From: Macrostomum lignano
Taxonomy: Eukaryota
Direction of reading: 5' to 3'
DNA length: 64,000 bases
Assembly: GCA_002269645.1 (NCBI GenBank)
Contig: NIVC01003832.1
Coordinates: 10,590-74,589, forward strand
Shown here: positions 1-64,000 of the stretch, piece after piece
Layout of the letters: every line of letters starts with the position of its first letter
Position numbering within the stretch: position 1 is the stretch's first letter
The notes under the pieces: generated by a model
Databases searched by the model: none
The model's input: only the letters and a program-made list of their open reading frames with translations
What the model was told of the DNA's origin: nothing
Translations under genes and position numbers: made by a program

Positions 1-215
1 AGAGTGAGGTGGGGGTCTGAGGGTAGGAGACGATGAACGTTGGATTGGGTTGGCTGTGGGAGCAGAATAGAGTGAGGTGGTGGTCTGAGGGTAGGAGACG
101 ATGAACGTTGGATTAGGTTGGCTGTGGGAGTGTACACAGAATAGAGTGAGGTGGGGGTTGTGGGGTAAGAAGAGACGGCGAACCTTGGATTGGGTGGCTG
201 TGGGAGTGCACACAG
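1..215. repeat. Tandem repeat, unit about 68-74 nt, about 3 copies
   Basis: agagtgaggtgg..agacgatgaacgttggatt..ggctgtgggag recurs. Confidence 0.8.
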
Positions 216-711
216 GGATGGAGTGTGGTTGACTTTAACAAGTGGAAAGGAATTGCATAAAAGTGGAACAACTGAGTTTACAAAGTTTGACTTTTTTGGT
301 TGTTATTATTCCTATTTCAGAGATAAAATATACGTATAAGCGAGTGGCTCGCTTCCTTGTTCTTAAAAAAATTAACTTATTGACGACTCAGAGGTGGAGA
401 AGCTTAACGTTCGTAAGTTGCAATCGGCTTGCCGATCACCAGAATCGTGGATTCGGGTTCATTGGATCAGACAATTCATGATGAGAGCATCAGAATGGGG
501 GGGGGCAAGTAAGCATTTTGCTGTGAAGCGAAGGATGTACTTTTGATGAGGTGGCGAATTCAGTTCCGTCGCTATTTAACATGCATACATTTGGTGGCCC
601 CCCACGGTGCAAAACAGTTGTGAATTTACACGATTATTAAGGTTCATCTGCGTTCGTTTTTAACACAGCTCGCTCGTCAACTGCGCTGAGATTCGCCTTC
701 AGGCCCGGCCA

Positions 712-909
712 TCACAGAGGCGGCCTGTGCATGAAGTTGGACAGAATCTCCAGAGGCAGCGGGAATATGATGGTGGAATTCTTCTCGGCCGAGATCGTGT
801 TGAGCGTCTGCAGGTAGCGCAGCTGCAGCGCGAACGGCGACTCGTTGATGACGTCGGCGGCCTCCTTCAGGGCCCGGGAGGCCTTCTGCTCGCCCTCAGC
901 TGCGATCAC
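712..909 (-). CDS. STOM: Stomatin last coding exon ([18 protein letters not shown]...HRPPL*)
   Basis: cag acceptor at 912-910, phase 0, TGA at 714-712; 198 nt. Confidence 0.93.
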   Translation of the reverse strand: MIAAEGEQKASRALKEAADVINESPFALQLRYLQTLNTISAEKNSTIIFPLPLEILSNFMHRPPL

Positions 910-3900
910 CTGAATTGTCGGTTCGGCTCTCGCTTTGCTGACTTTGTTAATCAATCCAAGAGAATTGTTTCCCGATTAAGTTTTATAGCAGCTTCTGTAG
1001 TCTTTCTGGACCATTTCATTCTGATTATTGATTTTTTGATTACTGTTTCTGGGCTGCTTTGCCAGCTCATTTTTCCTCTCAACCGAGCCGTACACTTCAG
1101 CCCAGCCCCCTGTCCAGATCCAAACTCCCAGCCCCAGCCCCTGCCCCAGCCCTAGTCCCAGCCTCAGCCCCAGTCCCAGCCCCAGCCTCAGCCCCAGCCC
1201 CTGCCCCAGCCCCAGTCCCAGCCTCAGCCCCAGTCCCAGCCCCAGCCTCAGCCCCAGCCCCAGCCTCAGCCCCAGCCCCAGCCCCAGCCCCAGCCCCAGC
1301 CCCAGCCCCAGCCCCAGACCCAGCCCCAGCCCCAGCTCCAGACCCAGCCCCAGCTCTCACCTTGGCGCGAGCCTCTCTCGCAGCCCCAGCCTCAGCCCCA
1401 GCCTCAGCCTAGCCCCAGCCCAGCCCCAGCCCCAGCCCCAGCTCCAGCCCCAGCCTCAGCCCCAGCCCCAGCCCCAGACCCAGACCCAGCTCTCACCTTG
1501 GCGCGAGCCTCTCTCGCAGCCTCGGCCTCGGCAGCCATGGCCCGTTGCAGTTGCACTGGCAGTCGGACATCTTTGCTGGAATGCGGAGTGGCGGAGGCGG
1601 GGCGGTGCGGACAGACGGGCGAAGGCGAGCGGTCGGCTAGGATGGGAAAAAAAGATCGAGCGGGAAACCGGGCCGCCGGCTACTGCGGCTGGAAGGAGTT
1701 TGTCGCAGACGCCGGTGCAGCCTTGGCCTGCCACTCTCTACACTTTCCCCTCTCCCTCCTCTCCACTTATCCCTCCTCCTCTGGGCCCCGGGGAGGAAGC
1801 TGGGCGACTGACTGATGGAGACCGTGAGCTCTAGTAAATAGAGAAGCGAGAAAGGAAAGTGCAAAAAAAAACTGAGTGGATGACTGGATGGAGAAGCTTA
1901 AAAAATGTGTTTGATGAAAAGAATAGAAGCTTTGAATATAGGTGATCAGGATACAGATTCTCTGGCTCAATGCAGCAACAACAAACAGCTTGGTAAGAAA
2001 TAAAAAGCCAGCAATGGTGCTTCGGACTTCCTGGATAAGCAGCGTCAGTTACAGGCCGCCAGTCAGTCCTGTGGCATGCTGGGCGCAAGCATCAGCAATA
2101 GCAGCTACATACAGTTGGAGAGGAAGGTGTTTAAAATAGCACGAAACTGTCGATTGCTATGGGATATAAGAGCGCTAAATTTTCCGGATTTTTTGGTTCA
2201 ATTTGTTTTACTGAAACTGTATAAAATGTGCAATTTTTTAACTGATCAGTAACTAAATTGCTGCTTAATTTTGAAGCAAATTATAAAAACAAGAGGAAAG
2301 TTGCACACTAAATGAGGTTAATATCCGATGGGAAAGGGCTTACAATGAGTGCGATTTCTAAATTTGAAAATGAAATCGAATTTGCGGTAACGGCTATTGG
2401 ACTGATCAACTGTAGGTCACTCCGACACCAGCTATTAGTCATAGTGACATACTGATCAGCTCTATAGTTCACTCCGACACTAGCTATTAATCATAGTGAC
2501 ATACTGACCTATACTGATCAGCTCTAGTTCACTCTGGCACTAGATATTGGAGTGACCTATACTGATCAGCTCTAGTTCACTCTGACACTAGATATTAGAG
2601 TGACCTATACTGATCAGCTCTAGTTCACTCTGAAGGTATGAAGAATTTGAAACTAGGGCACAAATTCGCACATTTTCCAGCACTACATCAATAATCGAGT
2701 ATTCATAAACAGTAAACAGAGATTAACCAGACCGCGAACGCGCCGTGCCGCCACCAGTGAAGCACAGTGCAATGCCAGCCAGTGCAGTGCAGGAAAGCCG
2801 CCACTGACAAGCCGGGTGTCGCTAATATCATCCCCTCGCCCCGAATTTCCCCACAGAAGCGACAAAAATAGCAGCTCAGAATTTGCTTTCCCTACGCCTT
2901 CGAGGGTCAGCAGTCCAGATCGTTTTCACTTACACCTCGACCCTCTCCACCTTGACACCCCAGGGGTCTGTGGCGTCGTCGAGGGACTCCTGCGAGTTGC
3001 GTCAGCCGTCGGAAGGAAAAAATAGGAAAAGTGGGAGGGGCGGGAGGGGCGTCGAGTTAAAATTAATATAATCAAAGTGTCTGAGACTTACACCTCAACT
3101 CGCTCCACCTTGACACCCCAGGGGTCTGTGGCGTCATCCAGCATGGCCTAGAATTGCAAACAGATTCGGGCGATGGGGGTGGCCTCCATCGAGTTCGATG
3201 AAGACTTTTGTTGGCCAACTGGCCGCTACATGCTTGATCTTGTGTCCACAGAGTCGGGCCTAGTCAAGATGGCATTCGATGGTCAGGGAGGGTGAAGCCG
3301 ATCGAGGGAGAGTCAGGGAGGGTCAAGGCAATCGAGGGAGAGTCAGGGAGGGTCAAGGCAATCGAAAGAGTGTCAGAGAGGGTCAAGGCAATCGAGGGAG
3401 AGTCAGGGAGGGTCAAGGCAATCGAGGGAGAGTCAGGGAGGGTCGAGGCAATCGAGAGATGGTCAGAGAGGGTCAAGGCAATCGAAAGGGTGTCAGAGAG
3501 GGTCAAGGCAATCGAGAGATGGTCAGGGAGGGTCAAGGCAATCGAGAGATGGTCAGAGAGGGTCAAGGCAATCGAAAGGGTGTCAGAGAGGGTCAAGGCA
3601 ATCGAGAGATGGTCAGAGAGGGTCAAGGCAATCGAAAGGGTGTCAGAGAGGGTCAAGGCAATCGAGAGAGAGTCAGAAGGGTCAAGGCAATCGAGGGAGA
3701 GTCAGGGAAGGTCAAGGCAATCGAGAGATGGTCAGGGAGGGTCAAGGCAATCGAGAGATGGTCAGAGAGGGTCAAGGCAATCGAGGGAGAGTCAGGGAGG
3801 GTCAAGGCAATCGAAAGAGTGTCAGAGAGGGTCAAGGCAATCGAGGGAGAGTCAGGGAGGGTCAAGGCAATCGAGGGAGAGTTAGGGAGGGTCAAGGCAA

Positions 3901-6900
3901 TCTAAAGATGATCAGGGAGGGTCAGGGCAATCGAGAGATCATCAAGGAGGGTCATTGCAATCGAAAGATGATCAGGGAGGGTCAAGGGAATCGAGAGATG
4001 ATCAGGGAGGGTCAAGGCAATCGAGAGATGGTCCGGGAGGGTCAAGGCAATCGAAATAGCGTCAGAGAGGGTCAAGGCAATCTAAAGAGTGTCAGAGAGG
4101 GTCAAGGCAATCGAAAGAGGGTCAGGGAGGGTCATGGCAATCGAAAGAGGGTCAGGGAGGGTCATGGCAATCGAAAGAGGGTCAGGGAGGGTCATGGCTA
4201 TCAAGTGAGTCAGGAAGGGTCAAGGCTATCAAGTGAGTCAGGAAGGGTCAAGGCTATCAAGTGAGTCAGGAAGGGTCAAGGCTATCAAGTGAGTCAGGAA
4301 GGTCAAGGCTATCAAGTGAGTCAGGAAGGTCAAGGCTATCAAGTGAGTCAGGAAGGTCAAGGCTATCAAGTGAGTCAGGAAGGGTCAAGGCTATCAAGTG
4401 AGTCATGAAGGTCAAGGCTATCAGGTGAATCCCCTAGTTTACGAGCTAGTATCTAGATGAATATGGATGGAAAATATCACTTCGGACACAAATATGACAA
4501 ACAAAACATACTTTATTGCTTGCTTCCTTTCTAGATAATGCAGAAAAAATTCACTTAAGCGAGTGCTGCTACACTGAGCCTGTCTCAAAAGCATCAAGCA
4601 AGCAAGAAAATTGGCCTGTTGCGGTAAAATCAAGGCAAAGAATAAATTTTGGCCTCCCCAGCAAAGGCAGCAAAAAAGGCAGGACGTCTTTGATGGCAAA
4701 TTTCCTGGTTAACACCCACTTTCAGTCTGAAAACGGATGCTGGCGGCCCAGTTCAGGAAATTGAACACGGAGTGTGGCGCCTCCGGCTTTGAGCCGCATG
4801 CAACCAATTTGTTCTCAGACGCGATGGATTGGAGCTTTGACTGGGCTTTAAATTGGACTGGCTAGCTTGCGTGTGACTGACAAGCTGAAAAAGGAGATGG
4901 ACTGGACACTGAAACGCTGCAGCAGGACTACTGTTTGAGCACTGAGAAGTGAGGTGAAAAAAAATTAAATTACTCGGTCGGAGAGGCGGCGGACGGAAGG
5001 TCCGGGATAAACTTTCCCCCGACACTTTTTCATGATCAGAAAAGTTAGTGCTGATGGCTGGACGGCTGGCGGGTAGCGCAGTTTGACCGTCACTAAAAAG
5101 GCAATCTTCCATGCACCCTGCAGCTGCGGCTGAGGGTGGTGGCCAGCAGATGACCGGGGAGGGCAATGTTTGCTCAGCATCAGTCACGCAAAGCTGACAA
5201 GCCTTCCTAGCACCAGCTGACGCCGCGCGCCGCCACCTCTGCGCCGCCCTCCCAGCTGCCCTGCTCTTCCTCATCATCGCCGCTTCCTCGTTGCCTCTCA
5301 CCCTGCATGCCCTGCCCCCTTCTTTCCGCCTGTCTGCTTTTTGTGCATTTCGCTTTTAGTTTGTAGAGTTGCCAGGCGGATCCATGCATAGTAGCGATGC
5401 GGACTGAGGCACAGACAGGCACTTCGCGCCAAGAAAAATGCTACACACTACAGTAGTTCAGTGGGCGCTTTCTCAGCCTGAGGCAGGGATGCCGTGAGAG
5501 CTGAGTAGGAAGCATGAGAATGCGTGTAGATACAGTAGACTGCAATGCCTTCGCTGTTTCACTTTTTGCCTCGAGCAACAGACCGATTTGCTGCCAGACC
5601 CGACAGTTTTAGCGATGCAATGTAGCAAAAAACGCAAAAGCAACTCTTTGAGACTGAGAGCAGCACCTCTTTGAGCTCAATTCAACATGGCATTATTAGG
5701 CATGAGAAATGGCAAGCACAATTCCTGAGCACTCGCCTGCATCATGTTACTGATGCTCTCGCGTTCCGACAGAATCTCGGACAGGTTCTTCGTGCCCAGC
5801 ACGTTGCGCAGGGTGGTGGCGGCCAGCAGGCGGGTGGACCTGTCCGCGTCTTCAACATTAGTTACGGCGATCACTGGGTTGTAGATTCTGTAGTACACGA
5901 CCGCGTCAACGGCCACCGTGACAGAGTCCTTCGTGAGCACCTGCACCGGACAGACAAAGTCAAGGATTCTTAGAATATTGCAAGCATTTCCACTTGAATA
6001 GAAAGCATGCACTGAAAATCATCTTGCACTCATTGCGGTGAAAAAAATATGATAAATCATAAAGAGAATGCGTCACGGCAAAAATGAACACTCGGTGTGG
6101 TACAGCCCTGCCCGCCTCTCACCCAGCCCCTTAGATCCGTCCATCATCGCGACGCGCTGCACAAGACGACGGACGACGGGGCTGCATTCACGCACTCGTC
6201 GCTCACACTTGAGAGGCCCAGATTAACGCGGCAGACTGAGAGGTCCCGGGTCAAAGGAGGAAGGCCTGACCGGATTAATGGATCGGTGTTGCATGAAGGG
6301 ACGACAGGCGAGAAACAAGATAATTCCCATTTGGGATTTGGGAAGGTGAAGGGATGATGATTCTGGTCACAGGCGCGGGATGGCCTAGGTGGTAATTGAG
6401 ATGCGGAATAATGAGGAGATTTGACTCTGGGAGATGGGGGGGCATCCCAGCCAGTCAGCCCGAGATGGCCGCACTATAGAGCAGGATGAAGATGTGCGCA
6501 AACTGCAAAGCTCCATCATTACTGTGCTGACACCCCAGCATCTCTGAACGGACTCATCATCAGTCAGTGTGCGGCCTATGCAAGCAAACACAGCTACAGT
6601 GTGTCCGCAATGTGATTCTATCACTCCCGTCTCTGTTAGTTCGTCAGCCAACCAAAAAGCCTGCCTGATCGGCTTTGCTTTCTTTTTACCAAATTCGACG
6701 CTCCATACTTGTCTAACGCCTGAGGTGGAGACGTTTTTGCGCTGGCTTTTTAATGGATTTTTTCTGTAAATATTCAGGAGTAGTCAGACCCTAGACTCTG
6801 GAACAAATCCTACTCACCTGAAGCCTGAAGTGCTCTCTTCATTCTCTCTCCCTCTCCGCCCTCTTCCAGACTTCACTGGCGTACCTTCCTGCATCCTCCT

Positions 6901-9900
6901 TCCCAGCAACCCCCCCCCGCCTGGCCAGCCCCGGTCTGGCAGCGGCGGAATTGATTAGAAAAATAAGACAGAAATGCGGAGTCCCCGCCCTCCACGCACG
7001 CGACCGGCCGACTCGCTCCGACACTGAGGGCCGAAGCCCGGCGGCCCCTCCCTCATGAGGCGCTCGCCGCGAAACAATGAATAATAAGAAATCCAATTAC
7101 CCCAGCGCGGAGCGGCGCCCTTCGGGAAATTTATCCTCACTTTATAGAACTGAACTGCCTTGATTGGCTTTGCTATTTCAGAAAATAGCCACTCGCGCTG
7201 CTATTATTTTTGTGACCGCTAAAAACCCCAGAAGTTAGTCCAGTCAGCTATTTTTGTAACCTTGGCCAGATGCTCAATGCATCGATTGCGCCATAAGACC
7301 TGAGTTCGATCCCCGTTGTGGCATACCTTTAATAACACTTAATAATCATATTTCAGACAATTGACATAAAAACCATGGCCTGTCGTTTGCTACTGTTGTC
7401 CATGGTCTGGCGTCCTGTCAAATTTTAGTTGTCTTGGGGGTCCTAGCTTTCGCAATTAGCAACCAGTTGAAGCTTGCTCACCTCCTGCGGCGGCACATCG
7501 AAGGTCACTGTGCGCAGGTCCACCTTGCGAATGATGTCCATGCAGGGCACAATGAAGAACAGGCCGGGGCCTTTGGCGCCGCCTTCGAGTATTCGACCAA
7601 GGCGGAAGATCACGGCCCGCTCGTATTCGGCCACCACCTGGTCAGAGTGGGAAGGTTTGGGTTGGTAGCATCGATTTCCCTACTGGTAGCTCTGCACCTG
7701 CTGATGCGCGCTAAAACGGGGTTGCTTCAGTGTAGCGCATCTTTGGGTTGCCAGCTCCTCCCCCAGTCCATCTGTGGGTTGCTAACACCTCCCCCAGTCC
7801 ATCTGTGGGTTGCTAACACCTCCCCCAGTCCATCTGCGGGTTGCCAGCTCCTCCCCCAGTCCATCTGCGGGTTGCCAGCACCTTTTCCAATTCGTTTGTG
7901 GGTTGCCAGCACCTCCCCGGTCCATCTGCGGGTTGCCAGCTCCTCCTCCAGTCCATCTGCGGGTTGCCAGCTCCTCCCCCAGTCCATCTGCGGGTTGCCA
8001 GCTCCTCCCCCAGTCCATCTGTGGGCTGCCAGCACCTGCCCCAACCATAACAAGCTTTCAGTGCTATCCGCTGTTAGGAATCGTTTCGCTGATTATCTGA
8101 TATTGAAAATTTAATTGAAACCAAACCCAGACAGTTAATTTTCATATAGCCCACGAATTCCTTTAACACTCACTCAGTATCTCGGTTCAATAAAATCATA
8201 ATATGTTTCTAAGCTATTTATAGAGCTAAATTGGAAGTCTTATTAGTTTGTGCTTACCTTGATGCAGAGGCACAATGACAGCGGTAGAGTCACCACAATG
8301 AGTGCGTACGACAGGATGATGAGGACGCCACCGCAGAATCCCATGCCCTGGGAGTCCCGCTGCTGGCCTGCGGTGGGCAATGGAGAGATGGGGTATTATA
8401 GGCACTGTTCCCGTGTTAATAAGTCTCGGGAATTTTGTTCCGTTAGGATTGAACTATAAGCATTTGAAAGTAGTCGTATCTTCGTGCCGTCTTAGTCTGT
8501 CTGTCTGTCTGTCTGTCTGTCCCAGTATACTCGTATTTATATGTGTCCATCTAATCTTTTTCCAATCGTACCATTGTGAATAATTTTGTAGCTTTATTAA
8601 AGTGCTCTCTAGCTATTTTTAGCGCAGTGATATAATTTTAAATAATATTCGCAACGTCAAGATTTCATTAAGGCCAACCCCTAAAGGGGGGAGTGTGCTA
8701 GTCCACTATACTAAAAACGGTTTGTCTCTATCTACAGATTTTAACATGTAGTTATCTGGAGAAAATAGATAAAATACAAGTTAAATAGCACATAAAAGTG
8801 TGTCTATCTTCAGCTGTAATAAAGCTTCCCAAAGAGCTCACTGGGATCACTCAGAGGTCCTGTGGCTGGCGGTTTCTCTCTACTTCGCATGGCGGCGGCG
8901 TGCATTATTGTCTCGCAGCTTTATTTGTTCTATCGTTTAGTATTTGTCACTTTAGAAGGCTCGCTGTTCTAGAGAGCGGGCCTCACATATTTATACTAGC
9001 TTCTGCACTTCTCGCTCTGACTTTGGATTGAACTCTGGGCAAATCGATGAGGTTGCCATATGATTGGACAGCTGGTCTGGCCCTATCCCTTATCCAATTT
9101 CGCTTGCCCACGACTTGGGTCCAAGAAGCTAAGGCCAGTGCTAAGGCTAAGGCGATCTGGCAGATTGGCAGCCCAACACCTGCTGCGAGCGACAAGTGAA
9201 AACAGGTGTAGAAACTCCCATCTACATTCTATTTAATAAACTTCCCTGTAGAAACTCAATACAACTATAAATTATCAACTATAAATTCGCTCCCTATTAT
9301 TGATAACTAAGTAGTATGGAAGGGAGAAAAGGTGCAAGGAGGGTGGAAAGAGATGGAAGGAGGGGGCGGAAGAGACAAGAGAAGGGGCGGAAGAGATGAG
9401 GAAGGGCGGAAGAGACAGGAGATGGGGGGCGGAAGAGACGGGAGAAGGGATCGGAAGAGACGGGAGAAGAGGCGGAAGAGGCGGGAGGGGGCGGAAGAGA
9501 CGGAAGAAGGGCGGAGGAGACGGGAGAAGGGGCGGAAGAGACGGTAGAAGGGGGCGGAAGAGACGGAAGAAGGGGGCGGAGGAGACGGAAGAAGGGGCGG
9601 AAGAGACGGTAGAAGGGGGCGTAGGAGACGGAAGAAGGGGGCAGAGGAGACGAAAGAAGGGGGCGGAGGAGATGGAAGAAGGGGGCGGAGGAGACGGGAG
9701 AAGGGGTGGAAGAGACGTGGTAATAGAAAATAGAAATAGCAATAGGAAATCGAAAAACTAAGATTATATTGCACACGACACCGGCCAATGTGCCAGTCAT
9801 TTTGCCTCTTCAGCTGGATGGCACTTTGAAAAGCAGTTGTGCTAACAAAAGTAAGTGGCGCCAATCGTTGCAGAGTGCCTTGAACCGAGAGCCGGTGCTT

Positions 9901-12900
9901 GCACAGCCGAAATACGTGGCTGCCAATTAATTGCTGAGCAAATCGATAGTGGGAGAGCACGCTTCACTGTGCGATAAGTCTCTGGGGTGATTTTTGTTGT
10001 GACAATTGGTTGTCCTTTGCTTCATATTGATTCTAGGCTGAGCATAGGCTGATCCTAAACTGTTTATTGACTGATCATAAACTGTTTATTGAATGATCCT
10101 AAACTGTTTATTGACTGATCATAAACTGTTTATTGAATGATCCTAAACTGTTTATTGACTGATCATAAACTGGTTATTTATTAATCCGAAACTGTTTTTT
10201 GATTCATCATAAACTGTTTATTGATTTTTTGTAAACTGTTTAAAGATTTATCATAAACTGTTTATTAATTGATCATATACTGTTTATTGATTGATCATAT
10301 ACTGTTTATTGATTGATCATAAACTGTTTATTGACTGGTCATAAACTTTTTATATTTTTATCCTAAAATGTTTATTGATTGACTATAAACTGTTTACTGC
10401 TTGATCCTAAAATGTTTATTGATTGACCATAAACTGTTTACTGCTTAATCCTAAGATGTTTATTGATTGACCATAAACTGTTTACTGCTTGATCTTAAAC
10501 TGTTTATTGACTGATCATAAACTGTTTATTGATTGATTCTAAACTGTTTATTGATTGATTCTAAACTGTTTATCGATTGATTATAAACTGTTTATTGCTT
10601 GATCATAAAGTTTTAATTGGCTGATCATAGAACCTTATTAGCTGTTCCAACTGACTAATAGACTTAAATAGAGTCAGCTTCGATCTAAGCTACACCACTG
10701 AATTTATTCACTTCATCATCCTACTAAAAGCAGCAATCAAAGCAAATTTCAGCTAGAAGCCGAGTTTTGAACCTACTGGGAGAGATGCCCGCGTGCGCCA
10801 CTGATGAAAGCGTTGAAGATTCGGGAGTTGAATAAAATTTTGTTCCAACTTCAAACAGAATTTTGATGCAAAGAAAGTAAACAGGGAATAGCACGCCCCG
10901 GCCAAGCGGGAACCCTCCCTTGAGCACTGCTCAGCGTGGTCGAACAAAAATGAAGTTGTTGGTATTCCATTATAAAATGCGAGAGCGGTGACAGAGCGTG
11001 TTTTTGCGTCAAGGGGGCTTCGCACAGTTTGCAGCAACAGGGGGTCGGGCGAAGTCGGCGACTTCAGCGACACTTCCCGCTCTCTCCCCAAAGCCTTTTA
11101 TCTCGCCGCAACTGTAGCGGAGGCAGTCGCTGGGGGGGTCAAGAAAACCCATTGATTCGCGCGATATCCAGAAAAAGAGGGATAGAGTGAGAGAGAGAGA
11201 GAGAAAGAACTCCAATGGCCGATTAAATAATTCACGGCTCAATCAACGAAGAATCGGAGGGACCACTCTCTGTGAGTGTGAATTGAACTGCTGGCTGTTA
11301 CAATCTCGATAGCTAGATCTAGCAGTCAATGCTGAATTGTTTTGGCATCTTCCTGTCACAGACTGGTTTGAACTAACTATATTTCAGCAAACCTGACTCA
11401 GGGGAGAGAGCTGAAGTAGGGTCAGGCGTAGACAAGTGGCTAATAGCGATAGACACCTTGAGAAGACCCAAGAGGCTAATAGCGATAGACACCTTGAGGA
11501 GACAAATGACTAATAGCGATAGACACCTTGAGGAGACAAATGGCTAATAGCGATAGACACTTTGAGGAGACAAATGGCTAATAGCGATAGACACCTTGAG
11601 GAGACAAATGACTAATAGCGATAGACACCTTGAGGAGACAAATGGCTAATAGCGATAGACACCTGGAGTAGACAAATGGCTAATAGCGATAGACACCTGG
11701 AGTAGACAAATGACTAATAGCGATAGACACCTGGAGTAGACAAATGACTAATAGCGATAGACACCTGGAATAGACAAATGCTAATAGCGATAGACTCCTG
11801 GAGTAGACAAATGACTAATAGCGATAGACACCTGGAGTAGACAAATGACTAATAGCGAAAGACATCTGGAGTAGACAAATGACTAATAGCGATAGACACC
11901 TTGAGTAGACAAATGCTAATAGCGATAGACACCTGGAGTAGACAAATGCTAATAACGATAGACACCTTGAGTAGACAAATGCCTAGTAGCGATAGACACT
12001 TTGAGGAAATAAGTGGCTAATAGCGATAGACACCTGGAGTAGACAAATGACTAATAGCGATAGACACCTGGAATAGACAAATGCTAATCGCGATAGACTC
12101 CTGGAGTAGACAAATTACTAATAGCGATAGACATCTGGAGTAGACAAATGACTAATAGCGATAGACACCTTGAGTAGACAAATGCTAATAGCGATAGACA
12201 CCTGGAGTAGACAAATGCTAATAGCGATAGACACCTTGAGTAGACAAATGCTAATAGCGATAGACACTTTGAGGAAATAAGTGGCTAATAGCGATAGACA
12301 CCTTGAGAAGACAAATGACTAATAACGATAGACACCTGGAATAGACAAATGCTAATAGCGATAGACTCCTGGAGTAGACAAATGACTAATAGCGGTAGAC
12401 ACCTTGAGTAGACAAATGCTAATAGCGATAGACACCTGGAGTAGACAAATGCTAATAGCGATAGACACCTTGAGTAGACAAATGCCTAGTAGCGATAGAC
12501 ACTTTGAGGAAATAAGTGGCTAATAGCAATAGACACCTGGAGTAGACAAATGACTAATAGCGATAGACACCTGGAATAGACAAATGCTAATAGCGATAGA
12601 CACCTGGAGTAGACAAATGACTAATAGCGATAGACACCTGGAGTAGACAAATGCTAATAGCGATAGACACCTGGAGTAGACAAATGACTAATAGCGATAG
12701 ACACCTGGAGTAGACAAATGATTAATAGCGATAGACACTTTGAGGAAGTAAGTGGCTAATAGCGATAGACACCTGGAGTAGACAAATGCTAATAGCGATA
12801 GACACCTGGAGTAGACAAATGCTAATAGCGATAGACACCTGGAGTAGACAAATGCTAATAGCGATAGACACCTGGAGTAGACAAATGCTAATAGCGATAG

Positions 12901-15900
12901 ACACCTGGAGTAGACAAATGCTAATAGCAATAGACACCTGGAGTAGACAAATGCCTAGTAGCGATAGACACTTAGAGGAAATAAGTGGCTAATAGCGATA
13001 GACACCTTGAGAAGACAAGTGGCTAATAGCGATAGACACCTGGAGTAGACAAATGCTAATAGCGATAGACACCTGGAGTAGACAAATGCTAATAGCGATA
13101 GACACCTGGAGTAGACAAATGCTAATAGCGATAGACACCTGGAGTAGACAAATGACTAATAGCGATAGACACCTGGAGTAGACAAATGCTAATAGCGATA
13201 GACACCTGGAGTAGACAAATGCTAATAGCAATAGACACCTGGAGTAGACAAATGCCTAGTAGCGATAGACACTTAGAGGAAATAAGTGGCTAATAGCGAT
13301 AGACACCTTGAGAAGACAAGTGGCTAATAGCGATAGACACTTTGAGGAGACAAGACGCAAAGGTGCGATAAACCAGCGATGATCTAAAGGTGAATGACTG
13401 TTGAAAATCACGAATAGCCCGTTGATATTCAAAATCAACAGCAAACTCGGACTGAGACCGCTCTCTCGCCGCCCTTCACTCACCGTAATCCCTCGGACTG
13501 CCCTGCTGCTGCTTGCGCATGCTGCCGACCCGCATGGGGCCCATGACCGGCACCTGCTGGTGTGACGGCTCACTTGGCTCAACGCTGGCCATGCTTTGCA
13601 TGCAGGAAGAATATCCTTGTCGCCCGTGACACTTGCCTCCTCCCCGTGAGGCGGTGACTGGAGTATAGGGAGACGGGTCCTTAACTCCTTTTTTAGGCGG
13701 AAAAAAGAAGAAGAAATGCTTCTAAACTGTTCTTCGCCTGCTGCTCCTGGGCTGAATCGACTCAGCCTTGGCTAGTGCTTGCTTTTGAGAGGATTTAGGG
13801 GGATCTGCCGGGTGGCCGGAATGGCTGGGTGGGAGAGAAGGACAGGGGCGGCCGCCTCGGCACCCAGTTGGCTGGGAGAGAAAGCGAGAGACAGAGAAGG
13901 CCGGGACTGCCGCTGCTGTGGAGTCTCTTCTTGAAGTGCGCCAGCGGTAGCAGCAGCAGCAGCAGCAGGGCGGCAGAAGAGCCATTTTTTCTGGAATTTG
14001 ATTTTCTTGCATTTGACTCCCCTATCGCTCAGGTGGAGAGGAGGGGAGACCAAAAATGGGTGGGGCAGAACAAGGGAGAGTTGCGAGGCAAAGACTCAAG
14101 CCATTCTGGGGGGGAAGTTATGTCCGGAGGAGCGGGCACAGAGCGGCCACCGTCCTCCCCACCTGCACTAACGCGCTATTGCTCCGATTTCCTGTCACGT
14201 GATCCTAAACTGCTGCGCTCCTCTCCGCGGAACTCACTCCCCGCCCAGTGGGCGCTCACGCAAGTCGCGGTCGTCAAGAGAGGGGGGAGGGCAGAAAAAA
14301 AGATAATTGTTAGAGAAAAACGCGATCTTGTTTTTCCTTTGGAAACAGCTGCCGCCGCAGTGGAGGAAGAGGAGGTCACACGGGGACTCAGCTGCGTTCC
14401 CTGGGTGTGCGCAAACTTACTCACCTGTCCCCATCAGTCTGTCCTCCTCTTTTTAGCCACATACGCGTATTTGCAGAACCAATTCATCTGAAATTAATGC
14501 TCCATGGGGGGAAAGAGGTTTTTTGCCCAAGTGCTGATGAGGTTGGACCAATTAATTTACTGCCCCACCGCCCCCGACCGCGGCTCTGAAAGAAGAGAGG
14601 CGGGAGTTGCTGGAATATTGAAATGCATCTCATATCAGAGTTGGTCTGTTTGGCCCACTCTAATAAGATAGATCATTGTATTCTGGTTCATTCGACTGCA
14701 AATCGGGGGGGGGGGGGAGTTGGGGGGATTAGAGGGAATAAGCAGCATACGAAATGATAAGTATGGGCTTTGACAATGTCTCTAAAAAATGCCCCGGCCA
14801 CGCGGGCAAAATGATTTCCTCTGCAGCTGCTTCGGCTATATGGTAAAGAAGGGAACTCTGCTTCAACTTCGACTCACTCTGAGCATGAGCTCCATATCCC
14901 AGAGCACTATCATGGCTGTTGCTAGGACAGCATTGACTCAACCCGCCCCGTTCTCTCTGAGCCACTCTAAGCTCATTCCAGCCTTCCCAGTATGTTTTAG
15001 TGGCTTAATGCTTAAATTACTCCGGGCTGGGGTATCGGCGACCCCCTGCCGATCCTCACAGCCGGTCTTGAGTGGCGACGTGAGCTGAACTTTCCCCCAT
15101 GCGAGCCCTCTCCCGCCCCGGCATTCTGTCCTCTGTGCGGCCGCCCGCATGGCAACTCCTCACTATCCTGGCAAAGATGAGGCGCAGAGGCTGAAACCTG
15201 CTGATTTCGCACTTAGAAAGTTTCTTTTCTGCCGCTGCTTCTTTGTTGGCGCAGGCGGAAGCGCAGAATGGCGCTTCAGACGGATCGAAGATCTCGCATT
15301 CACTTGGCTGAACTGCCAGGACTCAACTGGGGCGCATAGCTGTCAATCAATACTTGCGGGGGCAGCTGGTTTCTCTCTGATCGGCAGCGCGCCTGAGCTG
15401 AGCTGAATTAGAGCAGCGAGCTTCACGCAGAGAAAGTGAGAAGTGCTGAGCGAGGGAAAGCTCAACATAGAATAGGCTGCACTGGCTGCATAGCTGCAGC
15501 AGATTAAGTTGAGAGCTAATCCGCAACATCAAGTTTCTGCAAGATTGCTGACTCTAACCCTCTAGCAAACACACCCACACACACACAGTTCAGCAACTTT
15601 AGTTCTCCAACAGGGTGCTTGGAGCAGAACTGTTTTCCTGTTTTCAAATCCAGCAATAGACCATCGAAAAATATGATTTTCGCTAAAATTTTTGCTACGA
15701 GTAAAAACTTACTGGCTCGGTGGGGCTGGAACAAACAAGATTTTTAACTCCATCTAGTTGCGTGAAATAACAAGAGGTTGTTAGCTCCATCTGGGTGCGT
15801 TAACCAACAAGAGGTTGTTAGCTCCATCTGGGTGCGTTAACCAACAAGAGGTTGTTAGCTCCATCTGGGTGCGTTAACCAACAAGAGGTTGCTAGCTCCA

Positions 15901-18900
15901 TCTGGGTGCGTTAACCAACAAGAGGTTGTTAGCTCCATCTGGGTGCGTTAACCAACAAGAGGTTGCTAGCTCCGTCTGGATGGGTGAACCAACAAGAGGT
16001 TTTTCACTCCATCTGGATGCGTGAACCAACAAGAGGTTGCTAGCTCCATCTGGATGCGTGAACCAACAAGAGGTTTTTCACTCCATCTGGATGCGTGAAC
16101 CAACAAGAGGTTGCTAGCTCCATCTGGATGCGTGAACCAACGAGAGGCTTTTCACTTCATCTGGATGCGCATTCAAGACGTGCGAGTGAGGGCTCCAGAT
16201 TAAGGCACTAAGTGGTGTCATAAAGATGGCGTCATATCAATAAAGATATATGAAGTATTCTATTCACGGTGGCTCCACGTATTATACTTTTAAGGATTCT
16301 TCTAAGCGAAAATTGGTTTTTTCAGCAGCCGGCTTGCAGAAGTTCGTATTTTCAGGGTAACCTGACTGTACATTGCAGTCTAATTTTTATTAAACTGAAG
16401 CTCCGCTTACCATACTTGTCCATGCGAGTTCTCGCAAGTTTTCCAAGACACAACGGTCTCCAAGAGCTTTTGAGCGCGTGTCCCAGCCAAAAACTATTCT
16501 CAACTCAACGCGGTGCGTGGGCTTTTTAGTGATCGCGTCCAATGCCACTTGTAAGACCGACTGCAGCTGACAGTTGCCTACTTGTTGAGCAGGCAGCTCA
16601 ACTGTCAAGAACTCAGCGAAATAAATTGTATGCCTTTGTCTAGACACGAATCATACTCAGGGCAACATGGCCAGTGGTTTTCAGGGGTGCTCGAGCTTGG
16701 GGTCAATAATTGACGGGCTTTTATATGCAGCCTGGCTTCGCGCGACTCCAACCAGGCCTCCATCCAACCCCGAACTCCTGAGCGCTGAAATACGACGCCC
16801 AAGGTAATGCCGGAGACGACTCGCGATGCAAGTTATCCTGTCGTGGCGGAGTCCGCTTTCACCAGCGCCTCCCAGCTCAGAGCGGGTGGTGGGTGCTCAA
16901 AATTCGAGGCAATGCAAGAAAAAACTTTCTCCGAGGAACAGAAATTGCGCCGCCAGAAAAATTACCCACCCCCACTCGTTTCGCGTTCTCTCTAACCTGA
17001 ATTTAGCTTTTAGCGTTTTACAATATAATGAAAAAAGTCTTAATGCACCGCTATGAGTAGAATTATGCGCGTATAGATATTCTTTTTTTCTTTCTCAGTG
17101 GGCTACTGTTCTTGGTTAGGCCAAGCTCTATGCATCGCTGTTCATCAGGAGCCTGACGTTTTGAAAGTCGGAGAAAATTTACACCCTGGTCACCCGGGCG
17201 ACATCAGGGGCTTAGTGCAGGGGTTGGCGAACTCCGGCCCGCGAAGCCTCTCTATCCGGCCCTCGGGTCCTTTGAAACTTCACAATATAGCAATCCGGCC
17301 CGCTCAGGGCTTGTCTTTTCTCAGTTGTCTTTTCTCTAATCTCATATCTTCTCTTTTCTCTAGCCTCTCCCCTCCCTTCTCTCTCTTCTCTCCTCTCCTC
17401 TCGTCTCCCCTCCCTTCTCTCTCTTCTCTCCCTTCTCTCCTCTCCTCTCGTCTCCCTTATCTCCCTTCTCTCCTCTCCTCTCGTCTCCTTTCCCTTCTCT
17501 CCCTTCTCGCCCTTCTCTCCTCTCCTCTCCTCTCCTCTCCTCTCCTCTCCTCTCCTCTCCTCTCCTCTCCTCTCCTCTCCTCTCCTCTCCTCTCTTCTCC
17601 CCTCCCTTCTCTCCCTTCTCTCCTCTCCTCTCATCTCCTCTCCCTTCTCTCCCTTCTCGCCCTTCTCTTCTCTCTCCTCTCCTCTCCCCTCCCTTATCTC
17701 CCTTCTCTACTCTCTTCTCCCCTCCCTGATCTCCCTTCTCTCCTCTCTTCTCCCCTCCTCCCTTCTCTCCTCTCTCCTCTCCTCTCCCCTCCCTTCTCTC
17801 CCTTTTCTCCTCTCCTCTCCTCTCCTCTCCTCTCCTCTCCTCTCCCCTCCCTTATCTCCCTTCTCTCCTCTCTTCTCCCCTTCCTGATCTCCCTTCTCTC
17901 CTCTCCCCTCCCTTATCTCCCTTCTCTCCTCTCCTCTCCCCTCCCTTCTCTCCCTTCTCTCCTCTCCTCTCCTCTCCCCTCCCTTCTCTCCCTTCTCTTC
18001 TCTCCTCTCCTTTCCCCGCCCCTCCCCTCCTTCTCTCCTCTCTCCTCTCCTCTCCTCTCCTCTCCTCTCCTCTTTTCTCCTCTCCCCTCCCTTCCCTCCT
18101 TTCTCTTCTCCCTCCTCTCCTCTCTTCTCCTGTATTTTCTCAAGTCCTCCACTTATCTCTCTTCTCTATTCCCTCACCTCTCTCCCCTCCTCTGGTCCGC
18201 AGTCATGCGCTAGATTCTCAATCTGATCCTTCAAGTAAAGTTTGCCGACCCCTGGGTTGGCGCCAGCCCCCAGAAAACCGGCTAGCTAGTAGCGACATAG
18301 CTAAGCCATTCAGAATGTCACACAAGTCAGTCGCATTATATGCTAAAAAGACAAGAGTTGCTAATTCAGTTAAAAAATCTCCATACTTCATACCGGATTT
18401 GCGCGAGTTTCACTTAATGACTGCACCAGTGCATCAATTTTGATAATTGCTGCTCCAATTAATAGCTCTGAATTCATCCCTATTATCTCTCTAGCGCTAC
18501 TCATGGAATCTCTATGTAATTCTATCTAGATACATGCCGTGTTCTTAATCCAGGCCCTACACAGTGTAGCATCAGACATCAACAGCCTCATCGACAAGCT
18601 GCAAACACATCGTTGTCAAACAGAGAGAGAAGTTTGGAGCGCAGAGACGGGAGACACGCCCTGAACGAGTCAAGGATGCATAGAGAGCAGCAGGAGAGCT
18701 GCTCCGAGCGTATATTAAAGGGAATCATGGTGACAGCAGGCCCATGGCGTCGGGAGAGCCATCAATCACGGCGCTGAGGGCGAGGGCGAGGCTCCGCCCT
18801 CGAGCTAGTAGTTGCCCAGCGAAAATGAGAGAGAGAGAGACCGACCTGCTCTCGATCGAGTCGGACAAGGGGGAGCCGAGCGCTCTCCGCCTTCTCGCAA

Positions 18901-21900
18901 CTGCTTTGGCGTCAATGCGGCACCCTACAATGGCCTGTGCGCCTTCCCAACTCTGCCTCCCAGCTGGCGACTTCATTTCATGATGAAAATGATTTGGGGT
19001 CTCTCTCTCTCTCTCTCCCTCCCTCTCTGACGCTTTCTGATCACGTCGAGGGCAGCTGAGGGGGGGGGGTTGGTTGAGGCAGGGACACCGGCAGCGGGAA
19101 TAAAAAAAAATAATAAATCCCCTTTTCATAGCCAACGAGGCGGCTGCCATAAATCCAGACCCGGTGGGGCCTTTGCACAAATTATTTATGATGATTTTGT
19201 ATTAGCTAGCACCTCGCAGTTGCCGTACATGATTATAAAAACTTCGATTATATGAATTGATTTACATGGAGATTGACTTTTCTGACCCTGCTAGCGTGAA
19301 TTAGATAAATAGTGGAGAAACATTGGATTGACTTACAGGCGTACATAACGGATTTGAAGGCTAATTCAAATTCTCTAATAACAATAACTTTTCTTCCCAT
19401 TCACCTGTGCCCTCATCTTAAATTTCATAATTAATTAATAAGAAATTCGGGAATGTCATTTTTTCAAACACAATTGAGCTTTGCAAAGAAAACTCTATAC
19501 CTGAGAATTATAAATAATTAAAGAAATTCTCCTCTAACAATCCTATCAGTGGTAATCCTCTGTTCGGGGGAATCCATTGGGGGAATCCTCCGGTCATGGG
19601 AATTCCATTGGGGGAATCCTCCTGTCATGGGAATTCCATTGGGGGAACCTTCGTTTGGGTGAATCCCATTTTGGTAATCCTCTATTCGGGGGAATCCCAT
19701 TGGGGGAATCCTTTGCTAGGCGAAATCCAATCGGGGGAATCCTCTGCTCGGGTGAATCCCATTGTGGCAATCCTCTGCTCGTTGGAATCACATTCGGGAA
19801 TCCTCTGTTCGGGGCAATTGGGAGAATCCCATTGGGGGAATCCTGTTGCTGAATCCTCTGCTCGGGGGAATCCATTGTATGATAAAATGCTGGGAATCCC
19901 AATTTTTTAAAGCCTGCCACGATAGCGTTTTTTTCAATTTTCAACTTGCAACACACAATGAGTTCATTCATGAAATGCGTTATGGCGAAGCGCTATTGAA
20001 CACAAGGACCACTAAAAACACTTCATTATAGCATAGTCTAGTAGTCCTTGATAAAATATTGAGCAATTAATATTGAGCTCAAAGCTTGGTCCACGTTGAA
20101 CGTCTGGCGCTTAACTAAGCGGAAAATCCTCTTCACCCAGGGGATTTTGTCCCCTTTTTGTCTCTCTCTCTCTCTCTCACCTTTTGATTTCCCAAAAAAA
20201 TCTTTTCACACACCCGATCCTTGCCTCTGCTTTCGCCTACTTCTCTCGGCTCGCTTCACTTGCCACTTTTATAGATGGAACGAGATTTCGTTGCCAGGGA
20301 ATTAAGGCCGGGGTGGCAACAAAGGAAAACGGAAAGAAGCGGCGAATTCCCAGCTGGTTCGATGGGAATTGCTGGCTGTCTGCCTGCCCTTCATCCTGGG
20401 TTTTTAATCGTCCTGAGGCAAGACGGAGAGGTGAGCCCATCACCCTGCCTCGGCAAGTCACTTCCCAACTTTTACTTTTCCCCTTCCGCAGCTGGAAATT
20501 TCTGCTTCTTTGCTCTCGCCGACAGCCATTATTTAATCCTGCTGGGGATTACCATCAGCCCGCTGCCTGCCTGCCTGCGCCCGGCTTCCCTTCACAGACT
20601 GGCAATTTTCACTGCCTGCGCCTTGCCTTTGCTTCCGCGGCTTCTGTTCAAACTTGCTTTGTTAGTTTGAGTCAGTTTGAGAAGGAAACGGACTGCATGC
20701 GAGGCAGTTATAATTGATCTTAATATGCATCTATCCATGTAGATCTGCAGTTATTACAGCTAGAGCTCTGATCTATCCATGTAGATCTGCAGTCATTACA
20801 GCTAGAGCTCTGATCTATCCATGTAGATCTGCAGTCACTACAGCTAGAGCTCTGATCTATCCATGTAGATCTGCAGTCACTACAGCTAGAGCTCTGATCT
20901 ATCAATGTAGATCTGCAGTTATTACAGCCAGAGCTCTAATCTATCAATGTAGATCTGCAGTTATTACAGCCAGAGCTCTAATCTATCAATGTAGATCTGC
21001 AGTTATTACAGCTAGAGCTCTGATCTATCAATGTAGATCTGCAGTTATTACAGCCAGAGCTCTAATCTATCAATGTAGATCTGCAGTCACTACAGCTAGA
21101 GCTCTGATCTATCCATGTAGATCTGCAGTTATTACAGCTAGAGCTCTGATCTATCAATGTAGATCTGCAGTTATTACAGCTAGAGCTCTGATCTATCAAT
21201 GTAGATCTGCAGTTATTACAGCTAGAGCTCTGATCTATCAATGTAGATCTGCAGTTATTACAGCTAGAGCTCTGATCTATCAATGTAGATCTGCAGTCAT
21301 TACAGCTAGAGCTCTGATCTATCCATGTAGATCTGCAGTCACTACAGCTAGAGCTCTGATCTATCCATGTAGATCTGCAGTTATTACAACCAGAGCTCTG
21401 ATCTATCCATGTAGATCTGCAGTCATTACAGCTAGAGCTCTGATCTATCCATGTAGATCTGCAGTCAGAAGGTACTGTTGATAGCATTTTTGCTATTAGA
21501 AATTCGTAGAAAAAAAGAACTTTTGCCACGCAAACCCTGTCTGAATCTCGGTTTTATTCAGTAGTTTTCGAATGCAAGGCTAGTAGTGCACTGCGGCTTG
21601 CTGTTTAGTGGCCATCAGCCTGGCGTGTCTGCGCGCGTCAAAAACCGAATCGAGTCGGAGCTACTCTCGAACAAATCGAATGACCATGAAGCAGCAGCAG
21701 CACAGGAGTGCCTGGAGTGCCTGGAGACTGTCGGGGCCATATAATCCGCACAATTCGATCTTAGAGGCAACTGTTTCCCAGCGGTGGCGTGCCCCAGCTC
21801 CCAAAATGAGATTATTAGTTTTTGCCATTTGCTCTCGAATGTAGAGGGTTGGGCCATGCAGTATCAGGCAGGCAGCGAGATGGCGCATGAACTTTCTTAT

Positions 21901-24897
21901 CTATTGGCGTGGCGCACTGCAACTGCAGGCTGCCTTATTGCACGGCCCGAGGCCTGTACGCCAATGCTTCGGGCCCACTGGTCCGTCCCTAATAAACTTG
22001 AATAATTCAAAATAAGCGAAAGCGCCAAGCTCAGCTCAGCTCTCCAGCTGTAGTTACTATGCAAATCCCGGGATGCCCTCGCTGTCATGTCCGATAAATC
22101 GGCAGGCAGGCAGGCAGTGGGGTGGGGGGTGGGTCAGCCTTCATCTCTTATCATTTTCCCAAGCCAGATTTCTCCAGACGCTCGATGCAGATTTCGCATT
22201 CCCAGAAGCGACGTACGAGCGTAGTCTGCCGTTTTAAATTGAATTTTTTAAGTGAATCCCATCTCCTAAATTCAGTTTTGAGCCCCAGTTTCTGCCCTTG
22301 TTCTTGGCCCAGATTGCCTCCCTAGCGGTCTTGGCTTGCCAGCCTGGTAACTGACAGCTCTGCATGGCTGCATTTGGCTGGCTGTGTCACTGACAGCCAC
22401 TTCTTTGCGATTGTTCGGTCATTGAGAGTCACTTCTATGCAACTGTTCAGTCACTGACAGTCACTTCTATGCGATTGTTCGGTCACTGAGAGTCACTTCT
22501 ATGCGATTGTTCGGTCACTGACAGTCACTTCTATGCGATTGTTCGGTCACTGAGAGTCACTTCTATGCGATTGTTCGGTCACTGACAGTCACTTCTATGC
22601 GATTGTTCGGTCACCGAGAGTCACTTCTATGCGATTGTTCGGTCACTGAGAGTCACTTCTATGCAACTGTTCAGTCAGTGACAGTCACTTCTTTGCGATT
22701 GTTCGGTCACTGAGAGTCACTTCTATGCAACTGTTCAGTCACTGACAGTCAATTCTTTGCGGCTGTTCAGTCACTGACAGTCACTTCTTTGCGGCTGTTC
22801 AGTCACTGACAGTCACTTCTTTGCGATTGTTCGGTCACTGAGAGTCACTTCTTTGCGATTGTTCGGTCACTGAGAGTCACTTCTATGCGATTGTTCAGTC
22901 ACTGACAGTCACTTCTTTGCGACTGTTCAGTCACTGACAGTCACTTCTATGGTTCGGACTTCTCAGCGATGAAGGCAAGTGGCAAACAACTTACTGACCC
23001 ACAGAAACGAGAGTCCGGGTACATTTTGAACGCGTGAAGCTGCAACTTCAGACTTGCTCACTATAAGCATTTTTCTAGTTAAGAGCCAGGCAGAGAATAG
23101 GGCAAGCGGGGCAGGCACATGAGTGCCATAGAAAGCGGATTAGAAGAAGCACTCTGGGTCAGACCAAGTGTGGCTCTCGATTATCATGGCCCATCATTTC
23201 TAAAAGTGGTCTCGCTGTCCAGCCCAGAGAAAGTTTATCCCCTACGCCCTGGAAATGGTTGCAATAAGCAAATGAGGCAGGCCGGCATTGGCCCCGGCTG
23301 CAGCCAAAAGGCCGATTCCTGGGGGAAAAGTTCTCCTATTCCTCCCTGCCACTCCACTCCGCCTTCTCTACCCAGTCCGTGCAGCTTCTCCTCCCACAGC
23401 ATTAAAATATTGGCTTAATGACCGTCCCAGCCGGGCAACCATCATTCTAGGAAAATGAAAACTGCAAAACATTTCTCCCCTGCCGCTGCAACTGCAGAGT
23501 AAAGCATTGCATGCTCGGAATGCAGCTGCGGCTCTTCATCATCATTTACAGCGTAGAGACGGAGACTGAGCATTCGCTGTCTGCCTTGTCTCTCTCTCCT
23601 TCTTTCCTCGTCTCTATTGCCTACCCAGTAATAAAATAGAAATTTGAGGGAGGCAGAGGCAGACAAGAGGAGAAAGTAGCTGTAGTAGGACGCAGCTGCT
23701 GGGAAATGTCTGCTCGGTTTTGCGAGCACGGGTTCAGGTTCTCGAGTATCCGGCAAGATCTAGCCTACGCGGCTCAGTTGAAGAAACTTAACCGATGACA
23801 AATTTTGAGAGTCCAGCAGGTGGGACGGTCGAAATCTGGGGATTTTCTAGGGGTTTTTCGAATGCCCTGGATACTCTGGATGAATAATTATTATAGTCAG
23901 TTTTTTTCTTCTTCCCAGGGAAGCTTTGCGTGCTGACGCAACTTAGGCAACAGTGAAGCCGCGAGGCATCGTGTGTGCAAATACGATTCGCACAGACTTC
24001 GCACGCGCTCTATACGCCGTGTTGGTTGGCAGGCCTTCATTAGCAAACACATCTCACCGAATTACGAATGCGCATCAGAAATACAGAGTGGGGCATAGCG
24101 GACAGGAAATGGACTTGGATTATTACTAATTTGCCCCAATTGACAGACAATTTAATTCTATTACTCTCATTTCTGGGGCCAACATCGCTGTTAGTGTTAC
24201 GACTGCATGCGGCGGCCCAGAGCAAGACAGCGGAAGCAGGCGCATTTAGACGTTAATACTATAGCTATAAATAATAAAAAATAAACAGCAAGATGAGAAT
24301 CGATACGACTGTGCCCACTTGTGCTCCTGCATCTGCGCCACGGGCAACGGCGCATTCTATAAGCACTGAACGAACAAGGAACAGCGACACAAAGGTTGGG
24401 TGGCTGTTGGCTGCATGTCAGCGGCACAAAGAAGGAAGCCTGAAAAATTTGTGTGTGTGCGGCACGACTCGCTCTCGGGGGTAAAAAGAGGACAGGCATA
24501 GTGATATTCTTATGGAAAATGGGAATTGATAGAGAGAGAGAGACATAGGTAGGGCCGGAAGGTGCGATGAGGGTTTTGAGGGAGAAGATTACTCATTCAC
24601 ACGCACACAATTAAAGCTAATGCTAACAATGCACTCAGCAAGACCTGCTCAAGACAGCTTGTCCTGAGCGATCTTTTATTAATTATGCAGTGTCGCTTCT
24701 CAAGACACCCCATGGCCCTCCTGGCTCCGACTGCGCGTCAAACTGACGTCAAGCCTTGACAACCAATAGACCCTGGGGACTCATCAGTAATCCAGTGTGT
24801 GCTCCCCCCCCCCGAACTTACTGAGCAGGTCGATCTGCGGATCCACGACCGAGTACTTTCTCATCCTGGTGTGCGCCGGCTTGGCCTCTGGCGCCAT
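712..24897 (-). CDS. STOM: Stomatin / MEC-2-like SPFH (band 7) membrane protein, multi-exon gene, about 292-306 aa depending on first exon
   Basis: Exons join in consistent phase: [24822-24897 or 13484-13601] > 8258-8367 > 7482-7637 > 5737-5940 > [3092-3147 or 2934-2989] > 1497-1575 > 712-909. Translation contains stomatin hallmarks: GFCG..hydrophobic hairpin, [83 protein letters not shown]. The symbol is a family-level call. Confidence 0.93.
1095..1490. repeat. (CCCAGC/CTCAGC)n hexamer-type repeat in the last stomatin intron
   Basis: Direct reading. Confidence 0.92.
1497..1575 (-). CDS. STOM: Stomatin exon [26 protein letters not shown]
   Basis: cag acceptor 1578-1576, starts with 1 nt completing GTC; donor AAG|gtgaga; 79 nt. 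Confidence 0.93.
2405..2632. repeat. Minisatellite, unit about 43-45 nt (tatactgatcagctctagttcactc...)
   Basis: About 5 degenerate copies. Confidence 0.8.
2934..2989 (-). CDS. STOM: Stomatin duplicated exon B ([19 protein letters not shown]), putative mutually exclusive
   Basis: cag acceptor 2992-2990, gtaagt donor from 2933; 56 nt; same phases as exon A. Confidence 0.85.
3092..3147 (-). CDS. STOM: Stomatin duplicated exon A ([19 protein letters not shown]), putative mutually exclusive
   Basis: tag acceptor 3150-3148, gtaagt donor from 3091; 56 nt. Confidence 0.85.
3275..4425. repeat. Minisatellite, 30-nt unit (ggtcaaggcaatcgagggagagtcagggag) grading into a 27-28-nt variant
   Basis: Direct reading; source of ORFs 3264-4264. 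Confidence 0.95.
5737..5940 (-). CDS. STOM: Stomatin SPFH core exon ([19 protein letters not shown]...SNMMQ)
   Basis: cag acceptor 5943-5941; 204 nt = 68 codons; ends CAG|gcgagt (GC donor), the position required by alignment to stomatin MQ-x-x-LD. Confidence 0.9.
7482..7637 (-). CDS. STOM: Stomatin exon [15 protein letters not shown]...VPPQE
   Basis: cag acceptor, GAG|gtgagc donor, 156 nt = 52 codons. Confidence 0.93.
7745..8042. repeat. Minisatellite, 31-nt unit (cctcccccagtccatctgcgggttgccagct)
   Basis: About 9-10 copies. Confidence 0.9.
8258..8367 (-). CDS. STOM: Stomatin membrane-hairpin exon ([36 protein letters not shown])
   Basis: cag acceptor 8370-8368, phase-1 start, AAG|gtaagc donor; hydrophobic stretch with the conserved Pro. 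Confidence 0.9.
9340..9720. repeat. Purine-rich repeat (gggcggaagagacggaagaa-like)
   Basis: Direct reading. Confidence 0.88.
10045..10625. repeat. AT-rich minisatellite, 22-nt unit (ctgatcataaactgtttattga)
   Basis: Direct reading. Confidence 0.9.
11430..13350. repeat. Minisatellite, 33-34-nt unit (gacaaatgctaatagcgatagacacctggagta)
   Basis: About 55-60 copies, contiguous, no unique spacers. Confidence 0.95.
13484..13601 (-). CDS. STOM: Candidate stomatin first (or upstream) coding exon [39 protein letters not shown]
   Basis: ATG 13601, 39 codons + 1 nt, G|gtgagt donor; phase 1 matches exon 8367. Confidence 0.65.
15765..16170. repeat. Minisatellite, 37-nt unit (aacaagaggttgttagctccatctgggtgcgttaacc)
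   Basis: Period 37 checked (15781 to 15818). Confidence 0.92.
17325..18190. repeat. Polypyrimidine (TCTCC/CT)n low-complexity tract
   Basis: Direct reading. Confidence 0.93.
19530..19880. repeat. Degenerate repeat of gggggaatcc(cat/tct) modules
   Basis: Direct reading. Confidence 0.82.
20728..21465. repeat. Minisatellite, 42-nt unit (gatctatccatgtagatctgcagttattacagctagagctct)
   Basis: Gives the 14-aa periodic ORF 20714-21481. Confidence 0.95.
22390..22950. repeat. Minisatellite, 32-nt unit (gtcacttctatgcgattgttcggtcactgaca)
   Basis: Direct reading. Confidence 0.93.
24822..24897 (-). CDS. STOM: Candidate alternative first coding exon of stomatin [25 protein letters not shown]
   Basis: gccATGg Kozak-like start, 25 codons + 1 nt, A|gtaagt donor; phase 1 matches exon 8367. 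Confidence 0.6.
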
Positions 24898-25217
24898 GGC
24901 GATCGGTGCAGTCGGAGTGAGGCTATGGAGCTGCTAACACGCGCCGACGTTATGACGAATGGTGCGGCCCAATGCCCAGTGGCATTGCTCAGCTCGGGTG
25001 CTAAGATAAACACTTGGGACTCGAGGCCGCTTTTTATCAACTGGATTGTCTCGCTATCGTCCTCCGGCCCTCACTGCCCGGGCCGGGCCGCCTTGTCCCC
25101 CCGCTATCTATCCCCAGCCTCCCAGGGATTCTCTCCAATCCTTGGCAATCTCAGCCTCCCATTGGGTTGGGCCAATCCCTGAGCAGGTATGAAGGAGGGA
25201 TGGGATGCAGCTTGGGA

Positions 25218-25262
<45 letters not shown>
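25218..25262. repeat. (GA)n microsatellite
   Basis: Direct reading. Confidence 0.95.
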
Positions 25263-25264
<2 letters not shown>

Positions 25265-25582
25265 CGGGGGGGTAACCCTCGCTCTTATTTGTCCCGTCAC
25301 AGTGTTATAGTAGCCATGTCCGATACACCCTACTTGTGTCAGTAGCCGCTACAGAAAACATTAGGTCTGATAAACGACCCCTGTTTCCACGGAAAATATC
25401 CGAGACCTTCAGTCATCAGTTTCGGCTGCAGAGTCAATTTAGCAGGCCGGTAAGAGAATTGAGACTGTTTCCTAGAAATCACTTGCGCGGCACTTTTCAG
25501 CAACCCCGTGGGATTTCGGGGCCAAACTCGATTTCTCCTAGGTTTTCTACCGCTTGGGTGAGCTGGGGAAGTCTAAATTCCT

Positions 25583-26050
25583 GACTGACTGACTGACTGA
25601 CTGACTGACTGACTGACTGACTGACTGACTGACTGACTGACTGACTGACTGACTGACTGACTGACTGACTGACTGACTGACTGACTGACTGACTGACTGA
25701 CTGACTGACTTGAGTGATTGGGTGACTGACTGACTGACTGACTTGAGTGATTGAGTGACTGACTGACTGACTGACTTGAGTGATTGGGTGACTGACTGAC
25801 TGACTGACTTGAGTGACTGGGTGACTGACTGACTGACTGACTTGAGTGATTGGGTGACTGACTGACTGACTGACTTGAGTGATTGGGTGACTACTGACTG
25901 ACTGACTTGAGTGATTGGGTGACTGACTGACTGACTGACTTGAGTGATTGGGTGACTACTGACTGACTAACTTGAGTGATTGGGTGACTGACTGACTGAC
26001 TGACTTGAGTGATTGGGTGACTGACTGACTGACTGACTGACTGACTCGAG
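25583..26050. repeat. (TGAC)n microsatellite grading into a composite tgagtgattgggtgactgac repeat
   Basis: Direct reading. Confidence 0.93.
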
Positions 26051-26689
26051 TGGGTGAGTGGCTCAGTGATTTATATTGCTGCTGACACATTAAAGCACCA
26101 GCATGATGAGGCTATAAACTGAGCAGTACTTGCCGATCCGTTGCTGCTGTTGCGGCTGCTGCATGCTGCCCAATCTTGCGGGACTTCCCAAACAGTTCCC
26201 TGTGTTTAGTCCATGCACGGTCAAGCCGTCAATTCTTCCTCTTTCAAACTATTTATACGTGAATTCACTTTTGCTGCGACGGACTTCATCTTGACTTGAA
26301 AATCAGCTGGCGACGCGGGCGGACAGGGGAAGCACCTGTCAGGACTCGTTCTCTTTGAAGGATTTGTGGCAGCAGCTGCAGCAGCAGCAGAAGCAGCAGA
26401 GCTTGGTTCGTCAAACGTCTGCATCACCCCAGGAACAGGGCGCAGGGAGGCTTTCCTTTTGTGTCTTCAATCAGCTCGCTTTGCTTAAGCTCGCCAGCCA
26501 TGCAATATGCCATAAGCCGGGCCCCCGCACCAGTCTCAGCTCAATCGTCATTGCGGATGGTAAAGCACTCGCGGTATCTTTGGCGACATTCTTAATTTAG
26601 AATATCAAAATCTGGACGGTTTGACTTTAAAGAAGAAAGCTTTTTACGGCATTACGGCCCTTTTTGCGAACCATTCAAACAAGAGCAAC

Positions 26690-27030
26690 TCAGTCTCAGC
26701 AACTCAGCCTCAACAACTCAGAAATCAGAAACTCAGCCTCAGCAAATGAGCCTCAGCAAATCAGCCTCAGCAAATCAGCCTCGGCAACCAGCCTCAGCAA
26801 CTCAGCCTCAGCAACTCAGCCTCAGCAACTCAGAAATCAGAAACTCAGCCTCAGCAAATGAGCCTCAGCAAATGAGCCTCAGCAAATCAGCCTCGGCAAC
26901 TCAGCCTCAGCAACTCAGCCTCAGCAACTCAGCCTCAGCAACTCAGAAATCAGAAACTCAGCCTCAGCCTCAGCAACTCAGCCTCAGCAACTCACCCCTA
27001 GCAACTCAGCCTCAGCAACTCAACCGCTAA
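26690..27030. repeat. (ctcagcaa/ctcagc)n composite repeat
   Basis: Direct reading. Confidence 0.88.
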
Positions 27031-28088
27031 CTCAAGCCACATTTTACAGTCGCAGCATCTCCAACATTCCAAAAGCAGAATTATCTAAGAATCATTTCGA
27101 CCAACCTTAGGGCCAAAGTGATTTAAAAGCTACTTAGCAACGATTAGGGCTCTGCCTTCTGCGCCAGACTAGTTCAGCCGCGTGAGGGCGCAGTGAAAGG
27201 TATTACTAATGTATTACGATGGTTTAATAGGCGCGCACAGATCAAGGTAGAAATTGATTGCTGCACGGGAGCCAAGCTGAGCTCCCGCGCATTTAGGCTA
27301 ATCGCTGAGAGACCCAAAAATTTATGCAGCTAAAGACAGACGCGAAGAGAAAGTGAACAACAAACTTCCTAAGAACCTTCAAGCCCCGAAGCCAGGCAGC
27401 TGACTCCGCCTGATAAACTCCTCTCAGCTGCCTTCCCCCGCTGAGAGGGAGGCAAACTGTGCCCCCCACAGAAGGTAAACTGAAGAAACTAAGAAAGATA
27501 GGCAGACGGAGACAGAACGAAAGGAGACACCGCGAGGATGTCGTCAAGCCTTTCGGATCTGGCTATCTTTGCCCCCGCTTTTCGAAGCCAGAACAGCCCC
27601 CAGAAAAAAGAACGGCGACAAAGTGGAACGGAGCGAGACAATTTCGCAGAAATGCTTGCACTTTTGACGGGTGAATTTTATAGAAACCACAGTAACCTTT
27701 TCCAGTCAACTTGTGAACTGAAAATTAGAGATAGATTTATGGCTGATCATTCTGATTAATCCTACCTTTTTTAAAGGCCAATCATACCATCATAGCTTAA
27801 GAGTATCTGAATGCAACACTTTTATTACAAATATAATTGATTCAGGAAGGAACAAAAGAATTTTTTCGCCTAATGCCACTTGTGGGCATTTGAAACTTTG
27901 AGCTTCTAAAGAAAGTAATATGAAAATGGAACTTTCATGACACAAATCAACTGTATTAAATACAACAGAGTAACAGGTAGTGCTAGCGAAATTAAAAGAA
28001 TTGTTATCTTCACTGCTCCAGATCAATTAATGTAATAATTATCTACGCAGTGTATCTTTTCTAGCTTACAGTTTTAAATTATGTTATA

Positions 28089-29323
28089 CTACAGTGGTCC
28101 TTGTGAATGGCTACAGTGGTCCTTGTGAATGGCTACAGTGGTCCTTGTGAATGGCTACAGTGGTCCTTGTGAATGGCTACAGTGGTCCTTGTGAATGGCT
28201 ACAGTGGTCCTTGTGAATGGCTACAGTGGTCCTTGTGAATGGCTACAGTGGTCCTTGTGAATGGCTACAGTGGTCCTTGTGAATGGCTACAGTGGTCCTT
28301 GTGAATGGCTACAGTGGTCCTTGTGAATGGCTACAGTGGTCCTTGTGAATGGCTACAGTGGTCCTTGTGAATGGCTACAGTGGTCCTTGTGAATGGCTAC
28401 AGTGGTCCTTGTGAATGGCTACAGTGGTCCTTGTGAATGGCTACAGTGGTCCTTGTGAATGGCTACAGTGGTCCTTGCAAATGGCTACAGTGGTCCTTGC
28501 GAATGGCTACAGTGGTCCTTGTGAATGGCTACAGTGGTCCTTGTGAATGGCTACAGTGGTCCTTGTGAATGGCTACAGTGGTCCTTGTGAATGGCTACAG
28601 TGGTCCTTGTGAATGGCTACAGTGGTCCTTGTGAATGGCTACAGTGGTCCTTGTGAATGGCTACAGTGGTCCTTGTGAATGGCTACAGTGGTCCTTGTGA
28701 ATGGCTACAGTGGTCCTTGTGAATGGCTACAGTGGTCCTTGTGAATGGCTACAGTGGTCCTTGTGAATGGCTACAGTGGTCCTTGTGAATGGCTACAGTG
28801 GTCCTTGTGAATGGCTACAGTGGTCCTTGTGAATGGCTACAGTGGTCCTTGCAAATGGCTACAGTGGTCCTTGCGAATGGCTACAGTGGTCCTTGTGAAT
28901 GGCTACAGTGGTCCTTGTGAATGGCTACAGTGGTCCTTGTGAATGGCTACAGTGGTCCTTGTGAATGGCTACAGTGGTCCTTGTGAATGGCTACAGTGGT
29001 CCTTGTGAATGGCTACAATGGTCCTTGTGAATGGCTACAGTGGTCCTTGTGAATGGCTACAGTGGTCCTTGTGAATGGCTACAGTGGTCCTTGTGAATGG
29101 CTACAGTGGTCCTTGTGAATGGCTACAGTGGTCCTTGTGAATGGCTACAGTGGTCCTTGTGAATGGCTACAATGGTCCTTGTGAATGGCTACAGTGGTCC
29201 TTGTGAATGGCTACAGTGGTCCTTGTGAATGGCTACAGTGGTCCTTGTGAATGGCTACAGTGGTCCTTGTGAATGGCTACAGTGGTCCTTGTGAATGGCT
29301 ACAATGGTCCTTGTGAATGGCTA
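28089..29323. repeat. Homogeneous minisatellite, 22-nt unit (ctacagtggtccttgtgaatgg) x56
   Basis: 28089-29320 = 1232 nt = 56 x 22. Confidence 0.96.
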
Positions 29324-32200
29324 GGTGTGGTGTAATTGCAAGTTTTTTTGACATCCGAACTCTTCAGAACTCAGTTATAACTATCGGTGCCCAGAAGCTC
29401 GATTAGGCTGACGAAACAGCAAGCATCACGCCACTCACGATAGTCGCAGATGTCCTTGTCGTCCATCGGCTTCATTCCGAGTTCAGTTGGCGGTCGCTGC
29501 AGCTGTGAATTGCTGCAACCGGGCGGGACGAAATGTCTGCGCAAAGCTCGGATCCTCTTTTTAATCGTAATAGCTATCGAAACTTTCCCACTGCCTCATT
29601 CCCCCCAACTGGTGGTTTTTGTAGGGCCGGGCGGGAAGAGTGGCATGGAGCCTTCTTCAATTGGCTGGCCAAGGTCTGAGGCTTTCCCGGCCAATCTATC
29701 TATAGCTTGGATTTGCAGAGGGGGAGGGCTGCCAGTGCCCAGTGGTTTCAGCTTAGCCTGCCGTCTGCGCCCCCCTCCACCCCCAGACTCCTGAGGATGA
29801 GGATCAGGCTTAGACAATCGTAATGCATCCTGGCAGAGAGGCGCGCCAAAGGGAGAAGGCACGGGCAAGTTCGGGGGTTGGTATCTATGGCACGGCGATA
29901 AGGAAAGACAGCTGCTGCTGGGGTGGACCGCCTCGCGCGTGCAAAAACTTTTGAAAGGAAAACTATAAGGCAAGTATCTCCCCTTGGGTTACCAGAATCT
30001 CTACCCATGCAGTTATAGTACAGCAGTAGCGGCGTAACGTTATAAATCATTAAACTCGCTCTCTCCCATTCGCGTTTTGATGCGTTTATATGGTCCAGAT
30101 GGCAAACCTAATGTGTAGTGTTCCACTTACAGTATGTGTGCGTGTGTGTGTGTGCAACCCATGCAACAGCCGGAACCTCAAATACCGCTGCAATTCATAA
30201 TGTTTACTGCACTATGATTTGGCCGAAGCGTTTGCAGCAAGCTTTAATCCTGAATTGTCACTCGATACGCACACAGGATATTTGCATGCGCCACGTGGTC
30301 AGAAAGAACTTTCAGCTCCAAGTCAGAAAGATTGTTTAAGCAGACATAAACGTTGTTTGCTCGGTAATGCCACTTTTAGTGTTGCCAGGATTTTCCGGGA
30401 TTATGGTTCTGTTGCTGTGAGCAGGCACATGAGTTAGTAATTGGACCACGAAGTTTAACATGCATGTATATGTCAAGTACTGCAGCTTCTTGAAATATAT
30501 ACATGCATGTACGAGGATCACAAGTATAGAAAAAGACAAGAATTTTTACTTAAGTCTTGTTTGCAGGTGGCCTTAAAGTTCTCTGAGCTCTGCTCGCACA
30601 TGTATTATACTCGTGCAGACCCCAATCTGGCCCAATTCGCAAGATAAGTTAACAATTTTTTATTATATAAGCTACATTAATGCTAAAAACACCAAATAGA
30701 GCATTTTGTAGCCTTCTGTATCGCTGGAAAACAAATTTAAGCATGTGTGTTTAATTTAATATTGCTTCACACAATTGTTTCTATTATCTGGCATGAAATA
30801 AAAATTGAAACCTCGAAATTGTCGTTATTGTGAAATTCAGTTGTGAATACCCACTGCACTATACTATGCCAGCTATGTAGGATATTATAGGAGCTTCTTT
30901 GAATGCTCGGCTTTTCAATTAAGTGATTATATTTAATTATTATTTTAAATTTTATATTTCTGTATGTACATTTAGCGTGGTGCAATAATGTACATGCATA
31001 CACATTTATGAACAATTCGAACATTATACTGCTACTCCGTCACTATACATGTATACTCCCTTCACATGCTTATACCTTTTTCTCCAGCTGAAGTGCTCTA
31101 TTTGTATGCAATCATAATAGCATTCGCCATTGGCAGTACTGTAATAATTTATCTTACAAATGCACCGTTTTTGTCGAATCAGCTGCTGTATATTGAGCTT
31201 TAATGAGAATTGCACCCGACGAATCAGTGTGGTTTTCTTTAGGCAGCGTTCCATCTAATGTTCCATCTAATGTGTACATACACGTACATACATGTACATG
31301 CACAAAAAACTTTCGCAACTTGGGGTTAAAAGGGAAGTAGTTCAAAATATACAATAGCTCATTCTCGTCGCTGAAAATTGATATTTTGCGTGTGGTACAT
31401 TTCCACTTTTAGTTCCGGCTAGAAAACTGGGTAAAAAAACAAAAAATACCAACAATAATGATCAAAAGTAGTTAAACACAAGTATTATTTACAATAACGC
31501 TTTCATAAATTGATTTTAATTGCTTCCAATATTATAAAATGTAGTAATTTCTATTCTTAAGAATTCTTTTAAAAACAAAAAGAAAAACAAACTTCTAAGA
31601 AACGATCCGAATGAACTTTTACAGTACTCGGTATATATACAGACAGTACACTAACACTAACTAATGAGTCAATGACTTACATTTGCCTGCCTGCATGGCA
31701 GTGTGCGTGCCTGCTGCCTCTTTCCATATCATTGTATCACGTGTGCGTGTGTTATGAAATCGAACTGTTGTCTAGGAACTAATACTTGCCTTGTTTAAGG
31801 AGGCCTAGTGTATATCACTTGATTTGGGCTATGTTATAATGAATATTGATAATGAGTGTTCTGGCTTTGGCTTATAGTTTTTTCCCAAGATGAAAATCCT
31901 AGCTATGTCTATGCCACTAGAAAAATTCAGAATTGTGTATATGATGATTAATTGATTAAAGCATAAAATTAAACTTAAAAATTAAATGCTTATGTTATAA
32001 GACCTAATCCTAATGCACAAATTTTGTTTCCTCAAAAAACATTTTTGTAGGTCTATTCAAGAAGTTCTAAAAAATTATATTACCTAATAAGTATTGACAT
32101 TATATTTAAGCCTCCAAATTACAAAAAGAAATTCTAACACTTTTTGATTAGAACATAGCATCATAAGGCTAAGCTACTATAATAGTAAGAGTATGCTATG

Positions 32201-33183
32201 CAATGATAGGCACCACTGAATTTATTTTTAGCACCGCTAATTAGTGCTGTCGCTAACTGATAGAAGAAAAAATTTGTGATCGCTAATAGTAGGCACTATT
32301 TCTACTTTGAATTTAGTGCAATTAGTGCCACTAATTTTGAAATGCACTAATTAATAAATATATTTAATATAAACTGCTATTTCATACATATTTATGGCTA
32401 TGCATTTTTGCATATTTTTAACTCACACATTTTAAATGAATAAGCTAATAATGCTATTGCTTAAAATTTGTTTTATTATTAATCCTAATAAAAAATCCTT
32501 AGGCCACTAAACTGTCAGAGCAATAGTTGGTAGAAAGAGTTCCTAAATTACAATGCTGTTTGCCTTAAAAGATGTCAAGGGCCCTTGCTAATGGGGCTAT
32601 GGCCTTCTTATACTTGAGAAAAAAGGCAAGATCATTAGCTTGAAATGGTGGTATAGGATTTATTAACCCCACTACCACCTTGTTGATATAGCCGATTGCT
32701 TCACATCATTGCTTAGAATATCAACTGATTTGGATGTTGAATTCTTTGATCAAATTATTAAATTAAATTAAATTAATCAACAACTTTTTGCTAACAAATT
32801 AAAAGTAGTAAGAAAATTTTAAAAAGTCAATGACAAAAATACAATTAATTGTTTATAACAAAAGTGAAAAAAGAAATTCAAATTTTGTTATGCATTTCTA
32901 AGAAAATTAGAAACATATTAAAGATTTAGTATTATATGGATTTGCGTAATCTTTATCTTATTACTAAAATAAGGTCTCATTTTAAGTATTAAACAGTCAT
33001 TAACCGTCTAGTTTTATAGCAAAAAAATAAATTTAGTGCAATTAGTGATTTTGAAAAAATATTAGTGGCGCTTTGATAGTGTGCGCTAATTGGAATTTCA
33101 ATTTAGCAGAATTAGTGGCACTAACAAAACATTAGCAGCGCTTTAGTGGTATTCAAATTTAGTGGCGCTAGTGCCCATCACTG
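32201..33183. mobile_element. Degenerate non-autonomous hAT-type element
   Basis: Imperfect TIRs caatgataggcac / gtgcccatcactg; flanks atgctatg / atgctata (7 of 8, TSD); subterminal tagtg/cacta-rich repeats. Confidence 0.65.
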
Positions 33184-34082
33184 ATGCTATATATGCTAAA
33201 TTAAAAGAATAATCATTTTAAGTGGTGTAAAAGTGTAAAGGTAATAAACATTTTTTACATGTCCTTAGTACCCCCCTTAGCTAGGCTTATACCTCTGTTC
33301 ATTGCCTTAGATTCAATACAATGATTGATTAGGCCATAGTTCAGAAAGCAATATGTATGCCAGGATCCTGGCATACAACAAGGGTCTTAGCATTGTTTAA
33401 CATATAAAAGTATATTCCATTGTACACGACATAGTAGATACATGATGTCAAATGCCAATTTTTTATATTGGCATACAAACCTGGTATACAAACAAGGTCT
33501 CATCATTTTTTCTAGCATTAAACCCAGTGTACACTAATATATGATCCAAACTATGGTGATTAGGCCTATGTGTATCTTAAAGAATGATTTTTCTTATCTT
33601 TTTAATATGCTTTTATCTAAGAAAGAACTATATAGACTAGGACTATAAAGATTATTAATATAATTATAAGTAACAGAAGTCATATTATGTTTTAAATTTA
33701 AAGATAGAAATTTAAAGATTTCTAATTTTCAAAATATTTTAAGATTTCATAATCATCCTATAAAAAATCTTTTTTATAATCAGATTACCATAGTTTGGAA
33801 GGCAATATGTATGCTGGGATTTCTTGGCATATAACAAGGGTCTTACTATTTTTTTAGCATATATTAAGGTATATCTTGGCACCCTATAGGAAAAAGTTGT
33901 AAAACTGCGGACAGTGTCCGGTGCACTTTTGGAATTTTTCTAAAGCGCAGCACGCGCACAGGCGCAGCGCCTGCGCACGCGCTGCCCTTTCTTACTGGCT
34001 GCTGCTTTAGCAAATATATATATAAGGAAATGGGTATAATACCTCTGTGGAAGGGGCTTATGCACTCATAATTTATTAAGCT

Positions 34083-34393
34083 TAGAGATGTTCCAAAAAT
34101 TCAATTTTAATTTTCTAAAATTTGAATTTTTTTAGAGCAAATTTCAATTTTGAAAAAAATTTAGAAGTGAAAATTTTGGTAGTGTCTAAAAATTCGCTAA
34201 AAATAAACTAATTTCTACTACATATGCATGTATTACTTTTTGCTTAAGCAGTAAATTGAAAGTGAAAAAGTGAGTGTTGATCATACTAAACTTTATTTTT
34301 CTGAATTATGATTTTGGGAAATTTTAATTTTGATTTTGGAAAGTTAGCAAATTTTGATTTTGACAAAACTGCAGATCTTTTGGAACATCTCTA
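34083..34393. mobile_element. Small MITE, hAT-like termini
   Basis: 16-nt TIR tagagatgttccaaaa / ttttggaacatctcta; flanks match only 5 of 8. Confidence 0.5.
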
Positions 34394-35614
34394 ATAATCC
34401 TAAAGCGCGGTAAAATAGTTTGACTCTTTTCTAAAGCGCACATCCACAGGTTTTCAACATTTATTCCAATAGGGTCCTAGCATATATAACACAGTAGATA
34501 CATTGTGTCAAATGACAATTTTTTGTATTTGTGCACAAACCCAGCATACAAACAAGGTCTTGTCATTTTTTCTGGCATTAAACCCAGCATATACTAATAT
34601 ATAATCTGAACTATGGTCTTATTAAAGATCTAATTAAGTCTTTTATAAACTTTCAAATTTAACAATGTTTTTTTGTCTTTCTATTACATCTTATTTGCCT
34701 AAATAAAAAAGTAGTTTATTTTTCAAAGTTAGTCAAGTAACATAAAAAAAAGTTACAAATATTTTTTAGCTTTGTTATTTTTGTAGACAGTATTATAAAG
34801 TTTTTGCTATTTTGGTTTTATTAGATTTATTCTTATCAATAAACTGAAGATAAGAAGGCTAAAAATGACATATTGATATTGATAGAAATTGTCTAAGAAA
34901 ATAGTTATAATTATATTAATAAGACAAAATACTTATAAAAAGCCTAGTTTTAGGCAAAAATAATCACAATGTCCAATAGTCAAAATATTTTAGGCCTACA
35001 AAAATAATTAAAAATTAGGTTTATGGGCACATTTTCACAATTTTTTGTTTTAGCTAGTAGTATTCCACCATAGCTATGGCTAAGGCTATGGGATCCTATG
35101 GCAAATATGGTCAAATAGGTGCCTATAGCAGCTACAGATATAGGTTAACTAAATAACTTATTAAGTTGTAGAGGGTTTTTTGCAATGTAAATTTGAGGGC
35201 TCTAAACATGTTCTATGATTGTGCCATTTGTTACAATAGGGCTTCATGGAAAGTACTTATTTTGCCAAAAAATATCTTGTTTCCAGTAAAATTGATTACA
35301 ATTTAAAATACTTTTTTGTGCAGATAATTTATCCTCAAAGAAACTGAGATTTCCCCATCATATACATTTCAATTTGGCAGTAAAAAAACAGAGAAATCTA
35401 CAAAAACTAGCAAAAGTGCATATCAATGTCCCAAGGTCATTAAACAGTTTATTTTAAGCTAGGAAACCATTTTTTACCAATAAAAGTATTTGAAGTCAAG
35501 CTATTCCCAACTTTCCCAAAAGGTGTCTATCTTGACGTTTTATGCCAAAAGCTCAAACAAATCTACCCAAAATTTCAACCCTCTGCACTGATTCAGCTAC
35601 AGCAGAGCAAAGAA

Positions 35615-36043
35615 ATGGGCACATTCTTAGGCCACCTGCTGCCTGGCGCATTCTTCCTGCTATTTGCGCTGTGGTGGCTCTACTCCGTGCTCAGCCGTTA
35701 CTACAGGGCTAAGTACAGGCGGGGCCCAGCCTACCGGTCCACTGTAGTTTATCCCTGCTGCTGCTGCTGCGTCCGTCTGCCCTTAGAGGGCTTTATAAAA
35801 ATGATCTGCTGCGGCATCGGCTTTACAGCCGAGCTCGTAACTGCATTTGAAAATCGCCAATTCACCTTCTTTGGCAATGGGCAGCACGCCACCATGTACG
35901 CCTGCTTTGCCATGTCGGGCTTAGTTGACATCCTGGCGCATTGCAAAGCTCCACTGCCGCCTGGCACAGACTATGCAGTCTGCCTGATGGCCTTCTGCGT
36001 AGAGGCCATCCTGTTCACCTTCCATCTGCACGGCCGCACTCAG
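35615..36043 (+). CDS. TMEM45: TMEM45 exon 1 (143 codons)
   Basis: ATG 35615; CAG|gttaga donor. Confidence 0.92.
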
Positions 36044-39000
36044 GTTAGATGTCGGGCATTTTGTAGTTTTAAACACTATGAGTGTTCGTGTCCTGACACC
36101 AAGAAACATGAACTTCATAAACCATAAATTTGACAATGTCAGACTACACTTAAGCCTTCAGAAACCATAAATTTGACAATGTCAGACTACACTTAAGCCT
36201 TCAGAAACCATAAATTTGACAATGTCAGACTACACTTAAGCCTTCAGAAACCATGAATTTGACAATGTCAGACTAAACTTAAGCCTTCAGAAACCATAAA
36301 TTTGACAATGTCAGACTACACTTAAGCCTTCAGAAACCATGAATTTGACAATGTCAGACTACACTTAAGCCTTCAGAAACCATGAATTTGACAATGTCAG
36401 ACTACACTTAAGCCTTCAGAAACCATAAATTTGACAATGTCAGACTACACTTAAGCCTTCAGAAACCATAAATTTGACAATGTCAGGCTACACTTAAGCC
36501 TTCAGAAACCATAAATTTGACAATGTCAGACTACACTTAAGCCTTCATAAACCATGAATTTGACAATGTCAGACTACACTTGAGCCTTCAGAAACCATAA
36601 ATTCGACAATGTCAGACTACACTTAAGCCTTCATAAACCATGAATTTGACAATGTCAGACTACACTTAAGCCTTCAGAAACCATAAATTTGACAATGTCA
36701 GGCTACACTTAAGCCTTCAGAAACCATAAATTTGACAATGTCAGACTACACTTAAGCCTTCATAAACCATGAATTTGACAATGTCAGACTACACTTAAGC
36801 CTTCAGAAACCATGAATTCGACAATGTAAGACTACACTTAAGCCTTCAGAAACCATGAATTTGACAATGTCAGACTACACTTAAGCCTTCAGAAACCATG
36901 AATTTGACAATGTCAGACTACACTTAAGCCTTCAGAAACCATGAATTTGACAATGTCAGACTACACTTAAGCCTTCAGAAACCATAAATTCGACAATGTC
37001 AGACTACACTTAAGCCTTCAGAAACCATAAATTTGACAATGTCAGACTACACTTAAGCCTTCAGAAACCATAAATTCGACAATGTCAGACTACACTTGAG
37101 CCTTCAGAAACCATAAATTTGACAATGTCAGACCAGTGGCGTAGCCAGGAATTTCAATTGGGGACGGGGCCGGGTTGGTCTGGCTGGCCATGCCTTATGC
37201 CATTGCCACTTTTGGCGCCGCAGGTGCTCATTTTGGCGCCGCAGGCACCCATTTGGCGCCACAGGCTCTCATTTTGGCGCCGCAGGCACTCATTTGGCGC
37301 AACAGGCACTCATTTTGGCGCCGCAGGCACTCATTTGGCGCCGCAGGCACTCATTTTGGCGCCGCAGGCACTCATTTGGCTCCACAGGCACTCATTTTTG
37401 CGCCGCAGGCACTCATTTGGCGCAACAGGCACTCATTTTGGCGCCGCAGGCACTCATTTGGCGCAACAGGCACTCATTTTGGCGCCGCAGGCACTCATTT
37501 GGCGCCACAGGCACTCATTTGGCGCCACAGGCACTCATTTTGGCGCCGCAGGCACTCATTTGGCGTCACAGGCACTCATTTTGGCGCCGCAGGCACTCAT
37601 TTGGCGCCACAGGCACTCATTTTGGCGCCGCGGAACTCAATTGCCTCCTGGTTTTTGGTATCCGCCGCGCCCAACCCCACCCCCCAGGCGATTTGGGGGG
37701 GCCTCGGCCCCCCGCCCCCCCCCTGGCTACGCCACTGTGTCAGACTACACTAAGCCTTCATAAACCATAAATTTGACAATGTCAGACTACACTAAGCAGA
37801 TAGAAGACTTCATACAGCCAATTAATAATTTTCATCTCCGCGAAAGGAATCTGAACAGAGTGAGAACTTGAATCCATCTATAATTTAAAGGTAAATATCA
37901 ACATGAAGTATTATTTGAGTTGCCGATGCATTTCGTCCATTTGCATTAGGACATCGTCAGGGTCTTTTTATTGAGAAACAATTTGAACGAATATTCAGTA
38001 TATATAGATAGTTGAGAGTAACAAGAGTAGTTGAATTGAGTTTTTAATTGATGGTTTAAAACTTGTACATAGTAATCAATTTTTGATACAGTATTGGTTG
38101 GGTAAAGTGCATATCAGTTTCAAGCCAGTCCGGTCATTGACAAATCAGCTAAAAAATTCTGAGTTGACGGCTAGCCCCACCCATCGCAAGTTGGTTATTT
38201 AACGTGGGCTGTTTGGTCTTAATGTACAGGGCTTCTAATAGGCAGAGCATGTGATCTCTATTACAAAAATCAATAGCCTTTATCATTTCGTGTGGTTCAG
38301 CCTCACAACAAGAATTGCAGGTTAGCAGGTGTTCGTTAATAGCAGAGTTTTTTAGCCAGTGCTCTCTGACCCTCGTGTATAAGTGTCGTTTAGTTTTTCC
38401 TATGTAGGAGATGCTCTGGTCCTCAGAGCAAACAAATTTATACACGACACCAGCCGCGAGAGGACGTGGAACACTGGATTTCAACTTGCAGACAAACTTA
38501 GCAATCTTTTCGGTGCGAAACACAACACGGATTTGAGTGTTTAAGTCTTTACGGAGCAGCTTTTCTAACTTCTTTTTAAACTCTATAGAACAAACACCAA
38601 AGTAAGGCAAAGTGATCAAGGGACATTCAGAGGTGGAATCACGAACTTTCATCCGATTAGGTTCAGTCAGTTTGTCATTGAGAAAAGAGTTGACAATTTT
38701 CATCACAAAGTTCTTAGGATAGCCATTGTAGCTGAGCAGATTGGTGAGGATTTCAACTTCGTTGTGGAAAAGTCTCCAAGAGCTGCAAGTGGAAAAAGCC
38801 CGGTGAAGAAAGCAACGAATCAATCCGGTTTTCCATTGTCTAGGGCACAAGGCGTCAAACCTAAGCATAAGCCCGGTAAAGCTAGGTTTCCTATACACGC
38901 TGGTCGAAATAGTTTCATCGGTGGCGTCAACGTCAATGTCTAAGAAAGGAAGTCTCCTGCCTCCCCCCTCCGCCGTGAATTTGATATTCTCATGAGTAGA

Positions 39001-42000
39001 ATTGATTAACTTAAAAAACTCGTCCTTCTTAGCTTCGTCCTCAAAGATCGCAAACGTGTCATCGACGTAGCGTTTGTAGAAGTGAGGCGCACAAGGGAGG
39101 GCCATCCAGTCCTTCTCCCAGTGGGCCATGCATAAATTAGCGAGGGTTGGGGCGAGAGGGCTGCCCATGGCACACCCATCAATCTGTCTGTAATATTTGT
39201 CCCGAAAAAGAAAGATGCCGGAGGTGGCGAATTTGAGCATCTTCTTAAAAGTGGCTTTGGAGAAAGGAGGTGGATCGGTTTTTTCATACACAAGATCAGC
39301 AGCCAGCTCAATGGTGAAATCGAGAGGGATGTTGGTGAACAGTGAAACAACATCAAAGCTATAAAGCCTGTCAGTTTGATTAATCGTGGTATTGCTGAGG
39401 CTCTCAATAAACTGTTTATTGGATCCCACACAGTGCTCAGAAGGAATAACAGGTTTAATTAAATTGTCAAGGAATTTGGCTAGCTCATACTCTGAAGTGT
39501 TGATCATCGAAACAATTGGTCTTAAAGGATGACCATCCTTATGAACTTTGCACAGACCATACAGTTGTCCAGGTTGGCTACCATTTGGGACAATCACCTT
39601 AAAAATCTCAGGGCTCACATGCGGCTTGACATAAGTTCTCAAAAAATTCTGAAGAGATCTTTCATTTTTCAGAATCGGGTGGGTCATAGTGACTTTATCG
39701 GCGGTACCAAGGCATTGAAACTTGAGTTTGTCCTGGATCACTTTCTCAAGTTTCTCGAAATAATCATTACTGTCTAAGACAGCAACGCCATAGCCTTTAT
39801 CGTAACCAACGATCTTGATGTTGTCATTGTTCTTGAGACCGTTCATAGTCTGGTGCATAAGCCTATTGCTTTTCTTGTTAACGTATCCTTGAGCTCTACA
39901 GATAAACTTTTCAAATTCAGCAATGATACGGTGTTTAAGCTTATCGGGTGGCGGCGCTGTTCCACCCGATAAGCTTAAACACCGTATCATTGCTGAATTT
40001 GAAAAGTTTATCTGTAGAGCTCAAGGATACGTTAACAAGAAAAGCAATAGGCTTATGCACCAGACTATGAACGGTCTCAAGAACAATGACAACATCAAGA
40101 TCGTTGGTTACGATAAAGGCTATGGCGTTGCTGTCTTAGACAGTAATGATTATTTCGAGAAACTTGAGAAAGTGATCCAGGACAAACTCAAGTTTCAATG
40201 CCTTGGTACCGCCGATAAAGTCACTATGACCCACCCGATTCTGAAAAATGAAAGATCTCTTCAGAATTTTTTGAGAACTTATGTCAAGCCGCATGTGAGC
40301 CCTGAGATTTTTAAGGTGATTGTCCCAAATGGTAGCCAACCTGGACAACTGTATGGTCTGTGCAAAGTTCATAAGGATGGTCATCCTTTAAGACCAATTG
40401 TTTCGATGATCAACACTTCAGAGTATGAGCTAGCCAAATTCCTTGACAATTTAATTAAACCTGTTATTCCTTCTGAGCACTGTGTGGGATCCAATAAACA
40501 GTTTATTGAGAGCCTCAGCAATACCACGATTAATCAAACTGACAGGCTTTATAGCTTTGATGTTGTTTCACTGTTCACCAACATCCCTCTCGATTTCACC
40601 ATTGAGCTGGCTGCTGATCTTGTGTATGAAAAAACCGATCCACCTCCTTTCTCCAAAGCCACTTTTAAGAAGATGCTCAAATTCGCCACCTCCGGCATCT
40701 TTCTTTTTCGGGACAAATATTACAGACAGATTGATGGGTGTGCCATGGGCAGCCCTCTCGCCCCAACCCTCGCTAATTTATGCATGGCCCACTGGGAGAA
40801 GGACTGGATGGCCCTCCCTTGTGCGCCTCACTTCTACAAACGCTACGTCGATGACACGTTTGCGATCTTTGAGGACGAAGCTAAGAAGGACGAGTTTTTT
40901 AAGTTAATCAATTCTACTCATGAGAATATCAAATTCACGGCGGAGGGGGGAGGCAGGAGACTTCCTTTCTTAGACATTGACGTTGACGCCACCGATGAAA
41001 CTATTTCGACCAGCGTGTATAGGAAACCTAGCTTTACCGGGCTTATGCTTAGGTTTGACGCCTTGTGCCCTAGACAATGGAAAACCGGATTGATTCGTTG
41101 CTTTCTTCACCGGGCTTTTTCCACTTGCAGCTCTTGGAGACTTTTCCACAACGAAGTTGAAATCCTCACCAATCTGCTCAGCTACAATGGCTATCCTAAG
41201 AACTTTGTGATGAAAATTGTCAACTCTTTTCTCAATGACAAACTGACTGAACCTAATCGGATGAAAGTTCGTGATTCCACCTCTGAATGTCCCTTGATCA
41301 CTTTGCCTTACTTTGGTGTTTGTTCTATAGAGTTTAAAAAGAAGTTAGAAAAGCTGCTCCGTAAAGACTTAAACACTCAAATCCGTGTTGTGTTTCGCAC
41401 CGAAAAGATTGCTAAGTTTGTCTGCAAGTTGAAATCCAGTGTTCCACGTCCTCTCGCGGCTGGTGTCGTGTATAAATTTGTTTGCTCTGAGGACCAGAGC
41501 ATCTCCTACATAGGAAAAACTAAACGACACTTATACACGAGGGTCAGAGAGCACTGGCTAAAAAACTCTGCTATTAACGAACACCTGCTAACCTGCAATT
41601 CTTGTTGTGAGGCTGAACCACACGAAATGATAAAGGCTATTGATTTTTGTAATAGAGATCACATGCTCTGCCTATTAGAAGCCCTGTACATTAAGACCAA
41701 ACAGCCCACGTTAAATAACCAACTTGCGATGGGTGGGGCTAGCCGTCAACTCAGAATTTTTTAGCTGATTTGTCAATGACCGGACTGGCTTGAAACTGAT
41801 ATGCACTTTACCCAACCAATACTGTATCAAAAATTGATTACTATGTACAAGTTTTAAACCATCAATTAAAAACTCAATTCAACTACTCTTGTTACTCTCA
41901 ACTATCTATATATACTGAATATTCGTTCAAATTGTTTCTCAATAAAAAGACCCTGACGATGTCCTAATGCAAATGGACGAAATGCATCGGCAACTCAAAT

Positions 42001-44807
42001 AATACTTCATGTTGATATTTACCTTTATTTATCTACTCTTCATCAAGCGAGCCACTTTACCATCTATAATTTATCTCAGATTGACGTGGTCCTGCACACC
42101 CTGCTGGTGTACACGGTCTGGTGCTGCGTGCTGGCACTGCTGCTAGAATTGCGCAGGCCCCGGTCTCCGCTGCCAGCCCTGGCCCGCTGCTTTTTCACCG
42201 CCCTGCAGGGCAGCTGGTTTATCCAGGTACGAGACTGCTGATCGCGTTTCTTATCGATCTACCGCAAATTAGACTTTAGCCAGGCAAAACCACTGATACT
42301 GGAATAACCAGATGGGCCACTCAGCACATTTGCGTATAAACTACTTTCAGTTCAGTAGTAAGTTAAACAGAAGCATTTTAATGTATTTTTAAAGCCAAGG
42401 CTCATTTATTGGCTCTTATCCCCCACAGCTTAAACCCCCCCCAACCGCGCCTTTCCACTAAGTATCCATGCCTGAGTGGCCCATCTGGTTATTTTAGTAT
42501 CTGTGGGCAAAACTGGGGGTACTGCACAGCCCGTTGAAAAAGGATACCGTGACAAGAATCGCAAAGAGTCATTGCAATCAACTCACTAGTGACTCTAGCG
42601 ACCCTGGTGTGACTCTTGTGAATTTTTAACAACTCAAACGACTGAAATGCCACGTAGTAGAGGCGACTTTTGAGGCAGGACCAGTCGTCCAAGAGTCGTT
42701 GTGTTAGCGCTAAACTCTCTACTAACTCAAGTAGGCAAAATAGAGTTGTTGTAAATGCGAAATGCGATTTTAATTCGTTCTAAGTGACGCATATGCGCTC
42801 TACGGCAGTAAAAATATTACATACCCCAATTTTCAATTGCACATTTTCCAATTACAAATTAAATATTAAGGTACCAAACCAAATGGTAGGGTATTCTACA
42901 GGAATTCTAGCTATACAGTCTACACTGCACCGCACCCACAAAGAACGGAAGAAAAGAGCTTAATTTCAATCAACCAAGTTGGCCAAAAAACTTTTCGATG
43001 TATTTCTGCATTACAAGAATAAAGGCAACACTTAGTGACCAGCCAGACACAAAGAGACACATTGTGACAATTGGCGAGCAAGGCGAGCAACGCGCGGGAG
43101 GCGCACAGCGAATAAGCGACCTCCAAACCCAAAGCGAGCAAGCGATCAAAAGCAGAAGGCTGGGAGCTAAAACAAAGCAGAGACACTACCGGCAAAAGTC
43201 ACAGCAGCCTCCGCTGTCTGGTGAAACTGGGGGAGATAACGCTGCACAGCCTCACTTCTCCAGTCACCAATGTGCATGATATCAGACACTGGGAGGCCTA
43301 GCACAGACGCCCAGATAGCTCCTCCTCGTCGCAGACTGTGCGCGGAGTAAGATCCTGGTCGAACGCCGGCTGCGGCAAACTTGTCACGGAGGAAGCAGTC
43401 CAGGTGCTTCCCAGTCAGCAGGCGCAAGCCGCCACTTCCATCGGCGTAGGACCAGAGCGGTGACTCCGGGTGGGGGCCACACAGATGCACAGAGACCGCA
43501 AGGGCCGGGCTGATCACTAAAGCCGGTTTGCACAGGCGCAAGCACCCATGCAAACCAAAGCATTGTGTTGCAAAGCGTCGTAGGCAAAAATACGCACGCC
43601 GAAACTCATTTCCTCGACGTGGCCCACAACCAAGAACACGCGTTAAAAAGAATCGGAGGCTACCACCACGAGTCAGTTTGAAATACAAATAAGACAACAC
43701 CCAAATACCGCAATGACCAGTCCAAGGGTCCTGAATAGCAAAGCGACTGCGAGCTGGCTGGAAGGGTAAGGGAGGCAAAAAGTGTTTTCATAGGATTCGT
43801 AGGATTCTTGGAAAGAGGAGAGAAAAAGGAGAGTATTTTGCTAGAACCAATCTACTACCGACCGAACAGGACATATATTTGGTTCAAAAAGATCAGTAGT
43901 CAAAATCAACGCTACTCATTACCAGTAGGCAATAGCCAATTCAAGCGAGCCAATAGGATTCCCTGGATATGGGCTGCACCCACAGATACTAAAATAATAC
44001 GTAAAATAAAAAATTAACATAGAAATCTAATTTTCTGAACGAAAAGCTTTATAAATATCGATAGAGCAATAAAAAAGGCACAACATATCAAAAGATCAAC
44101 ACTGGATCTGCCTCCTATCAAAAGTAATAGCAATTTTTGTGCTCAAAAAATGAAAATTTCCTATCTCCGTAGTGTATTTTTTTCGGGAAAAAGTGCCTTC
44201 AAAAATTTTCTAAGAAACGAGGTTTCCCGTCCTTCTACTTAAGTGGTCCTTGATTTTTACATTGATCATTAATCTGTATTACATGGATTTGCACGATCAA
44301 CCCTTGTGTGAAAACTGTTACTTTAGAATGCTACATACACAGAGCTTTAATGCTATAGAGCTTTAATACTGAACTTTACCCCCTAAGAGGAAAGAGGAGA
44401 TGAGAGAAGAAATAAACCCTGAGCGGGCAGGATTGCTAATTGTGAAGTCTCGTATGCCGGAGTTTGGTGACACAGAAAGCTATTAATTAATTTTAATCAC
44501 ATCGCAGGTAGGCGCAATGCTCTACCCGCCTGTACCGTGGCTTCGCCAATTCCAATTAACAAAAGCTGAACACGACAGCATCATGTTGGCCACTGTGATA
44601 TTCGCTTGGCACGGCCTGGCCATATTCATATTTGCCCTGTGCCTGGCCATGCTCATCAGCCGCTATCACGCTCGCCGGGGTCCTATGGACGGCGGTGATA
44701 GGCGAGAGGTCAGCATGGAGCGGCTGATTAAATCTGACGGACAGAGCGGCCGAGGCGGCGGCGCCAGCGGCGTTGGAGTCGATGATGATGACGAGGATAG
44801 CGACTAG
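35615..44807 (+). CDS. TMEM45: TMEM45 family (DUF716) multipass membrane protein, 3 exons, 291 aa
   Basis: Exons 35615-36043, 42080-42226, 44508-44807, all phase 0. Motifs MGTFLGHLLPGAFF, QHATMY..FAMSGLVD, EAILFTFHLHGR, LQGSWFIQ, FAWH match my recollection of TMEM45A/B. Confidence 0.92.
36110..37795. repeat. Minisatellite, 43-nt unit (cagaaaccataaatttgacaatgtcagactacacttaagcctt), interrupted by the hAT MITE at 37134-37737
   Basis: About 24 copies before and 1-2 after the MITE. Confidence 0.94.
37134..37737. mobile_element. Non-autonomous hAT-type DNA transposon (MITE, 604 bp) with an internal minisatellite of about 21-22 nt
   Basis: 16-nt TIRs cagtggcgtagccagg / cctggctacgccactg; perfect 8-bp TSD tgtcagac (37126-37133 and 37738-37745); internal (ttggcgccgcaggcactcattt)n at about 37210-37630. 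Confidence 0.88.
37923..37962 (-). ncRNA. Mirror copy of the hammerhead-like motif (left arm)
   Basis: Exact reverse complement of 41951-41990. Confidence 0.68.
38149..39990 (-). CDS. Penelope-like RT + GIY-YIG endonuclease ORF (left arm, 613 aa)
   Basis: DKG motif, DVVSLFTNIP, QIDGCAMGSPLAP, RYVDD, LPFLD, GVVYKFVC...YIGKTKRHLYTRVREH, then H/C residues. Confidence 0.93.
   Translation of the reverse strand: MIRCLSLSGGTAPPPDKLKHRIIAEFEKFICRAQGYVNKKSNRLMHQTMNGLKNNDNIKIVGYDKGYGVAVLDSNDYFEKLEKVIQDKLKFQCLGTADKVTMTHPILKNERSLQNFLRTYVKPHVSPEIFKVIVPNGSQPGQLYGLCKVHKDGHPLRPIVSMINTSEYELAKFLDNLIKPVIPSEHCVGSNKQFIESLSNTTINQTDRLYSFDVVSLFTNIPLDFTIELAADLVYEKTDPPPFSKATFKKMLKFATSGIFLFRDKYYRQIDGCAMGSPLAPTLANLCMAHWEKDWMALPCAPHFYKRYVDDTFAIFEDEAKKDEFFKLINSTHENIKFTAEGGGRRLPFLDIDVDATDETISTSVYRKPSFTGLMLRFDALCPRQWKTGLIRCFLHRAFSTCSSWRLFHNEVEILTNLLSYNGYPKNFVMKIVNSFLNDKLTEPNRMKVRDSTSECPLITLPYFGVCSIEFKKKLEKLLRKDLNTQIRVVFRTEKIAKFVCKLKSSVPRPLAAGVVYKFVCSEDQSISYIGKTKRHLYTRVREHWLKNSAINEHLLTCNSCCEAEPHEMIKAIDFCNRDHMLCLLEALYIKTKQPTLNNQLAMGGASRQLRIF
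39923..41764 (+). CDS. Penelope-like RT + GIY-YIG endonuclease ORF (right arm, 613 aa)
   Basis: Mirror copy of 38149-39990 with the same RT and GIY-YIG motifs, uninterrupted. Confidence 0.93.
   Translation: MIRCLSLSGGGAVPPDKLKHRIIAEFEKFICRAQGYVNKKSNRLMHQTMNGLKNNDNIKIVGYDKGYGVAVLDSNDYFEKLEKVIQDKLKFQCLGTADKVTMTHPILKNERSLQNFLRTYVKPHVSPEIFKVIVPNGSQPGQLYGLCKVHKDGHPLRPIVSMINTSEYELAKFLDNLIKPVIPSEHCVGSNKQFIESLSNTTINQTDRLYSFDVVSLFTNIPLDFTIELAADLVYEKTDPPPFSKATFKKMLKFATSGIFLFRDKYYRQIDGCAMGSPLAPTLANLCMAHWEKDWMALPCAPHFYKRYVDDTFAIFEDEAKKDEFFKLINSTHENIKFTAEGGGRRLPFLDIDVDATDETISTSVYRKPSFTGLMLRFDALCPRQWKTGLIRCFLHRAFSTCSSWRLFHNEVEILTNLLSYNGYPKNFVMKIVNSFLNDKLTEPNRMKVRDSTSECPLITLPYFGVCSIEFKKKLEKLLRKDLNTQIRVVFRTEKIAKFVCKLKSSVPRPLAAGVVYKFVCSEDQSISYIGKTKRHLYTRVREHWLKNSAINEHLLTCNSCCEAEPHEMIKAIDFCNRDHMLCLLEALYIKTKQPTLNNQLAMGGASRQLRIF
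41951..41990 (+). ncRNA. Minimal type I hammerhead-ribozyme-like motif in the Penelope 3' region
   Basis: CUGACGA 41953-41959, extra U, stem II GUCC/GGAC, GAAA 41979-41982, palindromic stem III AUGCAU, AUC cleavage triplet ending 41988; stem I only 2 bp, so it may be weak. Confidence 0.7.
42080..42226 (+). CDS. TMEM45: TMEM45 exon 2 (IDVVLHTLLVY...LQGSWFIQ)
   Basis: tctcag acceptor, CAG|gtacga donor, 147 nt. Confidence 0.9.
42303..42493. mobile_element. Small MITE-like inverted-repeat element (about 190 bp) in TMEM45 intron 2
   Basis: 22-nt IR aataaccagatgggccactcag / ctgagtggcccatctggttatt. Confidence 0.45.
43167..43778 (-). pseudogene. Tyrosine recombinase C-terminal remnant of a DIRS-order (Ngaro/DIRS-like) retrotransposon
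   Basis: YSAHSLRRGGA (H-x-x-R) followed by IMHIGDWRSEAVQRYL (catalytic H/W and Y region); upstream part degenerate; no adjacent RT/RNase H seen. Confidence 0.75.
44508..44807 (+). CDS. TMEM45: TMEM45 exon 3 (VGAMLYPP...DDDDEDSD*)
   Basis: tcgcag acceptor, 300 nt ending in TAG; acidic C-terminus. Confidence 0.9.
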   Translation, partial: VGAMLYPPVPWLRQFQLTKAEHDSIMLATVIFAWHGLAIFIFALCLAMLISRYHARRGPMDGGDRREVSMERLIKSDGQSGRGGGASGVGVDDDDEDSD

Positions 44808-46064
44808 CGACTCTGATCTGAGCTGTCAAGGAGGTCCGATAGTGAGAGGTCGACACAACAATTTGTGAAATAATTGATAAGAAGATAGACAATACTACAA
44901 TATACTAGAAGTCTAGGATTTATCACACAGCCAATCAAGTGGATAATTTTGTTAAAAATCAGCACTTGTCAGCGATGAAGTTTCTGTTGCCAGAATACTT
45001 GCTTTGAAATTCTCTACTTGATTATCTTTTAGTCCCTAACAGCTGGCTTGGCCAATACAATTCTTGACCATAGACAATAGTTCAGACTTGATTGGCTGAA
45101 TTATCACTGTGTGTATAGTTAAACAGATGTACATCGCTTGTTACTAAAAATAGATGCGCAGAATTGCTCATCGTGTTGCTAAAAATAGACAGTGTAAGTA
45201 ACATGGTATGAGGATTTACCCTCAATAGACTAACTCAAATGTACGCAGTAATATCTAATCTGTTTTTAACATCAGAACTATAAACGTACACTTGCAAAAC
45301 CAAAACAAATGCTAGAAATGTTTTTGTATTGTGTTGTTGATCATTTTTTAATCGCTGTGTATTGTTGTCCTCCTTGATTTTTATACAATTGGAGCAAACC
45401 TTTTGTTTCTATATTGTATAGTGCATTTTTTTAAATTGAAGTTTTAGAAGACGCAGAGTTTTTTATTTGAACTTCTGCGTGTGAAATTTTCTCCAGCGTC
45501 TTGTTGTATTGCTAAACGCGGTGATGGCGATATTCAATCTTGTCCCCGAATGCTTCCATTAAATTTGTTGTTTATCCTTGTATAAGCTTTCATCTTTTTG
45601 TTGCAATATTAGATTAAATACTATGCCGAATATTATATTGTTACTCTTCAAATTTCTAGCTTATTGTGCGCAGTTTACTCCTTGGCAGTAGTATATACTC
45701 ATATTTGTTTTGACGCGCGTATTTGGATGTCGTCTTCCGCATCTATTCATAGCTAAGCCCAGCCCCCCCCCTAGCTCACAGTGCGGTCTAGTCTAGTCTA
45801 GTCTGGCTTTTTGTCTTTTTTTAACCCAATTGCATGATTTTTCCTGTTCTTGTTTTTGGCGTTTTTACTTGGTGATCAGGTTTCATCAGCTAGTCTGTGC
45901 TTTTATTGGTGTGCAGCTTTTTATTTTTATTATCAGTGTTTACTGATCCTTAAATATAATATTATACTGCTAATATTGTGTGCCGTATATCTTATCGATT
46001 ATTACCAGTATTCATTGTCGAGTTATTCACTTTATATAGTCTGGTTTAAATTTTTTTTGACATG

Positions 46065-46310
46065 GGTGGCGGAGTGAGGTTGGTGGCGGCGGAGTGAGGT
46101 GGGCGGCGGAGTGAGGTGGGTGGCGGAGTGAGGTGGGCGGCGGAGTGAGGTGGGCGGCGGAGTGAGGTGGGTGGCGGAGTGAGGTGGGCGGCGGAGTGAG
46201 GAGGGTGGCGGCGGATTGGGGTGGGCGGAGGCAGTGTAAGGTGGGCAGCGGTGGAGTGAGAAGGGTGGCCTCGGTGTGAGGAGGGTCGCGGTGGAGTGAG
46301 GTGGACGGCG
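46065..46310. repeat. G-rich repeat (ggcggagtgaggtgg)n between the convergent 3' ends of TMEM45 and PKD1
   Basis: Direct reading. Confidence 0.85.
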
Positions 46311-46759
46311 GCCGCGTGTGCAATTTGATTAATTTATGATGCTAGCTCGTATTTGCTCTCAAAAAAATAATAAAAGTCGAAGTGAGCTGAATTATAATGC
46401 TAGTTAGAATAATAGAGTTAAGAAACAGTGTTTATTGCCGAAAAGAAAAATTTAGACATTGAGTATTTAATTTTTTTTTGGTTTAGATTCAAAATTAGAA
46501 ATTCCCTCTGTTTTGTTTAAAAAATACCAATTATAGCGTCAAGATAGTACTAAAAGTATTTATAATTCGAGATAAGAGAAGTACTTTCCGTTTGTTGTGC
46601 AGAAAGTTTTTTAAGTTTTCAATTTCATAGCAAAGTTTCATAGCATTATTCTCTTAAAAAAGAGTTTTTTTTAAAAAATCCGGTAAAATGTCCTTGCTAC
46701 TTAGAGTAACTAATCAATTCAAATCGAAATTCCTATGTTAATCTGCGGTCTCTCTGCGA

Positions 46760-46899
46760 TCACATGTAGATCTTCCGCCTCGGGTCCGCGTCATCCTCGG
46801 TGCGGTGTCTCCACTGCGCGTTGGCCGTCCCAAGGATGACTTCCAGTTGCAGGATGCGCAGGTTCAGCTCCTCGAAGTCCTCCTCTACCTGCTCGCTGC
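46760..46899 (-). CDS. PKD1: PKD1-like last exon (coiled-coil tail SEQVEEDFEELNLRILQLEVIL...KIYM*)
   Basis: ttgcag acceptor, phase 1, TGA 46762-46760. Confidence 0.8.
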
Positions 46900-49800
46900 C
46901 TGCAATTTGGTAAATAGATGGAGGATATAGTGCATGTATGCATGCAGCTTGTAGGGATTGTTTACCTTCAGCCTGTGCATCTTCGATGGCAGCTGAAGAT
47001 CAGAAATGGAGAAGAGGCTACCAGATAATCTGGATGAAACAAGATACATGTAAATCAAGAGGCTACCTGAAAGTCTACCCCAGAGTATCAATGAAGACGC
47101 TACCTGAAAGTCTACTTCAGAATATCAATGAAAAGGCAACCTGAAAGTGTACCCTCGAAGACGAATGAAATGGCTACATGAAATTCTACCCCAGAAGATG
47201 AACGAAGCTACCTGAAAGTCTAACCCAGGGTAACAATGAAGAGGCTACCTGAAAGTCTACCCAAGAATATCAATGAAGAGGCTACCTTAAAATCTACCCT
47301 TAAAAATCAATTAAGAGACTACTTAAAAGTCTACCCTTAAAGATCAAGAAAGGACTACCTGAAAACCTACCCGAAGCACTTAAAGATCAATGAAGAGACT
47401 TTAAGACTCCCAAGAAAATGTGAGCTGAGAAAACTACAGCAAGTTTGAAAGTCTACCTGAGTCATCTGTTAGATGATGAATGAGGCTACATAAAAAGTCT
47501 ATATTTAATAAATCTGAAGTGCACCCGAGCCACCAGCAGTGCTCAATGACCACTGCTCACCCTTGCGATAATGATAGTCGGCATCAATGTGGCGCAGGTG
47601 GCCGTGCCTGACCGAGCAGCCGAGCAGCCAGCGGATGCGGCTGGCAAAGTGCTCAACTAGTTCGTACTTCTCCGGGTCGGCGAGCCAGTTCTGGCGGACG
47701 CAGCGTAACGAGTTGATCATGACGGCAACGAACACGTTCAGCAGGGTGAGGCACACGAACAGCATAAAGGCAAAGAAGAACAGCATGGCCAGGCCGCCTC
47801 CGTCTGAGAACAGGCTTTTGAACTCCATGCTGTCTGCAGTTGGGGGGTAGGGCAGTAAACTTGATCTAACACAAAAAATAACAGTGATGCTCGTTCGCAC
47901 TACTAGAGCAGATCAGTAGTTAACGCGGCCGACTGCTACGTTAAAGAACCCGGGTTCGATTCCGCACGCAGCCAAAGTAACTTTGGGGTCTAGCCAGGGC
48001 CGCTGTACACCCTGTGAGCGCTGTGTCAGGAAGCTTCTCGAGTCAAGGTGCCCGCAGTTCACGTTTACTTGTAGTAAATGGTGCTTATAATATTTATACA
48101 ATTGATCATTGACAGAGCTTTCCACAGGCAAAGGGGTGAGGTTCTTGTCCTCATAGTCTGGCCCTCTTGTGACTGTTGGCCTAAATTAATGAGCCTTGTT
48201 AGTAGCCCCCCTGAGCTCCATCTGCCAGTGCATGAGCCTCACTAGTAGCCCCCCTGAGCTCCATCTGCCAGTGCATGAGCCTCACTAGTAGCCCCCCCCC
48301 CTGAGCCCCATCTGCCAGTGAGCCTCACTAGTAGCCCCCCCCCCTGAGCTCCATCTGCCAGTGCATGAGCCTCACTAGTAGCCCCCCCCCTGAGCCCCAT
48401 CTGCCAGTGAGCCTCACTAGTAGCCCCCCCTGAGCCCCATCTGCCAGTGAGCCTCACTAGTAGCCCCCCCCTTAAGCCCCATCTGCCAGTGAGCCTCACT
48501 AGTAGCCCCCCCCTGAGCCCCATCTGCCAGTGAGCCTCACTAGTAGCCCCCCCCTGAGCCCCATCTGCCAGTGAGCCTCACTAGTAGCCCCCCCCTGAGC
48601 CCCATCTGCCAGTGAGCCTCACTAGTAGCCCCCCCCCTGAGCCCCATCTGCCAGTGAGCCTCACTAGTAGCCCCCCCCCTGAGCCCCATCTGCCAGTGAG
48701 CCTCACTAGTAGCCCCCCCCCTGAGCCCCATCTGCCAGTGAGCCTCACTAGTAGCCCCCCCCCTGAGCCCCATCTGCCAGTGAGCCTCACTAGTAGCCCC
48801 CCCCCCTGAGCCCCATCTGCCAGTGAGCCTCACTAGTAGCCCCCCCCCCTTAAGCCCCATCTGCCAGTGAGCCTCACTAGTAGCCCCACCCTCAAGCTCC
48901 ATCTGCCAGTGAGCCTCACTAGTAGCCAGGATGCTCAGCGCCTCCGCAGCCGCGGTGAAGCTTCGAAACTCCCGAATCGAGCAGGCGAACAGCAGGTGGC
49001 CGGCCAGCACGAACGCTACAAACAGAAGGCCGGCCATCAGGCCGAAAGTAAGCAGCGGCTTAGTCGCGGTTTTCAGCACCTCTAGCAGCAGAACTCCTCG
49101 ACGGTTGAAGTTGAGCAGGCGAAGGAACCGAATGGTGAAGAGGAACACAATGATGCCGATGAACACCTGGTTGATCTGCGGGTTCGGAGTTGGCAGTAAT
49201 CTCAGGTAGATACACCTATCTCCATAAACTCAAGTTGATGTTCTCATGTCTACAAACTCAAGTAGATGCTCTCATATGTCTACAAACTCAAGTAGATGCT
49301 CTCATATGTCTATAAGCTCAAGTAGATGCTCTCATATGTCTACAAACTCAAGTAGATGCTCTCATATGTCTATAAGCTCAAGTAGATGCTCTCATATGTC
49401 TACAAACTCAAGTAGATGTTCTCATATGTCTATAAACTCAAGTAGATGCTCTCATATGTCTACAAACTCAAGTAGATGCTCTCATATGTCTACAAACTCA
49501 AGTAGATGCTCTCATATCTCTATAAACTCAGGTAGCTCAGGCCAAACTCCGTACCTCATCGTACACAATCAGCCACTGGAAGTCGATAAACTTGTCCGAG
49601 TTGGCCTGCATGAAGCTGGCCAAAGCCTGCTGCACAGCAATCTTCACCAGGTAGAGAACCACCTCGGCTGTGCAGAACAGCAGCAGGCAGATGTCTAGGC
49701 ACTTGAACTGGTCCTGGTGTCATTTTTGTGAAAGGCATTGTTAATTTGGAACATTTTAGTGAAGTTTTCGAGGTACATATATGGACCTTCACCAAAGCGA

Positions 49801-52800
49801 TGTTTATTTTAGACTCAACACAAATCTATCCCATCCCCATCTACTCTATCCCATCCCCATCTATCCTATCCTCCTTCCCATCTACTCTATCCCATCCCCA
49901 TCTACTCTATCCCATCCCTATCTACTCTATCCCATCCCCATCTACTCTATCCCATCCCCATCTACTCTATCCCATCCCCATCTACTCTATCCTCATTCCC
50001 ATTTACTCTATCCCATCCCCATCTACTCTATCCCATCCCCATCTACTCTATCCCATCCCCATCTACTCTATCCCATCCCCATCTACTCTATCCCATCCCC
50101 ATCTACTCTATCCCATCCCCATCTACTCTATCCCATCCCCATCTACTCTATCCCATCCCCATCTACTCTATCCCATCCCCATCTACTCTATCCCATCCCT
50201 ATCTACTCTATCCCATCCCCATCTACTCTATCCCATCCCCATCTATCCTATCCTCCTTCCCATCTACTCTATCCCATCCCCATCTACTCTATCCCATCCC
50301 CATCTACTCTATCCCATCCCCATCTACTCTATCCCATCCCCATCTACTCTATCCTCATTCCCATTTACTCTATCCCATCCCCATCTACTCTATCCCATCC
50401 CCATCTACTCTATCCCATCCCCATCTACTCTATCCCATCCCCATCTACTCTATCCCATCCCCATCTACTCTATCCCATCCCCATCTACTCTATCCCATCC
50501 CCATCTACTCTATCCATCCCCATCTACTCTATCCCATCCCCATCTACTCTATCCCATCCCTATCTACTCTATCCCATCCCCATCTACTCTATCCCATCCC
50601 CATCTACTCTATCCCTATCCCTATCTACTCTATCCCATCCCCATCTACTCTATCCCATCCCCATCTACTCTATCCCATCCCCATCTACTCTATCCCATCC
50701 CCATCTACTCTATCCCATCCCCATCTACTCTATTCCATCCCATACACTATCCAATGTCATACATCTACAAGCAAGCTACCTGAAACCATCCCAGATCCGC
50801 AAACTGTATTCCATACCTGTACAACAGCTTCCAATTTACCTGGAAATAGGCCCACCGCTTCCTCCACAGAGCCCGAGCCTCCCGGACGATGAAGGCGATG
50901 ACCAGCAGCAGGCTGGCCAGGTCCAGCAGAGCGTACAGCAGCGCCTCCGGTCCGCTGTAGCGGTCCAGCCGGATGGTGCGGATGCTCGGATTGGCCACGA
51001 AGCCGCCGCCCCTGTAGGCTTCGAACAGCAGGCTGGCGTAGGTGTACAGGTTGCTGGCCGGGTTGTACAGCAGCAGCTCCAGGACGACGCCGCGGCTCAG
51101 CCGGTCCAGCCAGTGCAGCGAGGACAGGTTTTTGATGGCGCCGCTGGCGCTCGAACGAGAGTCGCCAAGGTAAGCTGAGTATCCACCGCCTGAGTAGGTG
51201 GCGAGCAGGCCGGCCAGGGGCACGCCCAGAGAGTCCAGGGCGCTTGTGTAGCTCCACTCTGAGTAGGCCGGCCCGGCTGAGAAAGAAAGAGAATACGCGA
51301 GGCTTTTCAAAATTTCTGTTTTAAACTAGGTAATTTAGGTAGAAGATACGTATGCCAATATTAATAATATTAATAACTGCAGGAAGGTTGTCTTCTGCGA
51401 CATCGTCCAACAACCAGCGCTGACGACAGCACATGCAAGCGCCAATACTGTACGCAGACACGCACTTATCCACGCTCACACAGTGTATAGCGGCCCTGAC
51501 ATTCTAGTCGTCAGGCATGTACACTCTCTGTCCCAATTCTGGCCAATTTTCTGCCACATTTTTTTTTAATTTTTACTGCCACAGCTTGGTAGACTCGTAC
51601 CACCACACTTTCTCGTTTCGCAGAATTACACTTTAAAGAGCACTAAAAATTGTCGGGTGTCCTAATGGACTTGAGCAGCATCTACCTGATCCGTTTCGAA
51701 GCAGCCAGCCTGGCAGGTAGGCGCGCTCGTCATCGTAAACGAGTTCGTAATCCTCGATGCACGGGGGCACGGAGTCGGCGAATACTCCAGCAACACGGCA
51801 CGCCGCTTCCGGCTTCAGGCGCAGCTGGCGAAGCCGCGGCTGCCGAACCAGATAGTCGGCAAAGTCGCCAACCAGATTGCTGGCCAGCATGCCACAGGCC
51901 TTGCCGTTGTAGCACGCCATGGGGTACAGTGCGGGGACGACCGTGTTGTTCAGGTACTGCCAGAAATCCGGCGCGGTTTTCACCTGATCAATCGAATAGA
52001 TCGCTCCCTTGGAGAGCCGCGACTCAGCCAGGTGACTGGCTTCGAGCAGCATGCCCTGCAGGCTGGAGTTCTGCAGGTAGGCCCTGCTGTCCGTGTTGGT
52101 GTAAGCAGTCAGGACGAGGATGGTGAGGAAGATCAGGTAGAATATGGCGTCTCTGATCATGGCGTCCAGCTGCTTCTCTCGGAGTCTAAAATGTCGGATT
52201 GCAAACGTGCTCAAGAATCCCATTAAGCTTTTAATTACACTAACCATACTTCAATTCATCCATTCCTTACTGCTTTAACTTTCTAAAACATTATTGGTTT
52301 TGTAAATCCGATGTACTTTAGAGCCCCCCTTGGTCGCAGGGAGCAGAGTATGCAAAGTGCTACGTGATTCGGCGCCCTCACCTCAGCTTGCGCATCTGCT
52401 GAAGCACGTGCGGCTTCGGAGCTGTCGGCACTGCCAGCGATCTCAGGAACTGCCGCATGGCCTGCAGGTTGGAGGCGTCGCGCAACGGCAGGACCTCGTG
52501 AATTTTCGGCACGCCGCGTTTTTCCAGCTCCTGCATCATCTCGTCCTCGTCCTCGCTGACCTTCCCGAAGATCAGAGCATAGAACAGGATGACCAAAGCG
52601 ATCTTGATTGGCTGCACAAGCAGCACGGACTCCAGCACGGTGACGGCCATCGCGGCCAGCCATTCTGCTGTTTTCTTCTCGCCCAGGACGCCGCCAAACT
52701 CCACCATGAGGTAGACGCAGGCGGCCACGCTGGCAAAGGACAGCACGTAGCCAACGTAGTGCGACCACCACGGCAGCGGCCACACAGCAGATGCCAGACG

Positions 52801-55800
52801 ACGGCAGCAGCTGGCCGGCTGTTCCGGCTGTTCCGGCTGCTGCTGGGACTCGGCCAGGTCAACCAACTCCAGCTGCTGCGGAGTGGCCGCCGACTGTCCG
52901 GCCGAGAGAGCTGAAGCCGGCGTCAGCGGCTTGGTTGGATCGGTAGGCGGCGGCGTCACCTCCGGCTGCCAGTAATCGTCTCCGGTGTTGAACTCGCTGT
53001 ACAAAGCCAGCAGCAGCTCGCGCCGCAGACTCTGTCGTCTATTCGACGCCTCACGCGCGTCAGCGGCTCCCGGTTTCGAACCGCCCTCGCTTTTGCCAGC
53101 GGCATAGTGGCGGACTCTGCGGTACTTGAACAGTACGATGATTAGCAAGTTAATTGGCAGAATGACCAGCGTGGACACCGTGGCAACGTAGAGGCTGTTC
53201 AGCGTGAGCTTCACGGTGCCGATCTCCACTATTCGCGGACTCTCAACGTGCTTAGTCTGGTCGAAGTACATCATGTTGGCCATCATGGTGCTCATGAGCA
53301 GCACCAGGCAGGCTGTGGCCCGCTGCACTCGGGTGAATCGGCTCCTAGCCGGCCTGGTCACCACCGACAGCCACAGGTGACCGTCGCGCATGCCCACGTG
53401 CGCCTTGCTCCAGAACACCACATTGAAAGCGCGCAGCTCCTCCTCGGAGGCCACGGGAAACACGCGTTCAACCTTGACGGTGGTTTGGCAGTTTTGGATT
53501 GATAAAGTAAATCTAATGGGTGAAGCTTAGACATTTAAAACCAAGCAGCTCTTGATCATTCGAATGTAGTAGTGGGGATAGCGCGAAAAAAAAGTTTTAG
53601 AAAGAGTACAGTCAGGTGCGACTACAACTCAACTGCAAGCAAAGCGTTTTGTGGATATCCGGGTCTACTCATATTCGCCTCAAAAGTAAATCATGCGTTT
53701 TACTAAAATCAGTAAAATTGTCTGCAATCTATCGAGAAATCTTTGGTTTTTATCCATACCATGCCATCGTCCTCTGCGCACGAGAGCCACCTGTTGCAGA
53801 TGAAGTGGTACTTCTCCCCGGTCTGCTGGTCCACGATCATCGCCCGGCTGAGGTACCAGCAGGGATCCGAGCCGCTGTTGTCGTGCCAGATTCTCAGGTG
53901 AGAAAGCCGGCCAAGGCTGTGCGGTGTGGTCATGTGGAATGTGTCCACGCTGCCTTTGGACAGCACCGGCCGAATCGGAGTGTTCAGTGGCCGGCGTCCC
54001 GATTCGCAGCTCTCGCCAGTCAGAATGAAGCACACGTTCGCAGTGGTGCCCGCACCTCGCTGATTGCCAGTCCAGAAGGTGAGCTCGTACCTGCGGAGCA
54101 GGTGTTTCAGTAATCACAGTTTTTTTGTCAACTATAGAGACCTTACGAGCTGGAGCTGAATTGTGGGTTTTTTCTGATTCCTAGCAGTGACGTAAACAGC
54201 AAAATATGCAGCCCTAAGCTCGCCAGGGAGCGTTAGATGGGAAGCTTCGCTGCGCGATTGAGCGTAAATATTCAGCCCCCGTTGGCTGCATTGCACGGCA
54301 GACAGTCCACGTGTCGATGGGTCAAGGGCGGACCCTGGAAGGTGAGCAACAGGCAGGACTTTCTGACTAGGTTGGGCGACAAGTGGATCTTCCAGTTGTG
54401 AAGGTGCATGATGATGGGTCTAATTTGCAGCTGAGCACGAGTCCAACCGCCAACTGTCAACATCCGCATCTCCGCGTTGTACAGCAGGATGCCTCCGTCA
54501 CTGCGTTTTATGGGTTCTCTTATGTTATGTGAGTTGTGATCATTTTCTCCCAAAGTTTAAAATATAATATTTCTTGACAATCTACAATATCAAGGCAGAG
54601 TCAAGATAAATAATCGTGAACTATAACCACAGTTACATTTCATCCCAGTTCAAAAAGGATAACAATTGCTACTTTGCCTGGAATACTCGTAAAATCTCCA
54701 AACTGAGAACTTTTTAATCCGGCACTGCTCTTCAAGTTACAAATTTTGATCATAGCAACCAGCCCCAACAAGCAATTTACCGGTACGGATCTGCCGGGTA
54801 ATTGTCGATGAGCGGCACAATGCCCACTTGGATGAGGTCGCGCTCGTCCTTGCGCCTGGCCCAGACTATTACGATGAGGTAAAGGCAGACAACGGCGATG
54901 CACAGGGCGAATGCGATGGGGTTGGTGTCGAGCCGCAGCCAGGATGAGTCGGCCGCGTCAAACTCGATGGGTGGCACGTAGAAATTAGCCATGAATGAGG
55001 TCAAGTGGCGCGAGTAGCAGTGCAGCATGGTGGGCGTGGAGCACCGACCCTCCTGATGCGAAGTGGTTGGCAATTGAAAAAAATGTTGCAACACCTTCAC
55101 AACAATAGGTTCACTGCACCTTGTTCATGATATAAAAGTTGACTCACATATAATCCCGTATTCTCCAGCTGGAAGTCCTTCAAATTTACGTAGTTGCAGG
55201 CTGATAGGTAAGACGACAGCTTCACTTCAGCTTCGATATAGAGACTTCTGTCGATGTTCAACCGTCCAGTCGGATTGCCAATTGAGGTGTCGCTGAACTT
55301 TTCTCTGCCGCTAGCGGGAATCTTCAGCATTCTCACGCCGAAGCGCCACTTCTGTTTCGCGCCTCGTCTGCGTTGGGTTGCAGATGAATATTCAAATCAA
55401 GCAAATTTAAGAGGCAAGCTTCCCCAAATCGGCTCTGTGTCCTCAAAAACTCACGTCTCTCCTAAACAGCAGCTGTGTTCTCTCCTAAACACCAGCTGTG
55501 TTCTCTCCTAAACACCAGCTGTGTTCTCTCCTAAACGCCAGTTGTGTTCTCTCCTAAACACCAGCTGTGTTCTCTTCTAAACACCAATCTTTCCCCGAAA
55601 ACTGTTTAGTTAATTAGGCTCCCCTGAATGCTTACGTGCCAAGCGAATCGCTGGGAAAGAAGCAGGTCCATGGATCCGGCAGCAAGTCCTGAGCAGCGGC
55701 GCAGGCGCCTTGTCGGAAGCAGCGGTTTTCAAGGCACTGGCAGTGGGCCAGCTCCCAACCAGCCTCTGACTGGAGCGATAAGCCGTTCGGCTCGCCAGCG

Positions 55801-58800
55801 TACAGGCAGTTTGTGTAGCTCCCATCCGCTGCTTTGGTGCAGTTGCACAGACCTATCGTGTAGTTTGAGTCAAGCGTCTTATCAACAACCTGGCTTGGCG
55901 GACCGCAGGCAACCCTGGGCCTGAGCAGCGGTAGCTGGCACAAATGGTCGTAGTTTCTCTCTGACGGTGTGCCGTCTTTTCGAAGGAAGACCAAAATTTC
56001 GAAGTCTTCCGTTGGCAAACTGTCGGAACTTGCGAGGCTTCTGTAGTTGATGTAGCGCTCTACCTTTACAAACAGAGACGAGCCCTTGCTGATAGTGATA
56101 ACGTGCTTTCCCATCCTGTCAGACCTCGGTCTGGTTGTCAAGTAGACATCAGTGAGCTTGCTGGCGCTCACATTGCGCAATAGGCGCATCTCAACCCAGG
56201 ACTGGTCGTCAAGATCGGTGACCGCGAATTCCAGCGCGTTCTCGTTCATCATGCTCATTGAGTAGGAGTAGCTGGGACTCGCCTCCTCCGGAGTAGCCAG
56301 CTGGTAGGCATTGAGATCGCTTTTGATCACCTAAAAATGATTAGACAAAAATGAATGATAAGCTTTCAGATGTTGAAACTTAAATAAAATGGTTTACTCA
56401 TCAAAGCCGTAGTATTTGGCTAAGCAGACTAAAGACAGTAGCTTGCAACGCATACAGGGCTTCAGTCTACAAGATTATGTTTTACTAATCAGCTGGTTTC
56501 AGCAAGGAAGGCAAGAACTCGCCAGCACACACAACTTCAACTCGAAGTTCTAACTGACGCTTATGACGTATGAAAGCTTGTAGTTTCAAACAGATAGGCG
56601 CAATCTTACGGTTGTTACCACCGTCTGAGAGGGCCGCGTCCTGCCCGGAAAGGTCGGGTCCGGCTCCGAGAAAAACGAGTCGCCCTGCGAGTTGGCGTTG
56701 TTGCCCAGCCGAAAGTAGCTGCAATCGCTGCTGCTTTCATCTCGAATCGCCACTTTCACTGGAGTTTCAAAAACAGTTTTAATTGAATGGGCGTGTTACT
56801 GAGATCACTTTTATGTCATGCTAAAGTTAGGGACTTCTTAATTTCGGACCACTAAGTGCGGAGCCGATGAACCGTGACACTTGCAGGTGCGACTGCATGT
56901 TATTTTGTCACAGTATTCAACTTGTACTTGTTGCACATAAAAAAACTTTGCTTACACGAGTTTTCTACGACATAATTTACGCTCGTGTTGTGAGAACTCA
57001 CGTTTCTCCATGTCCTTCGACTGGTTTCGACGGATATTGAGCACTAGACCGTCTGCTTGCATAACTGTGTCAGCGTCTCGAGTGACAATCTTCTTTGCCA
57101 CCGCTTTGCCGCAGTCCTCGATCGACTGCATAATGTCCAGCGCTGGCTTCGAGAGCTGCTTCTTGGTGTCAGTTGACGATTGGTTGAATTGCTCCGAGAA
57201 GCTGATGTCCTTCAGGTTTTCCACTGTCGGCTGCAGCACATTCCTGGCCGCTCGCATGAAGTCGATAGTCGTGGCTTTCACGCTGTCAAAAGTGACAATC
57301 TCTTCCTTTACTGCAGACTGTAGACTCTGGCTAACCAGCGACAGTCCCTTGCTGCTGCGCTCGATGCCCTGCGGCGTCAGCTCCGTCGGCACAGAGGTTG
57401 CATAGTTGTACATCGCTGTCGCTTGAATGATATTGTTGAGCTGCACTATTGCTGGCAGAGTTTTGAGCATGTTTTCGACGGTGGTTGTTATATAGTCCAA
57501 AATTTTATTCCTCAGTGCCATGCGCTCGGCCGATGTGATGCCACTCGTGGTCGAAGGCGCAGTTGTGGCGCTGCTGGTTGAGTTGCTAGCTGATGTTGAC
57601 GCAGTTGTTGCAGTAGTAGTTGCGGTTGAAACCGTGCTACTGGCAGTAGACGCTGTTGAGTCTCCAGTAATTGTCGTTGCCGTTGTCTCACTAGTGGAGG
57701 TGCTCGATGCTGCCCTTGTAGTCGCCTCATTTGCTGCGTCCGTGTTGAGAACGGCTAGGATTGGCAAGACGGCCCCCGTTAGTTGATTGATATTTCCCAG
57801 AGCGGTGGAGCTTTCGATCTCCGTGATTTCGTTGTTCAAATCGTTCAGCGACGAGATGCCGCCGGGAGTTACTATCACCGACTGGAAGGTGGCAAAGCTG
57901 GAGGCCTGGTTGGCGTCGGTCACCAAGATGCAAATCGACAGCCGGTGCCCGATGAACATCAGTCCTGGCGGCAGCGCCTTTTTGCTCGGCAGGCGGCATG
58001 CAGACTCCGCTGAAAGGGTTGAAATTATGAGCGTTACAACAATTTATAAATCCAATGTGCTTTGTTGCGGCGTTAGAAACCCCACGACTGCAAATCAAAC
58101 TCACAGATGGCGATCGGTGAGCACTGCTGCATGCTGGTTGGACTGGGTAGCTGCGAGTAGCCTATGGTGTACGTCAGCGGTTCGTCAGAATCGGAGGCTC
58201 CTGTGCACTCAATTTGAAATTTGTCCAGTACGGAGACGCCCTGGCTCGGCGTGACGGTGACAGCCAGCGAGGCCACATTCGGTACGTCGTTAATAGCAAG
58301 GTAGACCACTTGGTAGCCGTAGTTTTCCGACGAGTTGCCTCGCCAGGACTTGATGCGCAGAATATAGTACCCACTGATCGGCTGGAAGAAGCCTTTGCAG
58401 ATCAGCGACATGCCGGATGACTCAATGCCTACATTTTCAATGCATTAACAATAGCAGTATTTCACCGTGACTACTTAACGCAGACCATGAATACTTTTAA
58501 ATAAAAAACAATCTTACCAGTTTGTGTGTAGTCGCGTCCTCCTGAAAAATTTTAGTAGAAAAATTAATACGTAGTTTTTTTAATTTAAAACGAAACAAAA
58601 CATGTCCTTCCTAGTATTGTTACTAATAATTTATTACACCTGCACTAATGCGACAGACAACTTAGCCGCAGCTATTGCGCGGTGCATCTGAGGCTGCGTA
58701 CGGCTGTTCAGACCAAGGACTGGGGGGTCGCCACACAGCCTCAAATACCCCAGCTAATTCGAAATGAAGCAATCCAGAGTTAAGTGTCTCACTCAAGGAC

Positions 58801-61800
58801 ATAAATTGTTCCGAGTGGGTCGGGATTCTGGAATCGAACCCCCGACCTTTCAGTCGTGAGTCAGACGCTCTAAACACTATATAGGATGCAACTCCTCTAT
58901 TAGCACGGACAGCCAACCCCTTTGGGCCTTTCAAGTCAAAAACGCAAAGGCATGCTTACCCACAATATTCCAACGAGCCAAGCTGCCATCAGCCTCCAGC
59001 GAATCCAGGTACGCAGTGATATTAGCACTGCTGAGTTCCGTCGGACAGGTGCCAAAAGGAGTGTCGAGTCGCGAAAGCTGCCACCTAAAATGATACTTAA
59101 CGCTGGGCACATAGTTAGAAATGAATGATTGGAACTTCAGTGGAATATCCTGGTTGACCATGATGGCATCCGCGTTGCAAGAGTTGCTGAAATTTCTCGC
59201 CATGCAGTTGCTCACGCACCTGCAAATAAAAAAGCAAAAGTACTTAATTGTGAATCTATCAGTTTTGACGAAAACTGTCGACCTGCCGACTAGAGAAGGT
59301 CGGGTTCCATAACATGAACTAAAGATGTGCAGAAAACTTTTCACGGAGATTGCACTCACTGAACACCAATCATTGGCGATGGTCCCCTCGTTAAGCCAAG
59401 CGTAATCCTGGACATGACCGGTGGAACATCCGGGTGTGCTGCGTCTCTCACCACCATGAGCAGCACGTGGTCGTCAAGTTCAAACATGTAGTTCGTATTC
59501 AATCTCAATACTTCGCCGTCCATGTAGTATAGGTGGTTGTACTTGCCACTCAGGCTGTCCGTGCGCCAGTTAGCGAACGCAGAATCCTCGTAGATGGCCT
59601 GTATGCCCGGATCACTGAACTGGGAGTTGGCTAAGTCGACCTGCCAACTAGAGAGATTCAGGGCCTTCAGCCGGTGTACATACGTGCTCCAGATGTTCGC
59701 CAGAAAGCAGCCGCGTAGATAGCCACCGCTGGCTGAGCTATCGGACAGCCGTGGCCCTGCCAGTTGATGTCGTATTGAAGATTCGAGTCCAGCATGATCC
59801 TGGGCTCGCAGCTGCGGTAGCAGTAAAACTCATACTTCAGGTCGCTGACCTCGCCACCTTCGAGAAACAGATTTGGATTTGAGCTGCAGGTTGGGTCAAG
59901 AGAGACCGGATTTCCCCACATTGTTTGAATTTGACTTCCCGTCTGGAACCATTGCTTCTGCTCATTGTCATAAACGGCTGTCTTGAGACAGGGCTGCAGA
60001 GCGCCAGTGATCACTTCGAATACCACACTCTCTTCAACTTTCAGCAATGGCAGGATTGTCATGAATGCTTGAAAGGTCACGCGGTAAGTTCGCATCGCCC
60101 GAAGGCTGAAGGCTGGCAGATTCAGACTGCGGAGATGAAGGTTCAGATTTTCGTACATGACGCCGTCAGAGTAATATGAAAATGACATGTTGCCAGTGAG
60201 TTCAGGATAGTTGTTGAAGAATGCGGTTAACTTCGGAGCGTAGCTTTTCCAACTATTCTCCGTAGCATTGTAGACTTCAATTGTCCAGCGAACAGTGACG
60301 CTCGTACTAAAGCAGTTGATCACGAGGTTGCTCTCCAACTGTATCATGGTATTCCGCATGTACCTCGGAGCTGTCCAGCGGGATAGATGCGACGTCGGAT
60401 AGACGCAGCGGCCCTTGCCCACCGCCATCAGCCAAGAATGCGTCTCACGGGAAACCGTGTTTGCAGCAAAGAATGTGACATTTTTTGCGCCCTCCTGTGC
60501 TACACTTTTGCTGAGGATTCCGTTTCCCCCAGTTGGTTGGCCATGGACAGAGGCGTTGTAAACTCGATTGTAAAAGTCCGTTAGGTCAGTCATCCATACA
60601 CTGTTCATGCCCATCTGGAATAGGCCGCTTGACTCGCAGAATGGCCTGTAACCAAATACATGGTAGCTGATCCCGTCGCTGAGTGCTGAGCCCAAGCCGA
60701 GAAGTCGATTTGATAGCAGGCCTCTGTGCCGGGCCCCAGGGTTGAAAGACCGGATTCGCAGCGTTTATACCATTCGATTCTTCAGCATTCAGGCCGATGC
60801 CAAATATGGACTTTTGCACAGTGATCGAAATAGTGACTACTTTCCAGCTGATTGCGTTCGAAACGTTGACAGAAATTGAGTAATTTCCAGGGCTATTGTA
60901 CGAGTGTTCCACCTGAGCGAGAGAATTCGTTGCCAAGCTACTATCGCCAAAGTCCCACTGGCAGGTGACGGGCTCCTGCCAAAGAAGGGAATCGTCAGGA
61001 CAAACTTGACCGCTTTCTCCATGGGGAAAATCTGCCTGGCGGCAGCCGACATTTTCAGACTGTCGAGGGCGAAATCGGGGTGTAAATTGGCCTGGATTGT
61101 GGTTGCCAATAGGTCGGGGAGCAGCAAGAAGATTAGCTGCGACGTCTGGTCGGAAAGCCGGCTCGGAATGGTGAGCAGCGCTCTAATAGTTTCAGGGTCT
61201 CCCAGTGTCAGCTCGAGTGCAAAGCAGAATCTGAACTCCGAATTTACAGCTGCGCACGCGGCGTCCTGAGCAGCAGTACCTGCTGTACATTGGATTAAGT
61301 GCTCAGTTCTCATTGAAGCAGCCGTATTGTTTAGCGAAAGTGTGAGGTTGATGTCGAACAGAGGCTGCGGCGTGTCGACAGTCCGATTTCTACAGAGCAG
61401 TATCGGGACAGGCAGCTGGTACGTTGGACCGGCAGCAGCAGGGGCGATGGATCGCGCAGAGCAAGCAGGAACTCGCGGGGATCGCCAATCACAATGCTAA
61501 TCTCTGTTGAACAGGTGACGGAGCCAACTCGATTCTGCAGCCGAACCGTGACAGTGTAGTTGCCAGGCACAGTGAAGTTGTGGGTCAGCGTGAACCACCG
61601 GTTCGCTCCCTGATCTGGCACCGTCACTGTGTGTCCGTCGCCAAAGTCAGCATCAGCCGTGAAGTCCGAGCCGAACTGCACGCTAACATTGAACTGGGCA
61701 AGCGTTTGCAGCGGAGACTTCGCGAAAGTTGAGCTAAGTGTCTCAATCTGAGCTTCGAAAATAATTTCTTGAACGACAACCGACTGCTTGAGTTCAATGC

Positions 61801-64000
61801 GGGAAACCTGATTTTCAACTATTGCTGTCGCATTGTATGTTCCTCTCTTGGTGTAAGGGTGATTGAAGGCTTCTCTGTCAGTTGTTGGGTCCCAGGTAAG
61901 CAGGCCAGAGCTCGCTGGAGTTCCGTCTCCAAAGTCAAGGATGACTGACGCGTTTGTGGGCAGGAACTCGGCACTGTTGTCGCAGAAGAGCGTAGCGACG
62001 CCATTTACTGGGCCTGACGAAGTCAGCCCGAGCAGCTCGCTGACGTTCCAGTAGACTTTGTCGGTCGTCACCGGGTTTTGTACGTAGATGAGCTGAAACA
62101 GATTTAATTTATTACTCGTATTGGGTTGTTTTTGATACAACAAAATGCACGTTACGTTACTTTATATTGTCGATGTTCCCTCACCAATATGTTTGACCAA
62201 TTTCCAGAAATATAGTTGGTCGACTCAGTCTGCACAGTTCGGGTCCCGGGCTGGTGAAGTTCCACTGCTGCTGCAACTCCGGACCTGTTCGAGTGCCATC
62301 CGTGAAGTTCCAAGTGTACAATGGCTGGCTGCCTTGGTGCTGGAGAACGTAGAAGCTGACTATTGCGTTGGTTTTGTCTGCAATGGATTTCGTAATTTAT
62401 TGCATCCTCTTGTAACTGGAAATGAAGTCTAAAAACATTTTTGCAACTCACAGTGAGTGGCGTTAGTCACGATTCTCACGCCCAGTATTGGCACCTGCAC
62501 CCGGACCAGCCTGCTGAGCACAGCCGTATCGGCCAGGTGATTTGCAAATGTCACGCTCACGTTGTACATGTACTCGTCGGGGCAGTCCAGGTGGCTTCCG
62601 CCGGAGCAGGTGTTATTTCCCAGGACGGCGCTGGCTCTCACGCTGCCACCCCGGTAGCCGAAAAACTCGACCGACTTGGCGAGGCCGAGCGTCGAAGGCG
62701 GCGCTGCGGTGGCCGCCAGGCTGGTGGCATTGTCCGCGATGCCAGATGACTCAACAAAGTAGTCCGGCCGAGGCTGCTGCTCGCGCACGGACACTGCCTG
62801 GCCAGGATCGGACACGGCCAAGATGTCGCCGGGCAGCAGATGCAGGTGCTGCTCTTGGCTGGCGTTCAGCTGCAGCGAGTTGAAGCCGGCGCTGGCGACT
62901 GTCAGCTGCACCCGTTTGATGCTCAACAGCTGGCCGGCAAAGATGGGGAACTGGCTGGCCGGTCCAGCGGCATTCGAGCACCGCCGCTTCTGAAGGCTCC
63001 ATCGGTCGCCGCCGATGCAGGCGAAGCTGCGCACGCTGGGCTGGCGACCGCAGGACTGACCGACTGCCAAGCAGGCGTTGCTCACGTAGCAGTAGGTGCT
63101 GCGTCGGGGCACTGGGGCCGCAGGACCTGGCGGACAAGTTGATGAGACAGTTAGATTCAGTTTTATTGCACAAATAGAAGACAAATTACTCCCTTCTGGA
63201 CTTCAAAACCCTAAATGAAGCAAGTAGCTATTTATTTTACCAAGGTGGAATCACAAAGGGCCTGTCTGTCACTTAAACTCATAATGTGGAGCCGAGTAGC
63301 TTATGTCACAAATGATACGTCATTCTGTTTACAGTGACACCAGGAAGCTGGATTTGAAAACAAAGTGACAAAAATTGGACTTGGGTTGAGAGAACAGGAA
63401 AGGGGATAATTAAGGACTCCACCTTATGCGCTCATTTACATAATAATCCTAATTATCCATTGTGTGTCTCCCCATCCAAGTCCAATATTCGTCGCTTTTT
63501 GCCAAATCCAGCTTCCTGGTGTCACTGTGAACAGAATGACGGATCATTTGTGTACATAGGTTACTCGGGCTCCACTTTATGAGCTTAAGTTGACAGGCCC
63601 TTTGCACAGCACATCTGAGTAGAGACAAGCAGGAAATGCTAGTTTCACACTACTGTATTTCAAAGCAAATGTTGGCTTTAGCTGTTCGACAAATCGCAAT
63701 TGAGTAAGCGATGTATGGAAAATCAAAATCATACTTAGATCAGTCTAATTTAGCTATTGGCGGCACAGGTAGTGAACGCAATGCTACGAGTGCTCACTTG
63801 AACATCGAAGCTGCACCAGCCGACACATTAGCATGGAAGGCCACTCCAGTGAACGGTACACGGCACGCTGACGTCATAGTTGAGCAGAACCAGACCGGCT
63901 GGCCGCGTGTCCGCTGTGTAGGAATGCTGGCTCTCCGCTTGGCGAAAGTTCACCGGAGCCGCGTCTGCCATCGCAGGTTGGTCCAGGAGGCGGGCGGTTA
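46760..64000 (-). CDS. PKD1: Polycystin-1-like protein (PKD1/PKD1L family); gene continues beyond the window; 5' exons carry apparent frameshifts
   Basis: Domain order: Cys-rich LDL-A-like segment and LLPGD motif, PKD repeats (DFGDG, WDFGD..HSYNSPGNY.VSN), REJ (CVSNC; P.QG...F.I.C.G..D.D.PL.Y), GAIN/GPS (CYSRHLTSF), TM1, PLAT (GAGTTANV; RIWHDNSG; FICNRWL), TM region, TOP (YSGGGY; WLDRLSR), channel TMs (LLNVFVAVM), coiled-coil tail. The symbol is a family-level call. Confidence 0.92.
47000..47460. repeat. Degenerate minisatellite, about 38-43 nt (gctacctgaaagtctaccc..atcaatgaagag)
   Basis: Direct reading. Confidence 0.75.
47561..47833 (-). CDS. PKD1: PKD1-like exon, last TM (LFFFAFML..LLNVFVAVM)
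   Basis: ctgcag acceptor, G|gtgagc donor, 273 nt, phase 1/1. Confidence 0.87.
47905..47975 (+). mobile_element. Degenerate tRNA-like/SINE head
   Basis: cagtagttaacgcg A-box-like and ggttcgattcc B-box (47953-47963); no complete cloverleaf seen. Confidence 0.4.
48195..48925. repeat. Minisatellite, unit about 40-46 nt, each unit containing the PKD1 exon end and splice donor
   Basis: (gcctcactagtagccc..ctgagccccatctgccagtga)n, about 17 copies. Confidence 0.95.
48920..49175 (-). CDS. PKD1: PKD1-like exon, S4-S5/pore region (INQVFIGIIVFLFTIRFLRLLNFN...EALSILAT)
   Basis: ccgcag acceptor, A|gtgagg donor, 256 nt. Confidence 0.87.
49235..49530. repeat. Minisatellite, 30-nt unit (ctcaagtagatgctctcatatgtctacaaa)
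   Basis: Direct reading. Confidence 0.93.
49555..49713 (-). CDS. PKD1: PKD1-like exon (DQFKCLDICLLL...FIDFQWLIVYDE)
   Basis: accag acceptor, GAG|gtacgg donor, 159 nt. Confidence 0.85.
49825..50750. repeat. Minisatellite, 20-nt unit (ccatccccatctactctatc)
   Basis: About 45 copies; source of ORFs 49728-51178. Confidence 0.95.
50840..51276 (-). CDS. PKD1: PKD1-like exon, TOP/polycystin domain + TM
   Basis: YSGGGY, WLDRLSRGVVLELLLYNP; 437 nt, phase 1/0. Confidence 0.9.
51686..52185 (-). CDS. PKD1: PKD1-like exon, TM6 + TOP domain start
   Basis: LREKQLDAMIRDAIFYLIFL; PRLRQLR; 500 nt, phase 2/1. Confidence 0.9.
52382..53472 (-). CDS. PKD1: PKD1-like exon, TM2-TM5 region
   Basis: HLWLSVVTRPARSRFTRVQR, LPWW, SVLLVQPIK; aag acceptor; 1091 nt, phase 0/2. 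Confidence 0.9.
53760..54090 (-). CDS. PKD1: PKD1-like PLAT/LH2 exon
   Basis: YELTFWTG..RGAGTTANV, LRIWHDNSG, FICNRWLS; 331 nt, phase 2/0. Confidence 0.93.
54781..55052 (-). CDS. PKD1: PKD1-like exon with GPS cleavage motif (HL|T) and TM1
   Basis: CYSRHLTSF, NPIAFALC..WARRKDERD; 272 nt. Confidence 0.92.
55148..55367 (-). CDS. PKD1: PKD1-like GAIN exon (…WRFGVRML…ACNYVNL…TGLY)
   Basis: cgcag acceptor, TAT|gtgagt donor, 220 nt, phase 2/0. Confidence 0.82.
55455..55585. repeat. Minisatellite, 23-nt unit (tctcctaaacaccagctgtgttc)
   Basis: About 5 copies. Confidence 0.85.
55636..56330 (-). CDS. PKD1: PKD1-like GAIN exon with a Cys-rich segment
   Basis: tttttag acceptor, AC|gtaagc donor, 695 nt. 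Confidence 0.85.
56610..56758 (-). CDS. PKD1: PKD1-like GAIN exon (LKVAIRDESSSDCSYF...QTVVTT)
   Basis: ccag acceptor, ACC|gtaaga donor, 149 nt, phase 1/0. Confidence 0.78.
57002..58009 (-). CDS. PKD1: PKD1-like exon: end of REJ, Ser/Thr-rich linker, helical GAIN region
   Basis: LPPG....HRLSICILVTD; S/T run; 1008 nt, phase 1/1. Confidence 0.87.
58105..58428 (-). CDS. PKD1: PKD1-like REJ exon
   Basis: VTPSQGVSVLDKFQIECTGASDSDEPLTY; 324 nt, phase 1/1. Confidence 0.88.
58650..58885 (-). mobile_element. tRNA-derived SINE-like element in a PKD1 intron
   Basis: A-box-like tagtgtttagagcg (58879-58866), B-box ggttcgattcc (58840-58830), then tgtccttgagtgagacacttaac, resembling SINE central domains. 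Confidence 0.6.
58960..59219 (-). CDS. PKD1: PKD1-like REJ exon (CVSNC...)
   Basis: ttgcag acceptor, G|gtaagc donor, 260 nt, phase 2/1. Confidence 0.85.
59360..62092 (-). CDS. PKD1: PKD1-like large exon region: PKD repeats + REJ start, broken by several apparent frameshifts (hidden introns not excluded)
   Basis: PKD signatures LDFGDG, ADFGDG, QWDFGD and HSYNSPGNY lie in different frames; acceptor tttcag at 62093, donor CA|gtgagt at 59359. Confidence 0.75.
62185..62377 (-). CDS. PKD1: PKD1-like PKD-repeat exon with an apparent 1-nt deletion
   Basis: GSQPLYTWNFTDGT in one frame and PGTRTVQTESTNYIS in the next; 193 nt where flanking phases require 194. Confidence 0.7.
62452..63126 (-). CDS. 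PKD1: PKD1-like exon: Cys-rich LDL-A-like segment, LLPGD region, PKD repeat end
   Basis: YCYVSNACLAVGQSC, HLLPGDILAV, YNVSVTFANHL..VQVPI; 675 nt, phase 1/1. Confidence 0.8.
63254..63604. mobile_element. Fold-back element / MITE (about 350-bp imperfect hairpin) in a PKD1 intron
   Basis: Termini caaagggcctgtc / gacaggccctttg; 25-nt perfect IR 63332-63356 vs 63503-63527; further pairing inward. Confidence 0.7.
63798..64000 (-). CDS. PKD1: Probable further PKD1-like exon, truncated by the window edge
   Basis: GC-rich coding-like block ending AA|gtgagc; plausible reading needs a frame change near 63852; phase link to 63126 not resolved. Confidence 0.45.

Follow-up and report, generated by a model that had tools for sequence, protein, structure and literature searches.

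Tandem duplication of a 56-nt exon in a Macrostomum lignano stomatin/MEC-2 gene: a probable mutually exclusive pair

Exclusive exons and the stomatin family

Tandem duplication has given rise to mutually exclusive exons in a number of genes, including Drosophila Mhc and Dscam, C. elegans unc-32 and let-2, human ATE1 (exons 7a/7b) and OGDH (exons 4a/4b), and alpha-tropomyosin (exons 2/3), in which exclusivity is enforced by a distal branch point. Stomatin-family proteins, for their part, assemble into cages of 16 subunits, which organise patches of membrane and tune channels, mechanosensory ones among them; to our knowledge, the surfaces that set their specificity are still poorly known. In C. 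elegans, splicing of the stomatin-family gene mec-2 is regulated by MEC-8/RBPMS and combines a large cassette exon with an alternative 3' splice site by which the C-terminus is altered (PMC8934639). The resulting isoforms are used in distinct cell types, and two of them are needed together, probably as heteromers (PMC8934639). The exclusivity of OGDH exons 4a and 4b is ascribed, in PMC7969005, to steric hindrance by a distal branch point. Criteria for predicting mutually exclusive exons were set out by Pillmann, Hatje and Kollmar and are used here as summarised in PMC3923563.

Here we describe two tandem 56-nt exons, A and B, in a stomatin/MEC-2 gene of the flatworm Macrostomum lignano, found within a 64,000-nt stretch of genomic DNA that we call the window. 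We propose, with fairly good confidence, that they are a tandem exon duplication working as a mutually exclusive pair. As in the known pairs, A and B are adjacent homologous exons that encode the same structural element, and inclusion of both or of neither breaks the reading frame. The known pairs mostly differ at many residues, whereas A and B differ at two only; the known pairs are used one at a time, a mode of use that we infer for A and B; and the docking/selector RNA structures of known systems were not found here. The mec-2 gene belongs to the same family and provides an earlier example of isoforms that probably mix in stomatin oligomers, but unlike the Macrostomum gene it lacks a duplicated exon, and its splicing leaves the SPFH domain unaltered. 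The original prediction had invoked mec-2 as an alternatively spliced precedent, which is correct, although the splicing there is of a different kind. In the literature that we searched, there was no prior description of a stomatin exon duplication, of mutually exclusive exons in a flatworm or of Macrostomum splicing of this sort. As far as that literature shows, the stomatin family and a free-living flatworm are new hosts for exclusive exon pairs; a swap of one exon at a time is a familiar type of alternative splicing, most likely one not previously described for this family.

The gene, the exon pair and the residue swap

The gene in the window matches M. lignano BOX15_Mlig015086g3 at 100%. 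Its predicted protein carries a Band_7 domain (PF01145, E = 9.4e-40, residues 59-230), and residues 17-282 align with the human stomatin 16-mer 9oh9 (E = 3.9e-122) over the hydrophobic hairpin, the wall and cap helices and the C-terminal region. The closest named relatives, at 75-84% identity, are proteins of flatworms, molluscs and arthropods called MEC-2 or 'band 7 protein AGAP004871'. Judged by sequence, the gene is a stomatin/MEC-2 orthologue. From knowledge of the family, the Macrostomum protein may be expected to modulate channels (PMC8934639, PMC12344292).

The gene lies on the minus strand. Three alternative first coding exons were identified: a distal one at 24822..24897, which supplies the N-terminus of protein model P0008; one at 13484..13601, which supplies that of P0006; and a proximal one at 8842..8905, which ends with one nucleotide of the next codon. 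They are followed by E2 (8258..8367), which encodes the membrane hairpin and ends in CLCIK, and by E3 (7482..7637), which ends in VPPQE. The constitutive exon upstream of the pair, E4 (5737..5940; VLTKDS...SNMMQ), ends in phase 0. Its donor, at 5736-5731, is GC rather than GT (CAG/gcgagt), a point missed in the original prediction; paralogues L001 and L002 have GT at the same position. Downstream of the pair, the constitutive exon E6 (1497..1575) completes a Val codon and adds 26 residues, and the last coding exon, E7 (712..909; VIAAEGEQ...FMHRPPL), carries the stop. The introns are rich in minisatellites.

Exon A (3092..3147) is the version found in annotated transcripts of the window gene type, and exon B (2934..2989) is the alternative copy. 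Each is 56 nt long, in the same phase, and encodes 18 residues before ending with GT, the first two nucleotides of the next codon; the peptide of A starts with AM and that of B with ES. The acceptors are ttctag for A and tcgcag for B, and either exon has the donor GT/gtaagt. The two copies are identical at 46/56 nucleotides and 16/18 residues. Five of the ten nucleotide differences fall in the first two codons, and the other five, all synonymous, are confined to 4 of the remaining 16 codons. Over 60 nt on each side, the flanks are 23-28% identical, which is the random level. These counts agree with what had been predicted concerning equal length and phase, valid acceptors and gtaagt donors, synonymous differences in the shared codons and unrelated flanking introns. 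A 102-nt intron (2990..3091) separates A from B with no exon in between, and a search of the gene for further copies or relics found none, giving exactly two. An identity of 82% between two 56-nt stretches 158 nt apart, both in frame and with splice sites, goes far beyond chance. In length, phase, homology, splice sites and adjacency, the pair has the properties by which mutually exclusive clusters are predicted.

When E4 is followed by one of the two exons and then by E6, the result is an open stomatin of 288 aa. Inclusion of both exons shifts the frame to a stop at the E6/E7 junction, and omission of both shifts it to a stop in E7; both of these products would be without the wall helix, the cap helix and the C-terminal barrel, the elements from which the stomatin cage is built. 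As a length of 56 nt does not divide by 3, the full protein can come only from mRNAs with a single exon of the pair, and the frameshift that had been anticipated for both or neither exon thus ends prematurely either way. We propose that the GC donor of E4 joins the acceptor of A or of B, and that the GTAAGT donor of the chosen exon then joins E6, such that mRNAs with two exons or none would be frameshifted and those with one would alone give full protein. Splicing of A to B would have to be prevented, and the choice between the exons may be regulated by cell type or stage.

The only difference between the predicted proteins is at residues 179-180, which are Ala-Met with exon A and Glu-Ser with exon B. 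As had been proposed from the exons themselves, the swap falls within the SPFH/Band_7 domain, and it maps midway along the last SPFH2 helix, just before the last beta-strand. Across 30 homologues, every position of the exon is conserved except these two. With ES, the protein gains a negative charge and also a Ser, which lies in the acidic context E-S-L-D-D; the two isoforms may differ in function. Papers on the structure of human stomatin are silent on the equivalent residues, S176/T177, and we therefore claim no role for them at an interface.

Exon use, selection and competing readings

The GenBank gene models of M. lignano come from genome-guided RNA-seq assembly (PMC5730564), and this set gives one form per paralogue. 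Both transcript-based models of the window gene type, P0006 and P0008, contain exon A only (...NMMQAMLDD...), and both of those for the paralogue represented by L001 and L008, P0007 and P0121, have the ES exon, orthologous to B, spliced in. Exon A is thus used in the window type (AM) and exon B in the paralogue (ES). A further model of the paralogue, P0005, is identical to P0007 except for N179E and M180S; this NM form comes from a different annotation than the transcript-based set. None of the transcript-based models examined contains both exons. P0013, the only model with neither, belongs to a different annotation and appears to be an artefact of prediction. We consider that exon B is probably an alternative exon in the window gene too, and that its use there would exclude that of A.

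Comparison with other gene copies shows how long the pair has been kept. The A/B arrangement of the window is identical in two independent GenBank contigs (L003 and L004), and a diverged version is present in L001 and L008. This paralogue keeps both exons, one encoding NM and the other ES, and both have ag and gtaagt sites. The rest of its coding sequence has diverged from the window gene at dS 0.91, its introns cannot be aligned with those of the window gene except at the splice sites, and its A-B intron measures 263 nt as against 102 nt. In a third paralogue, L002, exon B is absent, and local alignment of its 4.1-kb downstream intron returned nothing above noise. Two parasitic flatworms, Schistosoma and Spirometra, have a single exon at the homologous place. 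The pair that the original prediction had sought in relatives is therefore retained in one paralogue of dS ~0.9 but absent from L002, Schistosoma and Spirometra.

All 9 changes that separate window B from paralogue B are synonymous (0 non-synonymous), leaving 18/18 residues intact, and the A exons of L001 and L002 differ by 12 synonymous changes and 0 non-synonymous ones. The A exons of the window gene and of the L001-type paralogue differ at 7 sites. Supposing that a neutral branch had received 3-4 of the 9 changes in B, the B peptide would have stayed unchanged with P = 0.003-0.014 (P = 0.003 for 4 of 9). At the level of codon comparisons, these data show long-term purifying selection on both exon copies. 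This was also the conclusion of the original prediction, which had reached it from the synonymous differences between A and B; that argument is confounded, because A and B of the window gene share an identical 33-nt core, which suggests gene conversion between them. The same stretch has 8 differences in the paralogue. Such conversion could help an unused copy to look intact.

This last point bears on the foremost alternative, which we judge unlikely, namely that the paralogues divide the labour between them and no alternative splicing occurs. The window type would always use A and the L001 type always B, and window B would be unused yet undecayed, perhaps kept partly by gene conversion from A. 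The transcript-based models, all AM for one type and both ES for the other, are as this reading would have them, as are the identical core and the third paralogue, which lost or never had B. Moreover, exact look-ups with three N-termini among 15 billion proteins, like the model sets searched, returned no ES form of the window gene. Against this reading, the B-specific ends outside the core are kept in common with paralogue B with synonymous changes only (5' GAGTCC CTC GAC; 3' AGG GTC GAG GT), and the acceptor and GTAAGT donor of B are conserved although the surrounding intron is saturated. The low probability of an unchanged B peptide also argues against an idle copy. The supposedly unused A exon of the paralogue is equally intact, as its purely synonymous divergence from L002 indicates, and an NM model that includes it exists.

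It could also be supposed that exon B is a regulatory 'poison' exon whose importance lies in the RNA rather than in what it encodes, its inclusion after A shifting the frame and lowering protein output. The premature stop of the A + B product would suit such a role, and both exons have strong GTAAGT donors with no proven block to A-to-B splicing. A stop at the last exon junction is generally a poor context for nonsense-mediated decay, and that is where the A + B frame ends. A poison exon needs no conserved peptide, yet B keeps all of its residues over dS ~0.9, and paralogue B is used alone and in frame in two transcript models. We therefore regard this explanation as very improbable. An assembly or annotation artefact, in which local mis-assembly duplicated the exon, might be suspected in assemblies as repetitive and redundant as those of M. 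lignano (PMC5730564) and among introns full of minisatellites, but is effectively refuted by the identical layout in the window and two independent contigs, by the diverged version in two more and by copies that differ at 10/56 positions within different flanks.

Splicing mechanism, a gastropod counterpart and implications

Returning to mutually exclusive splicing of A and B, we asked what in the window could enforce it. Steric hindrance is expected where less than about 50 nt separate the donor of the upstream exon from the branch point that serves the downstream one. The A-B intron is AG-free for 91 nt and has branch-point-like motifs 20, 29 and 35 nt from the donor of exon A, followed by a pyrimidine tract of ~40 nt. 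In its short AG-free intron, the motifs 20-35 nt from the upstream donor and the long pyrimidine tract, it resembles the distal-branch-point systems, and it is possible that a distal branch point enforces exclusivity in the window gene. The intron also contains a proximal CTGAC, 12 nt from the acceptor. With the proximal branch point in use, an intron of 102 nt would suffice for splicing, and length alone was therefore rejected as a cause of steric exclusion. The layout is not common to both paralogues. A distal branch point is not a general mechanism for these pairs, because the 263-nt intron of the paralogue has a 40-nt AG-free zone and the corresponding gastropod introns, described below, span kilobases.

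A docking/selector mechanism would have an intronic site that pairs with a selector beside each alternative exon, the pairing being conserved in relatives. In the window, the best duplexes were no better than shuffled controls (z -1.5 to +1.0), and the local fold (z = -1.5) gave no significant or conserved signal. A single duplex outlier in L001 (z = -3.7) was not reproduced in the window.

A comparable pair occurs in gastropods. RefSeq isoforms X1 and X2 of the Babylonia areolata MEC-2-like protein (P0044 and P0079) differ at residues 176-194 only, and the gene has two 56-nt exons at 53308-53363 and 57688-57743 of L005. Our sample comprises this species and one other, Candidula unifasciata, in which the pair was matched by re-scanning earlier sequence sets (L009, 19448-19503 and 22184-22239). 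As in Macrostomum, the homologous 56-nt exon is duplicated in tandem in the same phase, with intact splice sites on both copies. The divergent gastropod copy, however, is the upstream one, whereas Macrostomum B is downstream; it carries the signature LDEC.DPWGIRVERVE-I with 5 residue differences, whereas B differs in its first two residues only; and the intron between the copies is 2.7-4.3 kb, as against 102-263 nt in Macrostomum. The signature is common to a caenogastropod (Babylonia) and a land snail (Candidula). A protein search with a 62-aa query around the divergent Babylonia exon returned short fragments only and no new isoform information. These differences, together with the single exon of Schistosoma and Spirometra, point to independent duplications in the two groups.

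A wider proposal can be made tentatively, and we hold it to be possible rather than probable: the 56-nt stomatin/MEC-2 exon would have become a duplicated, one-at-a-time pair independently in at least two spiralian lineages, the macrostomid pair predating paralogues of dS ~1 and the gastropod pair predating the caenogastropod-heterobranch split, with the end of the SPFH2 helix and the next strand serving as a tuning surface. If so, choice of exon could yield stomatin cages of varied composition, or specificity for partners or channels, through this part of the domain. The ES form might be phospho-regulated through its Ser, and mixed oligomers could form in the manner of MEC-2A and MEC-2E of C. 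elegans. A two-residue swap long kept in a flatworm and a distinct swap at this exon in snails would mark a small SPFH2 patch as functionally sensitive.

M. lignano is open to transgenesis, and isoform-specific reporters and animals forced to make one isoform are therefore feasible. The locus also shows how annotation of a repetitive, partly duplicated genome can hide alternative exons, one form being assigned to each gene copy, and the GC donor of E4 misleads ab initio models.

The exon pair and its host gene

The gene that carries the exon pair runs on the minus strand from ~24.9 kb down to 0.7 kb of the window, with three alternative first coding exons and six further ones. The alternative first exons (24897-24822, N-terminus MAPEAK..; 13601-13484, MQSMAS..; 8905-8842, MHAAAM..; all minus strand) each end in a GT donor in phase 1, and GenBank models from different contigs employ two of the three. 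The protein matches Macrostomum lignano BOX15_Mlig015086g3 at 100% identity over the alignable 93% of its length, and is 75-84% identical to MEC-2/stomatin of parasitic flatworms, molluscs and crustaceans. It contains a Band_7/SPFH domain (E = 9e-40), and residues 17-282 align (E = 4e-122) to the structure of human stomatin (9oh9), which has been solved as a 16-subunit cage (PMC12344292).

Exons A (3147-3092) and B (2989-2934), both on the minus strand, are 56 nt each, comprising 18 codons and the GT that opens the next codon, with an AG acceptor before and GTAAGT after. They differ at 10 nucleotides: five within codons 1 and 2, and five more, all synonymous, spread over four of the 16 codons that remain. 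The 60-nt flanks are 23-28% identical on each side and thus unrelated, and a search of the whole gene found no third copy or relic of the exon. Joining the upstream exon E4 (5940-5737) to the downstream exon E6 (1575-1497) through A or B yields an open 288-aa protein, and inclusion of both or neither shifts the frame and brings a premature stop. The original prediction had described the pair correctly throughout, as re-checking of length, splice sites, frame and flanks confirmed, but had left unmentioned that the E4 donor is GC, not GT (CAG/gcgagt, 5731-5737, minus strand).

In length, frame, homology and splice sites, the pair agrees with all of the sequence-level features by which mutually exclusive exons are predicted (PMC3923563). 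Full-text searches turned up no account of duplicated exons or exclusive splicing for stomatin genes, and likewise none of mutually exclusive exons in Macrostomum; the sole prior trace of a stomatin exon pair is a set of RefSeq isoforms from the gastropod Babylonia areolata. The alternative splicing of C. elegans mec-2, which the original prediction cited, is of another kind.

The exon in paralogues and in other species

Three old paralogue types are present in M. lignano, with pairwise dS of 0.9-1.1 and almost no amino-acid change. Type 1 (the window gene and contigs L003 and L004) has copies beginning with AM and ES at residues 179-180 and the GC donor (gcgagt) on E4. Type 2 (L001, L008) has NM and ES copies, both with ag/gtaagt sites, and a GT upstream donor (gtgagt; L001 17511). 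Type 3 (L002; the type of model P0004) has an NM copy only (17582-17637), its upstream donor also being GT (gtgagt; L002 15489), and no trace of an exon B relic was found in its 4.1-kb downstream intron (to 21010). Type 3 would either have lost B or have branched off before the duplication; with dS at ~1 in each pairwise comparison, neither course is favoured.

Apart from the splice sites themselves, the introns flanking the exons are unalignable between types 1 and 2. The B exons of these types encode 18 identical residues across nine nucleotide differences, all synonymous; if just four of the nine had arisen in a copy under neutral evolution, the unchanged peptide would have P = 0.003. The A exons show 12 synonymous and no non-synonymous changes between types 2 and 3. 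Types 1 and 2 are separated in A by five synonymous changes and by the variable first residue, which is Ala in type 1 and Asn in type 2. We consider these comparisons much stronger evidence of selection on both copies than the comparison of A with B within one gene. Purifying selection, as originally proposed, is upheld, whereas the argument made for it from the five synonymous A/B differences is confounded. A 33-nt core (3103-3135 and 2945-2977, minus strand) is identical in A and B of the window gene and combines A-like with B-like states in a mosaic; since the matching stretch differs at eight positions in type 2, gene conversion between A and B probably homogenised it. The B-specific ends and B splice sites lie outside this core and are still conserved.

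The expectation that relatives would retain the pair holds in part. Both copies are kept with intact sites in type 2; B is absent from type 3, and the homologous 56-nt exon is single-copy in Schistosoma mekongi (TM...) and the tapeworm Spirometra (AM...). In Babylonia the homologous position is occupied by two 56-nt exons in tandem (L005, 53308-53363 and 57688-57743), and the RefSeq isoforms X1 and X2 differ at this exon only, one version being TSLDECTDPWGIRVERVE-I. Both gastropod versions also occur in the land snail Candidula unifasciata (L009, 19448-19503 and 22184-22239), where they are not annotated as two isoforms. In each species the divergent copy (LDEC.DPWGIRVERVE-I) lies upstream of the canonical one, and the sharing of both versions in this order indicates that the gastropod pair is old. 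The divergent copy has a signature of its own, absent from Macrostomum B, which together with the single exon of parasitic flatworms suggests that this exon was duplicated twice independently. Less probably, the pair is ancient and was blurred by gene conversion in Macrostomum.

Exon use, proposed exclusivity and the swapped residues

GenBank gene models of the M. lignano genome derive from genome-guided RNA-seq assembly (StringTie/TACO) and a de novo transcriptome (PMC5730564). Both exon versions occur in annotated messages, and B is certainly spliceable: the AM exon is present in two type 1 models (P0006, P0008) and the ES exon in two type 2 models from different contigs (P0007, P0121). The UniProt type 2 model P0005 matches P0007 except for N179E and M180S, and so uses the NM exon. 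No ES form belonging to the window's gene type came up in two homology searches or in exact look-ups made with all three N-termini in turn. Another UniProt model, P0013, reads past the GC donor, splices from a GT that lies 17 nt further downstream and includes neither A nor B; it looks to be an error of prediction brought about by the GC donor. The exon pair is real, well conserved and recurrent in a second phylum; the swap it provides is of two residues and familiar in type, and we infer alternative use of the pair in the window gene from conservation.

The sure minimum enforcing one-exon use is the frameshift and loss of aberrant products. That the frame breaks is certain: a product with both exons stops at the E6/E7 junction and one with neither within E7, the last coding exon (712-909), and either would miss the wall helix, cap helix and C-terminal barrel. 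A distal-branch-point block is a possible but rather doubtful addition. The A-B intron is 102 nt long and AG-free for 91 nt; branch-point-like motifs stand 20-35 nt away from the donor of exon A, and a ~40-nt pyrimidine tract comes after them, a layout resembling the steric block described for other exclusive pairs (PMC7969005). A proximal CTGAC lies 12 nt from the acceptor with no pyrimidine tract after it, and if this is the branch point the intron is long enough for splicing. The same intron measures 263 nt in the paralogue and kilobases in gastropods, which would make the layout peculiar to the window gene. Competing RNA structure is a very improbable device, and no docking/selector pairing was found around the exon pair.

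Of the residues that the exon encodes, all but 179 and 180 are conserved in a set of 30 homologues, and M177, Q178, L181 and D182 around these two are invariant. The flatworm state is x-Met; in molluscs, arthropods and vertebrates the second position is mostly Ser or Thr (SS 35, TS 23 and TM 16 among 103 motif matches in 120 homology-search hits). The ES form adds a Glu and, at the second position, restores this widespread Ser. A moderate-confidence model (mean pLDDT 66, locally 79-88) places both residues within a helix (170-188) followed by a strand (190-201) and the long wall helix. By our own reading, E-S-L-D-D is a putative acidophilic kinase motif; the structural papers on human stomatin are silent on the corresponding S176 and T177.

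Repeats in and beyond the gene

Minisatellite arrays with periods of 22 to 168 nt, the longest 1.9 kb, crowd the introns of the stomatin gene (3282-4422, 7738-8043, 9348-9717, 10050-10629, 11428-13353, 15729-16169, 17350-18130, 20729-21465 and 22386-22951); one of them, a 30-nt unit repeated 38.7 times, lies directly upstream of exon A. An exact 37-nt repeat (1349-1385 and 1485-1521, minus strand) spans the last 25 nt of E6 with its donor and 12 intron bases; it sits within the array at 1127-1490, is embedded in a (GGGCTG)n microsatellite and creates a second E6 donor copy 136 nt downstream, out of frame if used. Elsewhere in the window, two 613-aa ORFs lie head-to-head (38149-39990, minus; 39923-41764, plus) with a 68-nt overlap. 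Both have identical Pfam matches to a reverse transcriptase and a GIY-YIG nuclease domain, a combination typical of Penelope-like retroelements.

What the first reader, a model, noticed from the sequence alone, without database searches (positions are those of the whole stretch)
37886..42059. 4.1-kb head-to-head palindrome of a Penelope-like retroelement inside TMEM45 intron 1
Seen: two 2066-nt arms are reverse complements around a 10-nt spacer (39952-39961). Each arm carries an intact RT + GIY-YIG ORF, and the two translations are identical after residue 13. The host exons on either side are unique and in the correct order. Established: Penelope-like elements are known to form tandem and inverted arrangements. 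Inference: the apparent arm identity implies a very recent event, probably cDNA fold-back or paired priming. The TMEM45 pre-mRNA would carry a dsRNA stem of about 2 kb ending 52 nt before the exon 2 acceptor. That is a candidate endo-siRNA/piRNA source or ADAR substrate that could silence the whole element family in trans, and a cruciform-prone fragile site.
Basis: partly seen in the sequence, partly recalled or inferred. Interest (0 to 1): 0.85.

Follow-up and report, generated by a model that had tools for sequence, protein, structure and literature searches.

The report
Young inverted-pair Penelope retroelement insertion
A perfect 4.2-kb palindrome in an intron of a flatworm (Macrostomum lignano) TMEM45B-like gene is a real, very recent Penelope-like retrotransposon insertion, but its head-to-head shape is already textbook for this element class, so it is a clean example rather than a new phenomenon.

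Summary
The arms are 37886-39951 and 39962-42027, 2066 nt each and 100% reverse-complementary, around a 10-nt spacer.

The window is the end of Macrostomum lignano contig NIVC01003832.1 (Mlig_3_7). The host gene is Mlig011478g3, a TMEM45B-like (DUF716) gene, and the insertion lies in intron 1.

Three other copies of this locus in the same assembly are precise empty sites. Each carries one copy of CCATCTATAATTTA, which flanks the insertion (37888-42059, 4172 nt) as a 14-bp target-site duplication. The insertion is therefore real, a single event, and younger than a haplotype or paralogue that is 99.9% identical downstream.

The architecture is the published Penelope-like element signature:
- a head-to-head inverted 5'-truncated copy;
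- a 32-nt "tail" at one end only;
- unit ends inside the first codons of the ORF (+19 and +51);
- a minimal hammerhead motif;
- a variable-length target-site duplication.

The ORFs are not intact. About 220 N-terminal residues are missing, and each ATG is borrowed from the opposite arm.

Only the exact symmetry of the arms is unusual. It could arise by snap-back self-priming or by priming from both nicked strands, and this remains unresolved. The dsRNA, siRNA, ADAR and fragile-site ideas are untested. Interest is modest.

The parts
37874..37887 (.). Left copy of the 14-bp target-site duplication CCATCTATAATTTA. The last 2 nt (TA) overlap the arm, so the junction is ambiguous by 2 nt (microhomology).
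   Evidence: Empty sites L005, L007 and L008 each carry this 14-mer once.
37886..39951 (-). Left arm: an inverted, 5'-truncated PLE copy without the tail. Its outer end corresponds to +19 of the element's ORF start.
39952..39961 (.). 10-nt non-palindromic spacer CGGCGCTGTT at the head-to-head junction. Its origin (element-derived loop or untemplated filler) is unresolved.
   Evidence: No close family member was available to decide its origin.
39962..42027 (+). Right arm: a direct, 5'-truncated PLE copy. It comprises the RT and GIY-YIG coding region, a 3' UTR and the first 19 nt of the next unit's ORF.
42028..42059 (+). 32-nt 'tail' (TTTATCTACTCTTCATCAAGCGAGCCACTTTA) present only on the right arm. 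It extends the terminal ORF-start remnant from codon 7 to codon 17.
42060..42073. Right copy of the 14-bp TSD. It lies at -20 to -7 relative to the exon 2 acceptor.
39923..41764 (+). 613-aa ORF of the right arm. Native PLE coding runs from 39962. Residues 1-13 are read across the centre from the other arm.
38149..39990 (-). Mirror 613-aa ORF of the left arm.
41953..41988 (+). Minimal type-I hammerhead motif: CUGACGA-U-GUCC(10-nt loop)GGAC-GAA-A[UGCA]U-C. It lies 20 nt upstream of the element's ATG at 42009.
   Evidence: Descriptor scan: only these two hits in 64 kb against 0.015 expected. The features match PMC4209133. Rfam does not call it.
37925..37960 (-). The same hammerhead motif in the left arm.
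42009..42059 (+). Start of the element ORF retained at the 3' end of the unit: MLIFTFIYLLFIKRATL. This fits the family N-terminal consensus M..L....LW.....SLPKLY.
   Evidence: The same arrangement occurs in L002 and L003 and is described in PMC3846280.
35615..36043 (+). Host gene coding exon 1 (Mlig011478g3, TMEM45B-like).
36044..42079 (+). Host intron 1 (6036 nt). 4172 nt of it is the insertion, and it also holds 43-nt and 41-nt tandem arrays.
42080..42226 (+). Host coding exon 2.
44508..44807 (+). Host coding exon 3, including the stop codon.

Best explanation
This is one recent retrotransposition event of an endonuclease-encoding Penelope-like element (PLE) into intron 1 of one copy (g3) of a TMEM45B-like gene in Macrostomum lignano. 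The RT has no CX2-5CxxC linker, which is Penelope/Poseidon-like. The GIY-YIG nuclease made nicks 14 bp apart in an AT-rich site, which produced the 14-bp duplication. Reverse transcription started inside the first codons of the next unit's ORF on a tandem-type template RNA. It started at the 'long' site (+51) for the right arm and at, or ending at, the 'short' site (+19) for the left arm. That difference leaves the family-typical 32-nt one-sided tail. cDNA synthesis stopped about 2.07 kb in, roughly 220 codons short of a full ORF. The second arm is an inverted copy of the same stretch, joined head-to-head through a 10-nt spacer. I see two ways the second arm could have formed. In the first (about 50% of my weight), the first cDNA snapped back, or the RT switched template onto the nascent cDNA, and copied it back outward. 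In the second (about 35%), both nicked strands primed cDNA synthesis, as a purified PLE protein does in vitro, and the two cDNAs stopped at the same point and were joined. Both copies are truncated and non-autonomous. Shown here: the structure, the TSD and empty sites, the truncation, the tail, the hammerhead motif, the host gene and the species. Inferred: the order of enzymatic steps.
For: The palindrome is exact. RT and GIY-YIG lie in one ORF. There are 1707 homologues, and full-length ones are 811-851 aa. Three paralogous or allelic loci in the same assembly are precise empty sites with a single 14-mer, and the window with 37888-42059 removed equals L005 exactly. The nearest empty copy differs by 2 mismatches and 3 gaps over 4943 nt downstream, while the arms show 0 differences over 2066 nt. 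The 32-nt one-sided tail and the unit end inside the ORF start match published PLE anatomy: a 31-bp tail with the pLTR covering the first 12 aa, or 22 aa with the tail, in Adineta Pen2a (PMC3846280); a 30-40-bp tail at one end with an adjacent inverted 5'-truncated copy (PMC8557442); and cleavage and extension of both strands with two RT start sites that define the tail (PMC11167929). Relative L003 has an inverted arm, a 24-nt one-sided tail and a 12-bp TSD. [quoted passage not shown] Both outer ends finish in CTTTA.
Against: No reads were inspected, so single-molecule support is assumed. The 100% arm identity may be inflated, because Pilon and Canu consensus with multimapping reads would homogenise the arms (methods in PMC5730564). 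No second member of this exact family was found (best 72% aa over part of the ORF). The family's usual start sites and the spacer's origin are therefore unknown. The inner symmetry favours snap-back, whereas the motif-bearing outer end favours dual priming, and neither sub-mechanism explains everything. Rfam does not call the hammerhead, and my descriptor was written after I had seen the motif. Only one of the two cysteines expected between GIY and YIG is present.
Confidence: 0.85

Rival explanations
1. The insertion acts as an intronic hairpin-RNA locus. The host pre-mRNA folds into a ~2-kb perfect dsRNA that is diced into endo-siRNAs or fed into the piRNA pathway (or edited), silencing the PLE family in trans.
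For: Geometry only. Both arms lie in one intron of an annotated, transcribed gene model. The central 410 nt fold at -373 kcal/mol and 1410 nt at -1355 kcal/mol as one hairpin. Small-RNA polarity switching across inverted Penelope halves has been reported in Adineta vaga (PMC3846280).
Against: No small-RNA, RNA-seq or editing data were accessible. No other family member was found to serve as a target. The insertion is in 1 of 4 locus copies and looks like a new, possibly polymorphic and possibly deleterious allele rather than a selected function. It sits 7-20 nt from a splice acceptor.
Confidence: 0.12
2. An ordinary 5'-truncated PLE insertion was later converted into a palindrome at the DNA level, either by fold-back repair of a break at its 5' junction or by replication template switching.
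For: Such events do give perfect arms with a short asymmetric spacer (general knowledge of inverted-duplication mechanisms). The inner symmetry would be expected.
Against: The left arm abuts the intact left TSD copy with no loss or duplication of host DNA. It ends exactly at a tail boundary bearing the same CTTTA end motif as the other arm. The same inverted-arm plus tail plus TSD layout recurs in an unrelated genome (L003) and throughout the PLE literature, which points to the integration reaction itself.
Confidence: 0.05
3. Assembly artefact: a PacBio missed-adapter or fold-back chimeric read, or a consensus error, created or symmetrised the palindrome.
For: Mlig_3_7 was built from PacBio CLR reads with Canu 1.4 and polished with Pilon (PMC5730564). 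The authors of PMC10733133 classify 36% of the assembly length as chimeric scaffolds. PLE inverted structures are known to trouble assemblies (PMC8557442).
Against: A fold-back read would put the same flank on both sides. Here the two flanks differ and are collinear with three empty loci. The arms are asymmetric at their outer ends in the element-specific way (32-nt tail), and the whole is bounded by a TSD. The feature lies about 22 kb from the contig end.
Confidence: 0.05

Closest known systems
Canonical EN+ Penelope-like element insertions, e.g. Pen2a_Av of Adineta vaga and Penelope/Poseidon (PMC3846280, PMC8557442)
   Same: Single ORF with RT and C-terminal GIY-YIG. Head-to-head inverted 5'-truncated copy. 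Optional ~30-bp tail on one end only. Unit end inside the first codons of the ORF. Short TSD of variable length. Hammerhead motif upstream of the ORF start. Frequent 5' truncation.
   Different: There is no full-length copy and no direct pseudo-LTR here. Both copies are truncated at the same nucleotide, so the whole insertion is a near-perfect palindrome. The usual form is a short inverted pLTR next to a longer copy, as in relative L003 (299 nt against 2.1 kb).
PAc (Poseidon of Anolis carolinensis) in vitro integration system (PMC11167929)
   Same: An AT-rich target, with ATT motifs at or near both TSD boundaries here. Two alternative RT start sites inside the ORF start whose spacing equals the tail. 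Both DNA strands can be cleaved and extended, which could yield inverted copies.
   Different: The start sites are at +19 and +51 here, against about +111-118 in PAc. The hammerhead lies wholly upstream of the ATG here, whereas it overlaps the ATG in PAc. Nothing was assayed for this element.
L1 'twin priming' inversions (from my own knowledge: Ostertag and Kazazian 2001)
   Same: Both nicked strands prime reverse transcription in one integration event, and the product contains an inverted segment bounded by one TSD.
   Different: Twin priming copies different parts of one RNA, giving an inversion without duplication. Here the two arms are the same 2066 nt.
Snap-back (hairpin) self-priming by reverse transcriptases (from my own knowledge; proposed for Penelope in PMC3846280)
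   Same: It gives two perfectly complementary arms joined by a loop of a few nucleotides, and inner ends that coincide.
   Different: It does not by itself predict that the second arm should stop exactly at the tail boundary with the CTTTA end motif.
Hairpin-RNA / inverted-repeat silencer loci, e.g. Drosophila hpRNA endo-siRNA genes and maize Mu killer (from my own knowledge)
   Same: A long transposon-derived inverted repeat that could be transcribed as one RNA.
   Different: No small RNAs, no evidence of selection and no known targets. Membership is untested.

Membership tests
Penelope-like elements (EN+, C-terminal GIY-YIG) | Single ORF with a PLE-type reverse transcriptase | tested here: met
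   Pfam RVT_1 E 3.6e-9. 1707 homologues at E<=1e-10, all with the RT plus HTH_animal (and often DUF8422) architecture. YVDD and other invariant RT residues are retained. No phylogeny against TERT or LINE RTs was made.
Penelope-like elements (EN+, C-terminal GIY-YIG) | C-terminal GIY-YIG endonuclease in the same ORF | tested here: met
   Pfam GIY-YIG E 1.1e-6 at residues 515-597. The conserved R, H, E and N positions are invariant in the alignment.
Penelope-like elements (EN+, C-terminal GIY-YIG) | [quoted passage not shown] | tested here: inconclusive
   Only one Cys lies between VYKF and YIG (VCSEDQSISYIG). C521, H544, H554, C558 and C561 are invariant among relatives, several of which also have a single Cys there.
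Penelope-like elements (EN+, C-terminal GIY-YIG) | Pseudo-LTR organisation (direct and/or inverted terminal repeats from tandem or inverted copies) | tested here: met
   The inverted form is present. The direct pLTR is absent in this copy. A direct pLTR is seen in relative L002 and an inverted one in L003.
Penelope-like elements (EN+, C-terminal GIY-YIG) | 30-40-bp 'tail' extension at only one end of the insertion | tested here: met
   32 nt at 42028-42059 on the right arm only. Relative L003 has a 24-nt tail.
Penelope-like elements (EN+, C-terminal GIY-YIG) | Unit 3' end includes the first codons of the ORF | tested here: met
   ATG at 42009 followed by MLIFTFIYLLFIKRATL, which matches the family N-terminal consensus in position. 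The same holds in L002 and L003.
Penelope-like elements (EN+, C-terminal GIY-YIG) | Target-site duplication of variable length bounding the whole complex insertion | tested here: met
   14-bp TSD, verified against three empty sites.
Penelope-like elements (EN+, C-terminal GIY-YIG) | Hammerhead ribozyme motif in the pLTR/UTR | tested here: met
   This is a sequence motif only. The full conserved core is present, together with the PLE-typical extra nucleotide after A9, a G10.1-C11.1 pair and a palindromic loop 3. There are 2 hits in 64 kb against 0.015 expected, and the features match those. It is not called by Rfam, and helix I is only about 2 bp. Cleavage cannot be tested here.
Penelope/Poseidon clade (versus Neptune, Nematis, Hydra, Naiad) | C-terminal EN without the CX2-5CxxC linker Zn-finger; placement by RT phylogeny | tested here: inconclusive
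   No CX2-5CxxC occurs between the RT and the GIY-YIG domain (criterion). No reference sequences were available for a tree.
hpRNA / endo-siRNA-generating inverted-repeat loci | Small RNAs of both polarities derived from the arms, with trans targets | not testable with these tools
   No small-RNA or RNA-seq data were accessible, and no other family copies were found.
L1-type twin-priming inversion | The inverted segment is a different part of the element, with no duplicated sequence between the arms | tested here: not met
   The arms are the same 2066 nt.

The most novel reading that the evidence does not exclude
The perfectly symmetric palindrome is a frozen snap-back intermediate of PLE integration. 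Still segregating against an empty allele in the DV1 laboratory line, it already works as an intronic hairpin-RNA gene whose siRNAs or piRNAs repress the source PLE family in trans. That would make it a natural, newborn 'Mu killer'-like silencer in a transgenesis-ready flatworm.
Probability: 0.1. Interest if true: 0.55.

Novelty: new member of a known kind. Interest (0 to 1): 0.3.

Why it matters
This is an unusually clean natural record of one PLE integration event. It has exact empty sites, a TSD, a one-sided tail, both putative RT start sites and an undecayed head-to-head junction, all in a laboratory model (M. lignano) with transgenesis, RNAi and existing read and small-RNA data. It could help decide between self-priming and dual-strand priming in the still poorly understood PLE transposition cycle. 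It also offers a ready test of whether a newborn 2-kb intronic hairpin triggers small-RNA production or disturbs splicing, since it sits 7-20 nt from an acceptor. It does not reveal a new kind of element or mechanism.

Tried and rejected
- **Rfam scans.** I ran Rfam at permissive E-values over 35-45 kb and over the 3' region alone. There was no hammerhead call. The only hits at the centre were MIR8742, mir-581 and mir-1743, all far below their gathering scores. These are generic long-hairpin matches and I rejected them as miRNA genes.
- **Spacer origin.** I searched the protein database with the whole ORF and with its N-terminal 237 aa. Nothing closer than 72% (partial) or 60% identity was found, so I could not tell whether the spacer reads as ...GAVPPDK or ...TAPPPDK in intact relatives.
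- **Exact look-ups.** An exact-protein look-up of the 613-aa ORF found nothing on record. I got round this through the homology search and cluster members.
- **Other copies of the family.** I looked in the window and in about 64 kb of paralogous contigs. The only find was a divergent PLE endonuclease remnant (55% aa) at L007:8055-8414.
- **Two independent insertions.** I considered this and rejected it, because one TSD bounds the whole structure and removing the insertion restores the empty site exactly.
- **Annealing through GCGC.** I considered that two identical run-off cDNAs annealed through the GCGC in the spacer. That predicts a fully palindromic 12-nt centre (AACAGCGCTGTT), which is not what is observed.
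Full report
**1. Observation**

The inverted repeat is exactly as described. The arms are 37886-39951 and 39962-42027, 2066 nt each and 100% complementary, and the spacer is 39952-39961 = CGGCGCTGTT. It is the only copy of this sequence in the window.

Each arm carries a 613-aa open frame with RVT_1 and GIY-YIG domains. The two translations differ only at residues 11 and 13. A 2-kb perfect inverted repeat cannot arise by chance.

**2. Where it is**

The spliced product of three + strand exons (35615-36043, 42080-42226, 44508-44807) is a 291-aa DUF716/TMEM45 protein. The Pfam match has E 2.2e-24 and runs across both junctions.

This product is 100% identical to Macrostomum lignano 'Transmembrane protein 45B' / BOX15_Mlig011478g3. 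Locus L006 from contig NIVC01003832.1 of assembly GCA_002269645.1 (Mlig_3_7) is 100% identical to the window over 14 kb. The offsets show that the window is the last 64,000 nt of that 74,589-nt contig.

Intron 1 is 36044-42079, and the right arm ends 52 nt before exon 2.

**3. The insertion is real and recent**

A 14-bp direct repeat, CCATCTATAATTTA, lies at 37874-37887 and 42060-42073.

The same assembly contains three more copies of the locus: g2 = L005, g1 = L007 and g4 = L008. In each, the alignment to the window stops at 37887 and resumes at 42060, with the 14-mer present once. Deleting 37888-42059 from the window reproduces the L005 site base for base.

This is a classical empty site. 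It fixes the insertion at 4172 nt with a 14-bp TSD, where the last 'TA' is shared with the arm end as a 2-nt ambiguity.

L005 differs from the window by 2 mismatches and 3 gaps over 4943 nt downstream, and by about 1.1% upstream. L007 and L008 differ by about 2%, which is the published inter-subgenome level in this neopolyploid (PMC10733133).

If the insertion were as old as the g2/g3 split, 2-20 differences between the arms would be expected. None is seen. Two caveats apply:
- Pilon and Canu consensus with multimapping reads could homogenise the arms (methods in PMC5730564).
- Arm-to-arm gene conversion is possible.

**4. What the element is**

Full-length relatives are 811-851 aa. The window's native coding sequence starts at PPDKLKHR, which aligns to about residue 216-247 of those relatives.

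Both copies therefore lack roughly the N-terminal quarter of the ORF and the 5' UTR. Each ATG, together with the first 10-13 codons, is read from the opposite arm across the centre. The RT (YVDD) and GIY-YIG catalytic positions are intact and there are no stop codons, which fits a fresh copy of an active master. The copies themselves are dead on arrival.

The 3' part of each arm contains three features:
- a 244-nt UTR;
- a minimal type-I hammerhead motif at 41953-41988 (mirror at 37925-37960);
- the start of the element's own ORF (ATG at 42009, MLIFTFIYLLFIKRATL), which fits the family N-terminal consensus (..SLPKLY follows in relatives).

The hammerhead motif reads CUGACGA-U-GUCC...GGAC-GAA-A[UGCA]U-C. 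[quoted passage not shown] A descriptor scan finds only these two sites in the window, against 0.015 expected in shuffles. The descriptor was written after I had seen the motif, and Rfam does not call it.

The left arm ends at +19 of the ORF start. The right arm continues for 32 nt more, to +51.

**5. Comparison with the literature**

- **Craig et al. [quoted passage not shown]
- **Arkhipova et al. 2013.** They describe Pen2a_Av with an inverted pLTR, a 31-bp tail on one of the inverted pLTRs, a pLTR covering the first 12 aa (22 aa with the tail) and a 9-bp TSD. They infer self-priming from palindromic head-to-head junctions.
- **Frangieh et al. 2024.** They show that a purified PLE protein cleaves and extends both strands at AT-rich (ATT) sites. 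Reverse transcription starts at two adjacent internal sites within the ORF start, and the spacing of those sites is the tail.

The window matches every item. I also checked relatives directly:
- L002 (825-aa ORF) shows the direct partial-tandem pLTR running into the ORF start.
- L003 (44% aa identity, another organism) shows a 299-nt inverted arm abutting a 2.1-kb 5'-truncated copy, a 24-nt one-sided tail and a 12-bp TSD, again with a 'TA' overlap.

The architecture is therefore canonical. Only the equal length of the two arms is special.

**6. Mechanism**

The TSD and the empty sites establish a single integration event. How the second arm formed is inferred.

*Snap-back or template switch onto the nascent cDNA.* The bottom-strand-primed cDNA starts at +51, reaches the truncation point, folds back with a ~10-nt loop and copies itself outward. 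It then joins the left flank through 2-nt microhomology. This explains the identical arms and the coincident inner ends. It also requires the tailed arm to be the first one made.

*Dual-strand priming.* This explains why the tail-less end sits at a tail boundary and carries the same terminal CTTTA as the tailed end, as expected for a second RT start site. It also explains asymmetric cases such as L003. However, it needs both cDNAs to stop within 10 nt of each other, for example at the 5' end of a truncated template RNA.

I weight these about 50:35. The spacer's origin would decide between them, but no close family member was retrievable.

**7. Rivals**

*Assembly fold-back artefact.* This is unlikely. 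The two flanks differ and are collinear with the empty loci, the outer ends are asymmetric in the element-specific way, and the feature lies 22 kb from the contig end. Read-level confirmation is still missing.

*Post-insertional DNA-level inverted duplication.* This would require no flank loss and a coincidental stop at the tail boundary.

*A functional hairpin-RNA role.* This is geometrically possible, since the centre folds as one hairpin (-373 kcal/mol for 410 nt), but it is untested. The allele looks new: it is in 1 of 4 locus copies.

The insertion sits at -20 to -7 from the exon 2 acceptor. It therefore displaces the ancestral branch-point region about 4.2 kb upstream. Such a change may be tolerated because three other copies of the gene exist.

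**8. Verdict**

This is a new member of a known kind: a young, dead-on-arrival PLE insertion with the canonical head-to-head, tail and TSD architecture.

Its value is as a clean specimen for PLE integration mechanics and as a testable newborn intronic hairpin. It is not a novel phenomenon. Interest 0.3.

Noticed in passing
window 36113-37133, 37211-37629, 37751-37793: Intron 1 holds a 43-nt satellite (about 24 units, 96% matches). A 41-nt GC-rich array interrupts it, and one orphan 43-mer follows, so one tandem array sits inside another. The 43-mer copy number differs among the four paralogous loci: about 24 units in the window and L005, about 6 in L007 and L008.
   Followed up: partly
window 1127-1490, 3282-4422, 7738-8043, 9348-9717, 10050-10629, 11428-13353, 15729-16169, 17350-18130, 20729-21465, 22386-22951, 25581-26046, 26684-27022, 28089-29323, 48206-48927, 49226-49535, 49825-50741: The window is densely packed with long tandem arrays (periods 6-168 nt). 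Several have extreme strand composition skew (GC skew -0.68 at 17-18 kb and -0.76 at 50-51 kb). This fits the reported ~15% tandem-repeat content of M. lignano.
   Followed up: no
window ~46760 onward, - strand (L006:21173-29220): The neighbouring annotated gene encodes a 2100-aa polycystin-like protein with REJ, PLAT, Polycystin_dom and PKD_channel domains.
   Followed up: no
L007:8055-8414: A divergent PLE endonuclease-domain remnant (55% aa identity to residues 468-591 of the window ORF) lies upstream of the g1 copy of the host gene and is absent from the window. At least one other, older PLE lineage therefore exists in this genome.
   Followed up: no
window 42290-42324 / 42472-42506: A 35-nt inverted repeat (91% complementary, 147 nt apart) lies in host intron 2. 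It may be a small MITE-like element.
   Followed up: no
window 39835-40078: Rfam gives miRNA-family 'hits' (MIR8742, mir-581, mir-1743) at E down to 5e-13 but far below their gathering scores. They arise only because any long perfect hairpin fits these models. This is a trap for automated annotation.
   Followed up: yes
L003:4709-7155 and window 37886 / 42027 / 42059: All four outer element ends (two elements, two ends each) finish in ...TA. In both elements the tail-less end overlaps the TSD by 'TA'. This may point to a UA dinucleotide at PLE reverse-transcription start sites, or to 2-nt primer-template microhomology.
   Followed up: partly
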